From assembly GCA_937998305.1 (NCBI GenBank), contig CALLDL010000033.1, positions 6,094-70,093 on the forward strand: 64,000 nt of DNA. The letters run 5' to 3'. The notes beneath the pieces are model-generated. The model was not told where the DNA came from, did not search any database, and saw only the letters and a list, made by a program, of their open reading frames with translations. A program made the position numbers and the translations under genes. Positions 1-64,000 of the stretch are shown here, piece after piece (positions within the stretch are counted from its first letter, which is position 1; the number at the start of each line of letters is the position of its first letter). Origin of the DNA: an uncultured Desulfobacterales bacterium. GTDB lineage: Bacteria; Desulfobacterota; Desulfobacteria; Desulfobacterales; UBA11574.

Positions 1-957
1 GCAGCGCACATCCCGATGATACATCTTGCTCTGGGTGAACGATCCGTAAACATAGACCTCCTCCAGAATTTGACCGTCGGCAAAGTACAAATTTTCGGTG
101 AGTTGGCTGGGTAGCAGGCTGTCCAGAAGATCAGGTTCTGCATGGGTATAATCGCCCAAAGCCGCCCGTCTGGAATGACACGGCGCACACAGCTCCACCA
201 TTTTGCGCGAGTTGATCCCGGAAGTTTTTATCACCAGTTCATAGTTCTCCACTTTCGGCCGAGCCATATCCGGCAGCTGGGCCCATTCCACATGTCTGGA
301 ACCGGGTCCGTGGCAGGCCTCGCACCCCACGTCGATATCCGACCAGGTTGTCTTATAGGTATCTGTTTTTAAGTCATAATTCTTTTTTAAATTAGTGGAA
401 TGACACTCGGCACACATGCCGTTCCAGTTTTGTCCGGCATTGGTCCAGTACAACCAGTCCCTTGGGGCAAGGGTTTCCTTTGGGTAAAGGTGATACCATT
501 TTTTTTCTCTTACATCCCAGGCAATGGGAAGGCATTGCAAGCGGCCGCCTGGAAACGGAACGAGGTACTGCTGCAACGGATACCAGCCAAAGGTGTGAGT
601 AATCTCAAACTTCGCCATCTCGCCGTCAGGGCCCTGTGTGTGAACAAAATACCTGCCGTCCTTTTGATAAAAGAGAGAAGTGACCCCAAGGTTTTCAAAA
701 ACAGCGGTGTCAAAATCTCCTAAAACGGTGTTCTTATCGGCAACCTCCATGGCATGATCGTGGTGAGAATTCTGCCATTTGTCGAATTCTCTTTTGTGAC
801 AGTCCTTACACTTTTGTGTGCCGACAAAGGTAGCCGATGGCTTTGATTGAACTCCCTCTGAACCCGGTGCGATATACTTATGTTTCAGAAGATAAAAGGG
901 TACTGAAAGGACGATGACGATGGTCGCAACAACACCGGTGATTTTCCATCTTTTCAT
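1..957 (-). CDS. multiheme c-type cytochrome (cytochrome c554/NrfA-like family), N-terminal part; 3' end lies beyond the window edge
   Basis: Absent from the ORF track because it runs off the edge. My translation from the ATG at 955-957 gives MKRWKITGVVATIVIVLSVPF...FVGTQKCKDCHKREFDKWQNSHHDHAM... It has four CxxCH heme motifs (CKDCH, CAECH, CEACH, CAPCH). The start lies 3 nt after the Rieske stop. Confidence 0.8.
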   Translation of the reverse strand, partial: MKRWKITGVVATIVIVLSVPFYLLKHKYIAPGSEGVQSKPSATFVGTQKCKDCHKREFDKWQNSHHDHAMEVADKNTVLGDFDTAVFENLGVTSLFYQKDGRYFVHTQGPDGEMAKFEITHTFGWYPLQQYLVPFPGGRLQCLPIAWDVREKKWYHLYPKETLAPRDWLYWTNAGQNWNGMCAECHSTNLKKNYDLKTDTYKTTWSDIDVGCEACHGPGSRHVEWAQLPDMARPKVENYELVIKTSGINSRKMVELCAPCHSRRAALGDYTHAEPDLLDSLLPSQLTENLYFADGQILEEVYVYGSFTQSKMYHRDVRC

Positions 958-959
958 AT

Positions 960-1490
960 TTAAGCCTTTTTAGCGTACACAACCTGATCAGTACGAAAAC
1001 CACTACGTTTGATCCGCTTACCGGTGTCCACTTTAACGATGTTGTTCTCGACATATAAATGATAAACATCCAAGGCACGGGGAGCAGGTGGGCTGATCAC
1101 CTCTCCTCTGATGTCAAATGCCGAAGCGTGACAGGGACAGACGAATTTCTTCTCTTTATCTGACCAAGGAACAGTACATCCGAGGTGGGTACACTTACGG
1201 GAAACAGCCAGAAAACCACCGTCTTCCAATCTGCATAGGTAAAATTTGCCCCGAATGAAGGCCGTTACGGAGTTGAGAGAGAATTTGTCAGCCTTGCCGG
1301 CTTCGATAATGGTTCCAAAGTCGCCGGTTTTTGTCTTTTTTTTTCGAGGAAGGAGAAAGGCGGTCACAACACCGATGAATTCGATAAAGGCAACAATCCC
1401 CAGGCCGACCCAGAATATAAAGAGAAAAGAGCGACGAGAAGGCATTTGCTCAGTTTCATTCATTTTATGTTGTTTTTTCGTTTCAGACAT
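960..1490 (-). CDS. Rieske 2Fe-2S protein of a cytochrome bc-type complex
   Basis: 176 aa. N-terminal TM helix followed by Rieske motifs CTHLGC and CPCHAS. Confidence 0.9.
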   Translation of the reverse strand: MSETKKQHKMNETEQMPSRRSFLFIFWVGLGIVAFIEFIGVVTAFLLPRKKKTKTGDFGTIIEAGKADKFSLNSVTAFIRGKFYLCRLEDGGFLAVSRKCTHLGCTVPWSDKEKKFVCPCHASAFDIRGEVISPPAPRALDVYHLYVENNIVKVDTGKRIKRSGFRTDQVVYAKKA

Positions 1491-1601
1491 GATGATTATA
1501 TCTGTGCCCTTCTCAGTGATCAGTAATCAGGTCTTTCTCCACAAAACTGCTTTGCTTTTCTCATCATGGAGTTTAGCATGCGCCCAATTTCTGATTATGG
1601 A

Positions 1602-2990
1602 TCAAAACGGCCATGTTAACTTCATTCCCGGTCCTCTGAACCATGTCCCGGTTACAGTCAATATGAGAAATACCACCAAAATAAAAACAAAAAGCGCTTG
1701 GGTGGTTTCATTATTCGAAGCGGAATACCGGTGTTTTATGAGGATGTAAAATCCTGCACATCCGAAAAAAATGAATGCAAACGGGATGAGACCGTTGCCG
1801 AAAAAAGTCGGAATACCGCTTAATCCGGCGGCAAAATCGATGAGGTACTCGTCCGCCAGAATTCCCATAGGTCCGGCGGCTATTGCGATAAGACCCGCAA
1901 TCAGGGCCATCTTTCGCCCTTTTATAGAAGCAAACCAGATACCCTCGGTGTTGGTGTCGTATTTCAGATAGGGTATTCCCATCAAAGTGACAAACAAAAC
2001 CAATGGAATGATAAACACCGCAAACAGCGGATGAAGATGCAGCAGGAGTTCTTGAAGCCCGGCAAAATACCATGGCGCTTTGGTGGGGTTGGGGCTCAAT
2101 CCGGGATTGGCTGAATCTCCCAAAGGGGTATCAAAAGAAACGGACACCACCATCACAACAGCGATAAGCACCAGGGCCACCACTACTTCACGGAGAAGTA
2201 GATGAGGCAGGGTCGGTACTCGAACCGGTTTTTTTTCAATATCTTCTCCCGATGCTCTGGGAATAACCAGGCCACCTGTTTTACGGATTCTCCAAAAATG
2301 AAAGGCCATTAGTATGATCAGGCCCACCGGAACTACAGCCGTGTGTATGGCAAAAAATATGCTTAGCGTAGCCGGACCAATTTCATTGCCGCCTTGAATT
2401 ATTTCTTGCAGTCGGTTACCAACTACAGGGATGTATTCCAGCATGCCAGTGGAGACTGTTACCGCCCAGTAAGCCAGTTGATCGTAGGGCAACAAATAAC
2501 CGGTAAAATTGGCGGTTAACACCAGGCCAAACAACCCCAGACCGATAATCCAGCTAAACTGCCGCGGCGGATGAAAGGCACCGGTGAAAAATACCCGCAA
2601 CATGTGCAGAAACACGATCAGCACCAGAAAGTTGGCACACCAGTGGTGAATGTTGCGAATCAGGTATCCGAACATCACCTCGTTTTGCAACATCTGAATC
2701 GATGAATAGGCGGCAACAGGAATCGGCTTATAGACAAACTTAAGCAAAAGCCCCGTTCCAAACTGTAGAATTATCAACAGAGCCGCCATTCCGCCCAACC
2801 CCCATGTTAGGGAAAATTTCAGTGTTTTTTCCGGAACCGTAGGGGGTCTAAAATGCAGAATGAGATTCTTTAACAGGTAGCGCTTGCGCTCCTGGTCAGA
2901 TTTTGGAATAAGTGGATAAGGGAAAATGGAACGAAATAGTTGATGGAAAAATCCTGTGGTCTCCGGTGATGGCTTATGTTTTGGTTTCAT
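1602..2990 (-). CDS. cytochrome b (b6-like N-half fused to subunit-IV-like C-half)
   Basis: 462 aa polytopic protein. Heme-ligand His pairs occur in NIHHWCANFLVLIVFLHMLRVF and FFAIHTAVVPVGLIILMAFHFW. It is followed in the same direction by the Rieske and cytochrome c genes. Confidence 0.9.
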   Translation of the reverse strand: MKPKHKPSPETTGFFHQLFRSIFPYPLIPKSDQERKRYLLKNLILHFRPPTVPEKTLKFSLTWGLGGMAALLIILQFGTGLLLKFVYKPIPVAAYSSIQMLQNEVMFGYLIRNIHHWCANFLVLIVFLHMLRVFFTGAFHPPRQFSWIIGLGLFGLVLTANFTGYLLPYDQLAYWAVTVSTGMLEYIPVVGNRLQEIIQGGNEIGPATLSIFFAIHTAVVPVGLIILMAFHFWRIRKTGGLVIPRASGEDIEKKPVRVPTLPHLLLREVVVALVLIAVVMVVSVSFDTPLGDSANPGLSPNPTKAPWYFAGLQELLLHLHPLFAVFIIPLVLFVTLMGIPYLKYDTNTEGIWFASIKGRKMALIAGLIAIAAGPMGILADEYLIDFAAGLSGIPTFFGNGLIPFAFIFFGCAGFYILIKHRYSASNNETTQALFVFILVVFLILTVTGTWFRGPGMKLTWPF

Positions 2991-3149
2991 TCAAATGCTA
3001 AAAATAGAGAGTACAATTGTTAAAAGCACCTCCTATTACCATCGACAGAGTTTCCGGTCAAGCCATGATTTATCAAGGTTAATATCACAAGGCTTGGGGT
3101 CACTTTTCAGATGAAATATCCAAAAGTTTTGAATTGATGATTTGGAACC

Positions 3150-3247
3150 AAGGCCGAATCCATCATCAGGGTGTTCTGGATTTAAGGTTTAAAGCATAAA
3201 CCTATCATTCTGATGTTTCCAGAACTCCTGATGACAAATTCGGCCTT
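3150..3247. repeat. imperfect 31-bp inverted repeat (long hairpin) in intergenic region
   Basis: AAGGCCGAATCCATCATCAGGGTGTTCTGGA (3150-3180) pairs with TCCAGAACTCCTGATGACAAATTCGGCCTT (3218-3247). An inner AGGTTTA/TAAACCT stem is also present. Confidence 0.5.
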
Positions 3248-3378
3248 CAGTGAACTTTAAATGATGATCAGTCCTTTAGACCGGTTCAGGTTTTCTAGTA
3301 ACCACGACATGTTTTTATCATTTGGCAAGCAAATTTGAACTTTTTTTCTAAAAGCGCTTAGCAAAGTGAAGCGGACAA

Positions 3379-4464
3379 TTAATCAAGACCCATCACAATA
3401 CTTTCAACCCGCCTGTTTTGCTGGCGTCCCTCTTCCGTGCTGTTGCTGGCCACCGGATCTTTTTTGCCGTACCACTGGGTGATGATTCTCCCGATACTCA
3501 CCCCAGAGTATTGGGTCAGGTAATCCTGAACCTTTTCGGCCCTGCGTCTGGCAAGCCACAGGTTGTATTCTTTAGAACCGGTAATGTCGGTATATCCTGA
3601 AAGAACAACATATGTTTTAGGATGCTCTCGTAAGAAATCCCCCAGTTTGTTCAGTTCCTCATTAAACGAAGATGGTATGACCGAACTGTTGAAATCAAAC
3701 TGGATGTTGTCGACCTTTAAGCCGGCAAGATAATCTATGGTTTCAATTGTTTCAATTGTTTTAACATCAATTTCATAAAGGGCGCCGGTCATGTATTCCG
3801 GTCTTCCCAGCAAATATTCAAAAGGAACCACCCGAGAACACTGGTTGATCGATGCCAAAGCCTTCAATATTTCTTTATGATGGCCACCCTTGGCAGTGCT
3901 GATGACATAAAAGCAGACATCTTGTTTGTCGGCGATTTCTTTTGCGATGTCAACCGGCTTTTTCATGCCGGGGGTGGGTGTGTAATAGCCGTCGGTAAAG
4001 AGAAAAACCACCGTTCTTCCTGAAAGCCCTGCTAAAACACCACGAAGCTTACTCAGACTTTCCACCATCAGCGTTGCGCCACTTCCCTTGGCCGGTAATT
4101 GATCCAGAGCAGCAGCAACTTTTTCCCGGTCATATTTCTGCACCGCGTAAATGGGTTTGAAGTTCGAAAGCAAATATAACCCGGCATTGTATCCCAAATC
4201 CGGCAAGGTTTTGTTTTTTTCTTTGAGAATTTCCTTGGCTGCTTCTAACTTTGACATGCTGGTGTTCCGGTATGGCTCTTTCATAGAGCTGGATGAATCA
4301 AACAGAATAATAAAATTGTCTGCTGTTTTTACAATTTCTACTTCTTGTGCGACGGTCGTAACCGTATCTTGTTCTATGACCTTTTCGGCGGCCATGACAT
4401 GGGGCCCAGTTAAGCCGAGAAACACCAGACCTAAAGCACTTAAAATTATGAACAGTTTTTTCAT
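3379..4464 (-). CDS. secreted vWA domain protein with C-terminal OmpA-like peptidoglycan-binding domain
   Basis: Signal peptide MKKLFIILSALGLVFLGLTGPHVMA. vWA-like block FIILFDSSSSM. C-terminal OmpA signature SGYTDITGSKEYNLWLARRRAEKV...NRRVE. Confidence 0.8.
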   Translation of the reverse strand: MKKLFIILSALGLVFLGLTGPHVMAAEKVIEQDTVTTVAQEVEIVKTADNFIILFDSSSSMKEPYRNTSMSKLEAAKEILKEKNKTLPDLGYNAGLYLLSNFKPIYAVQKYDREKVAAALDQLPAKGSGATLMVESLSKLRGVLAGLSGRTVVFLFTDGYYTPTPGMKKPVDIAKEIADKQDVCFYVISTAKGGHHKEILKALASINQCSRVVPFEYLLGRPEYMTGALYEIDVKTIETIETIDYLAGLKVDNIQFDFNSSVIPSSFNEELNKLGDFLREHPKTYVVLSGYTDITGSKEYNLWLARRRAEKVQDYLTQYSGVSIGRIITQWYGKKDPVASNSTEEGRQQNRRVESIVMGLD

Positions 4465-4700
4465 TGACGAACCTCCTTTTGTTTGATTTTCATTGATAAA
4501 GTTGGCCTATTTTTTCATTTTTGCAAACTTTTAAACCCTCTATGGTCAGGTTGTACATCAATCTCTTTGGCAGTGGCGGCTTAAACGTCAGCTGACTGAA
4601 AAACTGCAAATCATATGACCATGAGAGCAATAACGGCAACGATTGTCAAGTTGCTTTTTTTTCAAACCGTGTAATAACGACAGAGGCGGATAATCCCTAT

Positions 4701-7121
4701 TTACCATTTAAACTGGGAATCCGATTTCAATGCAATCCGGTTGAATCGGTACATATCAAACAGACCTGCTTCAACCGGTTCGTCCTTGAGAAACTTCTCG
4801 TAATGCCAGTCAGATTCTGTCCAGAAACTGGGATCGGTTCTTCGTATGGCATACTTTCTGGCAAAATTGTAATAGCTGAGTTGATCCTTTATTTTGAGAA
4901 AATCTTCAACAACATCCTCTATCTGTTCGATGTGAACACGACAGAACGCGTTTGGATAGCTGCCCACGTAACCCTTTACAAGTGTAAGAGTGTCGTCATC
5001 GACAATGCGCCTTCTCTCTTCACTAAACATGATTGAATTATTGCTCAGCGCCTTGTTTCGGATAACGGTATAGGCCAAGTCATTATCCTTATCACCGGTA
5101 ACAACATGAATAAAGGTCACATCCGGGACCACCTGTATCTCAGGGCCGCGAATCCTCGTCATTTTTCTCAGGGCAAGATCTGCTCTCTGTTCAAGAGGAC
5201 TTGAATTTTCATCAACACAGTTTTTTTCAGGACAGCGGTTCAAATAGTCGTTTGCATTGGCAGCCGGACCTACATACTTGTGTATTTTTTCAAAAAACTC
5301 CTTTTTAGGGTCGTCTGTTGTGTAGACAATTTGGGTGTCCCATTTAAGCCCCCGAAAAGGGTTCTGCAGGTGACTCTTAAATTCAGCTCTTGCACCCTTA
5401 TACCATTCTGCCCGGATCTCCTTGCGCTTATCATTTGGAAGGAAGCTTAAAAAATTGTTTTCTCCCTCCATGCGGAGAAAGTCCATATAGAGACGGGTTT
5501 CGAGTTGATGCCCCACATTGCCATACACGTTGAAACCGGCAACCAGCAGATAATGGATACGCTCAAAAAGTGGAAAGTCAATTACCCAACCGGTTTTGGG
5601 AATTTCTCCCACAAACCCCTTGACAACGCTGGCGCTATCAAAATGTCTGAAAACGGTCAACAGCGCATTGTCATTGTAACCATCGCCGTTCCAGATATGG
5701 GTTATATCATTTCCCCTTTTATCCGGATCCAGTTTGGCAAGATACTGTCCCTTGGCATCCAGGTATTTTTTTTGTTTCCGGTAATAGTCCCACCAGATGC
5801 TCATGATTTTGATATTGCTCTCTCTTTCGGCCGGCAAGTCTAAAAAATCACTTACATTGGCAAGAAAGGTTGTATCATTGCTGATGGTGTCCTTTTTTGG
5901 ATCAAAAAAGGACACAAAGAAGTGGTCGTTAATGACATTAAGGGCGACCTGGCCGCGGCAAACAGGCCCTTTGATAAACCCCATATAGAAAAACTGGGCA
6001 TCATCCAGCAAAAACCTGTAACGGGACCCGGCAGGCAGATCTGCAAATGTCTTGAAGGGATTGGAGGCAGTTTCAGGATCATAGGAGGGCAGTTTATTAA
6101 CCTCATAATCGTTTTGCAGAAAGAGCTGCCGATAGCGATCCATTTTTTGCCGGTTCATGCGATAAACCGTGTGATTTTTTACAACAATGGTTGTTTCTAT
6201 TTTACGAAACCGATAGTAGAATTTTTCAATCCCGGGATCATCATAAGGTCTATCCGTATTGATCTCAACCACCGGTTCTCCCGGAGGTGTTTCAGATCGA
6301 ACTAAACGGTAAAATTCCCGGTCCGGAAAAGAATCAAAATGGATGTGGGCGATGAATAGATGTTCATAAATATAGCGTGACACAAGCTGCTGCTTTAAAG
6401 AACTGCCGTTAAAAAACTCCTCCCACGGATCTATGACCTGTTTTGCCTGATCCGACATCTTAGGCCGAACAGTAACCACGGCCCCCTGAATCAGCCAGTC
6501 AACGATGGTTTTATGTTCCTTGTCAGTCAAACCGGGTAATGCATAGGGCATTCCCCAGAGCGGATATTTTTTCTTGTATTCATTGAAATCTTCTGCAGTT
6601 GTACATTCCTGTTTTCGATCAAGGCTGATATCAAAGGCGGCCGGCAGTAGTTCCGTTGTTGGCTGAGGATGCTCTTTTTTCAGCTCGAGCATCATATTCA
6701 CCACGGAGTTTTCAAGATTTGCCTGGGGCGTCTGATCCCTCTCGTTGAGAACCGGATGAAACTCCATCCTTCGCCATTTTTCCACTGAATCGGCATCAAT
6801 AAAAAGACGGGTCGGTTTTACCCGTTTTAACCTGCTTGTGTCATAAACCAGCTTTTTAGTGCCGCCGCGCTCGATTCCTTCAAAACAGGTCAGTTTTAGC
6901 TGACATGGCGCATCATAACAGCCGTGGCACACATCACAGCGACGTTCCAGTATAGGCTGCACATCATCATAAAAAGAGATCTCACCGGGCGCAAGAAAAT
7001 CAACACGCCGATCTACGGTCTGCACCGGCCCGAATTTTTTGTCCAGCTTTGCAGCCCTGTACGCAGTGCATCCGGCCAGAATGATCAGGGCCGTGATGAA
7101 AAAGAGAAAGGTTTTTTTCAT
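4701..7121 (-). CDS. cti: fatty acid cis/trans isomerase (CTI family, heme c)
   Basis: 806 aa. Lipoprotein-type signal ...IILAGC. N-terminal RCDVCHGCYDAPCQLKL matches the conserved CxxCH-containing CTI signature known from Pseudomonas Cti. Confidence 0.8.
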   Translation of the reverse strand: MKKTFLFFITALIILAGCTAYRAAKLDKKFGPVQTVDRRVDFLAPGEISFYDDVQPILERRCDVCHGCYDAPCQLKLTCFEGIERGGTKKLVYDTSRLKRVKPTRLFIDADSVEKWRRMEFHPVLNERDQTPQANLENSVVNMMLELKKEHPQPTTELLPAAFDISLDRKQECTTAEDFNEYKKKYPLWGMPYALPGLTDKEHKTIVDWLIQGAVVTVRPKMSDQAKQVIDPWEEFFNGSSLKQQLVSRYIYEHLFIAHIHFDSFPDREFYRLVRSETPPGEPVVEINTDRPYDDPGIEKFYYRFRKIETTIVVKNHTVYRMNRQKMDRYRQLFLQNDYEVNKLPSYDPETASNPFKTFADLPAGSRYRFLLDDAQFFYMGFIKGPVCRGQVALNVINDHFFVSFFDPKKDTISNDTTFLANVSDFLDLPAERESNIKIMSIWWDYYRKQKKYLDAKGQYLAKLDPDKRGNDITHIWNGDGYNDNALLTVFRHFDSASVVKGFVGEIPKTGWVIDFPLFERIHYLLVAGFNVYGNVGHQLETRLYMDFLRMEGENNFLSFLPNDKRKEIRAEWYKGARAEFKSHLQNPFRGLKWDTQIVYTTDDPKKEFFEKIHKYVGPAANANDYLNRCPEKNCVDENSSPLEQRADLALRKMTRIRGPEIQVVPDVTFIHVVTGDKDNDLAYTVIRNKALSNNSIMFSEERRRIVDDDTLTLVKGYVGSYPNAFCRVHIEQIEDVVEDFLKIKDQLSYYNFARKYAIRRTDPSFWTESDWHYEKFLKDEPVEAGLFDMYRFNRIALKSDSQFKW

Positions 7122-7155
7122 AAATCAACTCCCGTTGTTCGTTAACATTTCGCAA

Positions 7156-8766
7156 TCAGCGGCGGCCAACAATCCGTATCTTCTTAATGGCCTCCGGTCC
7201 TATATTGACAAACTCCGGTACATTGGCGGCATAGCGGTTATCACTAAAACGGGATAAGCATATCGGAGGACTGTCAACACCGTTTTTATCGATATGTGTC
7301 AGGAAAATTTCCGTAAAAGGGGTGTTGGTTTTGGAACTGAACAGCATCCAATTTCCATTGGGCGAAAAACTGTGCCAGGAGTTGAAAAGCTTACGGTTGC
7401 ATTTCATCCTTCGGGGATCACCGCCGGCAGCAGGTATAATGAAGAGCTCGCTGTCCGGCTGCAACATGATGCCGGTTTTACTGCGAGTAAAGACAATCCA
7501 CTTCCCGTCCGGGGAAAATCTCGGGAAATAGTTGCTCATTCCATTATGACTCGCACCTCTCAGAGGTTCAGGAGTCCCGCCGTTTCCCTGATTGAATGGA
7601 ATTCTGTAAAGATCGAACTGTATGGGAAACCTTTGATTCAACGCATGAATATCAGCATCTTCGGTATGGGTTTGGATGTTTGAGATGTCTTTGTGGTATT
7701 CATTTTTTGTGTTTGCTCTGGCAAATACAATATGCTTTTCATCCCAGCTCCAGCTCGGGTCTGTCTGTACAAAGTCATAATCATCCGCTCCAGGGAGGAG
7801 ATGAAACGCCTTTTTGTCAACCGAATACCAGGCCAGCACGCCGTAAGTCGGGAAGAAGAGCTGGCAGAAGGCAAAATCGTTGGTCAGAGCAGCATAGGAT
7901 ATCTCATGTACCGTACTTACGATGTATTTTCCGGTAGGCGACATTTTTGCAAACAACCCCCGGGTTTTTGGCAGAAGTTCCGGTTTCGGGAAATCATTCC
8001 AGGAGATAAAGTTCGCTTCAGACAATTCGATTTTTTCTTTGACCTTAGTGATAAAATGAGCACCGCTGTCATTATTGTAGTTCATCTCCATACTGATTAA
8101 AGCGCCGTCTTTCGAGAAGAGATGGCAGCTTGCACAAACAGAAAGATTCTTCATTACCACCGCCGGTTTTTCATATGAAGAGATATCGCCAAGACGCCAC
8201 TTTATCTTTTTGAAGTTTTTTTTCCCGACCTTAAACGGGAGCTGAACCTGGCGATAAAATATTGATGCATCAACAGGATCTTTTGAAGTGGAGATGCGGA
8301 TGCTATTTTTTGCAGTGATGTTGCATGCATGTTTGTTGTCAAAACCGTAAACAATGATTTTTGCTGAACCACGGACTGAGTTGGCTTTGATGATCTCCCA
8401 GGTCGGTTTGTCCGGTTCCCAGTAGTGCTTATCCGCAAATGCATAAATCGGCGCATGCTCACCGCTGAATTCAACCATGATAAGCCAGTGTTTCGAGGCA
8501 GTGTTGGTGTCATTCCATGTAATAACAGGTGCAGCGATTTCAGGAGGGAAAACAGCTCCGTCATAGGGGTATGTGATGAGCAAACCGCTGTTGTTTTCGA
8601 TTTTCTCACCATTTTTGATGAGTTTCTGTACCTGATGCAGAGTTTTTTCCGACATCCTTTCCGGTTCGCTCATCCGGCTGTCCCCATTGTTGTCCCCGGA
8701 AAATGCGCTATGGCCCATTGCAATACTTAACAGCAGAATAAAAAGCAGGCTCGATGTCTTTTTCAT
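7156..8766 (-). CDS. periplasmic protein with one CxxCH heme motif and TolB-like (PD40) beta-propeller repeats
   Basis: Signal peptide present. CASCH motif in LSVCASCHLF. PD40-like repeats FSPDGKWIVFTRS and FSPNGNWMLFSS. Lies 34 nt upstream of cti on the same strand. Confidence 0.65.
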   Translation of the reverse strand: MKKTSSLLFILLLSIAMGHSAFSGDNNGDSRMSEPERMSEKTLHQVQKLIKNGEKIENNSGLLITYPYDGAVFPPEIAAPVITWNDTNTASKHWLIMVEFSGEHAPIYAFADKHYWEPDKPTWEIIKANSVRGSAKIIVYGFDNKHACNITAKNSIRISTSKDPVDASIFYRQVQLPFKVGKKNFKKIKWRLGDISSYEKPAVVMKNLSVCASCHLFSKDGALISMEMNYNNDSGAHFITKVKEKIELSEANFISWNDFPKPELLPKTRGLFAKMSPTGKYIVSTVHEISYAALTNDFAFCQLFFPTYGVLAWYSVDKKAFHLLPGADDYDFVQTDPSWSWDEKHIVFARANTKNEYHKDISNIQTHTEDADIHALNQRFPIQFDLYRIPFNQGNGGTPEPLRGASHNGMSNYFPRFSPDGKWIVFTRSKTGIMLQPDSELFIIPAAGGDPRRMKCNRKLFNSWHSFSPNGNWMLFSSKTNTPFTEIFLTHIDKNGVDSPPICLSRFSDNRYAANVPEFVNIGPEAIKKIRIVGRR

Positions 8767-8874
8767 TATTATTATCTTAAAACAAAGTAATTACTCAAGG
8801 TTTGCACTCTTCATTTTCAGCAACGCCAATACAGCATAGCAGTCCGGAAAATATTTTTGTGTTTCTAACTTTCA

Positions 8875-10752
8875 TCATGCATCTTCTTCGGTGGAGAACT
8901 TATCGATACCGGGCAGCAGGCCGGCCTCACCCGCGATCCAGACGACCAGGCGTCCGAAGGGACTAAGCTGCTTCCGTAATTCCATAACCTGACGTGCAAG
9001 CGCTGGTTCGTCCGTAATGATCCCATCGATTCCACGGCTCATCATCACGGACATCTGGACCGGGTCATTGATGGTCCACACGTAGACCTTCATCCCTTGC
9101 TTGTGGGCACGGTGGATCATGGTGGCCGATGCCGCCACGGAATTGAGCGCCAGAAAGTTAAGATTCAGTCGGGTTAGGTCACCGATGCTGGCGGTGTTGA
9201 GCAGACCGCGGGTCCAGGCCGGCCGCAGAGCGGCGACCTTGCGCAGGCCATCGATTTTGAGGGACATAACCATGATGTCCGATTCCATACCGGTTTGCTC
9301 CACAATATCCGCGACCCGTGATTCGAGGTTCCGATCGTGACCGTAATACTTGAGTTCTATCACGACTCCCAGCTTATCTTTGGCCAAGTCCAATGCCTGG
9401 CGCAGCGTCGGGACCCGCTGGTTTGAGTATTCAGGAGCATACCAACTGCCGATGTCAAGGTCGCGAAGGTTTTCATTCGTGGCGTCCCAGACTTTGAGGT
9501 TGCTCCGCGCAACCTTCAAAAAATCGCTGTCATGGGCGACCACGATGACATCGTCGGCATTTTCCTGAACGTCGAGCTCAATCCAATCCGCATTGTCGAC
9601 GATTGCTCGCTGGAACGACGCCATCGTATTTTCCGGCGCTGTTCCTGAAGCGCCGCGGTGCGCAATGATCTCGATTTTAGCTTCCTCGTCGATGCTTCGG
9701 CTGACAGCATAGCCGCCCAGGATAATCAGGACCAACGCCGCGGCACTGAGTCCGATAATTATCTTGCCCGGAATTTGCAGGGACGCCTTTTCACCGAGTG
9801 AACCTCGTGCAGCGAGTTCCGGATCGAGTCGGCCGGGACCGGCCAAGGATTGATAGAGGCGGACGATTAGCAGGGGGAACAACGCCGTGCTGAGTATCGC
9901 AATCGCAAGATTCCCCAATCCCGCCAGCATTAGGGTAATCCCTAACCCTATCGCGATAATAGCGAAATTCCCCCCGAGGTCTGGGATCAGGACATTGCCT
10001 ATTAGGCCGACGAGGAACGTGACGAGTCCCGAGAGAAGGGCAACCCCGGCGAGCCACGAGGCGAGCAGGAGTGCCATTTTCCAGCCGAACACCACCAACT
10101 TTCTAGCACTCTCGCGCAGTGCCTGCCTAGCGCGATTACCCTGGAACAGTATCAAAGGCATAGTTATAATCCAACTCGAACACTTTTTTAGCACGATGAC
10201 CGCCATGATCATCATCAACAGCCCGGCAATCGCTATCGCCCACCAGAACTCGGGCGGTTTGTCGGCCAGGTAGAAATTGATGTCATGCTTGTTCAGTAAA
10301 AGCAGATAGACACCGCCTACACCTGCGAGAAACGGGGCGGAGATGAGCAACAAGCGAACGATAACGTGTCCGGCCAGCTTCACCAGCTCAAAGGCGTATC
10401 TTGTCACGTAGCGCATCGAGTCCAGCCAGGTCACCCTGCGGTCTTCGACGGCCCCAAATCCGACCACCATCAGAACGCTCTGTTGTGCAAACAACACACC
10501 GAGGGAAACCGAACACACGATTATAAGTGCCGTGATGCCGAGCGGATGGAGCAGAAACAGGATGATATCCGTATCGCTCAAGACACCGTCGTCCGTCTGA
10601 AGGAGGAAGAGCTTTATAAGAAGACCGACCATTGGGGTCAGAACCACCATCACGATTGTCCGTGCGAGCAGATCGGTAAGCAACAGTTGGGGCCATGTAC
10701 GGCGAAAATCATTTCGGGCTTCGAGCAGATCGAGCCACCGGATCGGTTTCAC
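8875..10752 (-). CDS. membrane-anchored glycerophosphodiester phosphodiesterase (N-terminal multi-TM domain plus C-terminal GDPD domain)
   Basis: GDPD catalytic motifs IAHRGASGTAPENT and ELDVQ...VVAHD. About 340 aa of TM helices precede them. GTG start overlaps the TAG stop of the upstream protease gene. The gene is visibly GC-rich. Confidence 0.85.
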   Translation of the reverse strand: MKPIRWLDLLEARNDFRRTWPQLLLTDLLARTIVMVVLTPMVGLLIKLFLLQTDDGVLSDTDIILFLLHPLGITALIIVCSVSLGVLFAQQSVLMVVGFGAVEDRRVTWLDSMRYVTRYAFELVKLAGHVIVRLLLISAPFLAGVGGVYLLLLNKHDINFYLADKPPEFWWAIAIAGLLMMIMAVIVLKKCSSWIITMPLILFQGNRARQALRESARKLVVFGWKMALLLASWLAGVALLSGLVTFLVGLIGNVLIPDLGGNFAIIAIGLGITLMLAGLGNLAIAILSTALFPLLIVRLYQSLAGPGRLDPELAARGSLGEKASLQIPGKIIIGLSAAALVLIILGGYAVSRSIDEEAKIEIIAHRGASGTAPENTMASFQRAIVDNADWIELDVQENADDVIVVAHDSDFLKVARSNLKVWDATNENLRDLDIGSWYAPEYSNQRVPTLRQALDLAKDKLGVVIELKYYGHDRNLESRVADIVEQTGMESDIMVMSLKIDGLRKVAALRPAWTRGLLNTASIGDLTRLNLNFLALNSVAASATMIHRAHKQGMKVYVWTINDPVQMSVMMSRGIDGIITDEPALARQVMELRKQLSPFGRLVVWIAGEAGLLPGIDKFSTEEDA

Positions 10753-13700
10753 TAAGTTCTCTCCTCACTCGGATTTAACATGAACAGAACAATTCGCATG
10801 AAACTCGAGACAAAGAGAATTAAGAGTGTCATTGTGAATAAGGGTCCGAGTTTTAAGATAACCCAGCTAATTCCCACGACAGGTAACAGACCCATGCGAA
10901 CCGCCGTTCTTAAGCTGTCATGTTTTGCGATGAAATCGGCTATAGGCGGTGAATAGATGTAGTAAAGACGAACGAAACTCTTTCCTACTTTATTGCCAAG
11001 CAGAAAACGGTCACGGAAATCACGCAGAATCTTGACATGTGGCTCCATCAATGATCCATAAGCTGCGGTGGCTATGAAGCATCCGCCTCCGCCACCACTA
11101 TCACTTTCTGTAATAACGGTAGTGCTTCCACTGGAACTTTTGATAGGCGTGGCTGGACCACCGACATCAACAATTACTCCATTGGCTGTTAGATCATCAT
11201 CACCTCTTGCACCATCTAAGAAATACAACGTGATGACATTTCCATTGATCTCTGCACCCGTCTGACTATCATAAAAGAATTCGTACCAATGGTTAGTGTT
11301 ATTATCAGGAGTTGGGCCATACTTGTAATAGGTATCAAAGGTCGCACCATCTTGAAAATACAAGGTGATGGTTACAGGATCTCCTATATTGATACCGTTT
11401 ATAGTAAACTCAAAGAACCCGTAAGAAAACTCCACATTTGAAGGTGCATCTGTCGCAGAAGGATTGGTAACAGCTTTGATGTTGTTGATTGTTGTGCCAA
11501 TGGGCGACGTCATAGTAACGTATTCATGACCATCATAAGTACGAAATGATGCTACATTATCTTGAAGCAAGTCAGCGATACCGTCATTATTACCGTCATA
11601 ATTTGGATCATCTCCACCGGGTCCTTGTTCTTCTTCGTCTGGTAAGCTGTCACCGTCATCATTCGTATCCGCACAGTCAAGGATTTTATCTCCATCTGAA
11701 TCCGTATCAGCTACACCGCAACCACAGATGCCGGGACCAATTTTGTTGGGATCGCTCGGGCAATTGTCATTACAGTCTAAAGTTCCGTCGCCGTCTGTAT
11801 CAAATTCAGGCACACCACATCCGCAGATACCGGGTTCAGTCTTGTTGGGATCATTTGGGCAGTTATCATTACAATCTGGCGTTCCATCTTCGTCAGCATC
11901 AATTAAATTGTTACAATTATCATTACAGTCAGGTATTCCATCACTATCACTATCAATATCAGCGACACCGCAACCGCAGATGCCGGGTCCAATTTTATTG
12001 GGATCGCTGGGACAATTGTCGTTACAGTCCAAAGTACCATCACTGTCTGTATCAATATCGGATTCACCGCATCCGCAGATGCCAGGTTCAGTCTTGTTGG
12101 GGTCGTTGGGGCAATTGTCGTTACAATCCAAAGTGCCGTCACTGTCTGTATCAATATCAGGTTCACCACATCCGCAAATACCAGGTTCAGTCTTGTTGGG
12201 GTCATTAGGACAATTATCTAAATTTACCAGGCCATAACCATAGATGTTGTCCTTTCCGCTGCTTCCTAAATCTATTGCCAAAGATATTAAAGCATCTCGT
12301 AATTGTGAGATTGAAAAGCTTGGATTTCTGGACAACATGAGTGCTGCTGCTCCTGCAACATGCGGACTTGCTGCACTCGTTCCGGCGAATGTGCTATAAA
12401 TATTATTTGTAACAAAATCGGGGCCCATTAAATCTGGCTTGGTTCTGCCGTCATTCGTAGGGCCCTGAGAACTATAGTATTCTTGCGGGCCTGTTCCCCA
12501 ATTATTATAGTTAATCGCACCAACAGTCATCACGCCAGTAGCATCCGCAGGATTAATCAGGCTGCTTGATCCCACCGATGGGATCAAAACATGGGATACA
12601 CTGTAAACCTCAAGTTGATGATTTGAGGTGGCATTATATTTGCTGATTCCCAGATAATAACTGCCTGTTGCCGGCACAGAATAAACAATTCGTTCACTTG
12701 GTAATTGCGTTCCTGTTTGCGAGTTAACGCTGCCGGCTACGACATTTAAAGCACTGTCTAAAAGATAGAGGTCATAGTCCTGATCGGTCAAGGGCCAGGC
12801 ATTCCATGTTAAATATGCAACAATAGTGTCACCAGAATATGCATAAATATTTATGGATTCGTCGGAGGCAGAAACATTGTGCCATCCATCACTGTCAGAA
12901 TCCATGAACGTTGCTTCGTAATGCCGAGTTGCCTGGTTTCCGGCAGAATTGACCCAGAGGATATCATTTGCATAGGCATCGTTGGCAGTACAAACTGAGT
13001 TGCTATAATAGCATTCACCATCATAAAAGTTGCTGTTAAACCATCCGCCGGAAAGATTTATAATTTTAATTCCATTGTCGATGGCGTAATCTTTAGCATC
13101 CTTCAAATCGAGTATGTCTGAAATTTTTATTAGATAAAGCTGGGCATCCGGAGCCATATCGTAAACAATCCCTGCTACGCCTGTCCCGTGTTTTTCTGTT
13201 TCTGATGAAAAATCAGTCGATACACATTTTGGCCCTGTGCAATCGACCTTTATGACATTGTTTGGAAGTTCGCCGTTGGATATAGCTGAAGATAATTGAG
13301 CAAAACCCGAATCTATTACGGCAACTTTTACACCAGAACCCGCATATCCTTCAGAATGATAGGCGGAAGCCCCGATTAAATCTACACCTTCGCTTTCCAC
13401 TGTTAGCGGAATAAATTTGTCGGGCAGTGTAACGAACGAGACCTCTATTGTACTATCAGCTATAAGACTTAGCATGTTGATAGGAACTTTTATCTTCGTT
13501 ACATTATCAACACGTTTGATGATTTTAGCGCCAAAGGCCTGAATGGATACCTCATCGATAGTAAGCCCTGGTTTTGAAATCAAAAAAACTGTGACGTTTT
13601 CCTGATCATCCATTTTTATATTTCTATTCTTAGCAAACATCCGAGCAGCTTTTAGACTCTTTTGATATTCTTTTTCCAAGTTTAATAGATTACCCTCTAC

Positions 13701-13832
13701 TTTAGGGTGAACACCTCCTTTTTTAAGAACTATATTCAGGTCTTGAGCACCGGCAATAGTAAAAAAGATGATGCTAAGCAGTACGGCTGAGGTAAGTATA
13801 CTTAGAGGCGTTTTAAATCTATTTCTATTCAA
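10752..13832 (-). CDS. secreted subtilisin-like (S8) serine protease with thrombospondin-type-3-like Ca-binding repeats and a hydrophobic C-terminal tail
   Basis: Signal peptide present. Catalytic triad contexts [17 protein letters not shown] and [16 protein letters not shown]. Five copies of [29 protein letters not shown]. C-terminus reads [14 protein letters not shown] followed by TM helices. Confidence 0.85.
11670..12216 (-). repeat. in-frame tandem repeats (about 105-bp period, about 5 copies) inside the protease gene
   Basis: Repeated DNA blocks such as CCGCAGATGCC(G/A)GG..TTGTTGGG(A/G)TC..GGGCA(A/G)TT(G/A)TC. The protein-level module is repeated. Spurious repetitive antisense ORFs in the track also reflect it. 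Confidence 0.8.
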
Positions 13833-14354
13833 AGCTTTATTTACTCCGGCTATATAGCTTATCTACTACCAATAGAAATTTAATTGTGGTTACAGTTTTT
13901 GAAAGGTTTATATACAACAGACACAATTAAAACAAGGACAAATTAGTTGGGTGTCTTAGTAATTCTATAGCTTAATCCGGTCTAGTACAGCAATAGTTGT
14001 GTCAATTAAATGCCATCGAATAATTATAAGTATTTTAGGTGATTTTGAGAGATATGTCGATATGCAAATCTATCATAATGTGTGAGAAATTTAAGATATT
14101 ATTATATCGAGAGGCGATGTGACTGAAAGATAGATAGCGTTAATTCTTAGAAATTATGGAAAATTCCATATATTGTGGTTCGCCCAAAACTTAAAAAGTG
14201 CATATAAATTGAGATTGTTCCATAAACTTTCGTTTTTCAAAACATGAGTGATCTTGCCAAAGCCTCAAGCAAACAACAATTTACATCAATTACATATACC
14301 TAAAATTTCACAACATTTAAAAAGGGGCGAACTTTCTAAATGGATTGTAGGTTT

Positions 14355-15233
14355 TTACTTAGATTCGATATTTTTAGGCCTTTTTACTACGGTCAAAAGC
14401 ATCTTAAACCGTTTTACAGCGGTGACAGAATGGGGAATGTCCGCCGGCATAACCACGACCTGTCCTTTACCAACAGTCATTTCTTTTCCATCAATATTAA
14501 CCACCGCCTCACCATCCAAGATTTGCACCATTGCATCACCAGGCGCCGTATGCGTGCTGACTCCCTCTCCCTCGTCAAATGAAAACAGAGTTAAGCTAAG
14601 GGATGAATTTTGAGAAAATGTCCTGCTTACAACTCGTCCCTCTTCATATGCAACCAATTCATCGAGATTATGGGGTTCTGAGAATTTTATGTTTTTTATA
14701 AGTACGGGTTTGTCCATTTTTCCTCCTGAGCATTTTTGAAAGCCGGTTTCTTCCAGCCGGTTTCTGATGATAGTTTTTGACGGCACTCTACCCGAACATA
14801 TGACCTTTCCATTAATAATCAAGGCAGGTGTCCCCTTGACGTTGTATTTTGCGATTTCTTCCACATCTCTAACATGTTCAAGATCAGCAGTTAAGTTCAT
14901 TTCTGATAAAACTTCCATAACATCATTTTCAAGACTGTTACATAGGACACAACCTGCGCCAAGAACTTTAATTTCAAGCCCTTGATCGTTTTCATCATCA
15001 AAAGGCTGACCGAGAAATTTTCTAAATTCCCTGACAAACGCACGCCCATATTCTTTTTGAACCTTGTCGGAGATGTAATTCTTTTTTGACAGCCGGTTTA
15101 ATAATTCTTCGGCGACCACATCATCAGGTTGTTTAGAATATAACCCTGCTATGTCCTTAAAGGTTTCTTTAAGTCCCACAAAGCCGACTTTGTGTTTACC
15201 GATTTTTATCTGGGTTACATCAGATTTCGTCAT
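14355..15233 (-). CDS. fusion ORF: N-terminal domain plus thioredoxin-like (redox-active disulfide, Thioredoxin_3-type) domain plus C-terminal cupin domain
   Basis: GAGCVLC motif within KVLGAGCVLCNSL...INGKVICSGRVP. Cupin-like C-terminus HTAPGDAMVQILDGEAVVNIDGKEMTV...VMPADIPHSV. An internal AGGAGG-N4-ATG sits at the domain junction. Confidence 0.6.
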   Translation of the reverse strand: MTKSDVTQIKIGKHKVGFVGLKETFKDIAGLYSKQPDDVVAEELLNRLSKKNYISDKVQKEYGRAFVREFRKFLGQPFDDENDQGLEIKVLGAGCVLCNSLENDVMEVLSEMNLTADLEHVRDVEEIAKYNVKGTPALIINGKVICSGRVPSKTIIRNRLEETGFQKCSGGKMDKPVLIKNIKFSEPHNLDELVAYEEGRVVSRTFSQNSSLSLTLFSFDEGEGVSTHTAPGDAMVQILDGEAVVNIDGKEMTVGKGQVVVMPADIPHSVTAVKRFKMLLTVVKRPKNIESK

Positions 15234-15568
15234 GGTTTAATAATACTCTAATTGATCGTAAACAAAATGGGAAAAATGTTTTATGTGTTTATTGTATTTT
15301 TCATTATAGTGGATTCAGATGCATTTTCATAGCTCTTCTTTAAATGAGATATAGATTTATTAAAAAAAGCTCATTTTGTTTACCTCTTATTACACTTGAA
15401 CCCTTACTCCCAAATAATTGGGAGAAGAACCAAATATGAAAATCGAAATCCAGAATAATAAACAAACCTGAATGATCAAAATTTAAACGATTGAAATATG
15501 ATTCACTATTTGCTAATTTTCAGTATCGGAAGCAGCATGGATCCGGAAAAAAGGAGTTTCAAGTTCAT

Positions 15569-16225
15569 ATGATTGACATCAGCAACTTAGAGTTTTCGTA
15601 TCTTACCGGAGATTTCTTTCTGAATATACCCGAATTTTCGGTTGAGAAGAATGAGAAGGTCGCTGTGATAGGTCCCAGCGGAACCGGAAAAACAACGTTG
15701 CTGAACCTGATCGCCGGTATCATCGTGTCGAACCAAGGGAGCATCAGTGTCAATGATACGTCCGTAAGTCAACTCAATGATGCACAGCGCAGACAATTTC
15801 GAATAACCCATATCGGGTTTGTGTTTCAGGATTTTGAACTTCTCGACTATCTCAATGTTTATGACAACATTTTACATCCCTACCGGATAACAGACGCCTT
15901 GAACCTGGAATCATCTGTAAAACAGCGTGCCCGGTTGATGGCCCAAGAGATGGGTATCGGCGATAAACTCGAACGAGGGTCAACTGATCTGTCCCAGGGT
16001 GAAAAACAACGGGCTGCAATTTGCCGGGCGTTGTTGCCGCAACCCAAGCTGATTTTGGCGGATGAGGCCACCGGCAACCTCGATCCTGAGAACAAAACGC
16101 GCATTCTGGATCTGTTGTTTCGTTCGGTAAAGGAACATGATACCACCTTGCTGGCGGTAACCCATGACTATGAATTGCTTGAACGATTTGACAGGGTCTT
16201 TGATTTTAAAGATTTTAGATTTTAG
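15569..16225 (+). CDS. ABC transporter ATP-binding protein (LolD/MacB-type)
   Basis: Walker A GPSGTGKTT, signature LSQGEKQRAAICRAL, Walker B ILADEATGNLD. I prefer the ATG at 15569 (MIDISNLEFSY, AAGGAG upstream) over the TTG at 15491 in the track. Confidence 0.85.
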   Translation: MIDISNLEFSYLTGDFFLNIPEFSVEKNEKVAVIGPSGTGKTTLLNLIAGIIVSNQGSISVNDTSVSQLNDAQRRQFRITHIGFVFQDFELLDYLNVYDNILHPYRITDALNLESSVKQRARLMAQEMGIGDKLERGSTDLSQGEKQRAAICRALLPQPKLILADEATGNLDPENKTRILDLLFRSVKEHDTTLLAVTHDYELLERFDRVFDFKDFRF

Positions 16226-16243
16226 ATTTTGGATTTTGGATTG
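16202..16243. repeat. GATTTT(A/G) heptad array
   Basis: gattttaaaGATTTTAGATTTTAGATTTTGGATTTTGGATT. It overlaps the last codons (FKDFRF) and the stop of the ATPase gene. Confidence 0.8.
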
Positions 16244-16322
16244 CCGGACAAATCACTATTTCAAGTAAATTAGGATTTACATATCTGCAGCGAAGAAACT
16301 GTATTTATAAGAGGGGGTATTA

Positions 16323-16760
16323 GTGAACGAAGAGAAATTGAAGAAAAGGACCAAAGAATTTGCGAAGAATATTATTCATCTCTGTAGAAAATTACCAACC
16401 AATCGCGAAGGAAGACGGATTGGAAATCAATTGTTTAGATCCGGCACTTCAGTGGCTGCAAATTACAGGTCAGCCTGCAGAGGGAGGTCTAAAGCCGAAT
16501 TTATATCAAAACTGGCAATTGTGGAAGAAGAGGCCGACGAGACCCTGTTCTGGCTCGAATTAATCAAAGAGATGGACATCTTAAAAGAATCGATAGTGGA
16601 TGCTTTGATGAAAGAGAGCAATGAAATTATCGCTATAATTGTATCATCTATCAAAACCGTAAAGCTGAAAAATCCAAAATCCAAAATCCAAACATGTTTG
16701 ACAACTTATACATCGCCTGGAAGTATGTCAGCTACAATCGGGTCAAAACAACGGTTTTGA
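16323..16760 (+). CDS. four-helix-bundle protein (23S rRNA intervening-sequence protein / Avd-like family)
   Basis: EFAKNIIHLCRKLPTNREGRRIGNQLFRSGTSVAANYRSACRGRSKAEFISKLAIVEEEADETLFWLELI is typical of this family. The 3' end reads through the heptad array and overlaps the permease gene start, so the C-terminal roughly 25 aa look like an accidental extension. Confidence 0.8.
   Translation: MNEEKLKKRTKEFAKNIIHLCRKLPTNREGRRIGNQLFRSGTSVAANYRSACRGRSKAEFISKLAIVEEEADETLFWLELIKEMDILKESIVDALMKESNEIIAIIVSSIKTVKLKNPKSKIQTCLTTYTSPGSMSATIGSKQRF
16668..16692. repeat. AAAATCC heptad array (inverted copy of the 16202-16243 array)
   Basis: AAAAATCCAAAATCCAAAATCCAAA. Its reverse complement shares the exact 18-mer GATTTTGGATTTTGGATT with the left array. 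Confidence 0.8.
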
Positions 16761-17875
16761 TTGCCTGTATTACGCTGATATCCTTTCTCCCGTTTTCACT
16801 GCAACTGCTGCTCAATGAAAGCGAGCGGCAGCTGATGTCCAGGGCCGTCAACACGCCGCTGATCGTGGGTGCTAAAGGGAGCTCTCTGGATCTTGTGATG
16901 AACACCCTTTATTTTGGGGATGATGTTCCTGAATTAATATCCATGGAGGCGTTGGACCGGATTGCCGAAACCGATCTGTCGCTGCCCATTCCAATGTATG
17001 TCCGCTTTAAGGCACGGGGACATCCCATCGCCGGCACCACGCTGGATTACTTTGAATTTCGAGGATTAAAGATTGTTCAGGGGCGACAGTTTGCGGTGCT
17101 GGGCGATTGTGTCCTCGGCGCAAAGGTTGCCAAAAGCCTGGCATTAAAACCCGGTGACAGCCTGATATCTTCGCCGGAAAGTCTGTTTGACCTGGCCGGT
17201 GTCTATCCTTTGAAGATGAAGGTGGCAGGGATACTAGAAAAGAGCCATACCTCTGATGATCTGGTCGTTTTCGTGGATCTGAAAACCACCTGGGTGATTC
17301 AAGGATTGGGACATGGCCATCAGGATGTTACCAAAATTAAAGATCCGACGTTGGTCCTCAAACGAACAGACTCCAACGTGGCGGCCACCGCCAAGCTGTA
17401 CCACTTCACAGAAATTACGAAAAAAAACATGGACTCATTTCATTTTCATGGAAACTTGTCGGCTTATCCCATCAGCGCTGTGATTGCCGTACCTTATGAT
17501 ACCAAATCCGGCACGATCCTCAGGGGAAGATATCTGTCAAAGGAAGAAACCCAGCAAATCGTCAAGCCTGAAGAGGTGATCGACAGTCTGTTGCAAAATA
17601 TTTTCCGAATCAAAAACGTAATGGATGCCGTCATTGCAGTGGTGGCCCTGGCAACTGTTCTGGCCGTTGTTCTCGTCTTTGCCCTTTCGTTAAGACTCCG
17701 GCAGCGTGAGATTCAGACAATTTTCAAAATAGGTTGCAGCCGGATGACCATTACAAAACTTGTCGCCGCAGAAATCATGATCATCGTTTGTTCGAGTGCC
17801 GTTCTATGCGGTATCATGATGCTGGCGATACACACGGTTTCCAATGATCTGGTGAGGATGTTGTTTATACGATGA
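16694..17875 (+). CDS. ABC transporter permease (FtsX/MacB-like)
   Basis: 393 aa. One N-terminal TM helix, a large extracytoplasmic domain, and three C-terminal TM helices (VIAVVALATVLAVVLVFALSL..., AAEIMIIVCSSAVLCGIMMLAI). Confidence 0.8.
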   Translation: MFDNLYIAWKYVSYNRVKTTVLIACITLISFLPFSLQLLLNESERQLMSRAVNTPLIVGAKGSSLDLVMNTLYFGDDVPELISMEALDRIAETDLSLPIPMYVRFKARGHPIAGTTLDYFEFRGLKIVQGRQFAVLGDCVLGAKVAKSLALKPGDSLISSPESLFDLAGVYPLKMKVAGILEKSHTSDDLVVFVDLKTTWVIQGLGHGHQDVTKIKDPTLVLKRTDSNVAATAKLYHFTEITKKNMDSFHFHGNLSAYPISAVIAVPYDTKSGTILRGRYLSKEETQQIVKPEEVIDSLLQNIFRIKNVMDAVIAVVALATVLAVVLVFALSLRLRQREIQTIFKIGCSRMTITKLVAAEIMIIVCSSAVLCGIMMLAIHTVSNDLVRMLFIR

Positions 17876-17904
17876 ATTTAGATTTTGGAATTTGGATTTT
17901 GGAG
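17875..17904. repeat. third GATTTTG-type heptad array (same orientation as the first)
   Basis: AATTTAGATTTTGGAATTTGGATTTTGGAG, starting at the permease stop codon. Confidence 0.7.
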
Positions 17905-18035
17905 TGGGTATTGGGTCACTGTGAAACATTGTGCGTAAAGATAAACATATCGCCTTTTTTGAAAACATATATCGATGATTTTTCACTGCTAACATTAGGT
18001 GAAACCACTTTAAGGCTTATTTTGGGAGGTGATGC

Positions 18036-18968
18036 ATGATTACTAAACGATCATTTCTAATTCAACAATCAAGAGTTTATTCGTGGTTAATCATAACCGC
18101 AATATTCATCCTTATTTTTTCAGTAAGACATGGCTCGGCTGCCGAAATACTTACTGTTTACGCGGTGAACTATCCGTTGAAGTATTTTGCCGAGCGTATC
18201 GGCGGAGACCACGTGAAGGTGGAATTTCCTGCACCGGCAGATGTTGACCCGGCCCACTGGAACCCGGATCTTGAAAACATTTCAGCCTACCAGAAGGCCG
18301 ACCTCATACTGATCAATGGTGCCGGGTATGCCAAGTGGGTAAACAAAGTCAGTCTGCCGCGATCAAAAATGGTGAACACTTCCAGACAATTTAAGGATCA
18401 GTATATCACATCCAAAGAAGTCATGACCCACAGCCATGGCGGAGAAGGCAAACATGCCCATGAATCCCTTGCCTTTACCACCTGGCTTGATTTGGAACTT
18501 GCCGCTCGACAAGCCGAAGCGATCGCAGCTGCTATGGGTCGAAAACAGCCGGCATTGCAAAAAACGTTTCAAGCGAACCATGCATCGCTGGCAAAGGAGC
18601 TGAAGGCACTGGATCAAAAAATTCAAGCCATCGTATCTAAGAACCCCTCGATGCCTTTGATTGTATCCCATCCGGTGTACGACTATTTTGCAAGGCGCTA
18701 CAGGCTAAATATAGTAAGTGTCCATTGGGAGCCGGACGAGGCACCGGGTGACGAGCAGTGGTTGGAACTTAAAAAAATATTGAAGCATCATCCGGCCAAA
18801 TGGATGATCTGGGAAGGGGATCCGTTAAAGGCCACCATCGAAAAACTAAAAGGGCTGCAAATCAACAGCATTGTTTTTAATCCTTGCGGGAATGTGCCGG
18901 CTGAGGGTGATTTTCTTACCGTCATGCGGCAAAACATCGAAAACCTTAAAATGGCTTTTGACTACTGA
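18036..18968 (+). CDS. metal (Zn/Mn-type) ABC substrate-binding protein, ZnuA/TroA family
   Basis: Signal/TM segment, then VYAVNYPLKYFAERIGGDHVKV...DVDPAHWNP...ADLILINGAGYAKW, with a His-rich segment MTHSHGGEGKHAHE. Confidence 0.75.
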   Translation: MITKRSFLIQQSRVYSWLIITAIFILIFSVRHGSAAEILTVYAVNYPLKYFAERIGGDHVKVEFPAPADVDPAHWNPDLENISAYQKADLILINGAGYAKWVNKVSLPRSKMVNTSRQFKDQYITSKEVMTHSHGGEGKHAHESLAFTTWLDLELAARQAEAIAAAMGRKQPALQKTFQANHASLAKELKALDQKIQAIVSKNPSMPLIVSHPVYDYFARRYRLNIVSVHWEPDEAPGDEQWLELKKILKHHPAKWMIWEGDPLKATIEKLKGLQINSIVFNPCGNVPAEGDFLTVMRQNIENLKMAFDY

Positions 18969-19045
18969 ATTTCGGTGATTTTCTTCTCTAGAGCTACCTA
19001 CATTTTAATTCAATAAAAATATTTAAACCAGAGACTGAGAACCTG

Positions 19046-21412
19046 ATGTCAACGGAAATTATTATAGTTTTGGCGATTTTGGCAGTGGTTATCGTGCTGC
19101 TAATCACAGAGTGGATGCCTTTAGAGGTAATAGCGCTGCTGGTTTTAGGTGTTTTGGCGGTCACGGGAATCCTGAGCCCCATCGAAGCCTTGGCCGGATT
19201 CAGCAACCCTGCCGTGGTGACCATCTGGGCGGTTTTTATTCTCAGCGGCGGCCTAACGCGCACCGGTATCGCAAATATCCTCGGCCGCCAATTGCTGAAG
19301 GTTGCCGGACGCAAAGAATCGCTTTTGGTGGTGACCATAATGGTCATTGCCGGCGCACTTTCAGCGTTTATGAACAATGTTGCCGTGGCTGCCCTCATGC
19401 TGCCGGTGGTCATGGATATTGCCCGCAAAACAGATCGTTCACCTTCAACATTGTTGATGCCGCTGGCTTATGGATCATTGCTTGGGGGGCTGACCACCAT
19501 GATCGGCACGCCTCCCAATATTCTGGTTACTGAAGCGCTGCGCGAAAATGGACTGACACCCTTTACGCTCTTTGATTTCACCCCGGTGGGGCTGGTGATT
19601 ATGTTTTGTGGTATTGCATTTGTCACCTTCATCGGAACACGTATCCTGCCGAAACGAAGTATGACCAAAGAAGCATCCGGAACACACCCGGATTACCGCT
19701 TACAGTATGAACTGCAGGAGCATTTGTTTCAGATTAAAATACCCCCGGGGTCGGCTCTGGTTGGCAAAACATTGGCCAAAAGCCACCTGGGATCCGGACT
19801 GGGTCTCAACGTGGTGGGGATCACCCGGAGTGGTCAAATGTTGTTGGCACCGGAGATAAGCGAAACCATTGAGCAGAACGACGTGCTCATTGTTAACGGA
19901 CGTTTGGAGCGGATTCAAGAATTGAATCATTGGGGCCAATTGCTCACCGAAAACCGTGCTGTCGGCGTCGATGATCTTTTTACCCATGGGATGCAAGTCA
20001 CCGAGCTTCAACTCAGCCCAACCTCTGCTTATGCTGATCAGACGTTATCAAAAATCGACTTTCGCAATCGATTTGGGCTCAACGTGCTGGCTATTCAACG
20101 TGATGGTCGCCAAATCGATGAGGAATTAAAAGCCGAGCCGGTTAAAGTCGGCGATGTTTTGACTGTTCATGGTCCGGCGGCGCAAATGGCGACACTCACA
20201 AACGATCCCCATTTTTTGCCGCCTAAACCATTGACACAAGCCATGTTGAAGGACAACACTTCGCTGGGTGAACGCCTGCACCAACTTCGAGTACCAAAGA
20301 CTTCTAAACTCATCGGGATAACCCTAAACGAAAGCCGTCTCGGAGATGCCATTGATGTACAAATCCTTTGCATAGTACGCAAAAATGGTATTACCTTGAT
20401 TCCCACATCTGACGACCGCTTTGAACCCGAAGATTGCCTGGTGGTATCCGGGGCTTCCGACATGATCTCCATCCTTCAAATGCAGGGCCTTGAAGGTGTT
20501 TTGGTGGAAGACCCGTCTCACCCCCCGGATCCGTCGATACTTGAGGATGATCAGGTGGGACTCATCGAGGTAATGCTCTCTCCACATTCGGCGCTGTCCG
20601 GTATCACTCTGAGGCAGTTGAATTTCCGCGAAAAATACGGCTTGACCGTACTCGCTATTTGGCGAAAAGGTCGCGCCTATCGTTCCGACCTGCGCAACAT
20701 GGCCCTTCAGTTCGGTGACGCCTTATTGTTGTACGGATCATGGAAAAAGCTGATGGTTTTGGGTCGGGAACCTGATTTTCTTGTGCTCACCGAAACCGCC
20801 CAGGAAGTGCCCAGAAAAGAAAAAGCCAAAGTTGCCCTGAGCATTATGGCGGCTGTGCTATGGCCGGTAATTATGGGCTGGATACCGATTTACATTGCTG
20901 TGGTCATCGGAGCTGCCGTCATGGTCTTAACCAAATGTCTGACCATGGAAGAAGCCTATCGGTATATTGAATGGAAAGCCGTATTTTTAATTGCCGGAAT
21001 GTTACCACTGGGGACGGCTTTAGAAAAGTCCGGTGCAGCCCGTCTATTGGCCGAAGTCGTTGTGGGTTCACTGGGGCCTTTCGGCCCGTATGCGGTCTTG
21101 TTCGGACTTTTGGTGATCACTTTTATAGGTACCAGTATTATTCCTACTGCTGCCCTGGTGGTGCTTATGGTGCCCATCGCCCTGAAAACCTCAGCCAGTC
21201 TGGGAATATCTCCACACGCCTTGATGATGGGCATTGCCATGGCCGCATCTTCCAGCTTCACATCCCCCATCTCCCATCCAGCCAACGTCCTGGTGATGGG
21301 ACCGGGCGGCTACCGTTTTATCGATTATCTGAAGGTCGGTGTCCCACTGACACTTATCGTTCTGCTGGTGTTGATGGTGATTATGCCTGTTTTCTGGCCG
21401 TTAACACCCTGA
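19046..21412 (+). CDS. SLC13/DASS-family permease with four central TrkA-C (RCK C-terminal) domains
   Basis: 788 aa. TM-rich N- and C-terminal parts. Four repeats of the pattern ...L.V...S.L.G.TL......R...GLNVLAI.R.G... (for example FRNRFGLNVLAIQRDGR and FREKYGLTVLAIWRKGR). Confidence 0.85.
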   Translation: MSTEIIIVLAILAVVIVLLITEWMPLEVIALLVLGVLAVTGILSPIEALAGFSNPAVVTIWAVFILSGGLTRTGIANILGRQLLKVAGRKESLLVVTIMVIAGALSAFMNNVAVAALMLPVVMDIARKTDRSPSTLLMPLAYGSLLGGLTTMIGTPPNILVTEALRENGLTPFTLFDFTPVGLVIMFCGIAFVTFIGTRILPKRSMTKEASGTHPDYRLQYELQEHLFQIKIPPGSALVGKTLAKSHLGSGLGLNVVGITRSGQMLLAPEISETIEQNDVLIVNGRLERIQELNHWGQLLTENRAVGVDDLFTHGMQVTELQLSPTSAYADQTLSKIDFRNRFGLNVLAIQRDGRQIDEELKAEPVKVGDVLTVHGPAAQMATLTNDPHFLPPKPLTQAMLKDNTSLGERLHQLRVPKTSKLIGITLNESRLGDAIDVQILCIVRKNGITLIPTSDDRFEPEDCLVVSGASDMISILQMQGLEGVLVEDPSHPPDPSILEDDQVGLIEVMLSPHSALSGITLRQLNFREKYGLTVLAIWRKGRAYRSDLRNMALQFGDALLLYGSWKKLMVLGREPDFLVLTETAQEVPRKEKAKVALSIMAAVLWPVIMGWIPIYIAVVIGAAVMVLTKCLTMEEAYRYIEWKAVFLIAGMLPLGTALEKSGAARLLAEVVVGSLGPFGPYAVLFGLLVITFIGTSIIPTAALVVLMVPIALKTSASLGISPHALMMGIAMAASSSFTSPISHPANVLVMGPGGYRFIDYLKVGVPLTLIVLLVLMVIMPVFWPLTP

Positions 21413-21423
21413 ACTTGTCCGAC

Positions 21424-21458
21424 AAAAAAAGGGCAAATCCTGTTAAATGGATTTGCCC
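21424..21458 (-). terminator. rho-independent terminator downstream of hup (between convergent genes)
   Basis: GGGCAAATCC-tgttaaat-GGATTTGCCC stem-loop (21431-21458). It is followed on the minus strand by a U-run (AAAAAAA on plus, 21424-21430). Confidence 0.7.
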
Positions 21459-21492
21459 TGCAGAAGAAGATAAAAAAACTGTGGAAATTTTT

Positions 21493-21756
21493 CTATTGAA
21501 GATTTTTCCCCGCCTTAAAAGTAACAGCATTTTTGCCCTTAATCTTGATTTTTTCACCGGTCTGTGGATTACGTCCCATTCGGGTTTTTCGATAGACCTT
21601 TTTGAATGTTCCAAAACCGACTAAGGTTACTCTGCTGTTTCTTTTCTTCAGGCCACTTTTGATACCGTCAAGAAATGATTCTAATGCCGCTTTAGCTGCA
21701 ACCTTTGTAATACCCGCATCTTTAGCCATCTTTTCGACCAAGTCAGCTTTTGTCAT
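21493..21756 (-). CDS. hup: HU-family DNA-binding protein
   Basis: 87 aa. MTKADLVEKMAKDAGITKVAAKAALESFLDGI...GFGTFKKVYRKTRMGRNPQTGEKIKIKGKNAVTFKAGK. Confidence 0.9.
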   Translation of the reverse strand: MTKADLVEKMAKDAGITKVAAKAALESFLDGIKSGLKKRNSRVTLVGFGTFKKVYRKTRMGRNPQTGEKIKIKGKNAVTFKAGKNLQ

Positions 21757-21943
21757 TTGTTTCCTCCCTTTGTTTGTTATTGTTTATCCCTAATAATGCT
21801 TGCTTGTTTTGAAGATGCAGGAACAAAAACAGAAAGTCAATACTTAAAACGCTTTTATTGCAGTATTTATAGTAAAAACTTAAAAAAATGCTGTCATAGA
21901 ACACTATTTGGGGAAAATACTGCCTTAGAATGATCATTTTTTT

Positions 21944-22227
21944 GCCTGAATCTTTCACGAGCCAGAGGCTTTCACGTGCAAGGCACTTAAAGGCGAAGCC
22001 ATAGTCTGCTATCGCGAGCCCTTAATAACGCAGCATGTGAAAGCCTCCAGCTTGCCCTTTTGGGTGAAAATTGATGAGAAAAAACATCATCCGACCTGCC
22101 CGCTCGTGCCTCGCAGAAGCAGGCGGGTTTACCATTTGGGTAAATTGTATGAGGCTATGATGTTGTTTAAACCCGCTTCAATTAAGGATTATAAAGATTT
22201 TCATTAATTTTCATACAAGATTCAGGT
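21944..22227 (+). mobile_element. MITE-like repeat, family A copy 1 (contains a 33-bp nested hairpin insert at 22094-22126)
   Basis: Aligns over its whole length with 47844-48097. Termini are CCTGAATCTT...AAGATTCAGG. Internal hairpin GAGGCTTTCAC.TGC...GCA..TGAAAGCCTC. Confidence 0.65.
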
Positions 22228-22235
22228 ATTATATT

Positions 22236-23219
22236 TTATGACTTGGAGTGAGAACAAAAATACAGAAGCAAACTCTTTACCAGTTCGGCCATGAAGGTAT
22301 AGTCCAGCTTTTCCATAGTGTCCGAGATCCGGTGATAATGGGGGTTCCGGTAAAAGGCCGTGTCGGTCACCATGACAGCCTTGTAACCTTTGTGCCAGAA
22401 TGACGAATGATCGCTGAGTCGAACAGAAGGAAGCAGGAATCCTCCTGCTGGAACTGTAAGTTTGATTGCAGGAAGATCCGGATTCCTGGCAAACGCTTCA
22501 AATAAATCATTTGTAAATTTTCTCGATTTAAAATTGCCAACAATGCCGATAAAATCTCCCTGCTTGGGGTAGTCGAAAAACGTCAATGGAAACGGATAAT
22601 CCTGGCAGCCTTCATCATGACAGGTATAACCGACCATCTCCAGGCAGATCATGCCGTCGATCTGTTCGTCTGATTTCCTGGCATTGTGCGCGTATACACT
22701 GCTCCCCATGTGCCGGGTACCGAATGTCGGCGGTTCTTCGAGGGGGAACGAGACAAACTTTACTGCCAGATTCAGCTCATGGTGATCTTTTTGCATCATC
22801 AAATGACGGGCCGTCTCCAGTTGAACCGCAACGGCACTGGCATTGTCGTCAGCACCCACGGTTCCGGCCACCGAATCATAATGGGCACCAACAAGATAAT
22901 ATTTCGTGGGGTTTTCGCAAAAAGAAACTTGGGCCACGACATTTGAAACCGTAAAATTCCGATACGGATAGGGCTCACAGTGCACCGGAACATCGATATC
23001 CTGGTAGAATTTTTCGATGTAGGCTCTGGTTTTTTCGAGATTATCGGGTAATAAAACACTCCGTTCACCGATGGTGGTCGTCAGCGTTTTTACATGATCC
23101 TGCAATCGTTGTTTGGTTGTTTGAATATCGATCATCAATATCTCAGCTCTTGCGGAGTCCATGGAGTATATGGAAAAAACCATAAGGCATATGCAAAAAA
23201 AGATAAAGCGCAAATTCAT
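22236..23219 (-). CDS. M28-family metallopeptidase (aminopeptidase-like), secreted
   Basis: VGAHYDSVAGTVGADDNASAVAVQLETARHL is the M28 zinc-site context. I prefer the start at MNLRFIFFCICLMVFSIYSMDSARA (signal peptide) over the track start at 23255. Confidence 0.8.
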   Translation of the reverse strand: MNLRFIFFCICLMVFSIYSMDSARAEILMIDIQTTKQRLQDHVKTLTTTIGERSVLLPDNLEKTRAYIEKFYQDIDVPVHCEPYPYRNFTVSNVVAQVSFCENPTKYYLVGAHYDSVAGTVGADDNASAVAVQLETARHLMMQKDHHELNLAVKFVSFPLEEPPTFGTRHMGSSVYAHNARKSDEQIDGMICLEMVGYTCHDEGCQDYPFPLTFFDYPKQGDFIGIVGNFKSRKFTNDLFEAFARNPDLPAIKLTVPAGGFLLPSVRLSDHSSFWHKGYKAVMVTDTAFYRNPHYHRISDTMEKLDYTFMAELVKSLLLYFCSHSKS

Positions 23220-23272
23220 CAAATTAATGTTAATTGAAATCCAATGAAACATCAATTATAATTCATATTGTT

Positions 23273-24382
23273 ATGGGTGAATGCAATTACTGCGATAAAA
23301 GCTCAAAAAACATATCCAATACCATCGGCTTTTGCGCCGACTGTATCCGTGCGCATTTCGACGATGTCTGGCCGCAAATCAAGGCCATTCATGATCGCAG
23401 CCGTAGGGCCTATGGCCTTCCGGAGAATCCCCCGAGTGCGGTAGACGGCGTTACCTGTGGCCTGTGTGTCCATGATTGTAAAATTTCTGAAAACAGCGTT
23501 GGCTTTTGTGGACTTCGACGGGTTCAAAACAGCCGAATTTGCGGCGGGAGACCGCATGAGGGGAACCTGTCCTACTATTATGATCCCCTTCCCACCAACT
23601 GTGTGGGGGACTTTGTCTGCCCGGGAGGTACGGGCTGCGGATATCCCAAATATGCGGCGACCAAAGGCGCTGAATACGGTTATAAGAATTTGGCCGTATT
23701 TTATCATGCTTGCGGGTTTAATTGTCTGTATTGTCAAAACTACCATTTTAAGACGAAGACGTTTTACTCTCAAAAGCTTACTGCAAAACAACTCGCTCAT
23801 GCGGTGGACCAAAAGACCAACTGTATCTGCTATTTTGGCGGTGACCCCACCCCCCAGATTCTCCATGCCATTAAAACATCCAAAATGGCTCTTAAATATG
23901 CTGATCATCGCATCCTGCGCATATGCTGGGAAACCAACGGTTCAATGCAGTTGCCGTTTCTCACCATGATGGCGGATCTGTCTTTAAGATCCGGGGGCTG
24001 TATAAAGTTTGATCTAAAGGCCTGGGATGAGGGCATTCATCTTGCTCTTTGCGGCGTAACAAACCAAAAGACTTTGGATAATTTTCGAATGTTAGCCAAG
24101 TGGACAGATCAAAGACCCGAGCCGCCGTTTCTCATTGCCAGCACGCTGCTTGTTCCCGGGTATGTGGATGAACCTGAAGTCGAAAAAATCGTTGCGTTTA
24201 TTTCATCCCTCAACCCGGAGATTCCTTACAGTCTGCTGGCGTTTTACCCGCAGTTTTATCTCAACGATCTTCCCACAACGTCCAAATCCCATGCCCTGCG
24301 TTGCAAGGCGGTCGCTGAAAAGGCCGGTCTGAAAAATGTCCGTATAGCGAATGTGCATTTACTTGGCCCGGATGTTTCATGA
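23273..24382 (+). CDS. radical SAM protein (PflA/AmmeMemoRadiSam-related) with N-terminal Cys-rich zinc-ribbon-like segment
   Basis: CxxxCxxC motif CGFNCLYCQNY. N-terminus MGECNYCDK...FCADCIR. First ATG in frame is at 23273 (the track starts at a TTG). Confidence 0.75.
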   Translation: MGECNYCDKSSKNISNTIGFCADCIRAHFDDVWPQIKAIHDRSRRAYGLPENPPSAVDGVTCGLCVHDCKISENSVGFCGLRRVQNSRICGGRPHEGNLSYYYDPLPTNCVGDFVCPGGTGCGYPKYAATKGAEYGYKNLAVFYHACGFNCLYCQNYHFKTKTFYSQKLTAKQLAHAVDQKTNCICYFGGDPTPQILHAIKTSKMALKYADHRILRICWETNGSMQLPFLTMMADLSLRSGGCIKFDLKAWDEGIHLALCGVTNQKTLDNFRMLAKWTDQRPEPPFLIASTLLVPGYVDEPEVEKIVAFISSLNPEIPYSLLAFYPQFYLNDLPTTSKSHALRCKAVAEKAGLKNVRIANVHLLGPDVS

Positions 24383-24494
24383 AAATTTTTCAGCAAACTT
24401 ATTTTATAAAATAAAGCTATTAAATTAATTTAAATAATAGCAACAACTTCCGGATAACACTTTGATCACCGCATTTTTTCTTCTTTAGATGAAA

Positions 24495-24620
24495 TATTTT
24501 CACCCCTTGGGCGCTGTCTGATGCGTCCATTTGCTGCGTTGTCAGGAGCTTGCAGTAGGACAACTACGGCGGCGCCCCTGAGCGCCTTATAAATGAACGC
24601 ATCAGACGCGTGAAAATCCG
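24495..24620. repeat. long-hairpin repeat, family E copy 1
   Basis: ATTTTCACCCC..GGGCGCTGTCTGATGCG...AAATGAACGCATCAGACGCGTGAAAATCCGG. The arms are complementary. Related to 35436-35525. Confidence 0.6.
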
Positions 24621-24825
24621 GTTTAGGAAAGATTACTAACAGACATTGTATATGTTGACAGGGTTTGCTTTCCCGTTAAACGATACCTGCCCGCTCGTGC
24701 CTTGCATGGCAGGGGGGTTGGCGGAGCGGGCCGGAATGCCATCCCTGCTAAGTCTTTGAAATGAACAGTCACGTAGACACCCGAGTGAAGCGGGGGAGTA
24801 AACCCTGTGAACGCATACACCGGCA

Positions 24826-26022
24826 CTATTCCCGAAATGCCGTAATCGGTTCGTAGATCAGATCGTTTTCCCTAAAGCGGGTTGGCCGTAAAGGGTAAAT
24901 ATCTTCGGTTTCGGCCTTGCCGTTTGCAATGAGTTCGGCAACGATCATGCCGGTTGCCGGTGCGTGCTGGAATCCGTGGCCGGAAAAACCGGCAGCGCAG
25001 ATAAAATTTCGAAGTTCCGGAAATGTGCCGATAACTGCATGATGATCCGGCGTCATTTCATAATGTCCCACCCAACCCCGGATAATTTTTGCGCGCTCAA
25101 GAGCAGGGATGCGATGCATCGATTTTTCGGCTGTCCATTCCTCGGCATCGAAATCAACATGTTGGCTGAAGGATTTATTGCCTGTGGGACCACCTAAAAT
25201 CAGTCCCGGGCCCTCCCGCTTCATGTACCATCCGGAATCAACATCGATTACCATGGGAAAGATATCCGGAATTTTATGAAAGATATCGGTAAAAAAGAGA
25301 TGGCGCCTTAAAGGACCTATGGGTAAATCCAGTCCGGCCATGGAGGCCACTCGACCGGCCCAGGGGCCGGCTGCATTCACAACAATATCAGCTTTGATTT
25401 TGTGTCCATCTTTTGTTTGTATACCAACGACACTGTTGTTTTTAATCGAGATGCAGGTGACCTGAACTTTTTCCATGAAAACAGTGCCCCCCTGACGGGC
25501 CTTTTTGACATATGCCTGAAGGATATCTATGGGACTATAAAAGCCGTCTTCTTTGGTATAAGATCCGCCTGAAAGATCATCGACTCGGATAAACGGCCAG
25601 CGCCGGGAAACCTCTTGAGGTGAAAGTGATTCAACAGGAACATCCAACACCTTCATCAGACGAGACGTACTTTTGAAAATCTTCCACTGTTTTGGTGTTG
25701 TTGCCAGAAACAGGTATCCGTAAGGTTTGAAGTTGGGATCAACCCCGAATTCTTCTTTGAACCGTCGATACACTTTCCGTGAAATCAACGAGAACCGGAT
25801 GTTCACGGCGGTAGAAAACTGGGTTCTCAAGCCCCCCAGGCAGGCGGAGGTGGCACCTTGAGAACCGATTTCTCCCTGCTCCAGAACGAGCACGTCGCTT
25901 ATCCCCTTTCGGGTCAGGTAATAAGCGACGACGGCACCGATAATGCCGCTGCCGATAATGATCGCCTGTGCTTTTTCGGGACATTCAGATCTCATATCAT
26001 TGTCGCTCAAGTTAGGTGTCAT
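24826..26022 (-). CDS. FAD-dependent oxidoreductase (DadA/sarcosine-oxidase-beta-like)
   Basis: Dinucleotide-binding motif AIIIGSGIIGAVVAYYLTRKG. A start at 26022 gives an ATGA overlap with the prmA stop. The start is uncertain (alternatives at 26049 and 25995). Confidence 0.8.
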   Translation of the reverse strand: MTPNLSDNDMRSECPEKAQAIIIGSGIIGAVVAYYLTRKGISDVLVLEQGEIGSQGATSACLGGLRTQFSTAVNIRFSLISRKVYRRFKEEFGVDPNFKPYGYLFLATTPKQWKIFKSTSRLMKVLDVPVESLSPQEVSRRWPFIRVDDLSGGSYTKEDGFYSPIDILQAYVKKARQGGTVFMEKVQVTCISIKNNSVVGIQTKDGHKIKADIVVNAAGPWAGRVASMAGLDLPIGPLRRHLFFTDIFHKIPDIFPMVIDVDSGWYMKREGPGLILGGPTGNKSFSQHVDFDAEEWTAEKSMHRIPALERAKIIRGWVGHYEMTPDHHAVIGTFPELRNFICAAGFSGHGFQHAPATGMIVAELIANGKAETEDIYPLRPTRFRENDLIYEPITAFRE

Positions 26023-26936
26023 TTGGAACGGCAAGCGATTGAAATCCACTCTTCTTTGGTCAGGATTTCAACGCGTTCAAAACCCAGATCTTGCATTTTC
26101 TTTAAAACCTCATCCTTATCTGTTTCAAGGATACCGGAACAGACAAATATGCCGTCTTGATTCAGCACTCTCTTGACATTGTCAAGTAGGATTAAAATCG
26201 TTTTAGTTGTTAGATTTGCCGCAACAAGATCAAACTGTTCCGCTATCTGATCGACAAGATCGGCGGCTAAAATTTTAAAACTCGATTCTGAAATCCTGTT
26301 TTGTATTAAGTTTTTGTAGGCGGTATCCACAGCGATATTGTCATTGTCGGTTCCCCAAACCTTTATTGCGCCAAGCTTTGCGGCGGCAATCATAAGGATG
26401 CCCGAACCGGTCCCTATATCCAGAAACGCACCGTTTCTTTTCAGATATTTTTCAATCATGGTGATGCACATACGGGTTGTGGGATGGGTGCCGGTCCCAA
26501 AGGCCATTCCCGGATCAATTTCAAGTACGATTTCATCATGTTCTCGAATATATTCCCGCCATGTGGGTTTTACGACGATATTTGCTGTGATTTTTTCAGG
26601 CCGAAAATAAGTTTTCCATGTTTGAGCCCAATCTTCTTCATTCATGTCAGAGTAAACAATTTTGCTTTTGATACCGTTTGTTTTTTCGAGCCGTGACAAA
26701 TTTTCTTCAACGAATTTCCGCCTTTTATCTAATGTATCATCGCAGGGGAGATAGCCGATGACGGCATGTTTTTCGGGTATGATAGCATCGCTTCCCCAAT
26801 CTTCGAAAGAGTCAATCTCCGGTGTTTCGATAACAACGCCTTTAAGGTCAAGGTCATAGAACAGATTGGATATGAGATCCACAGCCAACTGCTTGTCTTT
26901 GAAATCAAAAATGACTTTTGCTTCGATCCATTTCAT
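26019..26936 (-). CDS. prmA: ribosomal protein L11 methyltransferase
   Basis: 305 aa. MKWIEAKVIFD... N-terminus. IDPGMAFGTGTHPTTRMCI and SAM motif LDIGTGSGILMIAAAKLGA. Confidence 0.9.
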   Translation of the reverse strand: MKWIEAKVIFDFKDKQLAVDLISNLFYDLDLKGVVIETPEIDSFEDWGSDAIIPEKHAVIGYLPCDDTLDKRRKFVEENLSRLEKTNGIKSKIVYSDMNEEDWAQTWKTYFRPEKITANIVVKPTWREYIREHDEIVLEIDPGMAFGTGTHPTTRMCITMIEKYLKRNGAFLDIGTGSGILMIAAAKLGAIKVWGTDNDNIAVDTAYKNLIQNRISESSFKILAADLVDQIAEQFDLVAANLTTKTILILLDNVKRVLNQDGIFVCSGILETDKDEVLKKMQDLGFERVEILTKEEWISIACRSK

Positions 26937-26939
26937 AAA

Positions 26940-28232
26940 TTAAAACTTTTCCTTTGGCGGATTAAAGTAGCCGTGTTTTACATCCGGAAAAGATTTTTTC
27001 ACCTGCCGGATGACCCGATGCACTCCCACCGGCGTCCCAAGCTCAGCGGCAGCAGACATAAACTTCCAATATCTTAGCGGGTCAAAGTTCAGATTTCGCC
27101 ATTGGATCATATTTATGGGGTACTGATTAATAAAATTTATCAGTGCTTCCACTTCTTCCGGTGTATCTGTAAAACCGGGGCAATTTAGATAATTTATGGA
27201 AACAAATTTTTTCTTATTAAGTGCAATCTCAATACTTTTTATGACATCGACAAGTGTATACCCTGAGGGTCGAAAATAGGCATCATAGCAGTTTGTTCTG
27301 ACACTGTTGAGACTTATTCGAATGCTGTCGAGACCTGCCGCGAACAACTTTTTCAGAATTTTAGGTTTGCTTCCGTTGGTGTTCATGTTGATGGTGCCTT
27401 GCCTGGTTTTGGATCGTATCTCTTTTATGGCGGGTTCGATGACATCGGCGGCCAACAAAGGATCTCCTTCACATCCCTGACCAAAGCTCACAACGCTTTG
27501 CTTAACTCGCTTGATGTGACAAAGTGCGACTTCAGCAATTTCTTTAGAAGATGGTTTAAAATCGATTCTGTCCTGGCTGTGTGGAATTTCACTGTTTTTT
27601 TGAAGCGACAAACAGCCAAGGCAGTGTGCATTACAATTTTTGGATGTCGGAAGCGGCGCCTCGTATCTTCCCAGAAAAAAATTCTTGGCAGCCGGACAGC
27701 CGTATTCCATGGCGCATTTTTCAAGGTGCTTTGCAAGCCGGTTGTCCGGCATTTCTTTTTGAATTTCTCTGATTCCCGCAACGATATTTTCAGCTTTCAT
27801 CAGGCGCAAGTCTTGCCGTCTTTCTCTATCCACACGTATGACGGCGGCTCTAAATTTATCGTTGTGCCATCCTACGGCACCGTATGAAAACAGGGGAAGA
27901 AAGCCGGCATTTTTATTTTCTTTAAAAGCACTTACAAAAGAGACGACATATCCGGGAGAATTAAATGCAGCCACCGGAAAGATCAATTCGCCGGGAGTGT
28001 AAGGATTCTCCGATAGTGATTCTATCCGGTGATTCTTAATGTTATACAGTAAAGGCTTCCTGTCCGGCATCAACATAAGCTCTCCCCCAAAAGGGATTTG
28101 GATGGTGTCATCCGATTTCAAAGGAACCAGAGAAGAACCGGCCATTCCCACAGCCGCATATCCATCAAGATCAAAAATCTCTCCTGCTGTATTGGATACG
28201 ATCGCTGTTACAAATTTTTTTCTCTTTTGCAT
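26940..28232 (-). CDS. radical SAM protein of unknown function
   Basis: CxxxCxxC motif CNAHCLGCLS. Stop lies 3 nt before the prmA start. I prefer the ATG at 28232 (MQKRKKF) over the TTG at 28253. Confidence 0.75.
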   Translation of the reverse strand: MQKRKKFVTAIVSNTAGEIFDLDGYAAVGMAGSSLVPLKSDDTIQIPFGGELMLMPDRKPLLYNIKNHRIESLSENPYTPGELIFPVAAFNSPGYVVSFVSAFKENKNAGFLPLFSYGAVGWHNDKFRAAVIRVDRERRQDLRLMKAENIVAGIREIQKEMPDNRLAKHLEKCAMEYGCPAAKNFFLGRYEAPLPTSKNCNAHCLGCLSLQKNSEIPHSQDRIDFKPSSKEIAEVALCHIKRVKQSVVSFGQGCEGDPLLAADVIEPAIKEIRSKTRQGTINMNTNGSKPKILKKLFAAGLDSIRISLNSVRTNCYDAYFRPSGYTLVDVIKSIEIALNKKKFVSINYLNCPGFTDTPEEVEALINFINQYPINMIQWRNLNFDPLRYWKFMSAAAELGTPVGVHRVIRQVKKSFPDVKHGYFNPPKEKF

Positions 28233-28253
28233 GGACGTGTTGCCTCTTACCAA

Positions 28254-28327
28254 TGTAACATTTGTGCCTTTTTAAAACATTACCACTTCTTTGAAATCGA
28301 TTTGTTTCAAAGGATTAAACTGTTACA
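28254..28327. repeat. 74-bp palindromic element, family D copy 1
   Basis: TGTAACATTTGTGCCTTTTTAAAACATTACCACTTCTTTGAAATCGATTTGTTTCAAAGGATTAAACTGTTACA. Copies are at 48689-48761 and 51569-51836 (the latter interrupted). Confidence 0.7.
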
Positions 28328-28422
28328 TTATCAAATTTGGCTGGTTGTGTACATCCGAACTTAAAATTATATAATATTTGCAAAGGAAAAGAGAGTCGAC
28401 TATTATGAAATTGATACAACCT

Positions 28423-28518
28423 AAACTGAGCGTTTCAAATTTTAAAAGAGGATAAAATATCTTTTATTTTTAATGAATTATTTTGATTTATATTTTTAAA
28501 ATTTGAAACGCTCAATTT
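28423..28518. repeat. 25-bp inverted repeat pair with about 46-bp AT-rich spacer, upstream of yjbQ
   Basis: AAACTGAGCGTTTCAAATTTTAAAA (28423-28447) versus TTTTAAAATTTGAAACGCTCAATTT (28494-28518). 24 of 25 positions are complementary. Confidence 0.7.
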
Positions 28519-28548
28519 AGATGCAAAATAATTTCGGAGGATAAACCC

Positions 28549-28965
28549 ATGAAAACGTATCGAAAAGAATTGTGGTTTGAAGTGCCGACCCGGCGCGCAC
28601 TGATCAATATTACGCCTCAGGTGGATGCCTGTCTCAAGGAGAGCGGCATCAGAGAGGGGCTTGTGCTGGTTAACGCCATGCACATTACGGCCTCTGTATT
28701 CATAAATGACGATGAATCCGGTCTTCATCATGATTACGAAATCTGGCTTGAAAAACTTGCGCCCCACGAACCGGTTTCACAGTACAGACATAATGTGGGA
28801 GAGGACAATGCAGATGCGCATATGAAAAGACAGATCATGGGCCGTGAAGTGGTTGTGGCGATCACAGAAGGGCGACTTGACTTTGGAACTTGGGAGCGAA
28901 TATTTTACGGCGAGTTTGACGGTAGACGACGCAAAAGGGTTCTTGTGAAGATCATCGGAGAATAA
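28549..28965 (+). CDS. yjbQ: YjbQ/UPF0047-family protein (secondary thiamine-phosphate synthase-like)
   Basis: 138 aa. ...INITPQV...[36 protein letters not shown]...[47 protein letters not shown]. Confidence 0.85.
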
Positions 28966-29536
28966 CCAGTTTCATAGATTTCGAAAAAGTTATCTCAAGC
29001 TGGCATGGTTTTAAAAATGAGTATGGTTTGACTTCAACTTTATAGAAACTTGAAAACCGGATGGCTCATTAAACAGGGGAGCTTCACCTTTTTTATTTGA
29101 ATTAATCTGATTAGGGGGGAATTTTAGACTTAAATCCCCGAGCAGCAGAGTTGGGGAGACTCCGCGAGCTCGCCTAAAAGGCTCGCTTGCCTCCCCAACA
29201 TCTACCTCTCGGAAAGGTACCAGATATCAAAGTTTATCGGATTGAAGATTTCGTACCAAAATCATGTAAATTTCAGGCTTCAAAAAGTGAACCTTCAAGG
29301 CACACATTATCACACCCAGCTTATATTTTATAAATAGAAACATCTAAAATTGGATTTGACTCATCATAATACAATGAATATTTTTATGTTTTGCATTTCT
29401 TTTTCCACCTGATCTGAAGCACGTTTTTTTGTAAAATTAAACCGGGTCTGACATCTCAATTCGCATTTATCTGATACAATTTACTTCTAAAGCTGAATTT
29501 AATCTCTGTTTTAAAACTTTAAAAGTGGGTGACCCC

Positions 29537-31423
29537 ATGACGAAAGAAGGCTTTAAACGTAAACTATCCGCTATTTTCAGTGCTGATGTCAAAGGGTATA
29601 GCCGTCTGATGGGTGAGGATGATGAGGCGACCGTTCGCACTCTGACCGCCTATCGTGAAGTGATGTCTGTAGTCATCCAAAAGCATCGAGGACGAGTGGT
29701 GGACTCTCCGGGCGATAACATACTGGCTGAGTTTGCCAGTGCAGTGGATGCGGTGCGCAGCGCTGTGGAGATGCAGGAAGAGCTCAAGGTCAGGAATGCT
29801 GAACTACCTGAAGACCGCAAGATGGAGTTTCGCATTGGGATAAACCTTGGAGATGTGATCCATGAAAAAGAGCGAATTTATGGCGACGAGGTCAACGTTG
29901 CTGCCAGGATTGAGGGTTTGGCCGATGCAGGTGGCATCTGCATTTCGAGGAACGCCTATGATCAGGTTAAAAAGAAACTATCTTTAGGTTATGAGTATTT
30001 GGGAGAGCACTCTGTCAAGAATATCGATGAGCCCGTGCGGGTCTATCGAGTCCTGCTTGAGTCAGAAGCGGTTGGTAAAGTGATCAGCGAGAAAAAGGAG
30101 AGGCCGAGACGGTTGCAATGGGCAGCCGTGGCTGCAGTTATTCTGATTCTTGTTGTTGCAGTGGTGGCAATCTGGAATTTTTATTTGAGATCCGCCTTTT
30201 CTCCTGAGAAGGTTGCATCTTTAGAGAAAACGTCTATTCCTTTAACTGAGAAGCCTTCCATTGCAGTGCTGCCATTTAAAAACCTGGGTGGAGATCCAGA
30301 GCAAGAGTATTTCAGCGACGGAATCACCAACGACATTATTACCGACCTCTCAAAATTCCGCGAATTGTTGGTCATCGCCAGCAACACAGTATTTACCTAC
30401 AAGGATAAGTCGGTAAAAATTAAAGACGTAAGTCTGGACCTGGGTGTACGGTATGTATTGGAGGGAAGCGTCCAAAAGACAGGTGGTAAGGTGCGAATCA
30501 ATTCACAGCTTATTGATGCTACAACCGGTCATCATCTTTGGGCTGAACGCTATGACAAAGATTTAAAAGATCTTTTTAAATTACAGAACGAACTCGTCCA
30601 AACAATTGTATCAAAATTAGCCATTCAAATTGGCGAGATTGAACGTGGACGGGTAATGCGAAAGGACACCGACAACCTCCAGGCATATGATTATTTACTA
30701 CGCGGGCGGGAATATTTTTATCGAGGTACACGAGAAGACAATAAAAATGCCCGTTTAATGTTTCAACGAGCCATTGAAATTGATCCCCGTTATTCATCGG
30801 TTTACGCTGCTCTTGCATGGACCCATCTCAATGATTTCTTTTACGGTTGGACCATGTTTCCCAATAAACATCTTCAACGAGCACATGATATAGCAAAAGA
30901 GAGTTTAAACTTGGAAGAATCCAACGCCCTCGCTCACTCCGCACTCGGAGCCATTTATCTTCGCCGGGCGCAATATGACCTTGCTCTAAGCGAATTACAG
31001 CGAGCGATTGAACTTAATCCCAATGATACCCAAAGTCAAACTATGCTCGGTACGGTCATGCTATATTCAGGTCGAAAGGATGAGGCCATTTTTTGGAAAG
31101 AATCCGCTCTTCGCTTAAATCCACATTTTATTTTGGGGCCATACATGACTCTCGGGCAGGCATATTATCTAAATGGGCAATATGAAGATGCAATAACAAT
31201 ACTAAAGAAAGGATTGGCCAAAAAACCGGATTTTGTTGGACACTATATCATGTTGGCTGCAGCATATGCTCAAACCGGCTTTACCGTAGAGGCAAAGCGT
31301 TCGGCAGTCAAGGTACTCCGGTTGGACCCATTCTTTGAACTCAGCTCTTATGGAACGGTATTCCGCAATTCGGAAGATCGAGCCAAAATTGTCGATGGTC
31401 TGCGGAAAGCCGGTCTTAACTGA
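29537..31423 (+). CDS. class III adenylate/guanylate cyclase with TM helix and periplasmic TolB-N-like plus TPR domains
   Basis: Cyclase motifs LSAIFSADVKGYSRLM, GDNILAEFASAVDAVRSAVEMQ and FRIGINLGDV...GDEVNVAARIEGLADAGGICIS. TM helix WAAVAAVILILVVAVVAIW. C-terminal TPR-like repeats. Confidence 0.85.
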   Translation: MTKEGFKRKLSAIFSADVKGYSRLMGEDDEATVRTLTAYREVMSVVIQKHRGRVVDSPGDNILAEFASAVDAVRSAVEMQEELKVRNAELPEDRKMEFRIGINLGDVIHEKERIYGDEVNVAARIEGLADAGGICISRNAYDQVKKKLSLGYEYLGEHSVKNIDEPVRVYRVLLESEAVGKVISEKKERPRRLQWAAVAAVILILVVAVVAIWNFYLRSAFSPEKVASLEKTSIPLTEKPSIAVLPFKNLGGDPEQEYFSDGITNDIITDLSKFRELLVIASNTVFTYKDKSVKIKDVSLDLGVRYVLEGSVQKTGGKVRINSQLIDATTGHHLWAERYDKDLKDLFKLQNELVQTIVSKLAIQIGEIERGRVMRKDTDNLQAYDYLLRGREYFYRGTREDNKNARLMFQRAIEIDPRYSSVYAALAWTHLNDFFYGWTMFPNKHLQRAHDIAKESLNLEESNALAHSALGAIYLRRAQYDLALSELQRAIELNPNDTQSQTMLGTVMLYSGRKDEAIFWKESALRLNPHFILGPYMTLGQAYYLNGQYEDAITILKKGLAKKPDFVGHYIMLAAAYAQTGFTVEAKRSAVKVLRLDPFFELSSYGTVFRNSEDRAKIVDGLRKAGLN

Positions 31424-31475
31424 TACGAGACGATCTTATATAGTTCCAAGGGCGCCCCAAAGTTTTTTACGGCTA

Positions 31476-31967
31476 TCAATTCTCTTCGTTAAGCTTCACC
31501 CAGTTTTCGTCTGCCTTCTTTATAAATTCGTCGCCTTTTTCAGCAAATTTGTCTCTACCGTCCATGTTCCAGTTTAGATACAGTTTTCCATCGATAATTT
31601 TAAAAGCCTCAGGATCTACACCAGCAACCTGACCGGTTGCCGCTAAGCTCCCCGCTCAGTATCCCCCATATTTCGGGGCATAGCGGTCAGGATCAGCGAT
31701 AAAAAGATCCCGATTTTCAGCACTGGCAAAATACCACTTGGCATCATTCCAATTGTAAGAGAACTTGCCTCTGCCTTTCACTGCACGTCCTTCTTTAAAA
31801 TACGCAACGGTGTCGTATCCTTTAATCGCAACGCCAAGTATGTTGGTATTAATCTTCTTTTTTAAGGGTTTAGCATTCACCCACGCTGGTAGAGCTCCTG
31901 CCAGAACGACGGCCAACAAAAAGCCCAGAGTAACTTTTGAAACTTTATTTGAGCTTATATTTATCAT
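31476..31967 (-). CDS. periplasmic YHS-type domain selenoprotein (in-frame UGA = Sec at 31656-31658)
   Basis: The track ORF stops at ...YAPKYGGY. Read-through gives U-AGSLAATGQVAGVDPEAFKIIDGKLYLNWNMDGRDKFAEKGDEFIKKADENWVKLNEEN and ends at TGA 31476-31478. Cys-containing family members read GGYC at this point. A hairpin follows the UGA. Confidence 0.8.
31622..31642 (-). promoter_or_regulatory. SECIS-like hairpin downstream of UGA
   Basis: RNA CGGCAACC-GGUCA-GGUUGCUG: an 8-bp stem with a GGUC-containing apical loop, starting 14 nt after the UGA. Confidence 0.65.
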
Positions 31968-32586
31968 TCCAGAGCCTCCTTAAAATTAACATTGACGATA
32001 ACGTCAAGTGCTATAATTATGTAAATTTAGAATGAGAGAGGTAGATCATTATATTTCTTAAGATACGACAATGTGGTATGCGTGTCAAGGCGGGTATTTG
32101 ATTCCTGCAAAATAGAAACACATCGGAAAATAGTAAAGATCAGTGTGAACACATTTATTTGAAAGGTCTTTCTGTTCATTTGTTTTCAGATTTTAAGAAA
32201 ACTTTAAAGGGGTGATATAATACAGATACCTTATTTTAATGAAAACCTGGTCATTTCCTCAACACTATATATTGTATAATGTTGTTCCGATTCAAACCGA
32301 TTTTAATTTCACGATGCCTTGCCTTTATTAGTTCTCCGTTTAATTCAGTCAGAATGATAATCTGATCTCTTCTTCACCCCGATAAATATTCAGGTAGTCA
32401 TCTAAAAGATGAAAATATCATCCACCTCAAAACCCTTTGATATGTCTGACATATGGAAGCGTAAATCCAAGGTGCTCATGTTGAAAATATGGTCTCACAG
32501 ATCGTTTGAATTTATTCAGTTTTGATGATAGGTAAGAGTATCAATAAGATCTTACGATAAATGAAAAATATTGGAGGTTATATCAA

Positions 32587-33168
32587 ATGGATAAGATCAA
32601 CCTGGGATCAACTATACCCGCGTACCCCATGCCTGTTTCCCTTGTGGGAACCCATGTGAACGGCAAGCCGAACTTTTTGGCCGTTGCCTGGTTTACAATG
32701 GCCAGCTATAAACCACCACGGATTTCCATTGCCCTTGGGAAAGGCCATTACAGCAATCCTGGAATTAAAGAGAATAAAACCTTCAGCGTTTGCCTGCCTT
32801 CGGAAGATATGGTGGAGGTGACCGATTATTGCGGAATTGTATCGGGTAAAAAAACCGATAAATCGGAAATCTTTGATCTTTTCTATGGAGAGCTGAAAAC
32901 AGCCCCAATGATCAAAGACTGTCCTTTAAACATGGAATGTAATCTGGTGGAAATCGTGGAAGGCGGTTTAAATGAGATCTTTATAGGCGAAATAGTGGGA
33001 ACCTACACAGAAGAGAAATTTTTGACTGATGGTAAAATGGATTTTAAAAAAATGAAACCCCTGATACTCTCACAACCGGACACCTCCTATTGGAGCCTTG
33101 GTGAGCCGGTGGCAAGGGCATGGAGCATCGGTAAAAGATACAAAGCCAAACGCAAACAACACCGTTAG
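32587..33168 (+). CDS. flavin reductase-like (FMN-binding split-barrel) protein
   Basis: 193 aa. PMPVSLVGTHVNGKPNFLAVAWFTMASYKPPRISIAL... is typical of flavin reductase-domain proteins. Confidence 0.7.
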   Translation: MDKINLGSTIPAYPMPVSLVGTHVNGKPNFLAVAWFTMASYKPPRISIALGKGHYSNPGIKENKTFSVCLPSEDMVEVTDYCGIVSGKKTDKSEIFDLFYGELKTAPMIKDCPLNMECNLVEIVEGGLNEIFIGEIVGTYTEEKFLTDGKMDFKKMKPLILSQPDTSYWSLGEPVARAWSIGKRYKAKRKQHR

Positions 33169-33379
33169 CATGAAGAAAGGAAACCCTCGAATGAATTCAT
33201 AGGGTGGGGCGCCCCTAAGCTTCTAAAGTTCATGAATATAAAAAAAATCACCACGGAATTTGATCGTTCCAGATATCTCTCCAACCCCCTTACCCCGTAA
33301 ACAACCGGGATTTGAGACAAGGGGAAAAAAGCCTATAGTTCTCCCCCGGGTGGCGGGATCTAAGATGGGCCAAGATTCT

Positions 33380-35269
33380 TTACTCTAAAAACCCTTCTTT
33401 AATTGTGATTTCACTTCTGCTTTTGATTTGCGCCAGCAGTGCATCAAAAATGCTGGACTTTTTCTGCTCCAGCAGTCTATTCTTTATGTCGCCTTTTTCT
33501 TCGTTAAAATTTTCAGTCGATATTTTTCTATCTTTGAATTGAATAACATAATACCCTTTTGAACCCTTTAGAACGTTTTCCGGCAGTTGTTTTTTGTCTG
33601 TCAGCTGAAAGGCAACTTCAGCAATATCACGTTCAAAACCAATTTCAGGGATTGAACCATTACGTTTGAAAAAGCCGGTGGTTTTCGGCGTCAGATTAAA
33701 ATTTTTGCTTTCAGTATGCATGGTTTTGCCGCTTTTTAATGCAGCTAACAATGTTTCTGAATCCGCTTTTGCTTTTTCGTCCTGTTTTTCTTTAATTAAC
33801 TCAAGTTTCACCTTTTCCTTGACCTTGTCAAATGCGGGTATCTCGGGTTGAATTTTATCAACTTGCTGAAGAATATAATATCCATTATTTAATTCCTGGA
33901 CATTACTGATCTCCATGTCTGTAAGATTGAAAGCAACCGATGCAAATTTTGAGGGATTGTTTATCCCTTTAATTGGGCCTTTGCTTGAAAAGAAATCTGT
34001 GGTTAGAATTTTCATGTTTCTTTCTTTTGCCGCGTTTATTAGGTCCTCTCCTTCGAACGCATCGTCAGAAACCGTCTCTGCTTCATCATAGGCGAGGCTT
34101 TTGGCCATATCGTCGGTGAGTTTTTCCCGTATGTTCTTTTTGGCATCATCAAAAGAAGTGATAGATGCTTCATTTACTTTTTCCACCTTTATAAGATGCC
34201 ATCCGAATTGGGTGCGAACCGGTTCGCTGATTTCTCCGGCTTTCAATGAAAAGGCCATATCTGCAAAGGGTTTTACCATGGCATCCTTTTTGAATTTGCC
34301 CAGATACCCTCCCTTGTTTCGGGTTGGCCCTTCTGAATACTGTTTGGCCAATTTAGCAAAATCTTTGCCTTCTTTGGCCAATTTCAAAATGTCAAGGGCC
34401 CTATCTTTTGTCTTTTTAACTGTCTCCGGATCGGCATCCCGATTAACTTTTAGCAGAATATGTCTGGCTTCAACCGTTTTCGGTATTTTGAACGTTTCTA
34501 TATTTTCATCATAATACTCACGAACCTCTTCATCGGACAATGCTACTTTGGATCGAAACGCATCCGGATTAAAGTCCAGATAACGAACTTTTACCATGGC
34601 GTCTGTTTTATATTTCTCTTTATGGTTTTCAAAAAAAGTTTTTATTTCTTCATCAGAAGGATGGAGATCTTTATAACGGTTGGGGTCGAAAAATACGAAA
34701 TCAATATTGACCGAAGCATTGACCCAATTGTACCATTCTAAAACTTCCTGGTCTGAAATTTTGGCACTGCTCGTAATGAGCGTTCTGAGTTTATCAATCA
34801 ACATCGCGTTTGTCTGGGCTGCTTCAAATGCCTCAGGGGTCATTCTCAGACGATCCAGAACATTTGTATAAAGGCGACTGTCAAACATTCCGGCTCTCTG
34901 GAAAGCTGTAATATTTGAAATTGCGTTGGCAAGCTCTTTTTCGGAGACTCGAAATTTAAGCCTTTTGGACTCCTGAACCAAAAGTTTATTGTCAATCAGC
35001 TGGTTTAAAGCCTGTCGTTTCACCTGAAGCTGTTTGAGCATATCCTCATCGAGGTTGTTCCCGAATCTTCTGCGGAGTTGTTCAATAAGATTATTGTAAG
35101 TTTCTCTGTATTCATCCAGTGTAATTTGATCACCATTAACAAGTGCAACCCTGCCGCCTCTCTGTGACCGGAAGCTTCCAACACCCCAGAAAACAAATAC
35201 AATAACAATGGCGCCCAAAAGGATCTTGATCAGCCAACTCCCAGCCTGTTTTCTCATTAACCTGAGCAT
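33380..35269 (-). CDS. ppiD: periplasmic chaperone / peptidyl-prolyl isomerase PpiD
   Basis: 629 aa. N-terminus MLRLMRKQAGSWLIKILLGAIVIVFVFWG (membrane anchor). SurA-N-like region. Parvulin motif ARHILLKV...FGWHLIKV. Confidence 0.85.
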   Translation of the reverse strand: MLRLMRKQAGSWLIKILLGAIVIVFVFWGVGSFRSQRGGRVALVNGDQITLDEYRETYNNLIEQLRRRFGNNLDEDMLKQLQVKRQALNQLIDNKLLVQESKRLKFRVSEKELANAISNITAFQRAGMFDSRLYTNVLDRLRMTPEAFEAAQTNAMLIDKLRTLITSSAKISDQEVLEWYNWVNASVNIDFVFFDPNRYKDLHPSDEEIKTFFENHKEKYKTDAMVKVRYLDFNPDAFRSKVALSDEEVREYYDENIETFKIPKTVEARHILLKVNRDADPETVKKTKDRALDILKLAKEGKDFAKLAKQYSEGPTRNKGGYLGKFKKDAMVKPFADMAFSLKAGEISEPVRTQFGWHLIKVEKVNEASITSFDDAKKNIREKLTDDMAKSLAYDEAETVSDDAFEGEDLINAAKERNMKILTTDFFSSKGPIKGINNPSKFASVAFNLTDMEISNVQELNNGYYILQQVDKIQPEIPAFDKVKEKVKLELIKEKQDEKAKADSETLLAALKSGKTMHTESKNFNLTPKTTGFFKRNGSIPEIGFERDIAEVAFQLTDKKQLPENVLKGSKGYYVIQFKDRKISTENFNEEKGDIKNRLLEQKKSSIFDALLAQIKSRSEITIKEGFLE

Positions 35270-35435
35270 ATAATTCCTTTCTATCGAGATAACAAAATCG
35301 ACCTATTCCGAATGTTTCATGAAAATTTTCGAGAGATCTTTTTATTATTGATGAAAACAGTTTGTTATTTACAATTTTGGTTCTTGTTATAAGATGACAA
35401 TTTGCCCGAAGATTTTCTTGTTCAATTTCTCAAAA

Positions 35436-35525
35436 ATTTTCACCCTGCGGGCGTGTGCGAGACGCTCATTAGCCGCGTTATAAAGGGCATGCAAATGAAC
35501 GCCTCGCACACGTGAAATATCCGGG
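35436..35525. repeat. long-hairpin repeat, family E copy 2
   Basis: ATTTTCACCCTGCGGGCGTGTGCGAGACGC...AAATGAACGCCTCGCACACGTGAAATATCCGGG. CGTGTGCGAG and CTCGCACACG are complementary. Confidence 0.6.
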
Positions 35526-35774
35526 CTAGACAATGACCGATAGCGGTTTTGCCTGCCGGTCGATCTTGGTACCAACAGACTCGGAACAAACCGCACACAG
35601 ATATTCATACTTGTCTCCTTCTGGGAGAACGATCAAAAGACGTTTGCGGACTGGAACGGGACGTTTGCACCTCGGGCAGTACAGCTCTGTGGCATCAAAT
35701 TCCTTGAACATTCCATTACCTTTGGTCTTTGGAGTATATGCACCCAGTGGTCCTGTAAGGTTTTTCGGATTCAT
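35526..35774 (-). CDS. small zinc-ribbon-like protein, function unknown
   Basis: 82 aa with paired Cys motifs CPRC...CAVC. No overlap with other calls. Lies upstream of ppiD on the same strand. Confidence 0.5.
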   Translation of the reverse strand: MNPKNLTGPLGAYTPKTKGNGMFKEFDATELYCPRCKRPVPVRKRLLIVLPEGDKYEYLCAVCSESVGTKIDRQAKPLSVIV

Positions 35775-36063
35775 TGTCTTACCTTATCAAAAATATTTAA
35801 CAATAATACAGTTATTAAAGAAATTATTTTGGGTTCAATATGTTAGAACTCAAGTTTCGTACCCCAATATGGTAAAGAAGCCTTTGAAGCAGCCGGCCGA
35901 AAGAAATTTTTTAATATGAAATATTTCTCCGGCCCTCTGAACCATACTGGCGTTGCTGGGAATTAAGGGTGCGAAATTGAGTTCTAATTTATAAGCTACA
36001 GATAATATTTATTATGTATATTTTTGTCAATACTTTCACGCCACAATTTATCCGAAATATTTA

Positions 36064-36093
36064 TTGACATCCTTACCGCCTTTTGTTTAATTT
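36064..36093 (+). promoter_or_regulatory. candidate sigma70-type promoter for tRNA-Ala
   Basis: TTGACA (36064-36069), then a 17-18-nt spacer, then TTAATT/TAATTT. About 12 nt upstream of the tRNA 5' end. The -10 match is weak. Confidence 0.4.
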
Positions 36094-36105
36094 AAATGCA
36101 CATTT

Positions 36106-36181
36106 GGGGCTGTAGCTCAGCTGGGAGAGCGCATGACTGGCAGTCATGAGGTCGACGGTTCGATCCCGTTCAGCTCCACCA
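36106..36181 (+). tRNA. tRNA-Ala (anticodon GGC), CCA encoded
   Basis: GGGGCTGTAGCTCAGCTGGGAGAGCGCATGACTGGCAGTCATGAGGTCGACGGTTCGATCCCGTTCAGCTCCACCA. Cloverleaf folds. G3:U70 Ala identity pair present. Anticodon loop CTGGCAG. Confidence 0.95.
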
Positions 36182-36190
36182 AGGATTATA

Positions 36191-36221
36191 AAGGGTTAGC
36201 CAATTCGGTTAACCCTTTTTT
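36191..36221 (+). terminator. rho-independent terminator after tRNA-Ala
   Basis: AAGGGTTAGCC-aattc-GGTTAACCCTT (11-bp stem) followed by TTTT. Confidence 0.7.
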
Positions 36222-36517
36222 AGTTGAATTATCATGACTGGGTGCAGGGGGGTGCAAGTGGGTGCAGTTTTAGAGTCTAATTGATCGACTTCCGATTTTT
36301 TATGATTCATAGCTGAATATGTGTCAATGAAAGATTCAGCATATAACTTGAAGGAAGGTATTGATTTGGCTTTCTTTTCCTCAAAGCCAAACTCACCGAG
36401 CTGCAGCTTTGCCCGGATTGTACTTGCTACGGCCTCGGCTGATTTCCTGTCACCCTCTTTTCGGGACGTCCGTTTCCCGTTATGGGATATGAACACCCAC
36501 CAGGGATTTCCCCTGCC
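36209..36517 (-). pseudogene. tyrosine recombinase (phage-type integrase) N-terminal remnant
   Basis: ...GRGNPWWVFISHNGKRTSRKEGDRKSAEAVASTIRAKLQLGEFGF... resembles integrase N-terminal (arm-binding/SAM-like) regions. An upstream in-frame TAG sits at 36518-36520. There is no catalytic domain. It lies directly adjacent to the tRNA. Confidence 0.65.
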
Positions 36518-36822
36518 CTAAGTTTTTTGTCTGACTCTTACTTCCATAATAAACCCCTCACTTTCTCCCTGAGGTTAATCCACGGGCAGGGACGTCCTTT
36601 TCAGCCGTATGCGCCTATCCCGTGGGGTTAGTATTATGTAAAACTTTTCATAAATATTATGGAGTATACCCCATAATCTCATGTACTTTGCCATAAATCA
36701 GTGCTTTAAATCAGATCTTTTAATTAATGTAACCATCTAATTTAATTGCAATTTAAATTGATTTGCGCCACAATTATCTGATTTTGCATGGTTTTTGCAC
36801 GTTTAAATAGAAAGAAGCCATC

Positions 36823-36933
36823 ATGAGAAATTCCATTAAAGATTTTATTAAAGACTTTATTCTTTTAGCATTTTTCATAGTTTGCATTATAGCTTCCTTT
36901 TTTTATGCTTTTAATATGACTTCTTTTTTATAA
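36823..36933 (+). CDS. possible 36-aa hydrophobic peptide (below ORF-track cutoff)
   Basis: My translation: MRNSIKDFIKDFILLAFFIVCIIASFFYAFNMTSFL. A strong hairpin terminator follows at 37006-37048. No clear RBS. Confidence 0.25.
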   Translation: MRNSIKDFIKDFILLAFFIVCIIASFFYAFNMTSFL

Positions 36934-37005
36934 AGCAATAAATAACCATATGGCATTATTTTTTGAGTGTTAGGCTATAAATTACTTCTTCGCAGCCTAA
37001 CCTTC

Positions 37006-37048
37006 TATAGCCCCTGGGTACATGTAGCCCCAGGGGCTATATATTTTT
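37006..37048 (+). terminator. rho-independent terminator-like hairpin
   Basis: TATAGCCCCTGGG-tacatgtagc-CCCAGGGGCTATA (13-bp stem) followed by TATTTTT. Confidence 0.55.
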
Positions 37049-37344
37049 CCAGGACAAGCCCGAAAGCTCATCCTGGGCGGTTGATGGTTTTAGTTCATAA
37101 AAGAAGGCTCCGGCCTATGGTTCCCCCCCTTCAAAAACAAAAGCGCCTGAAGGCTTTCCACGGTCCAAGATAATAAACCGCCCACAACGTCACCGCTGCA
37201 AGTGCCTTCAAGCGCTATGTTTGATAATTGGTGTTTCATTTTACTGTGGAATTGGGTTAAATTAGCGGTGCTTCATTTATTCATATAAATATAATGCCAC
37301 CTTTTTTTATTGATTTGAATATATGAATATTGTAAAAGGTGTGT

Positions 37345-37497
37345 ATGGCACGAAAAAACATGACAACAAGTATTGAAAATGACCTCCAGAAAGAGATTAA
37401 AAAGCTCGCCATCGATTTAGAAAGACCTCTAAATGACCTTATAGAAGAATCCTTCCGGGATCTTCTCAAAAAATACGAAAAGAAAGATAAAACATAA
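37345..37497 (+). CDS. ribbon-helix-helix (CopG/Arc-like) small protein (below ORF-track cutoff)
   Basis: My translation: MARKNMTTSIENDLQKEIKKLAIDLERPLNDLIEESFRDLLKKYEKKDKT (50 aa). It has the beta-strand, helix, helix pattern typical of RHH proteins. It replaces the antisense 37281..37544 track ORF. Confidence 0.55.
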   Translation: MARKNMTTSIENDLQKEIKKLAIDLERPLNDLIEESFRDLLKKYEKKDKT

Positions 37498-37536
37498 CAT
37501 TCTAAGTCAGAGATATTCTTATTGAGAGGATCTATA

Positions 37537-37719
37537 ATGAGCATGGGCGATTTTCAGGCTGACCAAGTTGGATATTATGGGAAACCAGTGTCTTCTTTAA
37601 CCAAGGATGAACTACTTAAAGCTGTATTGGAGATATCCGAGATAATTTATAATTGCCCTGTAAAAGGCAAATGCAGTGAAATTTTAGAACGTATAGAGCA
37701 GGAAAAACTCAAAAAATAA
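37537..37719 (+). CDS. small hypothetical protein
   Basis: MSMGDFQADQVGYYGKPVSSLTKDELLKAVLEISEIIYNCPVKGKCSEILERIEQEKLKK. GAGAGGA lies 6 nt upstream of the ATG at 37537. Confidence 0.4.
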   Translation: MSMGDFQADQVGYYGKPVSSLTKDELLKAVLEISEIIYNCPVKGKCSEILERIEQEKLKK

Positions 37720-37814
37720 CCTGTAACCGAGAGGTTGACATGGACTGATTACCAAGACCCCATTTCTCATAGAGGTGGGGTTTTGTATTTGCATTGAACT
37801 AGGGAGGATGATTA

Positions 37815-38264
37815 ATGGGAAAATTTTATGTTGATGAAAACAATCAAGCTAGGATTAACTGTCACAACTGCGGATTAAATAAGAATTTAGATGTAACAAA
37901 ATTTAAGGATACTCATAAAAGGCTGAAGGCCAAATGTCGATGTGGCGAAGTTTTTCGGCTTACCTTGGATTTTCGAAGGCATTACCGTAAGAATGTCAGG
38001 CTTGCTGGTGAATACTTTGTCCAGGGAAAAAATGAAAAGGGAGAAGTACTCATCGAAGACATTTCAATGACCGGAGTCAGATTTGCAACTCTTAAGCCAC
38101 ATAATATTTTCAAAGATGATACAGTTGAATTGAAATTTACTTTAGATAATCCAATGAGAACGAAAGTCCAAGAACTCGTCAAAATAATAAGGACTATCGA
38201 TCGCAATGTTGGTGCACAGTACATCAACCAAAGTCGGATGCAAAGGATTTGGTTTTTTGTATAA
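37815..38264 (+). CDS. PilZ-domain (c-di-GMP-binding) protein with N-terminal zinc-ribbon
   Basis: CHNCG...CRCGEVF zinc-ribbon. PilZ motifs RRHYRK (RxxxR) and EDISMTGVRF (D/NxSxxG). Confidence 0.75.
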   Translation: MGKFYVDENNQARINCHNCGLNKNLDVTKFKDTHKRLKAKCRCGEVFRLTLDFRRHYRKNVRLAGEYFVQGKNEKGEVLIEDISMTGVRFATLKPHNIFKDDTVELKFTLDNPMRTKVQELVKIIRTIDRNVGAQYINQSRMQRIWFFV

Positions 38265-38615
38265 AAACTTAATTTGTCCTTAGACAGAGACGTTTTGACA
38301 ATTTTCAAAAAACAGAATTTGCCTAACCTGACACCAGAAAAATATGATATCTGTAGATCAATTGTTGTTGTGAATGGTGTCGATACTGATAAGATATTCA
38401 AAGAAAGGACAGGGTATAATTTTTGCGATGCGATATTTCCGCATCACAATTTCGAATGAACAAAGGTAATTGTTAGATATCTGGCATCACACATCAAGCC
38501 AAACGACATATTCCTGTTTTTTCGAACAAACTTCTATATTCCTGACGATATGTTCGAATTCAAAATGCATTTATTATACTGTTTTAATTGGGTTTATTTT
38601 TTTCGATAGTTTAAT

Positions 38616-38902
38616 TTAAACATTGGCACTACTTGTGCGCCAGGTCCGCTCTTTCTTGATCTCAGTGGGAAGCTTGCCTATACGACAGTATTTACGCGCG
38701 GTTTTCTCATCCATATCCGCCTTGGCAGCTGCTGTCGCATATGTCTTTTCTGTCTGTATCAATTTCATCAGTCTCCTCACCTGATTGTTTGTGACCATCC
38801 AAGTCTCCTCCGTTGTTTTGATTAAGACTCGGATGTTTTATCGACTTCTTCACTCAACGGGAATTATAATTGTCGTCAGGTGGGAATTATAATTGTCGCA
38901 CA
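38616..38902 (-). mobile_element. truncated IS end: terminal repeats plus N-terminal 60 codons of a DDE transposase (IS21-like, family assignment tentative)
   Basis: The end reads TGTGCGACAATTATAATTCCCA (minus orientation). The 17-mer GGGAATTATAATTGTCG is repeated at 38859-38875 and 38882-38898. The ORF MVTNNQVRRLMKLIQTEKTYATAAAKADMDEKTARKYCRIGKLPTEIKKERTWRT... has an HTH-like N-terminus and then stops. Confidence 0.6.
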
Positions 38903-39002
38903 TCACCATACAGAGCCGTCTCTGACATCGCTCGTGTAACGTTTCGTTTTTGCACGTTTAAATGCGACCCCTCATTTTTTTTAAAAAAAACAAATAATTA
39001 GC

Positions 39003-39031
39003 TTGCTTTCTTTCTCAATAATGATTATTAT
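39003..39031 (+). promoter_or_regulatory. candidate sigma70 promoter of the cold-shock gene (long 5' UTR)
   Basis: TTGCTT (39003-39008), 17-nt spacer, TATTAT (39026-39031). This leaves a leader of about 120 nt before the ATG at 39158. Confidence 0.45.
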
Positions 39032-39157
39032 GCCTCTAATCAACTAAGTCCTGTTTAATCTTCGGGACGGTTTTCTCTCTGAAGGAATAATCCATTTGTC
39101 AAAGTGGCACCCTCCAGTTTGCGAAGTTGAAAAATTTTAAGAAAGGAGGATGTTATC

Positions 39158-39358
39158 ATGACCAATGGAACTGTTAAGTGGTTTAACGACCGAAAAGGGT
39201 TCGGATTTATTGAGCAGGAAGACGGGCCGGATGTGTTTGTTCATCATTCAGCGATCAACGCAAACGGTTTTAAATCCCTCAATGAAGGCGACCGAGTTTC
39301 CTTTGATATAGAGCAAGGACAAAAAGGTCCTGCCGCTGCAAATGTCACTGTGATCTAA
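39158..39358 (+). CDS. cold-shock protein (CspA family)
   Basis: [33 protein letters not shown]... with RNP1/RNP2 motifs KGFGFI and VFVHH. AGGAGG RBS present. Confidence 0.95.
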
Positions 39359-39376
39359 CCTTATGTTCTAAATAAA

Positions 39377-39417
39377 AAGGGCATTCCTTCTAATATTGAG
39401 GGGATGCCCTTTTGTTT
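39377..39417 (+). terminator. rho-independent terminator after csp
   Basis: AGGGCAT...ATGCCCT stem (39378-39384 with 39404-39410) followed by TTTTGTTT. Confidence 0.7.
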
Positions 39418-39530
39418 GGTTTGAATTTTATTTTCCCGATTCGCTATCATCAGACCTTAAACCTCAAAATTCCCTCATAGATCCTGTTCTTGTTGTCATT
39501 ATCAAAAATAACAGCCAAGGAGGTAACAAA

Positions 39531-39683
39531 TTGGCAAGATCAAATTATTCATTTAAAAAACGCCAGAAAGAATTAGCAAGGAAGAAAAAGAAAGAACAAA
39601 AAAGACAACGCAAACTGGATAAAAACGCTATAAATTCAGAAGAGAATCCAAATCAGCCCCAGAATGAAGGAGAGAATCTATAA
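39531..39683 (+). CDS. small highly basic protein (50 aa)
   Basis: AGGAGG-N6-TTG start. LARSNYSFKKRQKELARKKKKEQKRQRKLDKN... The upstream part of the track ORF (from 39396) overlaps the csp terminator, so I shortened it. Confidence 0.4.
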   Translation: MARSNYSFKKRQKELARKKKKEQKRQRKLDKNAINSEENPNQPQNEGENL

Positions 39684-39714
39684 GCGTAGAAACAGGATGA
39701 AAAGGAGAAAAGAT

Positions 39715-40065
39715 ATGCGTCAAAAATATGTGATTTCTCGAGATGATGCTAAAAACAAACTCAAAATCAGGGAATATGCAATCATCGACAAAAATCTGAA
39801 AAAAGTGGCGTCTTCAATGCTGCAAAAGGGAAGTTTTTCATTTCTCTGTGAAGAAACTTATGAAAGTGAAATTATCGTGAGTTCCATCTCCAAAGGAATG
39901 AACGCCTTGGTTGCAATCCTTCGGACCCACAATATATTTCCTATCGAACCATATGCCACCAAAATCGCCGAATCAGTCACGGCGTTATACAATTCATCCG
40001 AAGATAATTCGGTGGAGCTGTTTTTTGACGACGTCGATTTGGTATCTGCTTTGGTACCTGGCTGA
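39715..40065 (+). CDS. hypothetical protein
   Basis: AAGGAG lies 7 nt upstream of the ATG at 39715. MRQKYVISRDDAKNKLKIREYAIIDKNLKK... No recognised motif. Confidence 0.5.
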   Translation: MRQKYVISRDDAKNKLKIREYAIIDKNLKKVASSMLQKGSFSFLCEETYESEIIVSSISKGMNALVAILRTHNIFPIEPYATKIAESVTALYNSSEDNSVELFFDDVDLVSALVPG

Positions 40066-40258
40066 TATGTTATCGATATTTGAAACCAGATAATTTGAAA
40101 TATCAAAAACTAACCTTGGACAATTAAAGGAACGGTACTAAATAAACTGATATCCACCGAACAGAGATAATGTGCCTGAACACAGCACTCTGGCAGGTAG
40201 GTGCTGCCCTTGGTATGAGTGATGACTTAAAAGAAGGGTTTATTGAGGAGACAAAAGG

Positions 40259-40474
40259 ATGGAAAACAGATTGGATGATTTATTTCTGAAGTTTCAAACA
40301 AAGGGGTTTATGCCCATTGAAATCCAAGGACTCATTAAAGATGTTTTTAATATTTTAAGTAATGGTGGATATTGCTCTATAACCGCTGTTAACCAAGAGA
40401 TGGAGGAACTGGGCTGGGGGATAGAAATCATGGATAATGTTACGTACGAATTAGTAAACTCCCTGGTTCAATAA
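40259..40474 (+). CDS. hypothetical protein
   Basis: 71-aa ORF with GAGGAG upstream. No recognised motif. Confidence 0.45.
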   Translation: MENRLDDLFLKFQTKGFMPIEIQGLIKDVFNILSNGGYCSITAVNQEMEELGWGIEIMDNVTYELVNSLVQ

Positions 40475-41000
40475 AAAATGGCAAACATTCTTATCATAAT
40501 GGATATGTGGTCAAAAGCCATTTTGTTTGTGATGAGTTAAAACATAAGATGCCCACCTTAATAATAACAAAATCTTGCACCACGGAGCAATACTTAAAAA
40601 GGGGTTTTTCGATAGTCTCGCTATAGATGGCAGGTTTTTAAGACCTTTAAATTGTTGTGATATATAGTTTTAATAGTTTCAGATTGTCACCGAATAAGTT
40701 TCAATAAAGCCCTGCACATGCAAAAAAAATGTGCCAGATCACTGAAACTTATTCATTTACAAAAATCACCGTATCTCTCCATTTGTCATAACCATTTCGC
40801 AACCTTTCGACCCCAAAACCTTTATCGCGCTAGTGTCCCCGTTTATCCATCCCCCCTCAATACAAACGAAAAATATCCGCTTATAGGGTGAGCCTGGAAT
40901 GCATTTGGCCTTGAGGATTTCGAAAATTTGTTATGATCCATTAGGTTTAAATCTTTTAGTTCAGGATAGTCGATTGATTTCATTGTATTAATTGGCCATT

Positions 41001-41034
41001 CTGGCAGTCATGAGATCGACGGTTCGATCCCGTT
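41001..41034 (+). repeat. direct repeat of the tRNA-Ala 3' half (att-site-like island boundary)
   Basis: CTGGCAGTCATGAGATCGACGGTTCGATCCCGTT matches tRNA positions 36137-36170 at 33 of 34 nt. Similarity decays afterwards (TACTCCAGCA versus CAGCTCCACCA). Confidence 0.8.
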
Positions 41035-41188
41035 TACTCCAGCAATAGAAAAAAAAGGTTGGCTTATGAGGCTGCCCTCTTTTATTATTTGCTCATTTTT
41101 TTAAACGCAGATTTCCCTTCTTGTCTTGACATAATAAGTATATTGGCTTAAGAAATTTTTAATTTTATCAATGATAAATGGTTAAGTC

Positions 41189-41758
41189 ATGATGAAAAAC
41201 CACAATATATGCAATGTATTTTTTTTCGTTATTGCCGGAATCGTCATATGCGTCGCTTTTTTGAATGTGCCCGTAGTATCATCGGGTATGGATCAAGTTG
41301 AGCGAAACACAAGAATTATAGAAACTAAACAATCAAAAAACCCCGTTGTCCATCTATATTTTTCCGACAAAGAGAATTCGTTTCTCAAAGCTGAAACAAG
41401 GGATCTTTTTCATTCAGACAATCCAGTCGAATTTGGCAAAAACATTGTCGAAGCCCTGATAGAAGGCCCTAGGACCGGGCTTATGCGGACAATTCCTGCA
41501 GATACGACACTTAAGGCATTTTATATTTCCCGGGATGGTACAGCTTATGTCGATATGTCTGATACCATTAGAGATGCTCATCCCGGCGGGGTTAAATCGG
41601 AACTTTTTTCGATATATTCGATGGTCAATTCATTAACATTGAACATTCCCGAAATCGATGCGGTAAAGATCCTGATCAGCGGAAAAGAAGCGATGACCCT
41701 GGACGGTCATATAGATGTGCGTTTTCCGTTTAAAGCCAACATGCTTTTAATACGATGA
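41189..41758 (+). CDS. GerMN-domain protein (secreted/membrane-anchored)
   Basis: N-terminal TM/signal segment. [39 protein letters not shown]...[44 protein letters not shown]. Confidence 0.7.
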
Positions 41759-43788
41759 AAAAAAAGGATCACATTAAAAATATAAGAAATATCGGTATTA
41801 TCGCCCATATCGATGCCGGAAAGACAACGGTAACAGAGCGGATGCTATACTATACCGGCCGTTCTCACAAAATCGGTGAAGTGCATAACGGTGAAGCGAT
41901 TATGGACTGGATGCCTGATGAACAAGAACGGGGAATTACCATTACCTCCGCTGTTACCACTTGCCACTGGAAGGGAAGTGATGTCCAGATCATAGATACA
42001 CCGGGGCATGTCGACTTTACCATCGAGGTTGAACGTTCTTTAAGGGTACTTGACGGGGCCGTCGGTGTCTTTTGTGCAGTTGGTGGTGTGGAACCTCAGT
42101 CGGAAACGGTATGGCGACAGGCTGACAAGTACCTTGTCCCAAAGATGGCCTTTATCAACAAACTTGACAGGGTTGGTGCAGACTTCTTTGGCTCAATTGA
42201 GATGATGAAAAAAAGGTTAGATGCCAATCCGCTGATTTTACAGCTGCCGGTGGGCTTAGAAGATGATTTTTCAGGCGTTATCGATCTCATTAACATGAAA
42301 CAAATCATCTGGGAGGATGAAGCTTTAGGAGAAACTTTTACGAAAGAAGATATTCCTCAAAACTTGCTTGGCACCGCAACAGAATATCATGAAAAACTTA
42401 TCGAAGCCATCGCTGAAGTTGATGATGATATCATGGAGGACTATTTATCAGAGACACCCGTCACTCTGGAAAGATTGATTGGCGCTATCAGAAAGGCGAC
42501 CATAGACCTGAAACTGGTGCCGGTCCTTTGCGGCAGTGCTCTGAGAAATAAAGGAATACAACCGCTTCTTGACGCCATTGTAAAATTTTTGCCAAGCCCT
42601 TTAGATGTACCCCCAATTAAAGGCGTACACCCTGAAACCGGCCAACATATTGAATGCAGAGCGAATGATGCCGATTCTCTTGCAGCCCTCATATTCAAAG
42701 TATCGATGATAGAGGGTCGTAAACTATCCTATGTCAGAATTTACAGCGGAACCATGAATGCCAAAGCAGACACCTACAATTCTTCTCGAAAAAAAAGTGA
42801 GAAACTTTCACGCATATTAAAAATGCATGCCAACAAGAGAGAACGTATCGATTCCGCCGGCGCCGGCAGCCTGGTCGGGGTTATTGGATTAAAAGAGTCT
42901 TCTACGGGAGAGACGCTCTGCTCCATCGATCATCCTGTTTTATTGGAAAAAATAGAGTTTTACGAGCCGGTTATATCTGTGGCTGTTGAGCCTAAAACCC
43001 ATGCTGACCAGGAAAAACTTGATCAAGTCCTCGAAAAATTTATGGCTGAAGATCCGACACTTAAACTTCAAAAGGATGAAGACACCGGACAGACAATTTT
43101 ATCCGGTATGGGAGAACTTCACCTCGAAGTTATCATCAGTCGTATGCAGCGAGAATTCAAGACCAATGTCAATGTGGGAAAACCACAGGTTATGTACAGG
43201 GAGACCATCGAAAAAGAAGGGCATGCATCTGCAGTATTTGACAAGGAAGTGGCGGGACAAAGACATTTTGCCAAAGTAATGTTAAAACTGACACCTTTGG
43301 AACGGGGTACTGAAAACAGATTCAGGTCTGAAATTACTGACGAAACAATACCTGATATGTTCATCCCGACTATCAAAAAGGGTGTGATGGAATCCCTGGA
43401 AAGCGGAGTATTAATGGGGTATCCTGTTGTTGATGTTGAGGCCGTTCTCACCGGAGGAGTAAATAAAGAATCTTTGAGCACTGAACTGGCCTATACGGTC
43501 AGTGCATCTATGGCTTGCAAAACAGCACTGACGAAAGGTGAATCGTTTCTCCTTGATCCGATTATGAATGTGGAAGTTTTTGTTCCAGAGGCTTTTGTGG
43601 GAGACGTGATAGGGGATCTCAATTCGCGAAATGGAAAAATTGAATCTATCGAGCACAAAATGGGCGTACAGGTGATAAAGGTTGTGGTTCCACTGGCGCT
43701 CATGTTCGGATATTCAACATCATTGCGATCAGCCACACAGGGCAGAGGGACATTCACCATGCAATTTTCTCATTTTGACCGATGCTAA
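41755..43788 (+). CDS. fusA: elongation factor G family GTPase (EF-G paralogue)
   Basis: G motifs [17 protein letters not shown] and NKLD. 677 aa. The start overlaps the GerMN stop (ATGA). Confidence 0.9.
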
Positions 43789-43903
43789 CATTCCTCTTCA
43801 AACGTTACACCCCGGATTTCTCGAACAGTACACGCTTTTTTAAAAAGGTTACCCATTCCGTTTGTAAATAAGTTTTTACAATAACAACTCTCCGAATACT
43901 CAG

Positions 43904-45337
43904 TTAATTCTTTTGTGCTTTATTGTCGTCATCCTTTTCTGATTTACTCTTTTTCTTTCTGATTTCCTTCAACAATTTCTCTACTTTGACTTTTTTATAT
44001 GGTTCGTTGATGTACTCCAAGGCTTTTTTTAGATGGAAAATGGCATTTTTAAAATCCCTTTTATTTTTGTAATGAATACCCAGGTAATAATGCGCATCAC
44101 CTTTCTTCCCAAGCTTCCAATACGTTTCCCCAAGGGTAAAAAGTGCACGAGGATAATTTTGTTGTTTTGAGATAAGTTTTTCAAACGTTGCGACTGCATC
44201 CGCGAGATGGCCGAGTTCTACCTGGGTACGCCCCAGATAAAAAAGAATATCAGGATCATTCGAGTTAATGCTGGCAGCGCCATCCAGAATGCTGAATGCT
44301 TGCTGGTAATTGCCATCGAGAAAATATAAGCGCCCAAGATCTTTTAAAATATAGGGATCAAATGCCCTTTTCCCCAATGCCGCCTTTAGGTATTTTTCAG
44401 CAGCTTTGTGGTCGCCTTTTCTATCCAGGATCAGGCCGTATCCATAATATGCCAAAGGGTCGTCGGGATGATTATGTACATCTGATTTAAACTTTCTTAA
44501 TGCAACATCCTCATCTCCGTAAATGGCAACGAGTCGTGTATGGGCCCTTTTAAAATAATAGTCATTGATATTGGGCTCTGTTTTGTTGTGTTTCTCAAGC
44601 CAGGTATCGATATACGCCATTCGTTCCTCTGAAGCCGGATGGGTGGTCAGATAAGTCGGAATCTGGTTTGAATCGAACCAGCGTTTGCTTCGCATTTTTT
44701 TCAGTGTAGATATCAGCCCTTTGCCGTTATATCCAGCTTTTCTCAGAACGTTGAGTCCGATCTGATCCGCTTGTCTTTCGTCTTCACGGCCATATGCAAG
44801 TGCATAGGATTGGCCGGCTGCCATAGATCCAATGGTGACTGCATTGGCAGCTGCCGAGGCTCCGGCGGTTCCAAGAAGCACGCCGGCAACAACCCCGGCA
44901 AGTGTGGCGTAGTTTACTTTTTCAGCCCTTTCAATTTTCTTGGAAATATGGCGACAGACCACATGTGAGATTTCATGGGCCAGTACACATGCCAGCTCTT
45001 CCTCATTATCCATTGCTTCCAGCAATCCGCTGTGTATAAAAATGTGACCTGCGGGGGTGGCAAAAGCATTGTAGGTATCTTCCTTTATTACATAGAAATG
45101 GTAGGAAAAAGGCTGGGGAGGAAGCGTTGAGACGATTTTTTGACCGACGTCGTTGATGTAATTGGTGATAAGCGGGTCTGTGATAACTTCGTAGTGCGAT
45201 AAAATGAGTTTTATAAACTCATTTGCCAGTTCCTCTTCCTGTTGTATCGTAATTCCTGAAGCACCTTTAGGGGAGATGATGCCACACGCAATAATGAGAA
45301 CAGTGCATAGCAAAATGCATTGTTTAACAATTTTCAT
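43904..45337 (-). CDS. M48-family zinc metallopeptidase with C-terminal TPR repeats (BepA/YfgC-like)
   Basis: Signal peptide present. HEISHVVCRH (HExxH). TPR-like C-terminal half. Confidence 0.85.
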   Translation of the reverse strand: MKIVKQCILLCTVLIIACGIISPKGASGITIQQEEELANEFIKLILSHYEVITDPLITNYINDVGQKIVSTLPPQPFSYHFYVIKEDTYNAFATPAGHIFIHSGLLEAMDNEEELACVLAHEISHVVCRHISKKIERAEKVNYATLAGVVAGVLLGTAGASAAANAVTIGSMAAGQSYALAYGREDERQADQIGLNVLRKAGYNGKGLISTLKKMRSKRWFDSNQIPTYLTTHPASEERMAYIDTWLEKHNKTEPNINDYYFKRAHTRLVAIYGDEDVALRKFKSDVHNHPDDPLAYYGYGLILDRKGDHKAAEKYLKAALGKRAFDPYILKDLGRLYFLDGNYQQAFSILDGAASINSNDPDILFYLGRTQVELGHLADAVATFEKLISKQQNYPRALFTLGETYWKLGKKGDAHYYLGIHYKNKRDFKNAIFHLKKALEYINEPYKKVKVEKLLKEIRKKKSKSEKDDDNKAQKN

Positions 45338-45503
45338 GAAAACCTCGACAAAAGAGGGTGCCGGTTTCAGATATGAATATAAAAGAAACCGAAACCATAT
45401 GGTTTTGCTGCATACCCTATAATTTATTACTCAATTGGTTAATAGTCAAATCATATCCTTATATACTTTTCAAACATCACGTTTTATGGTAAAGTTCGTC
45501 ACC

Positions 45504-46271
45504 ATGACTCATATCATATGCATAGCCAACCAGAAGGGTGGTGTGGGAAAAACGACGACGGCCGTAAATTTGTCGGCGGCCATGGCAGTTTCGGAAAAAA
45601 GAATTCTCCTTGTGGATTGTGATCCTCAGGGAAATGCAACCACCGGTTTGGGAATAGATAAAAATCGTATTGAAAGGTCATTATATCACGGCATGATTGG
45701 TAATGTCGATGCCGAGAATCTCATTTTGGATAGTGACATAGAAACCTTGAAAATTATACCCTCAAGGGTTGAGCTGATTGGTTTTGAAGTGGAGATGATG
45801 TCAAAACCCAAGCGTGAAATGGCCCTAAAAAAGCTTTTATCCCAAATTAAAAATTCATTTGAATACATCATAATCGACTGTCCACCCTCCTTGAGCCTTT
45901 TAACGGTTAATGCACTAACTGCAGCCGATGTTATGCTAATCCCGCTTCAGTGTGAATTTTATGCATTAGAAGGCCTTGGACAGCTTCTTCAAACCATGAA
46001 GCGCATCAAGTATAAGTTGAATCCTAAACTTAAAATTGCCGGTATACTTCTCACCATGTTTGATAAAAGAACAAATCTGTCTCATCAGGTTGCCGAAGAT
46101 GCCGAAAAATATTTCAAGCAACTCGTATTCAAGACCATGATTCCCAGAAATGTCAGACTGGGCGAAGCTCCGAGTTTCGGAAAGCCGATCTTGTTGTACG
46201 ATGCAACCTCCAAAGGGGCTCGCAGTTACTTTAATCTTGCAAAAGAGATCATGAAAAATAAATCCTTCTGA
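45504..46271 (+). CDS. parA: chromosome partitioning ATPase ParA/Soj
   Basis: MTHIICIANQKGGVGKTTT deviant Walker A. I prefer the start at 45504 over the track start at 45435. Confidence 0.9.
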   Translation: MTHIICIANQKGGVGKTTTAVNLSAAMAVSEKRILLVDCDPQGNATTGLGIDKNRIERSLYHGMIGNVDAENLILDSDIETLKIIPSRVELIGFEVEMMSKPKREMALKKLLSQIKNSFEYIIIDCPPSLSLLTVNALTAADVMLIPLQCEFYALEGLGQLLQTMKRIKYKLNPKLKIAGILLTMFDKRTNLSHQVAEDAEKYFKQLVFKTMIPRNVRLGEAPSFGKPILLYDATSKGARSYFNLAKEIMKNKSF

Positions 46272-46386
46272 ACAATTCGTTCATCAGGGGGCATATCTAA
46301 AGCCTGTTAACACCGATGAAGTGATCAAAACGAACTTTCAAAATTCGTCGTGTAACACATGTATTGACGAAATTAACGCCATCACA

Positions 46387-47289
46387 ATGAAAAAAGAAAT
46401 GAAAAGTAAAAAAGCCGAATCAGGTTTAAAAAAATCCAAAAAATTGGTCCTAGGTAGAGGTCTTGATGCTTTATTGCCTGATATTGAATCCATGGAAGAT
46501 ATTTCAAAGGAATATTTTACGTGTGATATCGGGCTGATTCAGCCCAATCGTTACCAGCCTCGTTTGCGATTTTCCGACAATGAACTGGAGGATATGGCCC
46601 GTTCCATTCGTCAGCAAGGCATTATACAGCCCCTTTTGGTTAGAAAAGACGACAATGGATATGAGCTTATAGCTGGTGAAAGACGCTTGCGCGCTGCTAA
46701 AAAAGCAGGATTGAAACAGGTGCCTGTGCTTGTCAAAACCATCACAGACACAGATATGCTGGAAATGTCTATTGTTGAAAATGTACAACGGTCAGATTTA
46801 AATCCCATTGAAGAGGCTGAAGCCTATTACCGGCTCATCACAGAGTTCGGTCTCACCCAGGATCAGGCTGCAGATCGCGTCGGGAAAAGCAGATCTGCTG
46901 TTGCCAATTTTATAAGACTTCGTCAGTTGCCGGAGCAAATAAAGGGCAGCATTATGGATGGAGACTTGAGTATGGGTCATGCCCGGGCCTTGCTGGGCAC
47001 TGTCACTTCAGCCCAACAAAATTCGGTATTCCGGGCGATAATTGCAAAAGGACTTTCGGTCAGGGAAACAGAACGTTTGATTAAACGTTTGAAAGCAGAA
47101 AAAGAAAAACCTAAAAAACCTATATCGAGTTCGGAACAAAGATACTTGTCAGATGTGGCCGATGATCTTTCCGGTCGCTTCGGGACCAAGGTTCAGATCA
47201 AACGTCGGGGACAAAAGGGTAGAGTTGAAATCGAATTTTTCAGCAATGACGATCTAGACCGTCTGCTAAGCTTGCTAAAGCAGATATAA
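46387..47289 (+). CDS. parB: chromosome partitioning protein ParB/Spo0J
   Basis: LGRGLDALL, ParB box GIIQPLLVRK...YELIAGERRLRAAK, and HTH region. I prefer the start at MKKEMKSKK (46387). Confidence 0.9.
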   Translation: MKKEMKSKKAESGLKKSKKLVLGRGLDALLPDIESMEDISKEYFTCDIGLIQPNRYQPRLRFSDNELEDMARSIRQQGIIQPLLVRKDDNGYELIAGERRLRAAKKAGLKQVPVLVKTITDTDMLEMSIVENVQRSDLNPIEEAEAYYRLITEFGLTQDQAADRVGKSRSAVANFIRLRQLPEQIKGSIMDGDLSMGHARALLGTVTSAQQNSVFRAIIAKGLSVRETERLIKRLKAEKEKPKKPISSSEQRYLSDVADDLSGRFGTKVQIKRRGQKGRVEIEFFSNDDLDRLLSLLKQI

Positions 47290-47810
47290 TGTCTATTCAT
47301 ATTATCATCGATGGCTACAATCTTATCCGACAGTCCAATTCACTCAGCGATCTTGACCGTCAGGATATTCAGCTGGGCCGAGAGGCACTTCTCGACATGC
47401 TTGCTGCATATCAGAGAATAAAACGTCATATGATAACCGTTGTTTTTGACGGAACCAATGCTCCTCCTTTTTCCCAGCACGAAAATCGAGTCAAAGGGAT
47501 TAAGATCAAATTTTCTCGCAGTGGTGAGTTGGCTGATTCGGTTATTAAACGGATGGCAAACCATGAAAGAGAAAAAGCCTTGGTTGTTAGCTCGGATATG
47601 GATATTGTGAATTTTGCAGCTGCCAAGGGAGCTGCTACAATTAGTTCTTCCAATTTCGAAGAAAAAATCACCATGGCGGTTTATATGGATACAAAGGGGG
47701 TAGAAAGAGAAGACGAAGTCGGGTGGGTCCCCACGACAAAAAAGAAAGGCCCCAGAAAACGACTTTCCAAAAGAAAACGTCGAAATAGGATCAAAATAAG
47801 AAAACTGTAG
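47289..47810 (+). CDS. NYN-domain (YacP-like) predicted RNase
   Basis: MSIHIIIDGYNLIRQS...VVFDG...SGELADSVI...VVSSDMDI. The ATG overlaps the parB TAA (TAATG). Confidence 0.75.
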   Translation: MSIHIIIDGYNLIRQSNSLSDLDRQDIQLGREALLDMLAAYQRIKRHMITVVFDGTNAPPFSQHENRVKGIKIKFSRSGELADSVIKRMANHEREKALVVSSDMDIVNFAAAKGAATISSSNFEEKITMAVYMDTKGVEREDEVGWVPTTKKKGPRKRLSKRKRRNRIKIRKL

Positions 47811-47843
47811 TGTACAGACACCCCACGTAATTAACAAAATATA

Positions 47844-48097
47844 ACCTGAATCTTGCACGAGTCGGAGGCTTTCATATGCAAGGCACTTAAGGGCGAAGCC
47901 ATAGTCTGTTATTGCGAGCCCTTAATAACACGGCAGATGAAAGCCTCCGGCTCGCCCTTTAGGGTGAGAATTGATGAGAAAAAAGATCATCATCCGATTT
48001 ACCATTTGGGTAAAATGTATGATGCTATGATGTTGTTAAAACCCGCTTCAATTTAGGATTATAAAGATGCTCATCAATTTTCAGGCAGGATTCAGGT
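47844..48097 (+). mobile_element. MITE-like repeat, family A copy 2
   Basis: Termini ACCTGAATCTTGC...GCAGGATTCAGGT. Collinear with 21944-22227 at high but imperfect identity by eye. The 67-aa track ORF inside it is not conserved in copy 1. Confidence 0.65.
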
Positions 48098-48209
48098 GAA
48101 ATTCGGAAAACAGTGAGACAGATCGCTGTTTTTATTGACGTTAATCCTGTTATCTGATAGCAAAAACATTTCCGAATAGTTATTGCCAAAAATTAAAAAA
48201 TAATAAGGT

Positions 48210-48668
48210 ATGAGTCATACAGATAAAAAGCCAGTTTTGCAGCGGATATGTGTCATCGACGGGCAGGGCGGAGGCATCGGAAGCGCGGTCATTAAAAAGC
48301 TAAAGGATCTTTTTGGAGAGGCCGTTGAAATTATTGCTCTTGGGACCAATGCCATTGCAACGGCTCAGATGCTGAAAGCCAAAGCTAACAGGGGTGCATC
48401 TGGAGAAAATGCCATTGTTCAGACAACAGCAAAGGTTGACATTATTATCGGAACCGTTGGAATTATCGTGGCCAATGCCATGATGGGAGAAGTTACACCC
48501 AAAATGGCAGAAGCCGTGGCCAACAGTTCGGCAAAAAAACTGCTTATACCACTTACCCAAGAAAATATTGAAATTATAGGTTTATCGCCAACTCCCCTCC
48601 CTCATCTTATCGAGACACTTTTACAGGAAAATTTAAAAAATTTCTATGATGAGGTTCAACACGTATAA
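48210..48668 (+). CDS. DUF3842-like protein
   Basis: ICVIDGQGGGIGSAVIKKLK...IIALGTNAIATAQMLKAKANRGASGENAIV resembles the DUF3842 family as I remember it. Not verified. Confidence 0.5.
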   Translation: MSHTDKKPVLQRICVIDGQGGGIGSAVIKKLKDLFGEAVEIIALGTNAIATAQMLKAKANRGASGENAIVQTTAKVDIIIGTVGIIVANAMMGEVTPKMAEAVANSSAKKLLIPLTQENIEIIGLSPTPLPHLIETLLQENLKNFYDEVQHV

Positions 48669-48688
48669 ACTGTAAATTAAAAATAAAT

Positions 48689-48761
48689 TGTAACACTTTC
48701 TCCTTTTGAAAACATTACCGCTTCCTTTGAAATCGATTTGTTTCAAAGGGCTAAACTATTA
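48689..48761. repeat. 74-bp palindromic element, family D copy 2
   Basis: TGTAACACTTTCTCCTTTTGAAAACATTACCGCTTCCTTTGAAATCGATTTGTTTCAAAGGGCTAAACTATTA. Confidence 0.7.
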
Positions 48762-48800
48762 AAATAAATTTTATTTTTAGAAATTATAAAGGAAAACATG

Positions 48801-48986
48801 ATGTGTGAAGCAAACGCATACTTAATTGAAGGAGATGAGAGAATACTGGTAATGGAAGCGGTTGATACCGTCGAACCCGAAGATGGTGGCGTACGATTGG
48901 TCAGTATTTTTGGGGATCAAAAATTTATAGATGCCCACATTCATTCATTGGCCCTCGTAGACCACCATATTTTTTTAAAAAAATAA
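48801..48986 (+). CDS. cooT: CooT-family nickel-binding protein
   Basis: MCEANAYLIEGDERILVMEAVDTVEPEDGGVRLVSIFGDQKFI... The family signature is the N-terminal Met-Cys, so I start at the second ATG (48801). Confidence 0.7.
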   Translation: MCEANAYLIEGDERILVMEAVDTVEPEDGGVRLVSIFGDQKFIDAHIHSLALVDHHIFLKK

Positions 48987-49071
48987 TATCCCCTATACGA
49001 TTTGTTTCACATGGTTTGATTGTGTGAGAAGGTTTTAAGGTAATGCGCAGCGTCGAAGCTGCATGATATAG

Positions 49072-50799
49072 ATGAAAATATTAATTGCTAAGAAGGCCGG
49101 TTTCTGCATGGGAGTACGAAGAGCCGTTGAGATGGTTCTGGATGCTCCGAATAAACACGAAAATCCGATCTGTACGTTTGGACCCCTTATCCACAATCCG
49201 CAGGTTTTAGATCTATTAAGAGAAAAAGATATATCCACATTAGAACATATACCGGAGTACGGAACAGGTACTGTTTTAATTCGTGCTCACGGCGTTCCCC
49301 CCCAAACCAAAAAGAATCTTAAAAAAGCAGGTTACAAAATTATCGATGCCACCTGTCCCCGAGTTATTAAAGTTCAGACTATCATCCGGAAACATGCCCA
49401 AAAAGGTTTTGCATCTATAATTATCGGAGACAAAGATCATCCTGAAGTCATCGGACTTTTAGGATATGCAGAGGGAAAAGGGTTTGTCGTTGACAATTTA
49501 GATGATCTTGACTCCCTTCCATCCTTTGAAAAAGCGATTATTGTTGCTCAGACCACTCAAAACACACTTTTTTTTGAGGAAATAAAAAAATGGGCAAATA
49601 ATAAATATTCCCACTATAAAATCTTTGAAACGATTTGCGATTCTACCGCAAAGCGCCAGGCTGAGGTCCAAAACCTGGCAGATTCAGCAGATGCTGTTAT
49701 TGTTGTTGGTGGACAAAACAGTGGAAATACGAAGCGGCTTGCTGAAATTTCAAAAAAGACCGGCAAACCGACATATCACGTTGAAACTGAATCGGAAATT
49801 GATGTTGACGCTCTTTCTGAAGCCAAATGTGTCGGGATTACAGCAGGGGCTTCCACGCCGAATTGGGTTATTAAAAAAATATACAGAACCCTTGAGGCCC
49901 TGCCTTATAAAAAGAAGCAAGGCTTGCAAAGGGTTATTTTTCCCATCCAGCGTGTACTGCTTCTTACCAACATCTATGTATCCATCGGCGCCGGATGTCT
50001 GTGCTATGCCTGTATCAAAATTCAGGGGATTACAAATAATTTGCATCATGTGCTTATATCCATGCTTTATGTTCTATCCATGCACATTCTCAACAATCTC
50101 ATCGGTACAAAGGCAGACAAATATAACGATCCTGACAGATCCTCCTTTTATAACAAAAATAAGATATTGCTTTCTTTTCTTGCGTTTACTGCAGGCGGCA
50201 TTGGTTTGATGACTGCCTATTCAGTGGGCTGGGTCCCTTTTTTAATCCTTTTCGTTATGAGTATAATGGGTCTTTCTTACAATCTAAGGCTTATTCCGAA
50301 ACGTTTTGAATACGATAAATACTCACGGCTTAGGGATATCCCTGGATCAAAAACGGTTCTGATTGCAATGGCATGGGGAATCGTGACTTCTGTTTTGCCT
50401 CGATTGTCTGTATCGGGAGGTATTCATCTGAATACGGCCATCATATTCTTATGGTCACTGAGCCTGGTCTTTGTCAGAACAGCATTTTTTGATATTCTTG
50501 ACATGCAGGGTGACCGCATTGTGGGTAAAGAGACGATTCCCATACTGTTAGGAGAAAAGCGAGCTTTGCGTCTTTTAAAAACGATACTGGCCATAAATTT
50601 TGGCATTTTGTTTATTTCAAGCACATTTCAACTTATATCAAGTTTAGGTTTTATACTTTTAATCTGTCCGGCTTTTGTTTTCATAATGCTTTCAGCGCAT
50701 GAGCGAGGCTATATGCTTCCCGGCATACGGTTGGAATTTCTGGTCGAAAGTAATTTTGTTGTTGCAGGTGTTATGACATTGATCTGGTCGCTGCTATAA
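49072..50799 (+). CDS. ispH: 4-hydroxy-3-methylbut-2-enyl diphosphate reductase (IspH/LytB) fused to a UbiA-type prenyltransferase-like membrane domain
   Basis: N-terminal half: MKILIAKKAGFCMGVRRAV...FGPLIHNPQV...ATCPRV...VGGQNSGNTKRL. C-terminal roughly 290 aa: multiple TM helices with Asp-rich motifs NNLIGTKADKYNDPDR and FFDILDMQGDRIVGKETIP. Confidence 0.8.
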   Translation: MKILIAKKAGFCMGVRRAVEMVLDAPNKHENPICTFGPLIHNPQVLDLLREKDISTLEHIPEYGTGTVLIRAHGVPPQTKKNLKKAGYKIIDATCPRVIKVQTIIRKHAQKGFASIIIGDKDHPEVIGLLGYAEGKGFVVDNLDDLDSLPSFEKAIIVAQTTQNTLFFEEIKKWANNKYSHYKIFETICDSTAKRQAEVQNLADSADAVIVVGGQNSGNTKRLAEISKKTGKPTYHVETESEIDVDALSEAKCVGITAGASTPNWVIKKIYRTLEALPYKKKQGLQRVIFPIQRVLLLTNIYVSIGAGCLCYACIKIQGITNNLHHVLISMLYVLSMHILNNLIGTKADKYNDPDRSSFYNKNKILLSFLAFTAGGIGLMTAYSVGWVPFLILFVMSIMGLSYNLRLIPKRFEYDKYSRLRDIPGSKTVLIAMAWGIVTSVLPRLSVSGGIHLNTAIIFLWSLSLVFVRTAFFDILDMQGDRIVGKETIPILLGEKRALRLLKTILAINFGILFISSTFQLISSLGFILLICPAFVFIMLSAHERGYMLPGIRLEFLVESNFVVAGVMTLIWSLL

Positions 50800-50813
50800 T
50801 CGGATATATTGTC

Positions 50814-51419
50814 TCATTTCCAAATGGGAGGCTCCGTGCCTGCCAGAAGCCTTTTGATGTTATCCATATGGCGAAAATAGATGATTATAGTCATTATAAC
50901 GGCACATCCAAGTATGACTTCCGAGCCGGTAGCTTTCCAGATTGCAACAGGCAAGACGGCAGCGGTGGCCAGGGAGGCGAGCGAAACACGGTTCGACCAG
51001 CAAACAAACATGATAAAAACCAGAATCAGAATTACCAGTGCAACAGGTGAAATGACGCCAAAGCATCCTGCTGCGGTTGCAACCCCTTTTCCTCCGTTTT
51101 TGAATTTCAGATAGACAGGATAAAGATGCCCCATAAAAGCTGCAAAAGCTACTAGTGCAATGTAGAGGGCACCCCATACTTCATTTGGAGTGGTCATTGA
51201 TACAGCCAACCAGACCGGGAAGGCCCCCTTTAGGATGTCGCCGGCAAGGGTCAGGACTCCGAGCCTTGGTCCTGCCATGCGCCCCACATTCGTTGCACCG
51301 ATATTTCCACTTCCCACCTGTCTGATGTTAATGGGGGTAAACAGCCGGGTCAGAATGAGTCCTATGGGAATGGAACCCAAAAGATAACTGAAAATAGGTA
51401 GCACGAGGTACTTGATCAT
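50814..51419 (-). CDS. plsY: glycerol-3-phosphate acyltransferase PlsY
   Basis: LGSIPIGLILTRLF...IRQVGSGNIGATNVGRMAG...LAGDILKG. Confidence 0.9.
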   Translation of the reverse strand: MIKYLVLPIFSYLLGSIPIGLILTRLFTPINIRQVGSGNIGATNVGRMAGPRLGVLTLAGDILKGAFPVWLAVSMTTPNEVWGALYIALVAFAAFMGHLYPVYLKFKNGGKGVATAAGCFGVISPVALVILILVFIMFVCWSNRVSLASLATAAVLPVAIWKATGSEVILGCAVIMTIIIYFRHMDNIKRLLAGTEPPIWK

Positions 51420-51568
51420 TTAACATCCATTTTGCTATTAGGTGTTGGGTATCTTGATACTATACCAGATCAACTCGAAATTTAAAGCCTAAATATTTCT
51501 GGGATCGCGGTGTTTTAATTTGCTAAATTGCTTCATAGACAACTCTTTTTTTCAAAAGCTATGATTGA

Positions 51569-51836
51569 TGTAATAGTTTAGTCTTTTGAAAACATTACCG
51601 CTTCAGGTATAATTAAATTTTTGCTGAAAGAACTCGTGAACAAAGGAACGTAATGAAAGAACCTGCCCGGACTATTCATAAAGGTCTCTGCTTTAACAGC
51701 GGCTCCATCCATAAAGTTAAATCGCCTATGGTTCTTTCAAAACGATCCCTAATTCACTCAGAAAGCTTCCAGCCAAAAATTTAATCATACCTGAAGCTCC
51801 TTTGAAATCGTTTGTTTCAAAGGACTAAAGTGTTAC
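51569..51836. repeat. family D element copy 3, split by a MITE insertion
   Basis: Left part: TGTAATAGTTTAGTCTTTTGAAAACATTACCGCTTC. Right part: CTCCTTTGAAATCGTTTGTTTCAAAGGACTAAAGTGTTAC. The two are separated by about 195 bp. Confidence 0.65.
51601..51796. mobile_element. MITE of about 196 bp with 23-bp terminal inverted repeats, nested in a family D element
   Basis: CTTCAGGTATAATTAAATTTTTG (51601-51623) versus CAAAAATTTAATCATACCTGAAG (51774-51796). 22 of 23 positions are complementary. Confidence 0.65.
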
Positions 51837-51849
51837 GAATTTATTAAGT

Positions 51850-52119
51850 ATGAAACCTGTAAAAATACCCATAGAAGATGTTTTAGATCTTCATACCTTT
51901 AAACCCAAAGAGATGCCGGATCTTCTTGCAGATTATTTTGCCGCCTGTATTGAAGAGGGAATATATTCAGTACGAATTATTCATGGAAAGGGCCGGGGAA
52001 TACTGAGGGATCGCGTTCGAAGGCTTTTGAAAAAAAATCCAATGGTGGCATCATTTAGCAATGCTCCTCTCGAAGCCGGTGGTTGGGGAGCGACCCTTGT
52101 TGAACTTAGACATAAATAA
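51850..52119 (+). CDS. Smr-domain protein
   Basis: LDLHTFKPKEMPDLLADYFAACIEEGIYSVRIIHGKGRGILRDRVRRLLKKNPMVASF. Confidence 0.8.
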   Translation: MKPVKIPIEDVLDLHTFKPKEMPDLLADYFAACIEEGIYSVRIIHGKGRGILRDRVRRLLKKNPMVASFSNAPLEAGGWGATLVELRHK

Positions 52120-52150
52120 TGAAACGATTTATGTTGTCAGAGGCAAAGGG

Positions 52151-52400
52151 CTAACTATTGTCCATCCATAAATGGTCTTTTTGTCCAATCTCTGCGCTTG
52201 CCCTGTGAAATGCAGAGCCTATTTCTCTGGGGTTATGCTCAAAAAATAATCCTCGGAATATTAAACATATGCCTGCCTGTCCCGATAGATTTTCCATCGG
52301 GGCGGTTATTTTTTTCGAATGCCCCTCCGGGGCGTAGGCCCTACGGGCCGGAGGCTTGATCTTGAACAAAAATCCTAATTTATGGATTGACACTAACTAT
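52151..52400 (+). mobile_element. MITE family B copy 1 (234-bp core 52159-52392 flanked by 8-bp direct repeat CTAACTAT)
   Basis: TIRs TGTCCATCCATAAAT... and ...ATTTATGGATTGACA. Identical CTAACTAT at 52151-52158 and 52393-52400. Internal GC-rich palindrome CCTCCGGGGCGTAGGCCCTACGGGCCGGAGG. Confidence 0.8.
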
Positions 52401-52671
52401 ATATTTTTTCTTGCAGTTTTTCCTGTTACCTGAATTTCCTAATGTGTAACAAATGTAACAGAAATTGTGATATTCATTTCACAATTTTTAAAGTTGTTGC
52501 TTTTTAATATTTGCTAACTAATTGAAATGTATGGGACTAAAAAAAATGATTTTTCCTGCATGATTTTTGCATAATGACAGTAAACAATTTTGAAAAACGC
52601 ATTTATAAGCAAGCCGAATCTTTTGCTTGCTAAATATCTATAGAAAGATTCGAAAATAATCTGTATTTATC

Positions 52672-52824
52672 ATGATTCAAATTTTGCCCGATAACGGAGG
52701 CCGGCGGTCAGGTACGGATAGACGGGAGTTTAGTTATACTTCTCACATACCCGAACGGAGATCTGGCAAAGAAAGAAGAAGTGGTTCAGATCGAAGGCAA
52801 AAACCAAGAACATACAAAAAATAA
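52672..52824 (+). CDS. possible 50-aa Arg-rich peptide with three RRSG-type repeats (below ORF-track cutoff)
   Basis: My translation: MIQILPDNGGRRSGTDRREFSYTSHIPERRSGKERRSGSDRRQKPRTYKK. Two hairpins follow, including a strong terminator. No obvious SD. Confidence 0.35.
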   Translation: MIQILPDNGGRRSGTDRREFSYTSHIPERRSGKERRSGSDRRQKPRTYKK

Positions 52825-52899
52825 AGATAGTTAGAACATAAATTTAAAGTTAAAAAAGCAGCGCCGGTAATGGCGCAAACCCTTATATTAAAGACGCTA

Positions 52900-52940
52900 A
52901 AAGCAAATCCCGCCAAAAAAATGGCGGGATTTGCTTTTAG
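52900..52940 (+). terminator. strong rho-independent terminator (bidirectional shape)
   Basis: AAAGCAAATCCCGCC-aaaaaaat-GGCGGGATTTGCTTTT. Confidence 0.7.
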
Positions 52941-53063
52941 GCTGTTCAGCTATCCACTCCCGTTCAAATTTGTCTTTTACAGATTTCAAGAGTTCTCAAG
53001 TAAGAACTGTTTCCATTAGATGATTAATGTAACAGGTTGACAATTTGAGCAAACCATGGGTGT

Positions 53064-53597
53064 CTATCGCTCGATTCCGGTTCGCGCTTTAACCCCCCGG
53101 TTATAATAATGTTTGATTTCTTTTACATCACTGACCAGATCGGCCATTTCTAAAAACGCTTCAGGAGCACGACGACCGGTCAAAATAAATTCGACATTTT
53201 TCGGCCGTTCATTAAGGAGTTCGAGCACGTCTTCGGTTGTAATTAAATCAAACCATACCGCAACGTTAATTTCATCGAGAATGATGATGTCGTATCGATG
53301 GGAATGCATCGCTTTCCGTGCTTGTTTAATGCCTTGTTGTGCCTGGTCGATATGTTTTTGCGTTATTTCTTCTCGATGAACACATTCTACATCTCCATAT
53401 TGTTCAATGGTAATACAGGGGTGGTCACGCAGCGCTGTCAATTCACCATAGTGCTGGCCCTTCATGAACTGACCGATATAGGTTTTCATTCCATACCCGG
53501 CAGCTCGTATGGCCAAACCTATAGCTGCGGTTGTTTTGCCTTTTCCATTACCGGTGTATATTTGAATACATCCTTTATTGTGTGTCTGTCGGTCCAT
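53064..53597 (-). CDS. cobO: cob(I)yrinic acid a,c-diamide adenosyltransferase (CobO/BtuR type)
   Basis: GCIQIYTGNGKGKTTAAIGLAIRAAGYG...YDIIILDEINVA...ILTGRRAP. A start at MDRQTH (53597) avoids overlap with the upstream gene. Confidence 0.85.
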   Translation of the reverse strand: MDRQTHNKGCIQIYTGNGKGKTTAAIGLAIRAAGYGMKTYIGQFMKGQHYGELTALRDHPCITIEQYGDVECVHREEITQKHIDQAQQGIKQARKAMHSHRYDIIILDEINVAVWFDLITTEDVLELLNERPKNVEFILTGRRAPEAFLEMADLVSDVKEIKHYYNRGVKARTGIER

Positions 53598-53611
53598 TTT
53601 TAGAATGTTTT

Positions 53612-54952
53612 TTATATTTTTTTTAGCAACTGATTGGCTGCCGTCAATGTTGGATCCCATGTGGGTCCAAAAGGTGGGGCATATGCCAGATCGGTTTGAC
53701 AGTAATCTTTAACAGTCATTTGGTTATGAAGTGCAACGGCAACGGCATTGATCCGATGGGCGACGCCTTCCTTACCCACCATCTGGATGCCTAAAAGACG
53801 TCCGGTTTTTGTATCACCAACCATATGAACATGAATCTTTGAAGCACCGGGATGAGCATGGGCCCGGGACCGGGTTTTGATCGTCACTTTTACAGGGCTG
53901 AAACCAAAAAATTTGGCTTCGTCCACGGTCAATCCAGTTCGCGCCACTTCTAGATCGAATACTTTAAAAACTGCTGTGCCTGCGATACCTGGAAGCTCTA
54001 TCAATTTTCCGCAAACATTATCTGCAACCGCCCAACCGGCCCGGTTGGCCCTTAAGGCCAAAGGTATCCATGTTTTTTCTCCTGTGACCACGTGATATGC
54101 ATCGGCACAGTCGCCGGCGGCATAGATGTTTTCGTTCGAAGTCTGAAGTTTTTTGTTCACGGCAATGGCGTTCTTTACGCCGGGATCAAGACCTGCCTGA
54201 GCGGCCAGTTCACTGTTCGGTTTTATTCCAATGGCGACTAGCACCATATCTGCCTCAAGTACAAGATCCGAACATATGACCTTTAACCGTTCATTTTCAA
54301 CATCGATTTTTTCAATAGTGTGCCCCAGGTATAATTTTATTTGATGGGCTTCCGTTTCATTTTTTACAACATCGGCGAGTTCTTTTTCCATCCACGGCAG
54401 AAACACCGGTCGGGGTTTGACCATATCGACGTCAATGGATCGGGCCCTGAGGGCTTCACACATTTCAAGAGCGATATAGCCCATACCAATGATAACGACT
54501 TTTTTAACATAATTGGATTGGATATATGCTTTTATTTTTCTCCCGTCATCCAGACTTTTTAGTGCCATCACCCCCGGAAGATCAAAACCCACCAGATTCG
54601 GGATGATCGGAGCGCCTCCGGTTGCAATCAGCAATTTATCATAGGGAACGTCAAAGGTTTTGCCCCGCAAAGATGTTCCGGAAACAGTTCTGCCGACTGG
54701 GTCAATGGATTCAACACGATGCCCGGTCAACAGATTGATGTCCTGTTTTTCCCTGAATACATGGGCCTGTCGAACCACAAGGTCTTCGATCTCCCTTTCC
54801 GGATCCGCAATATTATACGGCATGCCGCAAGCGCTGTAGGAAACATCCATGGTCCTTTCCAGCACCGTGACATCGAGATCCGGATTATTTCTCTTCGCTC
54901 TACTTGCAGCACTCATACCGGCAGCGTCACCGCCGATAATTACAAATTTCAT
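53612..54952 (-). CDS. FAD-dependent pyridine nucleotide-disulfide oxidoreductase (NADH oxidase / CoA-disulfide reductase family)
   Basis: MKFVIIGGDAAGMSAASRAKR. Redox Cys context SYSACGMPY. Second dinucleotide fold VVIIGMGYIALE. Confidence 0.8.
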   Translation of the reverse strand: MKFVIIGGDAAGMSAASRAKRNNPDLDVTVLERTMDVSYSACGMPYNIADPEREIEDLVVRQAHVFREKQDINLLTGHRVESIDPVGRTVSGTSLRGKTFDVPYDKLLIATGGAPIIPNLVGFDLPGVMALKSLDDGRKIKAYIQSNYVKKVVIIGMGYIALEMCEALRARSIDVDMVKPRPVFLPWMEKELADVVKNETEAHQIKLYLGHTIEKIDVENERLKVICSDLVLEADMVLVAIGIKPNSELAAQAGLDPGVKNAIAVNKKLQTSNENIYAAGDCADAYHVVTGEKTWIPLALRANRAGWAVADNVCGKLIELPGIAGTAVFKVFDLEVARTGLTVDEAKFFGFSPVKVTIKTRSRAHAHPGASKIHVHMVGDTKTGRLLGIQMVGKEGVAHRINAVAVALHNQMTVKDYCQTDLAYAPPFGPTWDPTLTAANQLLKKI

Positions 54953-55209
54953 AAAACCCTCTTAATTGAACATACCGATTCATTGATTGAGCCGAAAATT
55001 GTCACCGATAATTAAGCACATTCTAATCACAAAAGCAGCAATTGTCCAATAAACTCTTCAACCATTCACCTTATCATAAAATGATCAACCATATAAATAT
55101 GGGTGCGACACTTGAGTCATCAGTTTGAACCCATATAAAGGTTTATGTTTTCATAAGTAACTTGACATAAAGGATTTTTAACCATAGATTTGCCTGGTAA
55201 ATTATTAAA

Positions 55210-55752
55210 ATGAACTTAACATCAGGGAGTTGCGCTATGGCCTCATTAAATCGTGATGAAAAAAGTCAATCCGAAATTTTATTTAAGAAAGATACCGGAG
55301 ATCAACAACAGATGCTTTTGGATTGCGGTTATTCGGAAAAGGCGGTTCAATATTTTATTGAGCAGCCGTATATGGGAAGTCTGCCGGATGCCGATCAAGT
55401 ATCCGATATGCTGGGATCATGCGGGGACACCATGAAAATCTTTCTTAAAATCGATGATAATACAATCACGGATATCAGATACCAGGTGCTCGGCTGCCCG
55501 GGTGCGATTTCTGCTTCAATGGCCGCTGTGGACCTGGTAAAAGGTAAAAGTATTGAACATGCCAGAAAGTTGAATGATGGAGATGTGTTCAACCAACTTG
55601 CTGATATTCCGGTGAAAAAACACCACTGCATACAGCTTGCCGTTAAAGCGCTTCACAAGGCCATTGATGAATATAAAAATGGGCACAGTGATTTAAAGGA
55701 TGTAGAATGCCCGTCGACCTGCTCTGAACCGCAGGATTGCTGCAAAAAATGA
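55210..55752 (+). CDS. NifU/IscU N-terminal-domain-like Fe-S scaffold protein with Cys-rich tail
   Basis: GSCGDTMKIFLKID...YQVLGCPGAISASMAAVDLVKGKS...KKHHCIQLAVKAL. C-terminus CPSTCSEPQDCCKK. Start uncertain. Confidence 0.75.
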   Translation: MNLTSGSCAMASLNRDEKSQSEILFKKDTGDQQQMLLDCGYSEKAVQYFIEQPYMGSLPDADQVSDMLGSCGDTMKIFLKIDDNTITDIRYQVLGCPGAISASMAAVDLVKGKSIEHARKLNDGDVFNQLADIPVKKHHCIQLAVKALHKAIDEYKNGHSDLKDVECPSTCSEPQDCCKK

Positions 55753-55760
55753 TTAGTTTT

Positions 55761-57022
<1,262 letters not shown>

Positions 57023-57026
<4 letters not shown>

Positions 57027-57496
57027 GATCTTAATGTGGCAATCAGTCTCAATGGATTTGTTAAGAGCGACAGGGCGGATAAAATATCTGTACAAACGAT
57101 ATCCGCAGAAGCTATCGTTTCAAAAACGGCCCCTTCTCCTTGAATAACAGCCACACCCAGGGCCGACGCTTTGAGCATCAAGCGGTCGTTTACGCCATTA
57201 CCCATGCTCACGATTTGTTCACATCCAAGGTTTTTTACATATTCCAGCTTAGCCACATCCTGATGGTCCAAAGGTATAACGGCCAGTTTGCAATCGATAT
57301 CCTCCAGTGCTTTTTTGACACTGCCGAATGTATCGGCGGTTATAACATGGATGGTTAGCATTTGTGAAAGTTCGGTTAGACACTCCTTGACACCGTCAAT
57401 CAAAGCACCGTCAAATGCGATGGTGCCGTTGTAATCCAGAACAAGGTGTTCAAGCTGCAGTATTTTAGTCCCTGGGATATCAATTTCAATCATCAT
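57023..57496 (-). CDS. HAD-superfamily hydrolase (soluble P-type-ATPase-like, COG4087 type)
   Basis: LVLDYNGTIAFDG...IHVITADTFGSV...GNGVNDRLMLKASALGVAVIQGEG. Confidence 0.75.
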
Positions 57497-57817
57497 TTAA
57501 CCATTTTTATGTGCATTTTATAAATGTGATTCACTTTTTCTGTGTTTTGTTGACGCATATTTGGGGTTGTATATGGTTTCAATACTAGGGTAAAGGGAAA
57601 AATGATTCGGGTCCTTATGATGAGTAATAGCCGATCGAGCTATTTTTGTTAAATACTTGAGGGGTCGGGGAGTTTTTTTCAAGCCGCACCATGAATGATG
57701 AAAAAAAAATTATAATAAAAACTCTCCAAACGCTGAATTATTTTGCCTTTATACTTGCAATTTGTTTTGAATTACGAGTAAATTTCGGTTTTTGAGAAAA
57801 GGAGCTATGGCTTTAAT

Positions 57818-59062
57818 ATGAAGGATAAAAATGTGTTGATTATCGGTGGCGGCGTGGCCGGCCTTTCTGCGGCGGTCGAACTCGCCGATTTAGATGTCCA
57901 AGTTGAATTAATTGAAAAATCAAATTTTCTGGGCGGACACGCCATCGGGTATGCCTGTAAGGCCATTAACGATACCTGCGTAAAGTGTGGCGCATGCATG
58001 GTGGAAGAAAGATTGCAACGCGCGGTTTCTCACCCAAACATAAAAATATTGCCCGGCAGTCAGGTACAAAACATATTTAAAAACCATCGATTCTCAGCAA
58101 GTCTCCGCCAAGAACCTCTGCATATAGATTCCAAGAAGTGCACCAACTGCGGGTTGTGTTTGGATCGTTGCCCGGCAGATGGGGCTGTTCTTCAAGGTTT
58201 TTCAAAAAACAACATCCCATTTTATGCAATTTCTGAAGAAAAATGCCTTTATCTCAAAGACAAATCCTGCAGCATCTGCCGGGATGAATGCCCTGAAACG
58301 GCCATTGATCTGGACAATGAAGAATTTGAACATTCCATTGAAGCAGATGCTGTATTGATTGCTACCGGATTCAAACCGTTCGATCCTAAAGACAAACCAT
58401 ACGGGTTTGGGCTTTTTAAAAATGTTGTTACCGGTCTGGACCTGGAAAGGATGATAAAACGGACCGGATGTGTAAAAAAGCCAAGCGATAACAAAACACC
58501 GGGACTAATCGCCTTCATACAGTGTGTGGGTTCAAGAGATTCAAAGCTGAATCATCTGTGGTGCTCGAAGGTTTGTTGCAGTTCGGCATTGCGGACGTCA
58601 CGGCTGATCAGAGAAAGGCATCCGGAAACCGAAATCACCTTCTTTTATATGGATGTGCAGACATTCGGAAAGGATTTCGAACCATTTTATGAAGAGACTC
58701 AAAAAGAAATTCGAATGATACGCGCCATTCCCGGAGATATCTACGAAACAGACGGGCAGCATCTGAAAGTAAATTATATAGATAACCATTCGCATAAAAC
58801 TCTGGAAGAAATTTTTGATCTGGTGGTGTTGTCCATCGGAATCACACCGTGTGAAGATATTCAAACCATATCTGGATTATTGGGGATAGAACCTGATGAC
58901 ACCGGGTTTGTCAAAACCGATGATAAAAAGACATCGGCTTTTGTTAATGGCATATTTGCTGCAGGAACCGTCCAGGGACCCATGAGCATTGCGGACACCA
59001 TTGCCAGCGCCGGGAGTGCTGCGTGGAAGATCGCCAGATATCTTGGCCTGAAAATTTCTTAA
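57818..59062 (+). CDS. HdrA-like FAD/Fe-S oxidoreductase (heterodisulfide reductase subunit A family)
   Basis: VLIIGGGVAGLSAAVELA. Inserted ferredoxin motifs CTNCGLCLDRCP and CSICRDECP. CVGSRD...CSKVCC. Confidence 0.8.
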   Translation: MKDKNVLIIGGGVAGLSAAVELADLDVQVELIEKSNFLGGHAIGYACKAINDTCVKCGACMVEERLQRAVSHPNIKILPGSQVQNIFKNHRFSASLRQEPLHIDSKKCTNCGLCLDRCPADGAVLQGFSKNNIPFYAISEEKCLYLKDKSCSICRDECPETAIDLDNEEFEHSIEADAVLIATGFKPFDPKDKPYGFGLFKNVVTGLDLERMIKRTGCVKKPSDNKTPGLIAFIQCVGSRDSKLNHLWCSKVCCSSALRTSRLIRERHPETEITFFYMDVQTFGKDFEPFYEETQKEIRMIRAIPGDIYETDGQHLKVNYIDNHSHKTLEEIFDLVVLSIGITPCEDIQTISGLLGIEPDDTGFVKTDDKKTSAFVNGIFAAGTVQGPMSIADTIASAGSAAWKIARYLGLKIS

Positions 59063-59180
59063 AAGAGATAAATATACATTGTAAAAACAAAAAGTTTTCA
59101 AGGTGGCTTATCGCAATTGGATTTGCGCCCGAAATTGAAAAACGTAGTGTTTATATCGATGTGTGAATCGGTTTATAACA

Positions 59181-60365
59181 TCAACGGACAATGGCAAATC
59201 CGAGACGCAGCGCTTCTGTTCGATCCCTATAATTGAGTAGACTTTCCGCCAGAGCGTTGACATACTGAGCCTGAAAGTACAGGTTGAGATTTTTAAATAT
59301 AAAACGATGCAGCGGGTAGGTTAGATCGAGCTCGATGGAACCGCCTTCCTTTGCCCAGCGAAAATGGGATCCCAGAACAAAACTGTCTGCCTTACCTAAT
59401 TTTGTCTCCAGATCGAAATAGCCTCTGTAATATTTCAAGTCAGGGTTTGTTTCGTCTTGGTTGGAAATATAGGCCCAAATCTTCGGCGCAATCATTATGC
59501 CCAGTTTGGTATTCTTATCGTAGGCAATATATATGGGCTTGATATACAAAAAGTTGGTGCTCCGTGAATCTTCCCCTCCACGGCCGTTGGATTCATGTTG
59601 AAAACCGCCCTTCACAAAGAATCCTCTGGCCCATGGAACTCCGATATTGGGCGACAGAAAAAAAAATTCCGGCTTATAGCTGGTGTCTTCAAATGGTTTG
59701 GATTCTGATTTCAGATCCCAGAAAGATGTCTGGGTGTAAGCAAAATGGAAACCCTTTACCCATGGATATTTTTTTCCCAAGGTGCTCTCGGGATTGAAAA
59801 AACGATATTTGAAACTGAATTGAAACTTGCTTTTTTCGGGGTTGGTTCCAACGAGAAAATACATAGGTTGGTATGCCGCGATATTTTTTAAATACGGCTG
59901 ATACAGCTCATAAAGTGAGTCCAATGTGTCAAATTCCTGATATGCAATTTCATCGCTTTTCGACTCTTCAAGTGAAGAGGTGCTGTGGACCGCAAACATG
60001 GTACGGGCGTTTTCAAAATCCGGTATTGCCATGGTAACTGCGCCTTCAATGGTTGAGGGAAGGGCCAGTGTGTATTGCACTTTTTCAAAACAACCCGCAC
60101 AAATGATGATCTTGTCTTTGGATGTCGACAGTACAGAATATGCTTTTACATCCAAGGATTGATCATTAGCGGTTAAACGGCAAATAATACTGTCCGGCAC
60201 ATCCACTTGCACAGACTTATCTTCTGAATTGTGAAAGTACACGGCAAACACCGTCGTTTGTCCGGCCTGAAGATTTTTTTTCGGAGGATCGATAACCGTT
60301 TCGATACCACCGGCAAATGAAATCGTGCTAAAAAGAATGATCAACAAGGCTGTAAAAGCTTTCAT
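59181..60365 (-). CDS. pldA: outer-membrane phospholipase A (PldA/OMPLA-like) with an N-terminal extra domain
   Basis: Signal peptide present. Catalytic context GGFQHESNGRGGEDSRSTNFLY (HxSNG). YTQTSFWDL. Confidence 0.75.
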   Translation of the reverse strand: MKAFTALLIILFSTISFAGGIETVIDPPKKNLQAGQTTVFAVYFHNSEDKSVQVDVPDSIICRLTANDQSLDVKAYSVLSTSKDKIIICAGCFEKVQYTLALPSTIEGAVTMAIPDFENARTMFAVHSTSSLEESKSDEIAYQEFDTLDSLYELYQPYLKNIAAYQPMYFLVGTNPEKSKFQFSFKYRFFNPESTLGKKYPWVKGFHFAYTQTSFWDLKSESKPFEDTSYKPEFFFLSPNIGVPWARGFFVKGGFQHESNGRGGEDSRSTNFLYIKPIYIAYDKNTKLGIMIAPKIWAYISNQDETNPDLKYYRGYFDLETKLGKADSFVLGSHFRWAKEGGSIELDLTYPLHRFIFKNLNLYFQAQYVNALAESLLNYRDRTEALRLGFAIVR

Positions 60366-60568
60366 ACAAAAATTCCTCCTTCACCAACACAGTTCCTGTA
60401 TCAATCTGTTTGGGGCAGCTGGTGCTCCAAAAATAGTAGCACCTGGATTTGTGAGATGTAAATAGAAAGTGGATGTCCCGCCGTTTAAAAAGGGTTTATA
60501 TTTGCTAAAAATTTGAGAATTTGCGAAGAAAGTCTCTGTTGACAATCGATTTCGTCTTTTATATTTGA

Positions 60569-62191
60569 ATGGAAAATCAAATTTTGAAAAGGCGGGCGAT
60601 TTTGAATAAAAAAATATTTATATTTGGAAACGGATCGTGTGCCCATCACCTTGCCAAAGAATTTCTGTCTTCGGGCGTAGATGTTATCCTTGCCACTTCA
60701 GATAAAACAGCTGATGTTTCTTCAACCATGGATTCTGTGGCATTGGAAATCCTCACCAACACAAAACTCCTTTCGTGCCAGGGGATTGTGGGGAATTTCA
60801 GGCTGACTGTAGTTTGCAATGGTGAAAGAGTAACAAAACGTGTTGCTGAAATTATTATTGCTGAAGAAGATCGGCGAAAACCGAATTTCTCGTTGTATGG
60901 TTTAAAGGCGGCTTCTAACGTTATCAGTCAATCCCAAATGAAAACGTTGCTGTTGGGATCATCACATGAAAAAAACATCCTTTCAGAAGCAAAAACGGTA
61001 GGTTTTTTTACCGGGCTTGTTAACGAAAGCCATCCGGTTGTCGCAGAAGAAATTATGCATTTGGCGCTTAACCTCCAGTCTGACTTTAATGTACAAACAT
61101 ATATCCTAACTAAAAATCTCAAAGTCGCAGGAAACGGTCTTGAAGCCCTTTATCGAAAAAGCAAAAAAGCCGGTGCAGTTTATATTAAGTTTACAGACAA
61201 TATTCCCGCCATCCACCAGAAAAGGGATAACGATATCCAAATCGAGTTCATCGACGAAATAACAACCAAAAAATTCAGACTGTCTCCGGATATAACGGTT
61301 GTAGATGAAACCATCGTTCCTTTTGAAAATGCTGCCCATCTTGCAGGGATATTGAATGTCGATACCGATCCTGGTGGATTTGTTCAGACGGATAATGTTC
61401 ATAGATATTGTGTGTTGACGAACAGAAAAGGGATTATGGCGGCAGGTCCTTCAAGAAGTATTCAGAATCGGGGTGATCAGATAATGGATGCTGAAAACGT
61501 TGCGCTTGCATCCGCCGGTATTCTGGTGGACCGATTGGCGCTGACAGCAGACAGGGCTGAAGTTGACACGGGACAGTGCATACGGTGTCTGACCTGCTAT
61601 CGTCTTTGTCCATACCATGCAATAACACTGAACACTCGGGTGACGGTTGTACCGGATGCCTGCGAACGGTGCGGCATTTGTGCCGCCCAATGCCCAAGGG
61701 GCGCTGTCCGTATAAAAGATCTTGAACCTGGGTCGGTCTTAGATGTGATTAAAATCGGCGACCCCATTCAAACCGAAAAGGCGTTTACGCCCTCTATTGT
61801 GGCGTTCTGCTGCAGCCGCTCGTCTGCCCAGGCCGGTGATCTGGCGCTGTGCATGGGCCATAACCTGCCTTCGGGGTTAAAGATCATTGAGGTGCCATGT
61901 GCGGGGAGTATATCTTATGATCACATCTTTGCAGCGTTTAGAAACCATGCTGACGGAGTTCTTGTGGCGACCTGCCATAAAGGAAACTGTCATTCAGAAC
62001 GGGGGAACATTTTTGCAGAACAAACTGTGGAACAGATAAAGGAGGTGTTCTCTCAAATCGGTTTTGAAAATGATCGTTTGCTTATACAAACCCTTGCGTC
62101 CAATATGGGAACGGAATTTGCTCAGATTGTAAATCGCTTTGAAGAGACCATTGTGGAGCTCGGCCCAAGCCGGCTTAAGAAGAATCAATAG
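60569..62191 (+). CDS. fusion protein: HdrA-like Rossmann-type N-terminal region, 2x[4Fe-4S] ferredoxin domain, and MvhD (hydrogenase iron-sulfur subunit D) domain
   Basis: CIRCLTCYRLCP and CERCGICAAQCP. MvhD-like C-terminus IVAFCCSRS...EVPCAGSISYDHIFAAFRNHADGVLVATCHKGNCH. Confidence 0.75.
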   Translation: MENQILKRRAILNKKIFIFGNGSCAHHLAKEFLSSGVDVILATSDKTADVSSTMDSVALEILTNTKLLSCQGIVGNFRLTVVCNGERVTKRVAEIIIAEEDRRKPNFSLYGLKAASNVISQSQMKTLLLGSSHEKNILSEAKTVGFFTGLVNESHPVVAEEIMHLALNLQSDFNVQTYILTKNLKVAGNGLEALYRKSKKAGAVYIKFTDNIPAIHQKRDNDIQIEFIDEITTKKFRLSPDITVVDETIVPFENAAHLAGILNVDTDPGGFVQTDNVHRYCVLTNRKGIMAAGPSRSIQNRGDQIMDAENVALASAGILVDRLALTADRAEVDTGQCIRCLTCYRLCPYHAITLNTRVTVVPDACERCGICAAQCPRGAVRIKDLEPGSVLDVIKIGDPIQTEKAFTPSIVAFCCSRSSAQAGDLALCMGHNLPSGLKIIEVPCAGSISYDHIFAAFRNHADGVLVATCHKGNCHSERGNIFAEQTVEQIKEVFSQIGFENDRLLIQTLASNMGTEFAQIVNRFEETIVELGPSRLKKNQ

Positions 62192-62297
62192 CCGGAAAAT
62201 CCAGCGTCGTCCAAATCATGAAAGGGAATATAGGAAACAGGATAGGGGAAATAGGAAAGAGGTCGGCTGAGGGTATAACGTTAAATGAGGTAGTCAT

Positions 62298-63521
62298 ATG
62301 ACATCACCATCTGAAATCATCGATATGGATCAACTCGATCACACCAGATGTAGAACCTGGCCGTTTTCCCAAGATTTTTGCGTGACTTGCGGCCTGTGTG
62401 CAAGTTCTTGTCCGGCTTCTGGAATCGATGGATTTGACCCGCGCATGCTGGTCCGAATGGTTTCTCTGGGATTTGTCGAGGATCTGGTAAACGCCCGATG
62501 GCCGTGGATATGCACCATGTGCGGTAAATGCGAAAATGTTTGTCCCATGCAGGTCGACATTGCCGATCTGATACGAAAAATTCGATCCAAAAGAGAACGT
62601 GAAAAGGTTCCGGGAATTTTACACAAGGGTCTTGCGGCGGCTTTGGAGACCGGCAATAATCTTCGCCTGCCAAAGGAAGATTTTATGTTCATCATCGAGG
62701 ATGTGGCCGAAGAAGTCGCCGAGGAACCTGGTTTTGAAGGGTTCAAAGCGCCCATTGACAAAAAGGGGGCAAACATACTGACCACCATACACAACAAACT
62801 GGTAAATACCCATACCGAAGATTTAAAACACTGGTGGAAGATTTTTCATGCGGCCAAAGAAGACTGGACCGTAACCTCGGAAAACTGGGAGGGTACCAAC
62901 TGGGGATATTTTACGGGTGACGATGATGCCATGAAGGTCATGGTCGGCCGGATCGTGGAGCAGATGAAGCGACTGGAAATAAAAAATCTTCTTTGCCCTG
63001 AATGAGGTCACTCCTATCTTGCGACCCGGTCGGGTCTTGAAAAATATTATCCTGAAGCACTCAAAAAAATTAGTGTGACCACGGTTTTTGACCTAATGAT
63101 CAAATATATTAAAGAAGGTCGCATCAAACTCGACAAATCGAGATTTATACAACTTGCCGCTTATCACGACCCATGTAATTACGGGAGAAAGGCCCAGAAG
63201 CATTTTGGACACGGTTATTTTGACGAGCCGCGCTGGATTATGGATCAGTGCCTTGAAAACTGGGTCGATCTTTATCCCAATAGAATGGATCAAATATGCT
63301 GTGGCGGGGGCGGTGGAACCATGACCACCGGATATAACGATGAACGTGTTTTTTATGCCAGAAAAAAAATCGATCAGATCAGGGCCACAGGGGCAAAGCT
63401 GATTGTGGTTCCCTGCCACAGTTGCCACGGTCAGTTTAATAATGTGAAATCCGAATACGATTTTGATGATCTTGAAGTGAAGTATCTGTGGGAACTGGTG
63501 GCCGACTGCCTGATTTTATAA
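62298..63521 (+). CDS. HdrD/GlpC-like Fe-S (2x[4Fe-4S] plus CCG-domain) selenoprotein; in-frame UGA = Sec at 63003-63005
   Basis: Track ORFs 62298..63005 and 63075..63521 are in the same frame, and the only stop between them is one TGA. N-terminal part: CVTCGLCASSCP and CTMCGKCENVCP. C-terminal part: CCGGGGG and VVPCHSCHGQ. The junction reads LLCPE-U-GHSYLA. A hairpin follows. Confidence 0.8.
63023..63036 (+). promoter_or_regulatory. SECIS-like hairpin downstream of UGA
   Basis: GACCC-GGTC-GGGTC, with 17 nt separating it from the UGA. The apical GGUC matches the hairpin after the other UGA (31622-31642). Confidence 0.6.
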
Positions 63522-63522
63522 C

Positions 63523-63909
63523 TTAAGTTTTTTGAGCTTCTCTCTTTGTGCAATCCGGACAAAATCCTTCAAATTCAAGCCGGTGCCCAATTATGGAAAA
63601 AACGGTGGCACCGTAAAGCTCATCTTCCAGTTTATTCAACGGCGCAATGGGAGCATTATCTACCTTTCCACAGCATAAGCACCGGATATGGTAATGTTTA
63701 TTCGGATTCCAATCAAATCTTTTAATGGTTCCGCCAAGTTCCAGTTTCTGTATTATCCCCATATTAGCAAGGACCTCCAGATTTCTATAAACCGTACCCA
63801 GACTGATACGGGGGAGCTGTTTTCTAACCGATTCATAGATTTCGTCAGCACTGGGATGGGAATTTGTTTGTCTTAAAATATTAAGAATCGTTTTCCGCTG
63901 GAGCGTCAT
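63523..63909 (-). CDS. Fur-family metalloregulator (Fur/PerR/Zur type)
   Basis: MTLQRKTILNILRQTNSHPSADEIYESVRKQLPRISLGTVYRNLEVLANMGIIQ...HYHIRCLCCGKV...CPDC. ATG at 63909 is preferred over the TTG at 63933. Confidence 0.85.
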   Translation of the reverse strand: MTLQRKTILNILRQTNSHPSADEIYESVRKQLPRISLGTVYRNLEVLANMGIIQKLELGGTIKRFDWNPNKHYHIRCLCCGKVDNAPIAPLNKLEDELYGATVFSIIGHRLEFEGFCPDCTKREAQKT

Positions 63910-64000
63910 CCTACGGGATATTTTTTCAGGCAAAACGTTTTTGTCCTTTTCTTTATAAAAATGAAAAAATTTTTAATAAATGACTTGACTAATGAATCCC

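Follow-up and report, generated by a model that had tools for sequence, protein, structure and literature searches.

Genes for the TIGR02436 "four helix bundle protein" are annotated very widely, and we know of no function for members found outside diversity-generating retroelements. Avd relatives of the family, which belong to such retroelements, bind nucleic acid and reverse transcriptase. To our knowledge, rRNA intervening sequences (IVSs) and the tandem heptamers of cyanobacteria and sulfur bacteria are also long-standing unexplained features.

The closest described systems are the 23S IVSs with an ORF, known from Coxiella burnetii and Leptospira, in which an S23p/PF05635 gene, of the same family as the four-helix-bundle (4HB) gene considered here, lies in the loop. 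In Coxiella, the IVS is 428–444 nt long and has a 28-bp stem with the S23p ORF in its loop, while two to three strain-variable GACAGAT heptamers are located at the 5′ stem region, where RNase III cuts at the first repeat (PMC4990558). Such rRNA IVSs sit in helix 25 or 45 of 23S rRNA, whereas the cassette described below sits between two cistrons of a protein-coding operon.

Heptamers have also been described on their own. The TAACTGA repeats of Beggiatoaceae, Cyanobacteria and Bacteroidetes are intergenic tandem heptamers (PMC4679880), and Nostoc heptamers located before start codons were reported with an unknown partner (bioRxiv 2022.06.06.494920). A post-transcriptional role is suspected for these repeats and for the cyanobacterial STRR sequences (PMC4679880; bioRxiv 2022.06.06.494920). 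Like the arrays studied here, all of them consist of 2–6 or more 7-nt units between genes, often directly before starts, and are distributed patchily over several phyla. However, they are reported as partnerless direct repeats with no link to 4HB genes, whereas the cassette arrays are paired in inverted orientation around a gene, and the TAACTGA heptad is not that of our arrays. In hmw1A of Haemophilus influenzae, a phase-variable (ATCTTTC)n tract contributes to a 5′-UTR hairpin processed by RNase III (PMC12721329). As in the cassette, a transcribed heptanucleotide tract makes up one arm of a long hairpin and its copy number varies in populations, but this arm pairs with a unique G-rich region, the loop holds no gene, and the tract regulates one adhesin gene instead of belonging to a dispersed cassette. 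Finally, REP/BIME sequences, MITEs and intercistronic stem-loops are, like the cassette, short inverted-repeat elements between co-transcribed genes. The cassette differs from all of these in having arms built of tandem heptads of arbitrary sequence, not of a conserved palindrome, a conserved protein gene in the loop, and no target-site duplication that could be found.

Results and Discussion

In the 64-kb stretch of DNA analysed here (the window), the locus lies in a neighbourhood of genes for a thioredoxin/cupin protein, an ABC ATPase, a permease and ZnuA. The ABC transporter ATPase gene (15569–16225, + strand; 218 aa from the ATG at 15569 in the ORF list; PF00005, 3.4e-30) precedes a gene for a MacB-like ABC transporter permease of 393 aa (16694–17875, +; PF12704, 6.6e-08), and the last gene of the operon encodes a ZnuA-family substrate-binding protein (18036–18968, +; PF01297, 8.6e-47). 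Three arrays of tandem 7-nt units, GATTTTR or GAATTTR, mark the consecutive junctions between genes of the operon, in the vicinity of start codons, and no further arrays of the GATTTTG type were present in the window. Allowing up to 2 mismatches, GATTTTGGATTTTG gave 10 matches in the 64-kb window against 2.3 expected, a count reached by 0 of 100 shuffles, and 8 of the 10 matches fall within the three arrays.

Array 1, (GATTTTR)n, represents the 5′ arm (16202–16243, +; pattern search; TRF period 7, 4.7 copies, 96% matches) and is identical in all population variants compared. The ATPase gene ends inside it, as the initial annotation had proposed, with the stop codon TAG at 16223–16225 and a product terminating in ...VFDFKDFRF*. 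The accompanying proposal that the residues FKDFRF are encoded by the repeat holds for RF and the stop codon, which are all that the array proper supplies to the ATPase gene, but not for DFKDF. Positions 16202–16215 are native heptad-like coding sequence, with the tandem array proper at 16209–16243, and the DFKDF codons are native ATPase sequence that cassette-free orthologues keep as GATTTTAAGGATTT. Behind array 1 follows a cassette leader (16244–16322, +) with a ribosome-binding site GAGGGGG at 16311–16317. According to blastn, similarity of this leader is restricted to orthologous loci (L201–L204 and L122), and no conserved leader common to different cassettes was found.

The 4HB gene (TIGR02436/PF05635; 16323–16760, +) begins with a GTG at 16323, 79 nt past array 1, in agreement with the spacing of about 80 nt noticed at first. 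Array 2, the 3′ arm, reads (AAAATCC)3.4 on the + strand, hence GATTTTG on the − strand (16668–16692; TRF, 100% matches), and forms an inverted repeat with array 1. It abuts the permease gene as initially described: the ATG at 16694 begins 1 nt past the array, which is in this way the immediate permease leader, and no Shine-Dalgarno sequence precedes this ATG in the sequence. A third array in direct orientation had been placed at the permease stop, and array 3, a solo (GAWTTTR)n array oriented like array 1 (17874–17903, +; TRF), indeed overlaps the TGA at 17873–17875; it is missing from the orthologous loci L121, L205 and L206.

In Pfam and NCBIfam searches, the 4HB product matched PF05635 (1.1e-18; 67.8 bits with a cut-off of 33.8; residues 6–107) and TIGR02436 (3.1e-28; 98.2 bits with a cut-off of 24; profile positions 2–109 of 109), and it is homologous to the solved structure PDB 2RLD chain A (E 1.4e-17; residues 3–114). 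Avd of diversity-generating retroelements is similar in being a PF05635 protein with a four-helix bundle that forms a pentamer. An Avd role in such a retroelement was considered and rejected, as there is no adjacent reverse transcriptase and no template/variable repeat pair at the locus. Homologues are canonically 117 aa long, and the canonical domain corresponds here to 16323–16673. The ORF in the window has no stop at 117 aa; it runs into array 2, in accordance with the initial annotation, reads across it (KNPKSKIQ) and ends at 16760 with 145 aa, overlapping the permease gene by 67 nt. This extension results from the copy number of array 2, which shifts the frame. Natural variants with 2, 3 or 5 units, in contigs otherwise about 99% identical, give products of 123, 145 and 130 aa, respectively, so that array 2 displays the frame-shifting repeat-number polymorphism of phase-variable contingency loci. 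The 4HB protein itself is kept by strong purifying selection (dN/dS about 0.06–0.08), while the Coxiella ORF is decaying.

The exact complementary 18-mer ascribed to arrays 1 and 2 is present, positions 16225–16242 (GATTTTGGATTTTGGATT) being the exact reverse complement of 16671–16688, with the complementarity spanning 22 nt at 95% and 24 nt at 92%. In the predicted long-range stem, 16214–16242 of array 1 pair with 16669–16692 of array 2 and enclose the whole 4HB gene (16214–16692, +; about 480 nt). Folding of the region of about 16200–16700 had been suggested as a check, and the stem looping out the 4HB gene was present in both the minimum-free-energy and the centroid structures predicted for 16190–16710. 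The arm duplex reached −37.7 kcal/mol versus −20.3 ± 4.3 for shuffles (z −4.0), and the overall fold of 16190–16710 was no stabler than that of shuffled sequence (z −0.06). A perfect stem is not strictly preserved, since the arms of the orthologous cassettes L215 and L217 are less complementary (z −1.5 and −1.9). Moreover, stem mismatches of the G.U and A.C types are balanced (57 versus 62), leaving no RNA-specific signal, and RNA pairing is for this reason not favoured over symmetry at the DNA level. Complementarity of the arms is probably kept by DNA-level concerted evolution and not by RNA-level compensatory selection.

The same layout was observed around other 4HB genes. Among 56 non-redundant relatives, 40 had a forward and 3 a reverse array upstream, and on the downstream side 41 had a reverse and 4 a forward array, with an array background of 0.027 and 0.016 per 250 nt. 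The inverted match, for which an ungapped score replaced duplex energies over long flanks because the latter were noisy, scored 39.9 with a gene's own flanks, 24.9 with swapped flanks and 15.5 after shuffling (permutation p ≤ 5e-5). Comparison of own and swapped flanks is confounded by possible genome-specific heptad preference, a confound resolved by a complete 239-kb Nostoc plasmid on which five 4HB genes each have their own, different complementary heptad pair. On this plasmid, 10 of the 27 heptad arrays are located ≤65 nt from a 4HB gene, a zone estimated at roughly 1% of the 239 kb, and one cassette has the A-rich arm first. Relatives at 29–55% identity preserve the layout with unrelated heptads whose arms are still reverse complements, and cultured isolates of Cyanobacteriota, Chloroflexota and Spirochaetota show it as well; heptads in these distant relatives and isolates include TAACCTA, TAATTCG, CAATTGA, ATGAGTT and GGAAAGY. 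Which heptad is used is arbitrary, although within any one copy each arm complements the other, and the cassette is a member of a large cross-phylum class with a TIGR02436 gene in the loop of a tandem-heptad hairpin.

Variations on this layout also exist: in Planktothrix, Chlorohelix and Treponema, a complete hairpin module stands on each side of the 4HB gene, instead of one module enclosing it. Loci L130 and L155, which appeared to hold two cassettes each, were rejected as duplicate HMM hits. Cassettes of this class are carried by cultured Nostoc and Planktothrix strains.

These comparative data refute an origin by chance, or by plain slippage in AT-rich intergenic sequence, that would involve no biological unit at all; such an origin deserves practically no credence. 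Slippage does change the copy number of array 2, but it does not predict a strict orientation rule and arm complementarity over dozens of independent copies and heptad types, paired arrays that converge in 42 cases and diverge in none, or a repeat count that none of the shuffles reached.

The genes adjoining the cassettes are mostly co-oriented with them (upstream 48 of 53, downstream 39 of 47), and related cassettes adjoin ordinary operon genes, such as those for histidine kinase/response regulator, pta/ackA and acrA/acrB. In the cassette of the window, neither a promoter nor a terminator was predicted, with no sigma-70-like promoter on the + strand, and no rRNA or other Rfam match was obtained in 15000–19000. 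On balance, we lean towards the view that 16202–16692 is a discrete IVS-like cassette, co-transcribed with the host operon and inserted at the overlapping ATPase/permease junction. The cassette resembles the Coxiella IVS in size (about 480 nt versus 428–444 nt), in terminal inverted repeats that form a stem of 20–28 bp, predicted in the case of the cassette, in tandem heptamers of variable copy number at the stem, and in its position within a host transcription unit, co-transcription being presumed here. It thus combines a closing stem of about ≥20 bp with a 4HB ORF and variable heptamers of the Coxiella type, and differs from an IVS in the strict sense in lying between ABC ATPase and permease genes and not in 23S rRNA. 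It also differs from the Coxiella IVS in that both arms consist wholly of heptads. The initial idea of an rRNA-IVS-like cassette architecture in an mRNA operon has gained support from the inverted heptad arrays found across phyla, the cassette-free orthologue discussed below and the Coxiella heptamers, and the placement of this architecture in an mRNA operon is well supported as a reading of the sequences.

According to this IVS-like model, the cassette, with no predicted promoter of its own, would be co-transcribed with the host operon, and base pairing between the two arrays would give the transcript a double-stranded stem of about 20–30 bp. RNase III could then cut the stem, releasing the 4HB mRNA and separating the ATPase and permease messages. 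Cleavage by RNase III was demonstrated experimentally for the Coxiella IVS, whereas for this cassette we purely infer it. After cleavage, array 2 would stay as an A/C-rich permease leader devoid of a Shine-Dalgarno sequence, with a presumed effect on the permease. Slippage by whole heptads would alter both the stem length and the reading frame of the 4HB 3′-end: alleles of 2 or 5 units bring the 4HB stop into overlap with the permease start (ATGTTTGA), an arrangement that would permit translational coupling, while the 3 units of the window shift the frame. The model gives no account of why the arms have a 7-nt unit, and this counts against it, as do the balanced stem mismatches, the weaker arms of L215 and L217, the unremarkable stability of the overall fold, the many array loci that lack a 4HB gene, and the double hairpin modules of Planktothrix, Chlorohelix and Treponema.

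Comparison with orthologous ABC operons, another check suggested at the outset, revealed a cassette-free operon from which the whole unit is absent. In the relative L206, whose permease is 84% identical to that of the window, the ATPase and permease genes overlap by 7 nt and there are no arrays; the ATPase of the cassette-free orthologue ends in ...DFKDFGC* and overlaps the permease ATG. The permease of the cassette-bearing L121 is only 75% identical to that of the window, and the permease tree is at odds with cassette presence. Both observations speak for an alternative that we regard as somewhat unlikely, namely a DNA-level mobile element whose arrays are terminal inverted repeats or recombination/binding sites used by an enzyme encoded elsewhere, with gene-less hairpins as its non-autonomous or empty forms and the RNA stem as a by-product. 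This alternative also agrees with the balanced G.U and A.C mismatches, with the high frequency of gene-less hairpins (39 of 120 loci selected by the array), with five cassettes having different, perfectly matched arms on one Nostoc plasmid, and with the recurrence of the TAATTCG pair in the viral contig L229. On the other hand, no target-site duplication was identifiable between the filled and the empty site, where the native GATTTTAAGGATTT makes the left boundary indistinct, and a survey of 90 neighbours of related cassettes gave no transposase, integrase or reverse transcriptase among its most frequent families. Different cassettes share no conserved leader, the window contains one cassette copy in total, and solo arrays retain a polarity related to transcription. 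The closest 4HB homologues looked up (82–92% identity) sit without exception in this operon slot, a sign that inheritance has probably been vertical, and none of them was a near-identical copy in a different context. In comparison with MITEs, the inverted arms are present, while near-identical copies at unrelated sites were seen neither in the 64-kb window nor among the looked-up homologues. Any mobility of the cassette, as well as the way in which it arrived, is something that we infer.

The initial annotation also proposed a search for other GATTTTG arrays, to see whether these bracket further 4HB genes. The 18-mer selected 120 genome loci, of which one had a 4HB gene, detected by the subfamily HMM, and 119 had none, and when 150 small ORFs adjacent to arrays were scanned with Pfam, PF05635 did not figure in the most frequent families; yet the 4HB relatives are mostly flanked by arrays (40 upstream and 41 downstream, of 56). 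The association is one-way, from 4HB gene to arrays and not from arrays to 4HB gene. Gene-less heptad hairpins resemble REP/BIME elements, MITEs and intercistronic stem-loops.

Arrays of the GATTTTG type obey a polarity of their own. Upstream of start codons, the AAAATC orientation prevails over the opposite one by 41 to 12 (solo arrays, 27 to 7), and after stop codons the GATTTTG orientation prevails by 40 to 13 (solo arrays, 18 to 7). Because such arrays are frequent without a 4HB gene and have this polarity, they may have a role independent of the cassette. In the extreme, they could be general intergenic heptamers, leaders before starts and trailers after stops; a trailer and a leader would then simply happen to flank the 4HB gene, and their inverted orientation would arise from the polarity rule instead of selection for a stem. 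The rule is obeyed by all three arrays of the window, including the partnerless array 3, the permease starts 1 nt after array 2 without a Shine-Dalgarno sequence, and a similar role was proposed for the TAACTGA and Nostoc heptamers (PMC4679880; bioRxiv 2022.06.06.494920). We nevertheless consider this explanation clearly unlikely, as a genome-wide code would not predict five Nostoc heptads each matching only its own partner, nor so many arrays of that plasmid crowding around its five 4HB genes, nor a cassette with the A-rich arm first, and the cassette-free orthologue lacks any of the arrays.

The arrays could instead be putative binding sites of the 4HB protein, a pentamer in the solved structure, and such binding would serve autoregulation or build a particle of the protein with RNA or DNA, every variant of the protein having a heptad of its own as target. 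The strong purifying selection on the protein, arrays abutting the 4HB start and stop codons, the overlap between taxa with arrays and taxa with 4HB genes, and the binding properties of the Avd relatives are compatible with such a function, as is the report of Nostoc heptamers whose partner is unknown (bioRxiv 2022.06.06.494920). However, close homologues (55–60% identity) carry different heptads, GATTTTG occurs with proteins at 51% to 96% identity with no evident protein-heptad correlation, and nearly all GATTTTG-array loci (119 of 120) have no 4HB gene nearby, which makes this function quite improbable.

More speculatively, 4HB genes and heptamer arrays could together constitute one undescribed system, in which the heptamers would have their missing partner in the Avd-like 4HB protein and the arms would be actively made. 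For instance, a polymerase or reverse transcriptase that adds repeats or slips could extend both 3′ ends of a linear cassette intermediate, from which the form (reverse-complement heptad)n – gene – (heptad)n, as observed, would follow, and 23S rRNA IVSs and gene-less hairpins would count as special forms or products of decay. Taken as a whole, this proposal is highly doubtful.

Apart from the Coxiella heptamers, no literature linking 4HB genes to flanking heptad arrays was found. The statement of the initial annotation that heptad-array-bracketed copies are undescribed is thus partly outdated, given that heptamers had already been described from the 5′ end of the Coxiella IVS (PMC4990558). Our results point to a widespread, largely undescribed kind of gene cassette. 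They connect three puzzles, the 4HB family, the rRNA intervening sequences and the heptamers, through a tandem-heptad hairpin, often with a 4HB gene, within transcribed units. Should the stem undergo the same processing as in rRNA, the cassette would represent an RNA-level mechanism for tolerating insertions and splitting operon transcripts, which would have consequences for the interpretation of operon expression in many phyla.

Results

All of the sequence statements of the initial annotation were confirmed on reading 15000-18300. The (GATTTTR)n repeats of array 1 (16202-16243) contain the end of the ABC ATPase gene (PF00005, 3.4e-30), at 16225, and the four-helix-bundle (4HB) gene (PF05635, 1.1e-18; TIGR02436, 3.1e-28) begins 79 nt after this array with a GTG at 16323, preceded by a good ribosome-binding site. 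A single nucleotide separates the inverted array 2, (AAAATCC)3.4 at 16669-16692, from the start codon (ATG) of a MacB-like permease gene, and the stop codon of this gene is overlapped by array 3 (17874-17903), which has the direct orientation. An 18-mer of array 1 (16225-16242) is perfectly complementary to one of array 2 (16671-16688); at 92% the match lengthens to 24 nt. Two features had been missed. The 4HB ORF has no stop at the canonical 117 aa and continues through array 2 for a total of 145 aa, its end lying 67 nt into the permease gene. Near the end of the ATPase gene, the codons for DFKDF belong to the native sequence; a cassette-free orthologue has them too, as GATTTTAAGGATTT. The 64-kb window has one 4HB gene and no arrays of this kind beyond these three; the observed number of repeat matches was reached in 0 of 100 shuffles. 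Inside the cassette (16202-16692), no promoter-like, terminator-like or Rfam features were found.

Public annotations place a 55-aa gene without a family match at 17872-18039, starting in array 3. The spacer holding it measures 160 nt in the window and 23-34 nt in orthologues, and the call probably does not represent a real gene; the window has an extra 130 nt downstream of array 3. Other repeats in the window include a degenerate purine-rich period-7 tract at 62220-62262 (GAAAGRG-like, 6 copies, 68% matches). Situated between two genes of the same orientation (60569-62191 and 62298-63005), it is without an inverted partner and shows a loose similarity to the GGAAAGY heptads flanking a Treponema 4HB gene. 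Tandem 99-nt repeats at 11713-12215 (1.9 and 2.8 copies, 75-84% matches) fall inside a 1026-aa S8 peptidase gene (10752-13832, - strand) and encode repeated Cys/Asp-rich modules of this large secreted subtilase. Two short tandem 16-nt repeats, 4.5 kb apart (52323-52355 and 56821-56853), have similar GC-rich units, CCCTACGGGCCGGAGG and GCCTACGCCCCGGAGG.

Thousands of close homologues of the window 4HB protein exist, with a canonical length of 117 aa, and in about one seventh of the best 120 the C-terminus is prolonged by translated (AAAATCC)n, for example as NPKSKIQNPKSKI. Flanks were inspected in 80 metagenomic loci with relatives of 51-81% identity, representing 56 non-redundant copies, with a forward array defined as GA.T every 7 nt in at least 3 units. 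Within 250 nt upstream, 40 of the 56 copies had a forward and 3 a reverse array; within 200 nt downstream, the numbers were 4 and 41, respectively. Both the forward upstream and the reverse downstream array were present in 34/56 copies, against a background of 0.027 and 0.016 arrays per 250 nt in the same loci. For the two flanks of the same copy, the highest-scoring inverted match averaged 39.9, compared to 24.9 for swapped flanks, 15.5 for shuffled ones and 20.4 in direct orientation (permutation p <= 5e-5), and arms were typically 24-38 nt long. The same layout, built from unrelated heptads (TAACCTA/TAGGTTA, TAATTCG/CGAATTA, CAATTGA/TCAATTG, ATGAGTT/AACTCAT, GGAAAGY/RCTTTCC), was found around relatives at 29-55% identity from viral contigs and around annotated 4HB genes of Planktothrix, Gloeocapsa, Chlorohelix, Nostoc and Treponema, heptads being absent in about a quarter of these distant and cultured relatives. 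Carriers in culture include Nostoc flagelliforme CCNUN1, Nostoc punctiforme PCC 73102 and Planktothrix agardhii.

Since the comparison of own and swapped flanks would be confounded if each genome favoured one heptad, a whole replicon was read, the 239-kb plasmid pNFSY06 of Nostoc flagelliforme. Each of its five annotated 4HB genes lies within its own heptad pair (GGGAGCA/TGCTCCC, AAAATTC/GAATTTT, CAATTCG/CGAATTG, TAATTCG/CGAATTA and GATTGSA/TSCAATC), with arms of 28-38 nt that are close to the 4HB start and stop codons and, in most copies, directly adjoin them. Of the 27 heptad arrays of the plasmid, ten are at most 65 nt from a 4HB gene, a zone estimated at roughly 1% of the sequence; gene-less inverted pairs occur among the other arrays. 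Arm matching is specific to each pair and does not reflect a genome-wide heptad preference. The heptad arrays are also candidate binding sites for the 4HB protein, an explanation that rivals that of an intervening-sequence-like cassette. Two gene-less inverted pairs with arms about 130-140 nt apart were observed in NZ_CP024791.1: one, at 114501-114694, lies inside a gene annotated alkB, and the other, at 155753-155962, has the heptad CAATTCG, as does the 4HB cassette 800 nt upstream.

The cassette is an insertion whose presence varies among orthologous operons. It is absent from GCA_018644785.1 ('Deltaproteobacteria bacterium'), whose permease is 84% identical, where ATPase and permease genes overlap by 7 nt and the junction has no 4HB gene, array 2 or array 3; it is present in the same slot in a more distant relative with a 75% identical permease. 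A history of loss, second gain or allelic exchange therefore has to be assumed. The same slot holds a different insert in contig_7238 of ERZ25039514 (2808-3000; permease 84% identical), a gene-less 193-nt sequence whose terminal inverted repeats measure 26 nt; it also has a GCAGACAWAC doublet and folds to a closed stem (z -3.4). Stem-closed elements have thus entered this slot more than once. All of the 82-92% identical 4HB homologues that were looked up occupy the same operon slot, which points to vertical inheritance of the cassette among them. In contigs with identical permease, array 2 has 2, 3 or 5 units in otherwise about 99% identical DNA, giving 4HB products of 123, 145 and 130 aa, respectively; in the 2- and 5-unit alleles, 4HB stop codon and permease start codon overlap (ATGTTTGA), and the window allele, with 3 units, is frameshifted. 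At a dN/dS of about 0.06-0.08, with saturated dS, the 4HB protein is constrained.

Another rival explanation is that of a DNA-level mobile element. Transposase, integrase and reverse transcriptase are not among the commonest neighbour families of the cassettes; the neighbours are ordinary operon genes (such as histidine kinase/response regulator, pta/ackA, acrA/acrB, ABC transporters, nuoA and lexA), co-oriented in 48/53 cases upstream and 39/47 downstream. On cyanobacterial plasmids, cassettes are found within defence operons. Plasmids of Gloeocapsa PCC 7428 and Candidatus Chlorohelix, from two different phyla, share the position of a 4HB cassette in a defence-type operon, where a DUF1156 protein gene adjoins a Swt1-family HEPN gene; in a Planktothrix plasmid, drmD of DISARM and a PglX methyltransferase gene flank a cassette. 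Cassettes either travel with defence operons or favour them.

An exact search for GATTTTGGATTTTGGATT returned at least 120 loci, those listed belonging to Cyanobacteriota, Acidobacteriota, Chloroflexota, Verrucomicrobiota, Planctomycetota, Bacteroidota and other phyla. The idea that arrays elsewhere would bracket 4HB genes did not hold, as only 1 of the 120 loci listed contained one; in 39 of them, two arrays converge at a distance of up to 200 nt with no gene between. The arrays follow a polarity rule, reading AAAATC up to 40 nt upstream of start codons (41 vs 12) and GATTTTG after stop codons (40 vs 13), with the same bias in solo arrays (27 vs 7 and 18 vs 7, respectively). Of the paired arrays, 42 cases were convergent and none divergent. 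The polarity rule holds for each of the three arrays in the window and also explains array 3, which has no partner. A general leader/trailer code is a further rival explanation. It and the other two, the mobile element and the 4HB binding sites, are not mutually exclusive. In three cyanobacterial loci of the 18-mer scan, a short motif, GATTGACCCC...GGGGCTTG, forming a small C4/G4 hairpin, directly follows GATTTTG arrays, which suggests a composite repeat in Nostocales.

Discussion

Heptamer repeats preceding start codons have been described in Beggiatoaceae, Cyanobacteria and Bacteroidetes, as well as in Nostoc, with no known partner (PMC4679880; bioRxiv 2022.06.06.494920). In Haemophilus influenzae, RNase III processes the hairpin that a heptamer tract forms in the transcript, and changes in repeat number require this enzyme (PMC12721329). 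The 23S intervening sequence of Coxiella (428-444 nt) has a 28-bp closing stem, a PF05635 protein encoded in the loop and, immediately 5' of the ORF, GACAGAT heptamers that number two or three depending on the strain, RNase III cutting at the first repeat (PMC4990558). The initial annotation knew of no description of heptad-bracketed copies; our literature search likewise found no paper that makes a general link between 4HB genes and inverted heptad arrays on either side of them, although the Coxiella heptamers limit that claim.

Some caution is needed because mismatches in the stems are balanced (G.U 57 vs A.C 62), arm complementarity is weak in some cassette orthologues, and the seven-base unit of the arms finds no explanation in any result. 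Judging from the mismatch counts, concerted evolution of the arms at the DNA level would fit better than compensation at the RNA level.

The best-supported reading is that of an intervening-sequence-like cassette, as initially proposed for this mRNA operon, that would be co-transcribed with its host transcription unit. The stem is shown, as are its wide occurrence and the pair-specific match of its arms; we infer RNase III cleavage, an effect on translation of the permease and the way in which the cassette spreads. In the cassette transcript, the heptad arms would pair into a double-stranded stem cleavable by RNase III, and the cassette layout is a property of the 4HB gene family.

Follow-up and report, generated by a model that had tools for sequence, protein, structure and literature searches.

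Does the TGA that closes a 103-codon reading frame in an uncultured Desulfobacterales genome end a protein, or does it encode selenocysteine (Sec)? The question arises in a 64,000-nucleotide stretch of this genome (hereafter the window), where the reading frame at 31656-31967 on the reverse strand encodes 103 amino acids and terminates in ...DPDRYAPKYGGY-TGA (...KYGGY-TGA). Translation in frame past this codon adds exactly 59 codons (AGSLAATGQVAGVDPEAFKIIDGKLYLNWN...KLNEEN; the complete extension is AGSLAATGQVAGVDPEAFKIIDGKLYLNWNMDGRDKFAEKGDEFIKKADENWVKLNEEN) before a stop TGA at 31476-31478, which a TAG directly adjoins. These coordinates and this translation agree with an earlier note on the same DNA, which had read the gene as a truncated periplasmic YHS-type selenoprotein. 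From the evidence given below, we consider it very probable that 31476-31967 (reverse strand) encodes an exported 163-residue YHS-family selenoprotein in which UGA codon 104 is recoded to Sec. The parts of the gene on which the argument turns are as follows.

31476-31967, reverse strand: full-length gene of the YHS-family protein, very probably a selenoprotein; 163 codons, of which number 104 encodes Sec, followed by the TGA stop at 31476-31478

31656-31658, reverse strand: in-frame UGA, codon 104, in the motif G-G-Y-U; this column holds Cys or TGA in family loci

31479-31655, reverse strand: codons 105-163, the C-terminal half of the domain, absent from public gene calls

The read-through product belongs to a curated protein family. 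With U scored as C, residues 46-157 align to profile positions 2-112 of the 113 in NCBIfam model NF041384 ('YHS domain-containing (seleno)protein') at 149.9 bits against a cut-off of 70 (E = 3e-44). The match crosses the UGA, and the 163-aa protein both exceeds the cut-off and covers the profile, its G-G-Y-U aligning with the G-G-Y/F-C of homologues. The model and the family motif GxU are given in a 2026 review (PMC13188914). Pfam YHS (PF04945) matches residues 54-99 over the whole model length at 27.0 bits (E = 4.5e-6), below its gathering threshold of 30.3 bits; many close homologues carry a precomputed PF04945 match, so the YHS resemblance of this sequence, though genuine, is borderline. 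A protein search yielded 6389 relatives, including complete proteins, about 155-165 residues long, in which Cys stands opposite the UGA. Homologues of full length align end to end with the 163-aa product, and all of them keep the C-terminal half encoded by codons 105-163. The best match among species-representative genomes, at locus L009, is 77% identical. Invariant in both Sec and Cys forms are G-Y-D-x-V-A-Y, W-x-F, P-x-Y/F-G-G-Y/F-C and D-G-K-L-Y-L, and the motif that the earlier note had given for the Cys form, GGYC...DP..F.I.DGKLYLN, is the family consensus in the homologue alignment.

The codon at the UGA column was then read across family loci, 80 sampled from species-representative genomes and 80 from metagenomes. 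It could be read directly after P-x-Y/F-G-G-Y/F in 147 loci, of which 75 carry TGC, 47 TGT and 25 TGA. Cys is thus aligned at the UGA in 122 of the 147 loci, the pairing that the earlier note had proposed to look for, and the reading frame 3′ of the Sec/Cys codon is kept in all 147. The five TGA forms from named genomes all come from Deltaproteobacteria or Desulfobacteraceae, and Cys forms occur in many phyla, Desulfobacteraceae among them. The deltaproteobacterial lineage has been reported to be rich in selenoproteins (PMC13188914). The locus therefore shows the mark of a bacterial selenoprotein: an in-frame UGA opposite Cys in homologues, with coding sequence conserved on both sides.

A single base difference would be enough to turn TGC or TGT into the TGA at 31656-31658, which raises the possibility of a sequencing or assembly error. 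The identical TGA codon and downstream sequence are present on 8 independently assembled metagenome contigs from different samples, so the codon is not an assembly error, and the same TGA recurs in many diverged relatives. We accordingly assign the error explanation a negligible probability.

Sec and Cys forms can be closely related. Two Cys forms, L172 and L173 (TGC/TGT), are about 96% identical in protein sequence to the Sec form L089, and the codons immediately following the Sec/Cys codon, which encode the SECIS, account for around half of the substitutions that separate them; one example exchanges Thr ACC for Ser AGC and breaks a stem pair. The concentration of differences in these codons suggests a recent Sec/Cys switch accompanied by SECIS decay.

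The codons beyond the UGA evolve as part of one protein. In comparisons of the window gene with three diverged Sec-form relatives (L009, L089 and L092; dS about 0.8-1.1), Nei-Gojobori dN/dS was 0.124, 0.167 and 0.275 3′ of the UGA and 0.138, 0.138 and 0.283 in the mature upstream part. The equality of these ratios indicates that both halves are under the same purifying selection. The C-terminal part is conserved, selected and covered by NF041384, which bears out the suggestion of the earlier note that it continues the same domain.

For a Cys homologue of 67% identity, the AlphaFold model is confident over about residues 41-160 (10-residue block means of 95-99). Residues 105-160, with pLDDT of at least 95, pack within one compact domain in this model, and residues 11-26 form a low-confidence N-terminal helix. 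A sequence search of solved structures gave no match (best E = 1.1), and Foldseek against the PDB gave none at E ≤ 0.001, with best TM-scores of at most 0.30; there was only a local match of 28 residues (0.8 Å rmsd) to a YHS-like piece of toluene/o-xylene monooxygenase hydroxylase. We also considered a tandem YHS-like repeat of the two halves. This idea rests solely on a similar order of secondary-structure elements in both halves, and hhalign did not support it (probability 3.6%, 18 columns). The mature protein contains no Cys, so the Sec of G-G-Y-U would be its sole chalcogen nucleophile or ligand, through which it may carry out redox or metal-binding chemistry.

These data bear on whether the UGA is a real stop, so that either a 103-residue fragment alone is made or the gene is a pseudogene, derived from a Cys-form ancestor and inactivated recently. 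Public pipelines end the protein at 103 aa (P0011 and over 20 other clusters like it), reading frames across the window commonly stop with TGA, and no sel genes are seen within its 64 kb. Yet at least 25 diverged loci retain the TGA, the 59 downstream codons are open and under purifying selection as upstream, a hairpin specific to TGA forms comes after the UGA, and the curated family model needs both halves; the predicted fold, in which residues 105-160 would pack confidently into a single domain, argues in the same direction. Termination at the UGA is therefore highly improbable, and read-through to a 163-residue protein is the favoured reading.

Two overlapping hairpins that exclude one another can form in the mRNA downstream of the UGA.

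31622-31642, reverse strand: hairpin in the register given by the earlier note, CGGCAACC-GGUCA-GGUUGCUG; 8 bp, loop starting 21 nt after the UGA

31620-31637, reverse strand: alternative hairpin ACCGGU-CAGGUU-GCUGGU, in the register conserved among relatives

Both place G-G-U in the loop. The first begins 14 nt after the UGA (13-nt spacer) and forms the core of the minimum-free-energy structure for the 63 nt starting 4 nt before the UGA (-24.4 kcal/mol, z = -2.7, with 4 of 200 shuffles as good). In the window it is the more stable of the two, at -13.4 against -6.7 kcal/mol, and the same holds at L009 (-9.4 against -7.2 kcal/mol for the family register). Among the 17 Sec forms closest to the window, whose consensus hairpin is (A)CCGGCA-AGGY-UGCCGG(U), the family register (ACCGGCA-AGGU-UGCCGGU) lies 5 nt further 3′ and has the greater stability in 15; the first register prevails only in the window and in L009, its nearest relative. 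Thus the SECIS-like hairpin that the earlier note had described is real and the most stable one here, but its register is not that of the family. The shift in the window and L009 accompanies AAG to CAG (Lys to Gln) and GGC to GGU changes.

Covariation follows the family register. When the 17 Sec-form relatives were aligned, 89% of cells paired in this register, compared with 20-63% in partner-slid controls, and three pairs had changed on both sides (0 of 500 shuffles). The first register paired in 77% of cells, with no two-sided change, and did not rise above shuffles. Sec-form subgroups differ in the peptide that follows Sec, and each has a hairpin with a G-rich apical loop from about 19-26 nt after the UGA. 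In a second subgroup (post-Sec peptides AYAVSRGSTA and AYAVAMGTTA) the stems are AGCCGUG-GGUC-CACGGCU and UGCRAUG-GGNNN-CAYYGCA, with A-U/G-C exchanges between members and the same G-G-U type of loop.

A hairpin after the UGA is specific to UGA forms. The bSECISearch criteria reportedly comprise a G in the apical loop, a loop 16-37 nt from the UGA and a stability of about -7.5 kcal/mol or better. Our test, an approximation of our own to the bSECIS criteria and distinct from bSECISearch itself, required a loop start 16-37 nt after the codon, a G in the first two bases of the loop, a minimum of 4 bp and -7.5 kcal/mol or better. The window passes at -13.4 to -13.9 kcal/mol with the loop GGUCA. 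Of the 25 Sec forms, 20 have a hairpin at or below the cut-off, compared with 6 of the 122 Cys forms (Mann-Whitney p = 2e-15, a value that overstates independence because the loci are phylogenetically related), although the Cys forms are the more GC-rich. Four close Cys-form relatives show a graded loss, with hairpins of -6.1, -6.1 and -9.4 kcal/mol and none; the hairpin is partly encoded by the conserved residues T-G-K-V-A-G, so close Cys forms keep remnants of it. Folding energy of the whole region (63 nt from the codon) gave no separation between Sec and Cys forms (-20.4 against -18.0 ± 5.2 kcal/mol), and the two are distinguished only by the test that constrains position and loop. A Rfam search of 31300-32200 in E-value mode returned chance-level matches to eukaryotic snoRNAs and lncRNAs and no SECIS family.

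On the Sec reading, the mRNA hairpin just 3′ of the UGA, with its G-G-U apical loop about 21-27 nt on, would recruit SelB carrying Sec-tRNA(Sec), and translation would pass Sec codon 104 and proceed across the domain's C-terminal half as far as the genuine stop. The UGA might instead be read through without Sec, by near-cognate insertion of Trp or Cys or by a suppressor tRNA, to give a selenium-free full-length protein. The data on the downstream codons establish that they are translated and do not specify which residue is inserted, and four public calls (P0001, P0002, P0006 and P0007) have W at the UGA, but these derive from gene calling under code 4. The homologous column holds Cys, with which Sec is usually paired; both the spacing and the apical G-G-U loop are typical of SelB-binding elements; TGA forms are restricted to a selenoprotein-rich lineage; the window holds another known selenoprotein gene; and TGA is an ordinary stop elsewhere in it. 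Collectively, these observations leave read-through without Sec little room, and we judge SelB-dependent insertion of Sec to be the probable route.

Two further results concern decoding in this organism. Of the 32 long reading frames of the window, 13 terminate in TGA, and UGA accordingly does not act as a sense codon in general. Annotation of 30 window reading frames revealed no selA, selB or selD in the 64 kb, nor is there a tRNA-Sec, the only tRNA being tRNA-Ala. The second selenoprotein gene lies towards the end of the window.

62298-63521, forward strand: second selenoprotein gene, Fe-S oxidoreductase-like; UGA at 63003-63005, hairpin at 63023-63036

Its annotated reading frame (62298-63005, forward strand) encodes 235 aa, ends ...LLCPE-TGA and extends in frame by 171 codons to a TAA at 63519-63521. 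The full-length product scores 182 bits against HmcF/DsrK-type Fe-S/CCG proteins (profile positions 52-447), compared with 89.5 for the truncated frame, and Cys occupies the UGA column in 5 of 8 full-length homologues. Among the 120 matches listed, about 90 are close relatives that gene calling has cut at about 235 residues, one of them from Desulfonema magnum. The hairpin GACCC-GGUC-GGGUC comes 17 nt after the UGA, and D. magnum has GACCA-GGUC-UGGUC, a compensatory change. A known selenoprotein of Deltaproteobacteria, 'Fe-S oxidoreductase-like (GlpC)', has the same U-G-H motif (PMC13188914). Presence of a second known selenoprotein gene in the window is independent evidence that the organism decodes UGA as Sec, and indirect support for selA, selB, selC and selD in its genome.

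Several other observations were made on the window. The second selenoprotein can be described as an HmcF/DsrK/HdrD-like Fe-S and CCG-domain protein, and its gene comes after an HdrA/MvhD-like gene (60569-62191). A crude scan for TGA-interrupted reading frames missed both real cases, owing to its segment-length filter and because these two genes themselves end in or near a TGA, and its other matches overlap real genes in other frames. Uninterrupted reading frames include a CoA-disulfide-reductase-like gene (TIGR03385; 53612-54952, reverse strand) and an MTH895/ArsE thioredoxin-like gene (14355-15233, reverse strand); TIGR03385 is among the families with Sec-containing members in the 2026 review (PMC13188914). 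At 960-2990 on the reverse strand, a Rieske iron-sulfur protein (960-1490) adjoins a 462-aa b-type cytochrome. This cytochrome scores 288.3 bits, just below the 290-bit cut-off for ExtP (a b-type cytochrome of a selenite/tellurite reduction operon), and also has a weak ExtQ-like C-terminal part.

The start of the selenoprotein gene carries signals for translation and, as predicted, for export.

31872-31967, reverse strand: predicted Sec-type signal peptide, codons 1-32 (MINISSNKVSKVTLGFLLAVVLAGALPAWVNA, then KP), assigned heuristically

31975-31981, reverse strand: strong Shine-Dalgarno sequence AAGGAGG, 7 nt 5′ of the ATG, read from the sequence

32060-32088, reverse strand: promoter-like TTGACA-17-TATCTT about 90 nt upstream of the ATG, a consensus match only

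Inspection of the sequence together with a hydropathy scan points to a Sec-type signal peptide at the N-terminus. Lysines stand at positions 8 and 11, the most hydrophobic 19-mer spans residues 12-30, and VNA leads up to A32, a residue that hardly varies among homologues and after which cleavage is likely. The signal peptide of the earlier note is in keeping with this hydropathy peak and near-invariant residue, and remains a prediction from sequence; it would send the selenoprotein across the inner membrane. The promoter-like site matches the consensus at 10 of 12 positions, in a region with 8 such sites where 4.1 ± 2.0 are expected. The gene stands alone, its upstream neighbour being a divergent flavin-reductase-like gene. 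On the other side it faces a cyclase.

29525-31423, forward strand: class III adenylate/guanylate cyclase of 632 residues, convergent, 52 nt from the stop of the selenoprotein gene

Pfam domains and hydropathy give this cyclase one membrane helix (residues 199-217) and a TolB_N-like/TPR part, which is predicted to face the periplasm. The same cyclase family is found directly downstream in 37 of the 113 family loci with enough downstream DNA, and in 13 of 19 Sec forms. Thirty-five of these 37 pairs are convergent, and in the other two the downstream cyclase-family member is on the same strand. The cyclase lies within about 50-100 nt of YHS-(seleno)protein genes in about a third of family loci, and the pair spans Desulfobacterota, Rhizobium and Rhodospirillales (Alphaproteobacteria), Acidiferrobacterales (Gammaproteobacteria) and Bacteroidota. 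The architecture was identical in all 10 full-length cyclase neighbours tested, and independent gene calls agree on the arrangement. Besides the window, the loci with this gene pair include L009-L011, L015, L017, L018, L031, L036, L049, L063, L172, L174 and L175.

The convergent orientation rules out a shared transcript of the YHS gene and the cyclase. Their conserved proximity suggests that the YHS family may work with the periplasmic part of the cyclase. One possible form of this, which we put forward tentatively and hold to be rather less than probable, is that the YHS protein is a partner of the cyclase: a ligand-, redox- or metal-sensing subunit that would dock on the TolB_N-like/TPR part. 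Sensing would then fall to the single Sec or Cys, and the output of cyclic nucleotides would respond. A selenylsulfide between the two proteins was considered and rejected, since the only Cys of the cyclase, residue 139, is in its cytoplasmic catalytic domain. Our literature search found no paper linking the YHS-(seleno)protein family with the cyclase. This association is the only lead here that goes beyond published work, and the conserved pairing is a clue to the function of the whole family, Cys forms included.

The family itself has a publication record. Zhang and Gladyshev in 2007 listed a 'YHS domain protein' among new selenoprotein families of the Olavius algarvensis symbionts, with five YHS genes (four of them in the Delta-1 symbiont), Cys homologues and predicted SECIS elements (PMC1976440). 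The family reappears in the GOS analysis (PMC2398784) and is covered by two reviews (PMC9312934; PMC13188914, 2026). A literature search retrieved no report of 75Se labelling, mass spectrometry proof or function for family members. The selenoprotein reading of this locus is right but, given the publication of the family as a selenoprotein in 2007, already known: the window gene is an ordinary member of a described group of bacterial selenoproteins that are exported.

The public annotation at 103 aa results from truncation by gene callers. Public collections hold the selenoprotein cut at 103 aa (P0011 and about 20 other clusters), many clusters of this length being other UGA forms that end alike, and the four entries with Trp at the UGA also have an extra terminal Trp, the signature of code-4 gene calling. 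Both versions are annotation artefacts, and such truncations undercount selenoproteins in metagenome catalogues. The selenoprotein itself offers little new biology beyond confirming a member of a family with a curated NCBI model. To this it makes two small additions: a SECIS register shifted in this sublineage, and recent Sec/Cys switching in near-identical versions of the protein (L089 against L172 and L173).

Among known systems, the canonical YHS domain (PF04945) of copper P-type ATPases and of phenol/toluene monooxygenase hydroxylases aligns to residues 54-99 of the window protein, which lacks Cys and has its sole Sec/Cys position outside the Pfam-matching stretch. The Pfam YHS domain often carries two Cys. 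With Sec outside this stretch and no Cys in the protein, metal binding is not established for the NF041384 family. In E. coli fdhF, the SECIS is a hairpin within the coding sequence directly 3′ of the UGA, with an apical G-G-U loop about 20 nt after it; the window hairpin is alike in position and loop and differs in stem sequence and exact spacing.

Cys-form members of the family (for example those of Rhizobium, Vibrio jasicida, Blastocatellia and cyanobacteria) share the length and invariant residues of the window protein, and many share the convergent cyclase neighbour, but TGC or TGT replaces TGA and nearly all are without a downstream hairpin. Compared with most Sec-form relatives, the window gene and its nearest relative have their most stable hairpin 5 nt upstream of the usual register. 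The closest known counterpart is the YHS domain protein of the Olavius algarvensis Delta-1 symbiont, which belongs to the same curated family with the same G-Y-U motif and Sec/Cys pairing, and likewise has a post-UGA stem-loop with guanosines in the apical loop and a host lineage of sulfate-reducing Deltaproteobacteria. There is no difference of substance between the two: the window gene is another orthologue, from a Desulfobacteraceae-like uncultured genome.

Follow-up and report, generated by a model that had tools for sequence, protein, structure and literature searches.

A very probable dead remnant of a small integrative element at tRNA-Ala(GGC) in an uncultured Desulfobacterales bacterium

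The stretch at positions 36106-41034 of the analysed window (64,000 nucleotides from an uncultured Desulfobacterales bacterium) is very probably a small integrative element, now dead and reduced to a remnant, that was inserted by a tyrosine integrase at the tRNA-Ala(GGC) gene. The att duplication, the empty sites in relatives, the homology and internal deletion of the integrase, the conservation of a repeat motif, the independent deletions of the interior and the purifying selection on a retained gene block are all established. This 4.9-kb island belongs to an ordinary kind of genomic island. As in the tDNA islands of the Islander approach (PMC4383910), an element with a tyrosine integrase splits a tRNA gene that the island restores, with the regenerated tRNA at one end of the island and the displaced fragment at the other; these hallmarks, including the empty site in relatives, are all seen here. 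Unlike those islands, this one has an integrase pseudogene devoid of core-binding and catalytic domains, spans only 4.9 kb and is fixed across several species-level lineages instead of varying among strains. An initial sequence-only reading had considered the island too small and damaged to be mobile now. Genes for replication, transfer or structural proteins are missing from it, and an intact copy of the element with this cargo was not found.

The single tRNA gene detected by ARAGORN in the window is the tRNA-Ala(GGC) at 36106-36181 (plus strand), which scores 64.2 bits against the Rfam tRNA model, contains the alanine identity pair G3:U70, read directly from the sequence, and represents attL. 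Its 3' part (36137-36181, plus strand), supplied or renewed by the element, is duplicated downstream, the segments 36137-36170 and 41001-41034 forming a 34-nt direct repeat with 33 of 34 nt identical. No further match to this 34-mer was found on either strand of the window with up to 3 mismatches, and by our own arithmetic about 4e-14 matches with up to 1 mismatch are expected by chance in 128 kb. The downstream copy, attR (41001-41045, plus strand), begins at tRNA position 32, in the anticodon loop, retains positions 32-65 and continues in a degraded form (41035-41045, with 2 substitutions and 1 deletion) up to the tRNA 3' end. It is followed by the native tRNA terminator region (41046-41095, plus strand), orthologous to the sequence after the intact tRNA of L003, one of the genomes with an empty site. 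Orthologous attR fragments, each decayed independently, are present in L001, L002, L005, L109/L110, L123 and L125/L127. At attL, the tRNA 3' end and the integrase stop are separated by a hairpin terminator (36190-36218; a 12-pair stem and then a T run) that is supplied by the island and substitutes for the native one; it is kept in L001, L002 and L127, and L086 and L088 have analogous hairpins.

The tRNA-Ala(GGC) gene directly precedes GerMN/EF-G in nine genomes, i.e., L003 and eight more distant ones (L019, L020, L023, L025, L050, L053, L067 and L069), which is the empty site that the sequence-only reading had anticipated. Positions 41001-42000 of the window are colinear in alignment with L003, where they correspond to the 3' half of the intact tRNA and its terminator. 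Thus, the fragment at 41001 is the displaced native 3' half and not a second degenerate tRNA, and the earlier assignment of the 34-bp tRNA-derived direct repeats to attL and attR holds. The compositional scan suggested at the same time also set the island apart, with a G+C content of 37.5% for 36182-41000 against a window median of 42.5%, within the lowest 1% of the 4.8-kb windows.

Next to the tRNA lies an integrase pseudogene (36209-36547, minus strand) that reads toward it. Residues 1-85, comprising the arm-binding domain and the start of the core-binding domain and sharing 68% identity with residues 1-85 of the L086 integrase, are joined in frame to the last ~27 residues and the stop codon, with the junction at KKS (about 36293-36301). 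The tail KKSEVDQLDSKTAP matches residues 380-394 of the L086 integrase and 372-380 of that of L088; residues 1-85 and 83-96 of the remnant match the two termini of full-length integrases. A nonsense TAG occupies codon 10 (36520-36518). The remnant had been described as N-terminal, with an in-frame stop and no catalytic domain; the stop and the domain loss are real, but the last ~27 codons and the stop have been kept as well. Homologs of the remnant are tyrosine integrases that carry PF14659, PF22022 and PF00589 (Phage_integrase and SAM-like domains), with 76.9 bits for Phage_integrase in the full-length one. The homologous integrases are convergent with tRNA-Arg in L086 and tRNA-Glu in L088. 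Neither the integrase nor the h116 protein described below has relatives in IMG/VR.

The int-alpA RNA motif (Rfam RF02996) is known from islands and prophages, where it precedes integrase and alpA genes. A similar element in the 5' leader of the pseudogene (36567-36625, minus strand) likewise adjoins the integrase start and shares with the model the outer stem, the first hairpin and the GAAAAG and CCUG elements, which are followed by an AGGG ribosome-binding site. It differs in that the second hairpin has collapsed and in its score, 31.0 bits, which like that of L090 (34.8 bits) is under the gathering score of 35.8.

Between the integrase stop and the tRNA, the P' arm contains three exact GGGTGCA repeats (36240-36266, plus strand; starts at 36240, 36250 and 36260) with 10-bp phasing. 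Two to three copies, 10-11 bp apart, occupy the equivalent place in L086 (tRNA-Arg) and L088 (tRNA-Glu), and copies are found near the integrase stop in L090 too, on a contig with no tRNA. The P' arms of four elements with a common arm-binding domain contain GGGTGCA/TGCACCC, three of them at three different tRNAs. The P arm (40830-41000, plus strand), defined by alignment with L001, L029 and L026, retains decayed arm-type sites at 40887-40904 (GGGTGAG ... GGAATGCA). GGGTGCA is present in the P arms of L029 and L026, both at the same tRNA-Ala site, and L029 has three intact copies 105-125 bp from the core. Judging from this conservation, GGGTGCA is a putative arm-type integrase binding site. 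Phage lambda combines a heterobivalent integrase with arm-type and core-type sites in attP. The island resembles lambda in the integrase gene at the attL end reading toward the att site, in the conserved N-terminal arm-binding domain and in the short direct repeats (here putative sites) phased by one helical turn, in both arms and ~60-130 bp from the core. Unlike in lambda, the target is the 3' part of a tRNA gene and not an intergenic attB, the GGGTGCA motif and the integrase sequence are unrelated to those of lambda, and no xis gene was recognised in the island.

The interior begins with a gene divergent from the integrase that encodes an RHH (Arc-like) repressor (37345-37497, plus strand). 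The match to the Arc-like repressor PHROG 3180 (E 7.5e-11) supports its previous designation as an RHH protein, although Pfam RHH families score below their cut-offs; L090 has the same RHH-integrase arrangement. A 60-aa hypothetical protein (37537-37719, plus strand; terminator at 37753-37785) has no family match, PHROG included, and is also encoded in the conspecific L097 (98%) and in L107 (76%). The next gene (37815-38264, plus strand) encodes the zinc-ribbon and PilZ protein recognised beforehand, a putative c-di-GMP receptor with a PilZ score of 27.8 bits against a cut-off of 22.5, the motifs RRHYR (54-58) and DISMTG (82-87) and cysteines 16, 19, 41 and 43; diverged homologs exist in L032 (68%) and L122 (61%). 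Three hypothetical genes had been listed as well, and one of them (38274-38459) is missing from the conspecific strain and is doubtful as a gene. A 71-aa acidic hypothetical protein (40259-40474, plus strand; dN/dS 0.47-0.74 on few sites) is found only in some island-bearing lineages.

The truncated IS end noticed before is the left end of an IS21-family element (38616-38905, minus strand); it carries the terminal sequence TGATGTGC and a pair of 17-nt repeats, with istA preserved up to codon 60. Like the members of this family, it begins with TG and has internal repeated 17-nt motifs and the N-terminal HTH part of IstA; unlike a full IS21, it is reduced to ~290 bp and has no DDE domain, istB or right end. 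The homolog of L093 shows the same terminal repeats followed by Mu-transpos_C_2 and IstB_IS21 ORFs, and P0111 is named an IS21 family transposase. L097 does not have the stretch 38301-38909, which spans the IS end, and relatives have a different sequence to the left of 38906.

On the other side of this boundary is a block of three genes. The csp promoter and a long 5' leader (38906-39157) precede csp (39158-39358, plus strand; CSD 106 bits; dN/dS 0.05-0.13), which ends in a terminator with a 16-bp stem (39375-39413), confirming the cold-shock gene with a terminator of its own. Like CspA-family genes, it encodes a 66-aa CSD protein and has an AT-rich upstream region, a ~120-nt leader and a strong terminator. 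Unlike them, it is always followed by genes for a 50-aa basic protein and a 116-aa protein, and its leader reaches only 32 of the 78 bits needed for the Rfam cspA thermoregulator model. The 50-aa protein (39531-39683, plus strand; dN/dS 0.12-0.52), correctly predicted to be very basic (pI 10.2), especially in its N-terminal part, has no family match and is intact in all relatives. The 116-aa protein, h116 (39715-40065, plus strand; dN/dS 0.14-0.53), has 651 homologs and always accompanies Csp and the basic protein; it matches nothing in Pfam, NCBIfam, PHROG or PDB, and its AF2 model has a pLDDT of 65.7. With dN/dS values of 0.05-0.53 and dS near that of the flanking EF-G, the three genes are under purifying selection.

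The island was in place before at least seven species-level lineages diverged. The window, L001, L002 and L005 share the same attR junction, and L003, which groups inside the island-bearing lineages in the flank trees (right, (((win,L032)99,L001)100,(L003,L004)100)100,(L002,L005)100; left, (win,L001,L003)100), lost the island secondarily and cleanly. The interior deletions of L001, L002, L123 and L127 have different endpoints. Each of these four lineages thus lost interior sequence on its own, and none of them lost the tRNA, its terminator or the Csp-basic50-h116 block. It is likely, though not certain, that L001 and L002 share the exact integrase deletion junction of the window.

The island could be imagined as no island at all, the 34-nt match being a relic of another tRNA-Ala gene in tandem or of a local duplication, with ordinary chromosomal genes in between. 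Tandem tRNA genes are common and the match is confined to tRNA sequence; however, this explanation is already contradicted and deserves almost no credence, given that neither the window nor any relative has anything like the tRNA 5' half upstream of 41001, that the fragments of all relatives begin at one shared anticodon-loop position, that the fragment precedes the terminator found after the single tRNA of the empty-site genomes, that the interval has an integrase pseudogene and arm repeats at its borders, and that the tRNA-GerMN adjacency recurs in nine genomes. A more serious possibility, still improbable, is that the interval is an accretion in which one event or a separate capture left the Csp block and attR, and a later related element brought the integrase, RHH and PilZ genes, the intermediate att being lost. 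In L032 and L122 a different integrase C-terminus abuts the same tRNA, which indicates that the site was invaded more than once, and their RHH-PilZ segment has 75-80% nucleotide identity to the window (61-68% at the amino acid level; PilZ dS 0.49 against 0.12 for the flanks), so that the left part has been replaced or re-invaded in some lineages. L007 retains a 46-aa scar of this second integrase type, L026 and L029 each acquired a member of the same family at the tRNA-Ala site independently and more recently, and the Csp block also exists outside islands. Against an accretion in the window, the window-type P' arm and integrase tail adjoin the tRNA directly in the deep-branching L002, L123 and L127, and in L001, so this integrase is as old at the site as the Csp block; moreover, the differing deletion endpoints imply a longer common ancestor, the window has no intermediate tRNA fragment, and the order integrase-leader-RHH is the natural one of L090.

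The Csp block itself raises a narrower alternative, to which we give somewhat less weight than to accretion: the element never bore it, and illegitimate or IS-mediated recombination brought it from a chromosomal locus into a resident island. In most related metagenome loci the block is outside islands, usually as Csp-basic-h116-Csp2 with conserved right-flank synteny; the homology between island and non-island copies stops sharply ~220-390 nt upstream of csp and at the h116 end, and in Eth-SRB2 the block adjoins a Y1 transposase gene. The island trio is thus a copy of a block widespread in relatives outside islands, and calling it cargo, as the sequence-only reading did for the island genes, needs qualifying. 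Nonetheless, every island-bearing lineage has the block, even L125 and L127 with their minimal islands, and any move-in therefore came before the clade split; the neighbouring IS21 fragment is specific to the window, being absent from L001, L002, L005, L032 and L097, and neither a target duplication nor transposon ends flank the block. We infer that the block arrived on the element.

The history of the element very probably began with a heterobivalent, lambda-type tyrosine integrase that recombined attP with the segment of tRNA-Ala(GGC) from the anticodon loop to the 3' end, the crossover probably falling in the anticodon loop. Integration split the tRNA gene, the element giving a new 3' part and terminator (attL, 36106-36220) and the native ones shifting 4.9 kb downstream (attR, 41001-41095). 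The integrase gene was placed at the attL end, oriented toward the tRNA; the three phased GGGTGCA repeats, its putative arm sites, separated its stop codon from the tRNA gene and had counterparts ~100-125 bp from attR. An in-frame deletion of ~300 codons between two KKS microhomologies then killed the integrase, the nonsense mutation coming after it. An IS21-family element later inserted upstream of csp and was truncated itself, and different lineages lost different parts of the interior. Selection retained the rebuilt tRNA and its terminator, together with the promoter and genes of the Csp-basic50-h116 block, and what related species retain of the island is mainly the rebuilt tRNA and the cold-shock gene cluster.

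The window contains a single tRNA gene, tRNA-Ala(GGC), which ARAGORN placed at 36106-36181 on the plus strand and which scored 64.2 bits with the Rfam tRNA model. A repeat finder paired its segment 36137-36170 with a direct repeat at 41001-41034, 34 nt long and identical at 33 of 34 positions (97%). When both strands of the whole window were scanned, this 34-mer had no other match with three or fewer mismatches, and by our own arithmetic about 1e-13 such matches are expected by chance. The copy starts at the 5' side of the anticodon loop (tRNA position 32) and reaches the tRNA 3'-end position in a degraded form (TACTCCAGCAA vs CAGCTCCACCA). The G+C content of the DNA enclosed by both copies (36182-41000) is 37.5%, compared with a window median of 42.5%, which places it within the lowest 1% of 4.8-kb windows.

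A scan with the EF-G protein, taking one genome per species, yielded 80 Desulfobacterales loci (L numbers designate the related genome or metagenome loci compared with the window). In nine of them (L003, L019, L020, L023, L025, L050, L053, L067, and L069) the site is empty, i.e., tRNA-Ala(GGC) is followed by GerMN and EF-G within 150-300 bp. The EF-G of L003 is 93% identical to that of the window, and window positions 41001-42000 align in one piece and colinearly with the 3' half of the intact L003 tRNA and its downstream region; the sequence 3' of the window fragment (TAGAAAAAAAAGGTTGGCTTATGAGG...) corresponds to the terminator that follows the tRNA in L003. Because fragment and terminator are colinear with the L003 tRNA 3' half, the fragment is the displaced native 3' part (attR), and the 3' part of the working tRNA together with its hairpin terminator belongs to the insert (attL). 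A regenerated tRNA with a displaced fragment is the defining arrangement of islands in tRNA genes (PMC4383910). A second degenerate tRNA gene would be a different origin for the repeat, but nothing upstream of the displaced copy resembles a tRNA 5' half and the native terminator follows it, both of which contradict such an origin. Orthologous fragments occur at the same junction in L001, L002, and L005, each decayed differently and with 5-6 mismatches. Relatives carrying the genes without any tRNA repeat would also have spoken against an island, an objection that for the most part does not hold; L032 and L004 do have the Csp-block genes without the fragment, which was lost there through secondary deletions spanning that region.

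With an intact tRNA and its direct-repeat copy, uninterrupted relatives, and an integrase gene beside the att site, the feature is an old and now dead island that an integrase made in tRNA-Ala(GGC); it is of a known kind and a textbook case as an island. It does not qualify as a prophage, its PHROG matches being an Arc-like repressor, Csp, and four weak, non-diagnostic ones to the HTH region of an IS21 fragment. The sequence-only reading had proposed a decayed integrative island between attL and attR repeats, to be checked against empty sites and base composition, and both its observation and its interpretation were correct.

Some details of these sites stand apart. The T-stem of the L003 tRNA (L003 9208-9283) is AGGGG/CCCCT, the attL copy of the relatives has GACGG/CCGTT, and their displaced fragments have ATCGG/CCGTT; simple recombination between attL and attR gives no explanation for the L003 T-stem. 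The window fragment (41001-41034) carries GACGG like the working tRNA, and those at L001 9245, L002 4238, and L005 1582 share ATCGG. One possible cause is an attL to attR gene conversion in the lineage of the window, which would also explain the 33/34 identity beside a degraded acceptor end. On the left flank, about 200 bp (35307-35512) between the PpiD-like gene and the gene of an 82-aa zinc-ribbon protein do not align with L001, L003, or L032, and constitute a small window-specific insertion or a divergent stretch.

The integrase pseudogene runs from 36547 to 36209 on the minus strand and reads MEVRVRQKT*GRGNPWWVFISHNGKR...SAMNHKKSEVDQLDSKTAPTCTPLHPVMIIQLKKG*. With its stop codon 28 nt away from the tRNA 3' end, the gene is read toward attL, as is the integrase gene of lambda. 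A protein search returned 66 relatives of the remnant, many of them with SAM-like phage-integrase core-binding domains directly after the matched part; the lack of full-length matches has no meaning here, since the search is restricted to proteins no longer than about 1.75 times the query. For L086, L088/L089, and L090, full-length relatives were obtained together with their DNA. The L086 integrase has Phage_integrase (76.9 bits) and Phage_int_SAM_3 (46.1 bits) domains, and its residues 1-85 share 68% identity with residues 1-85 of the window protein. At the other end, window KKSEVDQLDSKTAP aligns with L086 residues 380-394 (KKSEVDELDYGKAP) and L088 residues 372-380, and the L090 tail (...KSEVDELDSLHPAAPYPHPNP...VVLIQKVS*) is also similar to that of the window. 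Since its ends match the full-length homologs, the remnant consists of the beginning and the end of a single integrase gene, fused in frame at a KKS microhomology with the loss of some 300 codons for the core-binding and catalytic domains. In addition, codon 10 has changed from AAG to TAG. Pfam found no Phage_integrase catalytic domain (PF00589; R-H-R-Y) in the window ORF. The Arm-DNA-bind_2 match of this ORF is below the cut-off (14.3 vs 22 bits); over residues 1-85, its identity to the N-termini of full-length integrases amounts to 66-68%. The in-frame stop and the missing catalytic domain had been noticed from the sequence, where the remnant was taken as N-terminal only; that part does not stand, as the C-terminal end is also kept.

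The full-length homologs at L086 10001-11227, L088 4432-5628, and L089 386-1582 contain one in-frame stop each, TAG in L086 and TAA in L088 and L089, and gene callers split them into an N-terminal ORF of 74-88 aa and an ORF of about 300 aa. Programmed recoding was considered, but the stops are at different codon positions and look like independent pseudogenisations. A full-length integrase had no relatives in IMG/VR. The 6.2-Mb L086 genome also has a c-di-GMP-I-GGC riboswitch (5350-5446, minus strand; 69.4 bits, gathering score 59); it lies about 4.5 kb away from the integrase and is unrelated to the island.

The L086 and L088 integrases are convergent with tRNA-Arg(ACG) and tRNA-Glu(CTC) genes, respectively, and the region between the integrase stop and the tRNA is similarly organized in these elements and in the window. 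In the window, the heptamer GGGTGCA occurs there at 36240, 36250, and 36260, with an exact spacing of 10 bp, and these are three of the seven exact copies in the 64 kb. Its reverse complement, TGCACCC, appears in two or three copies 10-11 bp apart in the same place in L086 and L088, followed by a hairpin before the tRNA; in L090 the copies sit inside the last integrase codons. On the other side of the element, L029 and L026 carry insertions at the same tRNA-Ala site whose tRNA fragments have 1-2 mismatches. These insertions are younger, and their last 150 bp align with the window and L001. At 105-125 bp from the core, GGGTGCA is present in three copies in L029 and in one to two in L026, and in the window and L001 the copies at this place are mutated (GGGTGAG, GGAATGCA at 40887-40904). 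As conservation among these integrases is highest in the N-terminal domain and the motif is common to elements with different tRNA targets, we infer that GGGTGCA is a candidate arm-type integrase binding site. Deletion of the integrase domains, the TAG at codon 10, and the mutated P-arm repeats (those on the attR side) mean that the island no longer has what it takes to excise or integrate on its own, as anticipated from its size and damage.

Upstream of the integrase ATG (36547) by 20 nt lies a match to the int-alpA RNA motif (RF02996; 36567-36625, minus strand), i.e., in the position typical of this motif, immediately upstream of an integrase or alpA gene. It scores 31.0 bits in the window, with a collapsed second hairpin, and 34.8 bits in L090, both below the gathering score of 35.8. 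A 50-aa Arc-like ribbon-helix-helix (RHH) protein (PHROG 3180, E 7.5e-11) is encoded divergently from the integrase, with the same arrangement in L090. It is followed by a 60-aa ORF with a terminator and then by a zinc-ribbon-PilZ gene, whose product scores 27.8 bits for PilZ (Pfam cut-off 22.5) and contains the RxxxR and D/NxSxxG motifs as RRHYR (residues 54-58) and DISMTG (residues 82-87). Having the domain and both binding motifs, this protein is a putative c-di-GMP receptor. The RHH and PilZ genes thus agree with what had been read from the sequence.

Two further observations concern this left part. An exact 18-nt direct repeat, GTTTTTGCACGTTTAAAT, occurs at 36791-36808 and 38946-38963 and nowhere else in the window; the first copy lies between the integrase and RHH genes and the second, kept in all relatives, about 200 nt upstream of csp, which raises the possibility of a shared operator. 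A conserved 150-nt sequence (a spurious 49-aa ORF in translation) abuts the int-alpA-like leader in L090. Its window counterpart (37090-37239) is about 465 bp (36626-37090) away from the leader, and this extra DNA contains a 36-codon hydrophobic ORF (36823-36933).

To the left of position 38906 all relatives read ...TCAAGAATCATGCAAGTATCATGAAACCACAAACCTTG; the window reads ...GGGAATTATAATTGTCG(N6)GGGAATTATAATTGTCGCACATCA. Read on the minus strand, the window sequence is a transposon end that starts with TG, contains two internal 17-nt repeats, and includes 60 codons for an HTH protein. This fragment had no family match in Pfam or NCBIfam and none by tblastn against plasmids, and one database relative, P0111, bears the name IS21 family transposase. 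In its homolog L093, these terminal repeats and this N-terminus recur, and the ORFs that come next have Mu-transpos_C_2 and IstB_IS21 domains; on the basis of this context we assigned the fragment to the IS21 family. The truncated IS end recognized earlier now has a family, although only the 60 N-terminal codons are left and the IstA DDE domain and the IstB helper are absent. The fragment is specific to the strain of the window.

L097, a metagenome contig of a conspecific strain (97% identical), holds all the left-part features and lacks the 609 bp corresponding to window 38301-38909, i.e., part of a 61-aa ORF and the IS21 fragment. ACAGAGnCGT is common to both breakpoints (L097 2187-2204 vs window 38283-38296 and 38909-38920), and this loss is an example of continuing microhomology deletion. 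Among the hypothetical genes listed in the sequence-only reading, the 60-aa ORF persists in L097 and the 61-aa ORF (38274-38459) is doubtful as a gene because it is cut there.

The age of the insertion was approached with gap-free neighbor-joining trees of the right flank (3,994 columns) and the left flank (2,121 columns). The right-flank tree is (((window,L032)99,L001)100,(L003,L004)100)100,(L002,L005)100, and in the left-flank tree (window,L001,L003)100 form a group that excludes L002. One and the same attR junction occurs in the window, L001, L002, and L005, and island genes are also present in L004; the insertion is therefore older than the clade, and L003, with its empty site, lost the island secondarily and in register. 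Further carriers were found among metagenome contigs (L103, L109/L110, L117, L122, L123, and L125/L127). The extent of the loss between the tRNA and the csp upstream region varies among carriers: in L127, ...CATGACTGG is joined straight to the csp upstream region, L002 and L123 retain the integrase tail, L001 retains this tail and, in addition, a csp upstream region longer by about 125 bp, and the window and L097 retain 2.1-2.7 kb. As the deletion endpoints differ among lineages, these are independent deletions from a longer ancestor. Common to all carriers are the tRNA, the island-supplied terminator, and three genes encoding a cold-shock protein (Csp), a 50-aa basic protein (basic50), and a 116-aa protein (h116), with at least 220 nt upstream of them. 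In L001, tblastn matched integrase residues 75-96, but this stretch was rejected as a shared N-terminal remnant, since it is mostly csp upstream region, which is also present in the non-island locus L094.

In L032 and L122, the C-terminal end of a different integrase abuts the same tRNA (...RYAHLT.EHKKKAVNLL...; Phage_integrase 58.6 bits in L032), and no GGGTGCA repeat was seen in the stretch of their P' arms (attL side) that was read. In both loci the leader, RHH, and PilZ regions share only 75-84% identity with those of the window, with a PilZ dS of 0.49, and L007 has a 46-aa scar of an L032-type integrase beside the tRNA. Taken with the L026 and L029 insertions, these loci show that the tRNA-Ala site has been used repeatedly and that some lineages have exchanged the left part of the island. 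Two neighboring regions are of another nature. The 6-kb inserts of L007 (3500-9400), L008, and L010 were considered as other islands and rejected, as they hold the haem biosynthesis genes hemE, hemN, hemH, and hemY (protoporphyrinogen oxidase) between tRNA-Ala(GGC) and GerMN. Between PilZ and the csp block, L032 (2950-7370) has a creatininase-like fragment and a frameshifted hydantoinase/oxoprolinase-like gene pair, which are not mobile-element genes.

The Csp-basic50-h116 block (38906-40065) is not specific to the island. Csp, already recognized as a cold-shock protein, scores 106.1 bits for CSD (PF00313; cut-off 27); the cspA thermoregulator (RF01766) reached 32 bits, below its gathering score of 78. 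The h116 protein had no sequence match in Pfam, NCBIfam, PHROG, or PDB and no relatives in IMG/VR; its AF2 model has a pLDDT of 65.7 and its best Foldseek match against PDB an E of about 1. It has 651 database relatives, and the best 120 of these 651 are all 84-98% identical. All three genes are intact everywhere, with dN/dS of 0.05-0.13 (Csp), 0.12-0.52 (basic50), and 0.14-0.53 (h116). The block is 82-98% identical in nucleotides across many Desulfobacterales metagenome loci (L094, L096, and L099-L176), and most of these 80 loci show Csp-basic-h116 and then a second Csp, without tRNA-Ala, integrase, or att fragment nearby, the right-flank genes being common to 15 of these non-island loci. The surviving "cargo" is thus a copy of a widespread csp operon. 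Neither a second copy of the trio nor a homolog of the flanks of the non-island loci was found within the window.

How this operon came to be in the island can be read in more than one way. Among the carriers, the trio dS (0.07-0.32) is close to that of the flanking EF-G (0.12-0.35), which fits shared descent with the chromosome. At a greater distance, Eth-SRB2 is the one genome in which both places were inspected: its tRNA-Ala site is empty (L023) and the block lies elsewhere (L096), out of synteny and next to a Y1 transposase gene. When the window is compared with Eth-SRB2, dS is 0.15-0.26 for the block vs 1.0-2.7 for PpiD, GerMN, EF-G, and M48, and nucleotide homology between island and non-island copies extends from 220-390 nt upstream of csp to the h116 end. 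The low block dS, the non-syntenic place by a transposase gene, and the sharp homology ends raise the tentative idea, which we consider rather unlikely, that the trio is a discrete cassette of about 1.2-1.5 kb circulating horizontally among Desulfobacterales genera, with the tRNA-targeting elements of this family as one vehicle and the island as the clade's route to acquiring or relocating a conserved stress operon. The low trio dS may point to a recent transfer of the block between genera and could equally reflect very strong synonymous constraint, at the codon and RNA level, on a very highly expressed csp operon. Among the non-island loci, the median pS of the trio is similar to that of the neighboring DUF374 gene (0.14 vs 0.19), a comparison that does not separate constraint from transfer because those loci come from close relatives.

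Beyond the island itself, what is new here is the exact integrase lesion, the probable arm sites, the comparative decay series, and the csp-operon nature of the surviving cargo. The series comprises more than 10 related genomes and metagenome contigs with the same old insertion in different states of decay; it shows that the rebuilt tRNA with its new terminator and the csp operon are retained, and that integrase, regulators, and arm sites are lost by microhomology deletions. A likely arm motif (GGGTGCA, 10-bp phased) and the att geometry are defined for an uncharacterised integrase family of uncultured sulfate-reducer relatives, which appears to retain its arm-binding module as its tRNA target changes (Ala, Arg, Glu). 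Finally, the analysis draws attention to a widespread operon of a Csp, a small basic protein, and a 116-aa protein with an unusual evolutionary behavior.

Follow-up and report, generated by a model that had tools for sequence, protein, structure and literature searches.

The analysed gene encodes a single polypeptide in which an IspH (LytB) domain is followed by a membrane domain of the UbiA superfamily. With a probability of roughly 0.65 it represents a genuine bifunctional, membrane-anchored IspH-UbiA protein of sulfate-reducing Desulfobacterota, the membrane half of which would be an active UbiA-type transferase that places IspH beside a consumer of prenyl diphosphates. IspH is the last enzyme of the bacterial MEP pathway for isoprenoid precursors. 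The positions of all features in the window, i.e., the whole 64-kb stretch of DNA that was analysed, are summarized in Table 1.

Table 1. Features of the IspH-UbiA locus and its surroundings, with positions in the window.
Feature	Position	Strand	Description and basis
parA - parB - YacP-like NYN - DUF3842 - cooT	45435..48986	+	Context, co-directional upstream genes; Pfam, ParA/ParB by motifs
IspH-UbiA fusion gene, complete	49072..50799	+	575 aa plus stop codon; two Pfam domains in a single frame
IspH/LytB domain, aa 1-277	49072..49902	+	Predicted cytoplasmic [4Fe-4S] HMBPP reductase; PF02401, TIGR00216, alignment to 3DNF
Cys12 codon	49105..49107	+	Cluster ligand (E. coli C12) in GFCMGV; alignment with E. 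coli and A. aeolicus IspH
Cys95 codon	49354..49356	+	Cluster ligand (E. coli C96) in ATCPRV; alignment, invariant in 88/88
Cys189 codon	49636..49638	+	Cluster ligand (E. coli C197) in TICDST; alignment, invariant in 88/88
Basic linker, aa 278-290	49903..49941	+	Short, ...LPYKKKQGLQRVI..., from the IspH domain to TM1
UbiA-superfamily membrane domain, aa 291-575	49942..50796	+	Nine predicted TM helices, N-terminus cytoplasmic; PF01040, hydropathy, AF2, Foldseek
Motif 1 region, aa 341-356	50092..50139	+	NNLIGTKADKYNDPDR, degenerate form of canonical NDxxDxxxD...NxPxR; conservation among close (n = 74) and diverse (n = 88) fusions
Loop L4-5, cytoplasmic	50269..50352	+	Signature G400, Y403, P409 ... 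D-I-P424-G-S426-K427; 88-99% conserved in 88 diverse fusions
Motif 2 region, aa 469-494	50476..50553	+	Canonical second Asp-rich motif in loop L6-7; conservation in 88 fusions
plsY (glycerol-3-phosphate acyltransferase)	50814..51419	-	Context, convergent; PF02660, E 9e-49

The preliminary description of this DNA had reported one unbroken open reading frame of 575 aa, and the frame indeed starts with ATG and runs without an internal stop codon. Both halves were found to be in frame at 79 of 80 species-representative related loci, the nearest of which (92-95% identity) belong to MAGs designated Desulfobacterales, Desulfobacteraceae or delta proteobacterium. The gene content of the window, including MvhD/FlpD-type proteins, CooT and similar proteins, agrees with the setting of a Desulfobacterales or sulfate-reducing anaerobe. 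The family comprises 305 species-representative genomes, and 235 representatives at 50% identity were retrieved below an E-value of 1e-30. Among the best 150 of these 235, 87 full-length fusions and 22 fragments were counted; the fragments still retain the C-terminus of IspH, and the 87 diverse full-length representatives have the IspH-UbiA architecture in common at 33-60% identity. The survey of the architecture across genomes, which had been suggested earlier, came out in favor of the fusion. The IspH-UbiA fusion is real and old.

The claim that the N-terminal part is a complete IspH/LytB was borne out. The Pfam LYTB profile (PF02401) matched aa 3-274 with an E-value of 1.2e-93 and 313.8 bits (cutoff 24.5), the TIGR00216 model (ispH_lytB) matched aa 2-276 with 298.2 bits (cutoff 187.85), and aa 2-274 could be aligned to the A. 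aeolicus IspH 3DNF with an E-value of 3.7e-69. A trefoil fold of three alpha/beta domains was recovered with Foldseek, with target-normalized TM-scores of 0.81-0.84 to 3dnf, 3ke8 and 4n7b and a best E-value of 7e-23. The two cysteine contexts quoted in the preliminary description, FCMGV and ATCPRV, are real and correspond to the [4Fe-4S] ligands C12 and C95, and the third ligand is C189. At position 12, 11 of the 88 sequences have a gap, and the other 77 all have Cys. The substrate-binding and catalytic residues H41, H73, H123, E125, T161/T162, S217, N219 and S261 (reference residues in E. coli: H41, H74, H124, E126, T167, S225, N227 and S269) are present and are conserved in 84-88 of 88 fusions. 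Judged by this full set of cluster and catalytic residues, the N-terminal 277 residues are predicted to be a catalytically complete [4Fe-4S] HMBPP reductase, which would make IPP and DMAPP. In its full-length alignment, its three Cys residues, its catalytic His, Glu, Thr, Ser and Asn residues and its trefoil fold (TM-score 0.84, target-normalized) the domain resembles stand-alone IspH of A. aeolicus (3DNF) and E. coli (3KE8), which in contrast is soluble, has a size of about 280-320 aa and lacks a membrane domain. A second IspH was not found in the rest of the window. The fused copy is probably also the housekeeping IspH of the cell, which fits its housekeeping, origin-proximal neighborhood.

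The linker between the two halves has the lowest sequence conservation of the protein, yet its length is nearly fixed. A spacing of 35 residues from W265 to TM1 was counted for 68 of the 88 sequences, within a range of 32 to 38. An AF2 model of the full-length protein reached a pLDDT of 94 and a pTM of 0.90; it was based on an alignment of 84 full-length sequences, after an alignment of contig-end fragments had left residues 1-94 poorly modeled. The fixed spacing and the high pTM of the whole predicted model indicate that the IspH and UbiA halves may be docked in a defined manner.

A polytopic, UbiA-type C-terminal half had also been proposed, and nine hydrophobic segments were recognized by hydropathy; the loops L2-3, L4-5, L6-7 and L8-9 are rich in K/R. 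Following the positive-inside distribution of the loop charges, a topology with nine TM helices and a cytoplasmic N-terminus is inferred. The Pfam UbiA profile (PF01040) matched aa 324-540 with an E-value of 2.4e-13 and 50.4 bits, well above the gathering score of 34.2, and the match spans positions 23-227 of the 250 profile positions. Comparison of the modeled UbiA half with known structures yielded target-normalized TM-scores of 0.70 for ApUbiA, 0.66 for AfUbiA, 0.55-0.56 for DGGGP synthase (DGGGPS) and 0.44 for the DPPR synthase 8j8k. A failure to match UbiA models, which had been named as an argument against the proposal, was thus not observed with PF01040 and the ApUbiA and AfUbiA structures. 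None of the curated NCBIfam models of UbiA subfamilies reached its cutoff. The best score was obtained with PRK13591 (49.5 bits vs. 238), followed by PRK12884 (34.8 vs. 269), the DGGGPS models (27 vs. 278-296) and the models for MenA (21 vs. 277), homogentisate phytyltransferase (19 vs. 226) and ChlG (13 vs. 313), while the NCBIfam models for 4-HB UbiA did not match the UbiA half. The closest curated models are those of DGGGPS/ChlG-like prenyltransferases. A search of the PDB sequences with the family profile gave no match, and phmmer, run with only the UbiA half as query, gave no more than a marginal match to ApUbiA (E 0.34). The likeness of the UbiA half to PDB entries was recovered only through structure comparison.

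Two Asp-rich motifs had been claimed for the membrane half, and the claim held for the second motif only. The second one, DILDMQGDRIVGKETIP, has the canonical form and shows strong conservation. It reads R469...D474-I-L-D477-M-Q-G-D481-R-I-V-G485-K-E487-T-I-P490...G494, contains the D-x-x-x-D arrangement (D477-M-Q-G-D481, with D474 upstream) and aligns to the DIDFD of ApUbiA. Among 88 fusions, R469 was found in 83, D481 in 87, G485 in 87, E487 in 83 and G494 in 85, while position 474 is occupied by Asp in 71 and Glu in 8 and position 477 by Asp in 62 and Glu in 9. D477 is substituted in some clades, e.g., in P0139, P0171 and P0185.

The first motif had been placed in the wrong register. The proposed ADKYNDPDR does not correspond to the canonical form of this motif; its KYNDPDR portion represents the N-x-P-x-R tail that follows the motif. 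Such a tail trails motif 1 in enzymes of the DGGGPS/ChlG type. The motif itself is N341-N-L-I-G345-T-K-A-D349, which retains only one of the three Asp residues of the canonical N-D-x-x-D-x-x-x-D. N341, which is conserved, is present, and so is the N-x-P-x-R tail. Position 342 is Asp in none of the 88 fusions, an acidic residue (D/E) is found at position 345 in 62 and at position 349 in 24, 15 of the 88 lack an acid at both positions, and 8 lack it at 345, 349 and 353. The register is supported by an hhalign match to a canonical protein of the UbiA family (INDINDVEKD), which was short and weak (E 0.036), and by the AF2 model, in which motif 1 is located at the end of TM2. This match was obtained with a diverse family alignment, which placed motif 1 correctly; the match of a low-diversity alignment to canonical UbiA was meaningless and was discarded.

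To what extent the two halves are under selection could be read from the omega values, which were 0.11-0.17 for the UbiA half and 0.09-0.13 for the IspH half at dS values of 0.5-1.2. Purifying selection on the UbiA half is as strong as on the IspH half. Within the UbiA half, the cytoplasmic loops L6-7 and L4-5 are conserved best and the periplasmic loops least. In its conservation L6-7 surpasses all other segments of the protein, and it also exceeds the average of the IspH half. Because the conservation centers on cytoplasmic active-site loops, the membrane half is probably an enzyme and more than an anchor.

These features can be combined into a model of how the protein might function. The HMBPP reductase half would yield IPP and DMAPP, and the basic linker of fixed length would connect it to the nine-helix domain with the UbiA fold. 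The predicted N-in orientation would place IspH at the cytoplasmic face, where the membrane domain would also expose its conserved polar loops, with the residues N341, D349/D353, R356, Y403, K427, R469, D474, D477, D481 and E487. To judge from the selection on it and its conservation, the membrane half would be an active, Mg2+/diphosphate-binding UbiA-type transferase and no passive anchor, and it would most likely move a prenyl group onto a membrane-located acceptor, either a lipid or a small molecule. The logic of the fusion would then be that the terminal MEP step is brought to the membrane, beside a consumer of prenyl diphosphates, and it is hypothesized that the formation of IPP and DMAPP is coupled to a prenylation step. 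Given the atypical first metal-binding motif, details of the reaction may deviate from those of textbook UbiA enzymes. Against this preferred explanation count the loss of two of the three canonical Asp residues of motif 1 in this protein, the scores far under the cutoffs of the curated UbiA subfamilies and the missing sequence match of the profile in the PDB, as well as the lack of a conserved partner gene and the fact that a full-length active protein has never been obtained (PMC4746011).

Alternatively, the UbiA-like half could have lost canonical catalysis and serve mainly as a membrane anchor or scaffold, which would hold the oxygen-sensitive IspH near membrane low-potential electron donors or downstream enzymes or would be used for isoprenoid sensing; localization or sensing have been offered as alternatives before (Rao et al., 2015; PMC4746011). 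This is rather unlikely. The degenerate and variable motif 1, in which position 342 is never Asp and the acid moves between 345 and 349, would be in line with an anchor, as would the replacement of D477 in some clades, the very low scores against every curated prenyltransferase subfamily and the absence of conserved acceptor-pathway genes nearby. However, omega values of 0.11-0.17 across about 290 residues are not expected of an anchor, and the residues D474, D477, D481, G485, E487, T488 and P490 lie in the very loop that is the most conserved of the whole protein. Moreover, ApUbiA, for which a substrate-bound structure is available (4od5), likewise has an Asn at the first position concerned in motif 1 (NNIADLDID), so that the missing Asp alone is no sign of inactivity.

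The gene neighborhood was analyzed as well. ParA and ParB were identified by sequence motifs and by Pfam-annotated homologs in the loci L081-L084, and NYN_YacP, DUF3842 and CooT by Pfam. Among the close relatives with enough flanking sequence, the upstream genes were present in high fractions (CooT 59/71, DUF3842 52/64, YacP 54/60, ParB 50/55 and ParA 44/49), and ParAB, DUF3842 and CooT also adjoin the distant fusion in L083. The stop codons of plsY and the fusion gene are only 14 nt apart, and plsY is located downstream in 36 of 67 close loci. It is absent from the distant contexts examined, and its adjacency was rejected as a functional clue because it is not conserved beyond close relatives. 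A conserved enzymatic partner, i.e., a gene for isoprenoid, quinone or lipid metabolism, was not found beside the fusion in 80 close and 6 distant contexts, and isoprenoid or quinone genes were not found in the rest of the window either. Scans for promoters and terminators gave results no better than those with shuffled sequence.

Two of the distant neighborhoods bear on the possibility that the membrane half is an active enzyme with the UbiA fold but with non-classical chemistry. It might use a diphosphate donor without a prenyl group for transfer onto polyprenyl phosphate, in the way that decaprenyl-phosphate phosphoribosyltransferase uses PRPP, and feed the synthesis of lipid-linked glycans, or it might catalyze a reaction like that of terpene cyclases. 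In one distant lineage a UbiA gene of the DPPR-synthase type (NF008977, 253.9 bits vs. 234) directly follows the fusion at its 3' side, in another a GT2 glycosyltransferase gene overlaps its 3' end, and the atypical motif 1 could mean a different diphosphate substrate. Yet these neighborhoods are anecdotal, and no such genes were present in the 4 other distant and the 80 close contexts. In addition, the fold is nearer to ApUbiA and AfUbiA than to the DPPR synthase 8j8k by the target-normalized TM-scores, and the nearest curated models are those of prenyltransferases. Non-classical chemistry is therefore considered to be very doubtful.

The implied novelty of the architecture could not be upheld. 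IspH-UbiA "Rosetta stone" fusions of Desulfobacterales and other sulfate reducers were described in the same paper in which IspH-RPS1 was characterized, and a tethered supply of precursors was proposed for them there (Rao, O'Dowd, Li, Wang, Oldfield, Chem Sci 2015; PMC4746011). The UbiA half of this family is reported to fall into the CDD subgroup PT_UbiA_5, and only truncated material was obtained, not an active full-length protein (PMC4746011). A follow-up study on IspH-UbiA after 2015 was not found in the literature. The published fusions have the same N-terminal IspH, the same C-terminal UbiA-like domain with about nine TM helices, the same total size of about 575-585 aa and the same Desulfobacterales/Desulfobacteraceae setting and proposed rationale, without any architectural differences. 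A single chain carries IspH N-terminally and a UbiA-like domain C-terminally, and the protein is an ordinary member of the published IspH-UbiA family. The IspH-RPS1 fusions of Clostridia and Fusobacteria (NF000907) are likewise proteins of doubled size that begin with IspH, and the best NCBIfam E-value of the IspH half was that of the IspH portion of the NF000907 model. However, their C-terminal partner consists of soluble S1 RNA-binding repeats and not of a membrane enzyme, and with 322 bits the IspH-UbiA protein stays below the NF000907 cutoff of 624 and is not a member of that family. The archaeal enzymes ApUbiA (4OD4/4OD5), AfUbiA (4TQ3-6) and DGGGP synthase (6M31/7BPU) share the nine-TM UbiA fold and a second motif of the type D-x-x-D-x-x-G-D...G-x-x-T-x-P, and motif 1 of ApUbiA also opens with N-N. 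They differ by a sequence identity of only 14-18% and by the first metal-binding Asp in place of G345, while the L4-5 signature Y403...DIPGSK427 and the fusion to IspH are distinctive for the protein described here.

As a discovery the fusion carries little weight, given that the architecture was published in 2015 and is already present in public MAG annotations. What has been added is a much larger present-day family, the degenerate motif 1, the pattern of selection and conservation and a full-length model of high confidence. The strong selection on the cytoplasmic loops, the atypical motif 1 and the predicted rigid docking sharpen the question of the product of the UbiA half and of a sole-copy, membrane-tethered terminal MEP enzyme in abundant marine sulfate reducers, and D349, D353, Y403, K427, R469, D477 and D481 are candidate targets for mutagenesis. 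It is tempting to speculate, although it is quite unlikely in this full form, that the membrane half represents a distinct class of the UbiA fold, characterized by the degenerate motif 1 and Y...DIPGSK in L4-5, which takes the C5 product (DMAPP/IPP, conceivably HMBPP) directly from the docked IspH to make a membrane isoprenoid that is peculiar to sulfate-reducing Desulfobacterota, with the fusion as the only IspH. If true, the MEP pathway would necessarily end at the membrane throughout a bacterial order.

That the long reading frame is an assembly or sequencing artefact, in which a missed stop codon or frameshift has merged an ispH gene with an adjacent ubiA-like gene, has a negligible probability and is effectively refuted by the frame shared across many independent assemblies, the near-constant inter-domain spacing and the independent description of the architecture in the genomes of isolates such as Desulfobacula toluolica and Desulfobacterium autotrophicum (PMC4746011), even if a frame interrupted in the IspH part at one related MAG locus (L030) and a possible stand-alone gene for the UbiA half could be cited in its favor. 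In the search for stand-alone relatives, nearly all short matches among the matches listed were contig-end fragments or started inside the domain. The only possibly unfused gene for the UbiA half among them was P0216 (locus L089), which is located on a contig of 1.3 kb with a coverage of 2.8x.

The IspH-UbiA fusion is real. The ORF list and the sequence agreed on one 575-aa ORF with an ATG start and zero internal stop codons, as the preliminary description had claimed, and Pfam placed LYTB on residues 3-274 (E 1.2e-93) and UbiA on residues 324-540 (E 2.4e-13), the UbiA match exceeding its gathering score (50.4 vs 34.2 bits). A survey of the architecture across genomes, which had been proposed as a check, was performed with one genome per GTDB species, and a relative was encoded in 305 genomes. 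The best 80 loci, with 60-95% identity, came exclusively from MAGs of Desulfobacterales, Desulfobacteraceae or Thermodesulfobacteriota, and the two domains shared one uninterrupted frame in 79 of them. At L030, a related MAG locus, the frame was broken inside the IspH part, possibly by pseudogene formation or an assembly error, and the related locus L019 had a 658-aa ORF bearing a C-terminal extension. The UbiA half by itself served as query for an exhaustive profile search, which yielded 235 representatives at 50% identity (E < 1e-30). The best 150 of them comprised 87 full-length fusions (540-634 aa) and 22 fragments retaining the IspH C-terminus, and almost all remaining matches began within the UbiA domain. 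The only possible stand-alone UbiA-half gene among these 150 encoded P0216 (locus L089); IspH-like sequence was absent from the 300 nt upstream in every frame, on a contig of just 1.3 kb with 2.8x coverage. The spacing from IspH W265 to TM1 was 35 residues in 68 of 88 diverse full-length fusions (range 32-38). This near-constancy, together with the pTM of 0.90 of the AF2 model (pLDDT 94.1), indicates that the two domains would dock in a fixed manner.

The structural interpretation of the preliminary description was thus right, but the novelty that it implied was not borne out. Exactly this architecture was described by Rao, O'Dowd, Li, Wang and Oldfield (Chem Sci 2015, PMC4746011), who reported 47 sequences, primarily from Desulfobacterales and all from sulfate-reducing anaerobes. 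The UbiA half was assigned to the CDD subgroup PT_UbiA_5 of unknown function, menaquinone synthesis was served by a separate MenA/UbiA gene of the same genomes, and it was proposed that the prenyltransferase receives its IPP/DMAPP locally from IspH; efforts to produce full-length protein were unsuccessful (PMC4746011). A literature search did not find a later study of IspH-UbiA fusions. The window's fusion, identical in architecture, is a genuine, ordinary member of this already known family.

By every available sequence test the N-terminal half is predicted to be a working HMBPP reductase. It scored 298 bits with the ispH equivalog TIGR00216 (NCBIfam cutoff 188), and full-length alignments were obtained both to Aquifex aeolicus IspH (3DNF, aa 2-274, E 3.7e-69) and to E. 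coli IspH. The cluster cysteines C12, C95 and C189, which are the Cys contexts quoted earlier for a complete IspH, and the catalytic or substrate-binding residues H41, H73, H123, E125, T161/T162, S217, N219 and S261 were all in place, as in both references. They were essentially invariant across the 88 fusions, which are 33-60% identical to the window's fusion. The modelled half matched solved IspH structures with TM 0.81-0.84, normalised to the target.

The assignment of the C-terminal half to a polytopic UbiA type was likewise upheld by the Pfam score and by the fold of the model, which matched ApUbiA (TM 0.70), AfUbiA (0.66), DGGGP synthase (0.55-0.56) and UBIAD1 (0.55; all normalised to the target). 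Hydropathy analysis, another suggested check, revealed nine hydrophobic segments, and K/R-rich stretches were found in the linker and loops 2-3, 4-5, 6-7 and 8-9, not in loops 1-2, 3-4, 5-6 and 7-8. The predicted topology is N-in with nine TM segments, as expected of UbiA enzymes, and IspH would thereby share the cytoplasmic side with the motif-bearing loops. In sequence this half is very divergent; its family profile had zero sequence matches in the PDB, and every curated UbiA subfamily model scored far below cutoff, the best being PRK13591 (49.5 bits vs 238, NCBIfam), followed by DGGGPS-like models.

Two Asp-rich motifs had been claimed. Motif 2 was indeed canonical and strongly conserved in the 88 fusions (R469 in 83, D474 as Asp in 71 and Glu in 8, D477 as Asp in 62 and Glu in 9, D481 and G485 in 87 each, E487 in 83, G494 in 85). 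Motif 1, in contrast, was non-canonical: the quoted 'ADKYNDPDR' is its last Asp plus the N-x-P-x-R tail, and the triad reads N341-N342-L-I-G345-T-K-A-D349 instead of N-D-x-x-D-x-x-x-D. The register against N-D-x-x-D-x-x-x-D-x-x-N-x-P-x-R was set because N341, N352, P354 and R356 are family-invariant. An hhalign comparison with a canonical UbiA-family protein (I-N-D-I-N-D-V-E-K-D) gave the same register in a weak match (E 0.036), and the AF2 model places the block where TM2 ends. Position 342 was never Asp, position 345 was D/E in 62/88 fusions (Gly in the clade of the window's fusion), and position 349 in 24/88; an acid was present at neither 345 nor 349 in 15/88 and at none of 345, 349 and 353 in 8/88. 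As motif 1 of ApUbiA also opens with N-N, loss of the first Asp would not be disqualifying, while an absent or shifting second Asp is unusual.

The variability of motif 1 keeps alive the explanation that the membrane half is an anchor or scaffold. This is nevertheless unlikely, as periplasmic loops and linker were the least conserved parts in the 88 diverse fusions, while cytoplasmic loop 6-7 ranked first in conservation within the whole protein, followed by loop 4-5 with the signature G400, Y403, P409, P424, S426 and K427. This is the pattern expected of an active site that faces the cytoplasm rather than of a passive anchor, and because conservation peaks in these two loops the membrane half is read as probably an enzyme. 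In comparisons with close relatives (dS 0.5-1.2), dN/dS was 0.09-0.13 in the IspH half and 0.11-0.17 in the UbiA half. A probability of roughly 15% is given to the reading that the membrane half represents a distinct UbiA-fold enzyme class, which would receive C5 units straight from an IspH that is docked, membrane-bound and the only copy.

The surroundings of the fusion are those of a housekeeping gene close to the replication origin. When the neighbourhood of orthologues was examined, as had been advised, the parAB-side array was conserved in close loci (83-91% of those having enough flank), and an enzymatic pathway partner was not: plsY was present in only 36/67 close loci, and no conserved isoprenoid, quinone or lipid pathway partner was found in the close or distant fusion loci examined. 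Within the 64-kb window neither a second IspH nor other isoprenoid genes were found, and a terminator-like hairpin was not detected between the fusion and plsY stops. Distant lineages had differing neighbours, twice a Dus gene upstream and otherwise mostly unrelated genes. Directly 3' of the fusion, two distant lineages (L081, L083) carried a gene of polyprenyl-linked chemistry, one encoding a decaprenyl-phosphate phosphoribosyltransferase (DPPR-synthase)-type UbiA whose score exceeds the NCBIfam cutoff, the other encoding a GT2 glycosyltransferase and overlapping the fusion stop codon; these two anecdotal cases might point to synthesis of polyprenyl-phosphate-linked glycans. At L083, ~6 kb from dnaA, ParAB, DUF3842 and CooT flank a distant fusion (~40% identical) in inverted orientation, a further instance of DUF3842 and CooT being linked with parAB and ispH close to the origin.

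Positions of features in the window and at loci of fusion relatives
Feature	Sequence	Position	Strand	Remark
Rieske and cytochrome b genes	window	960-2990		adjoined by CTI gene
Fatty-acid cis/trans isomerase (CTI), full length	window	4701-7121	-	Pfam CTI, E 2.8e-273
Low-coding-density stretch	window	35300-41200		~6 kb, small ORFs only
tRNA	window	36106-36178	+	start of low-coding-density stretch
Short ORF	window	36209-36496	-	after tRNA
parA-parB-YacP(NYN)-DUF3842-cooT array	window	45435-48986	+	co-directional, immediately upstream of fusion
IspH-UbiA fusion	window	49072..50799	+	
plsY	window			convergent with fusion gene
Fusion and plsY stop codons	window	50799-50814		14 nt apart
Broken fusion frame	L030	1103-2830		
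Extended fusion	L019	7164-9140		
P0216 gene	L089	301-1224		
Gene 3' of fusion	L081	11874-12743		
Gene 3' of fusion	L083	11788-12714		
ParAB, DUF3842, CooT	L083	12695-14943		

Elsewhere in the window, the low-coding-density stretch may represent what is left of an integrated element; by eye only, the short ORF resembles an N-terminal tyrosine integrase fragment. Neither tandem repeats nor Rfam families besides the tRNA were found in the stretch. CTI is known chiefly from aerobic Pseudomonas and Vibrio, and its occurrence in what appears to be a Desulfobacterales genome may merit attention.
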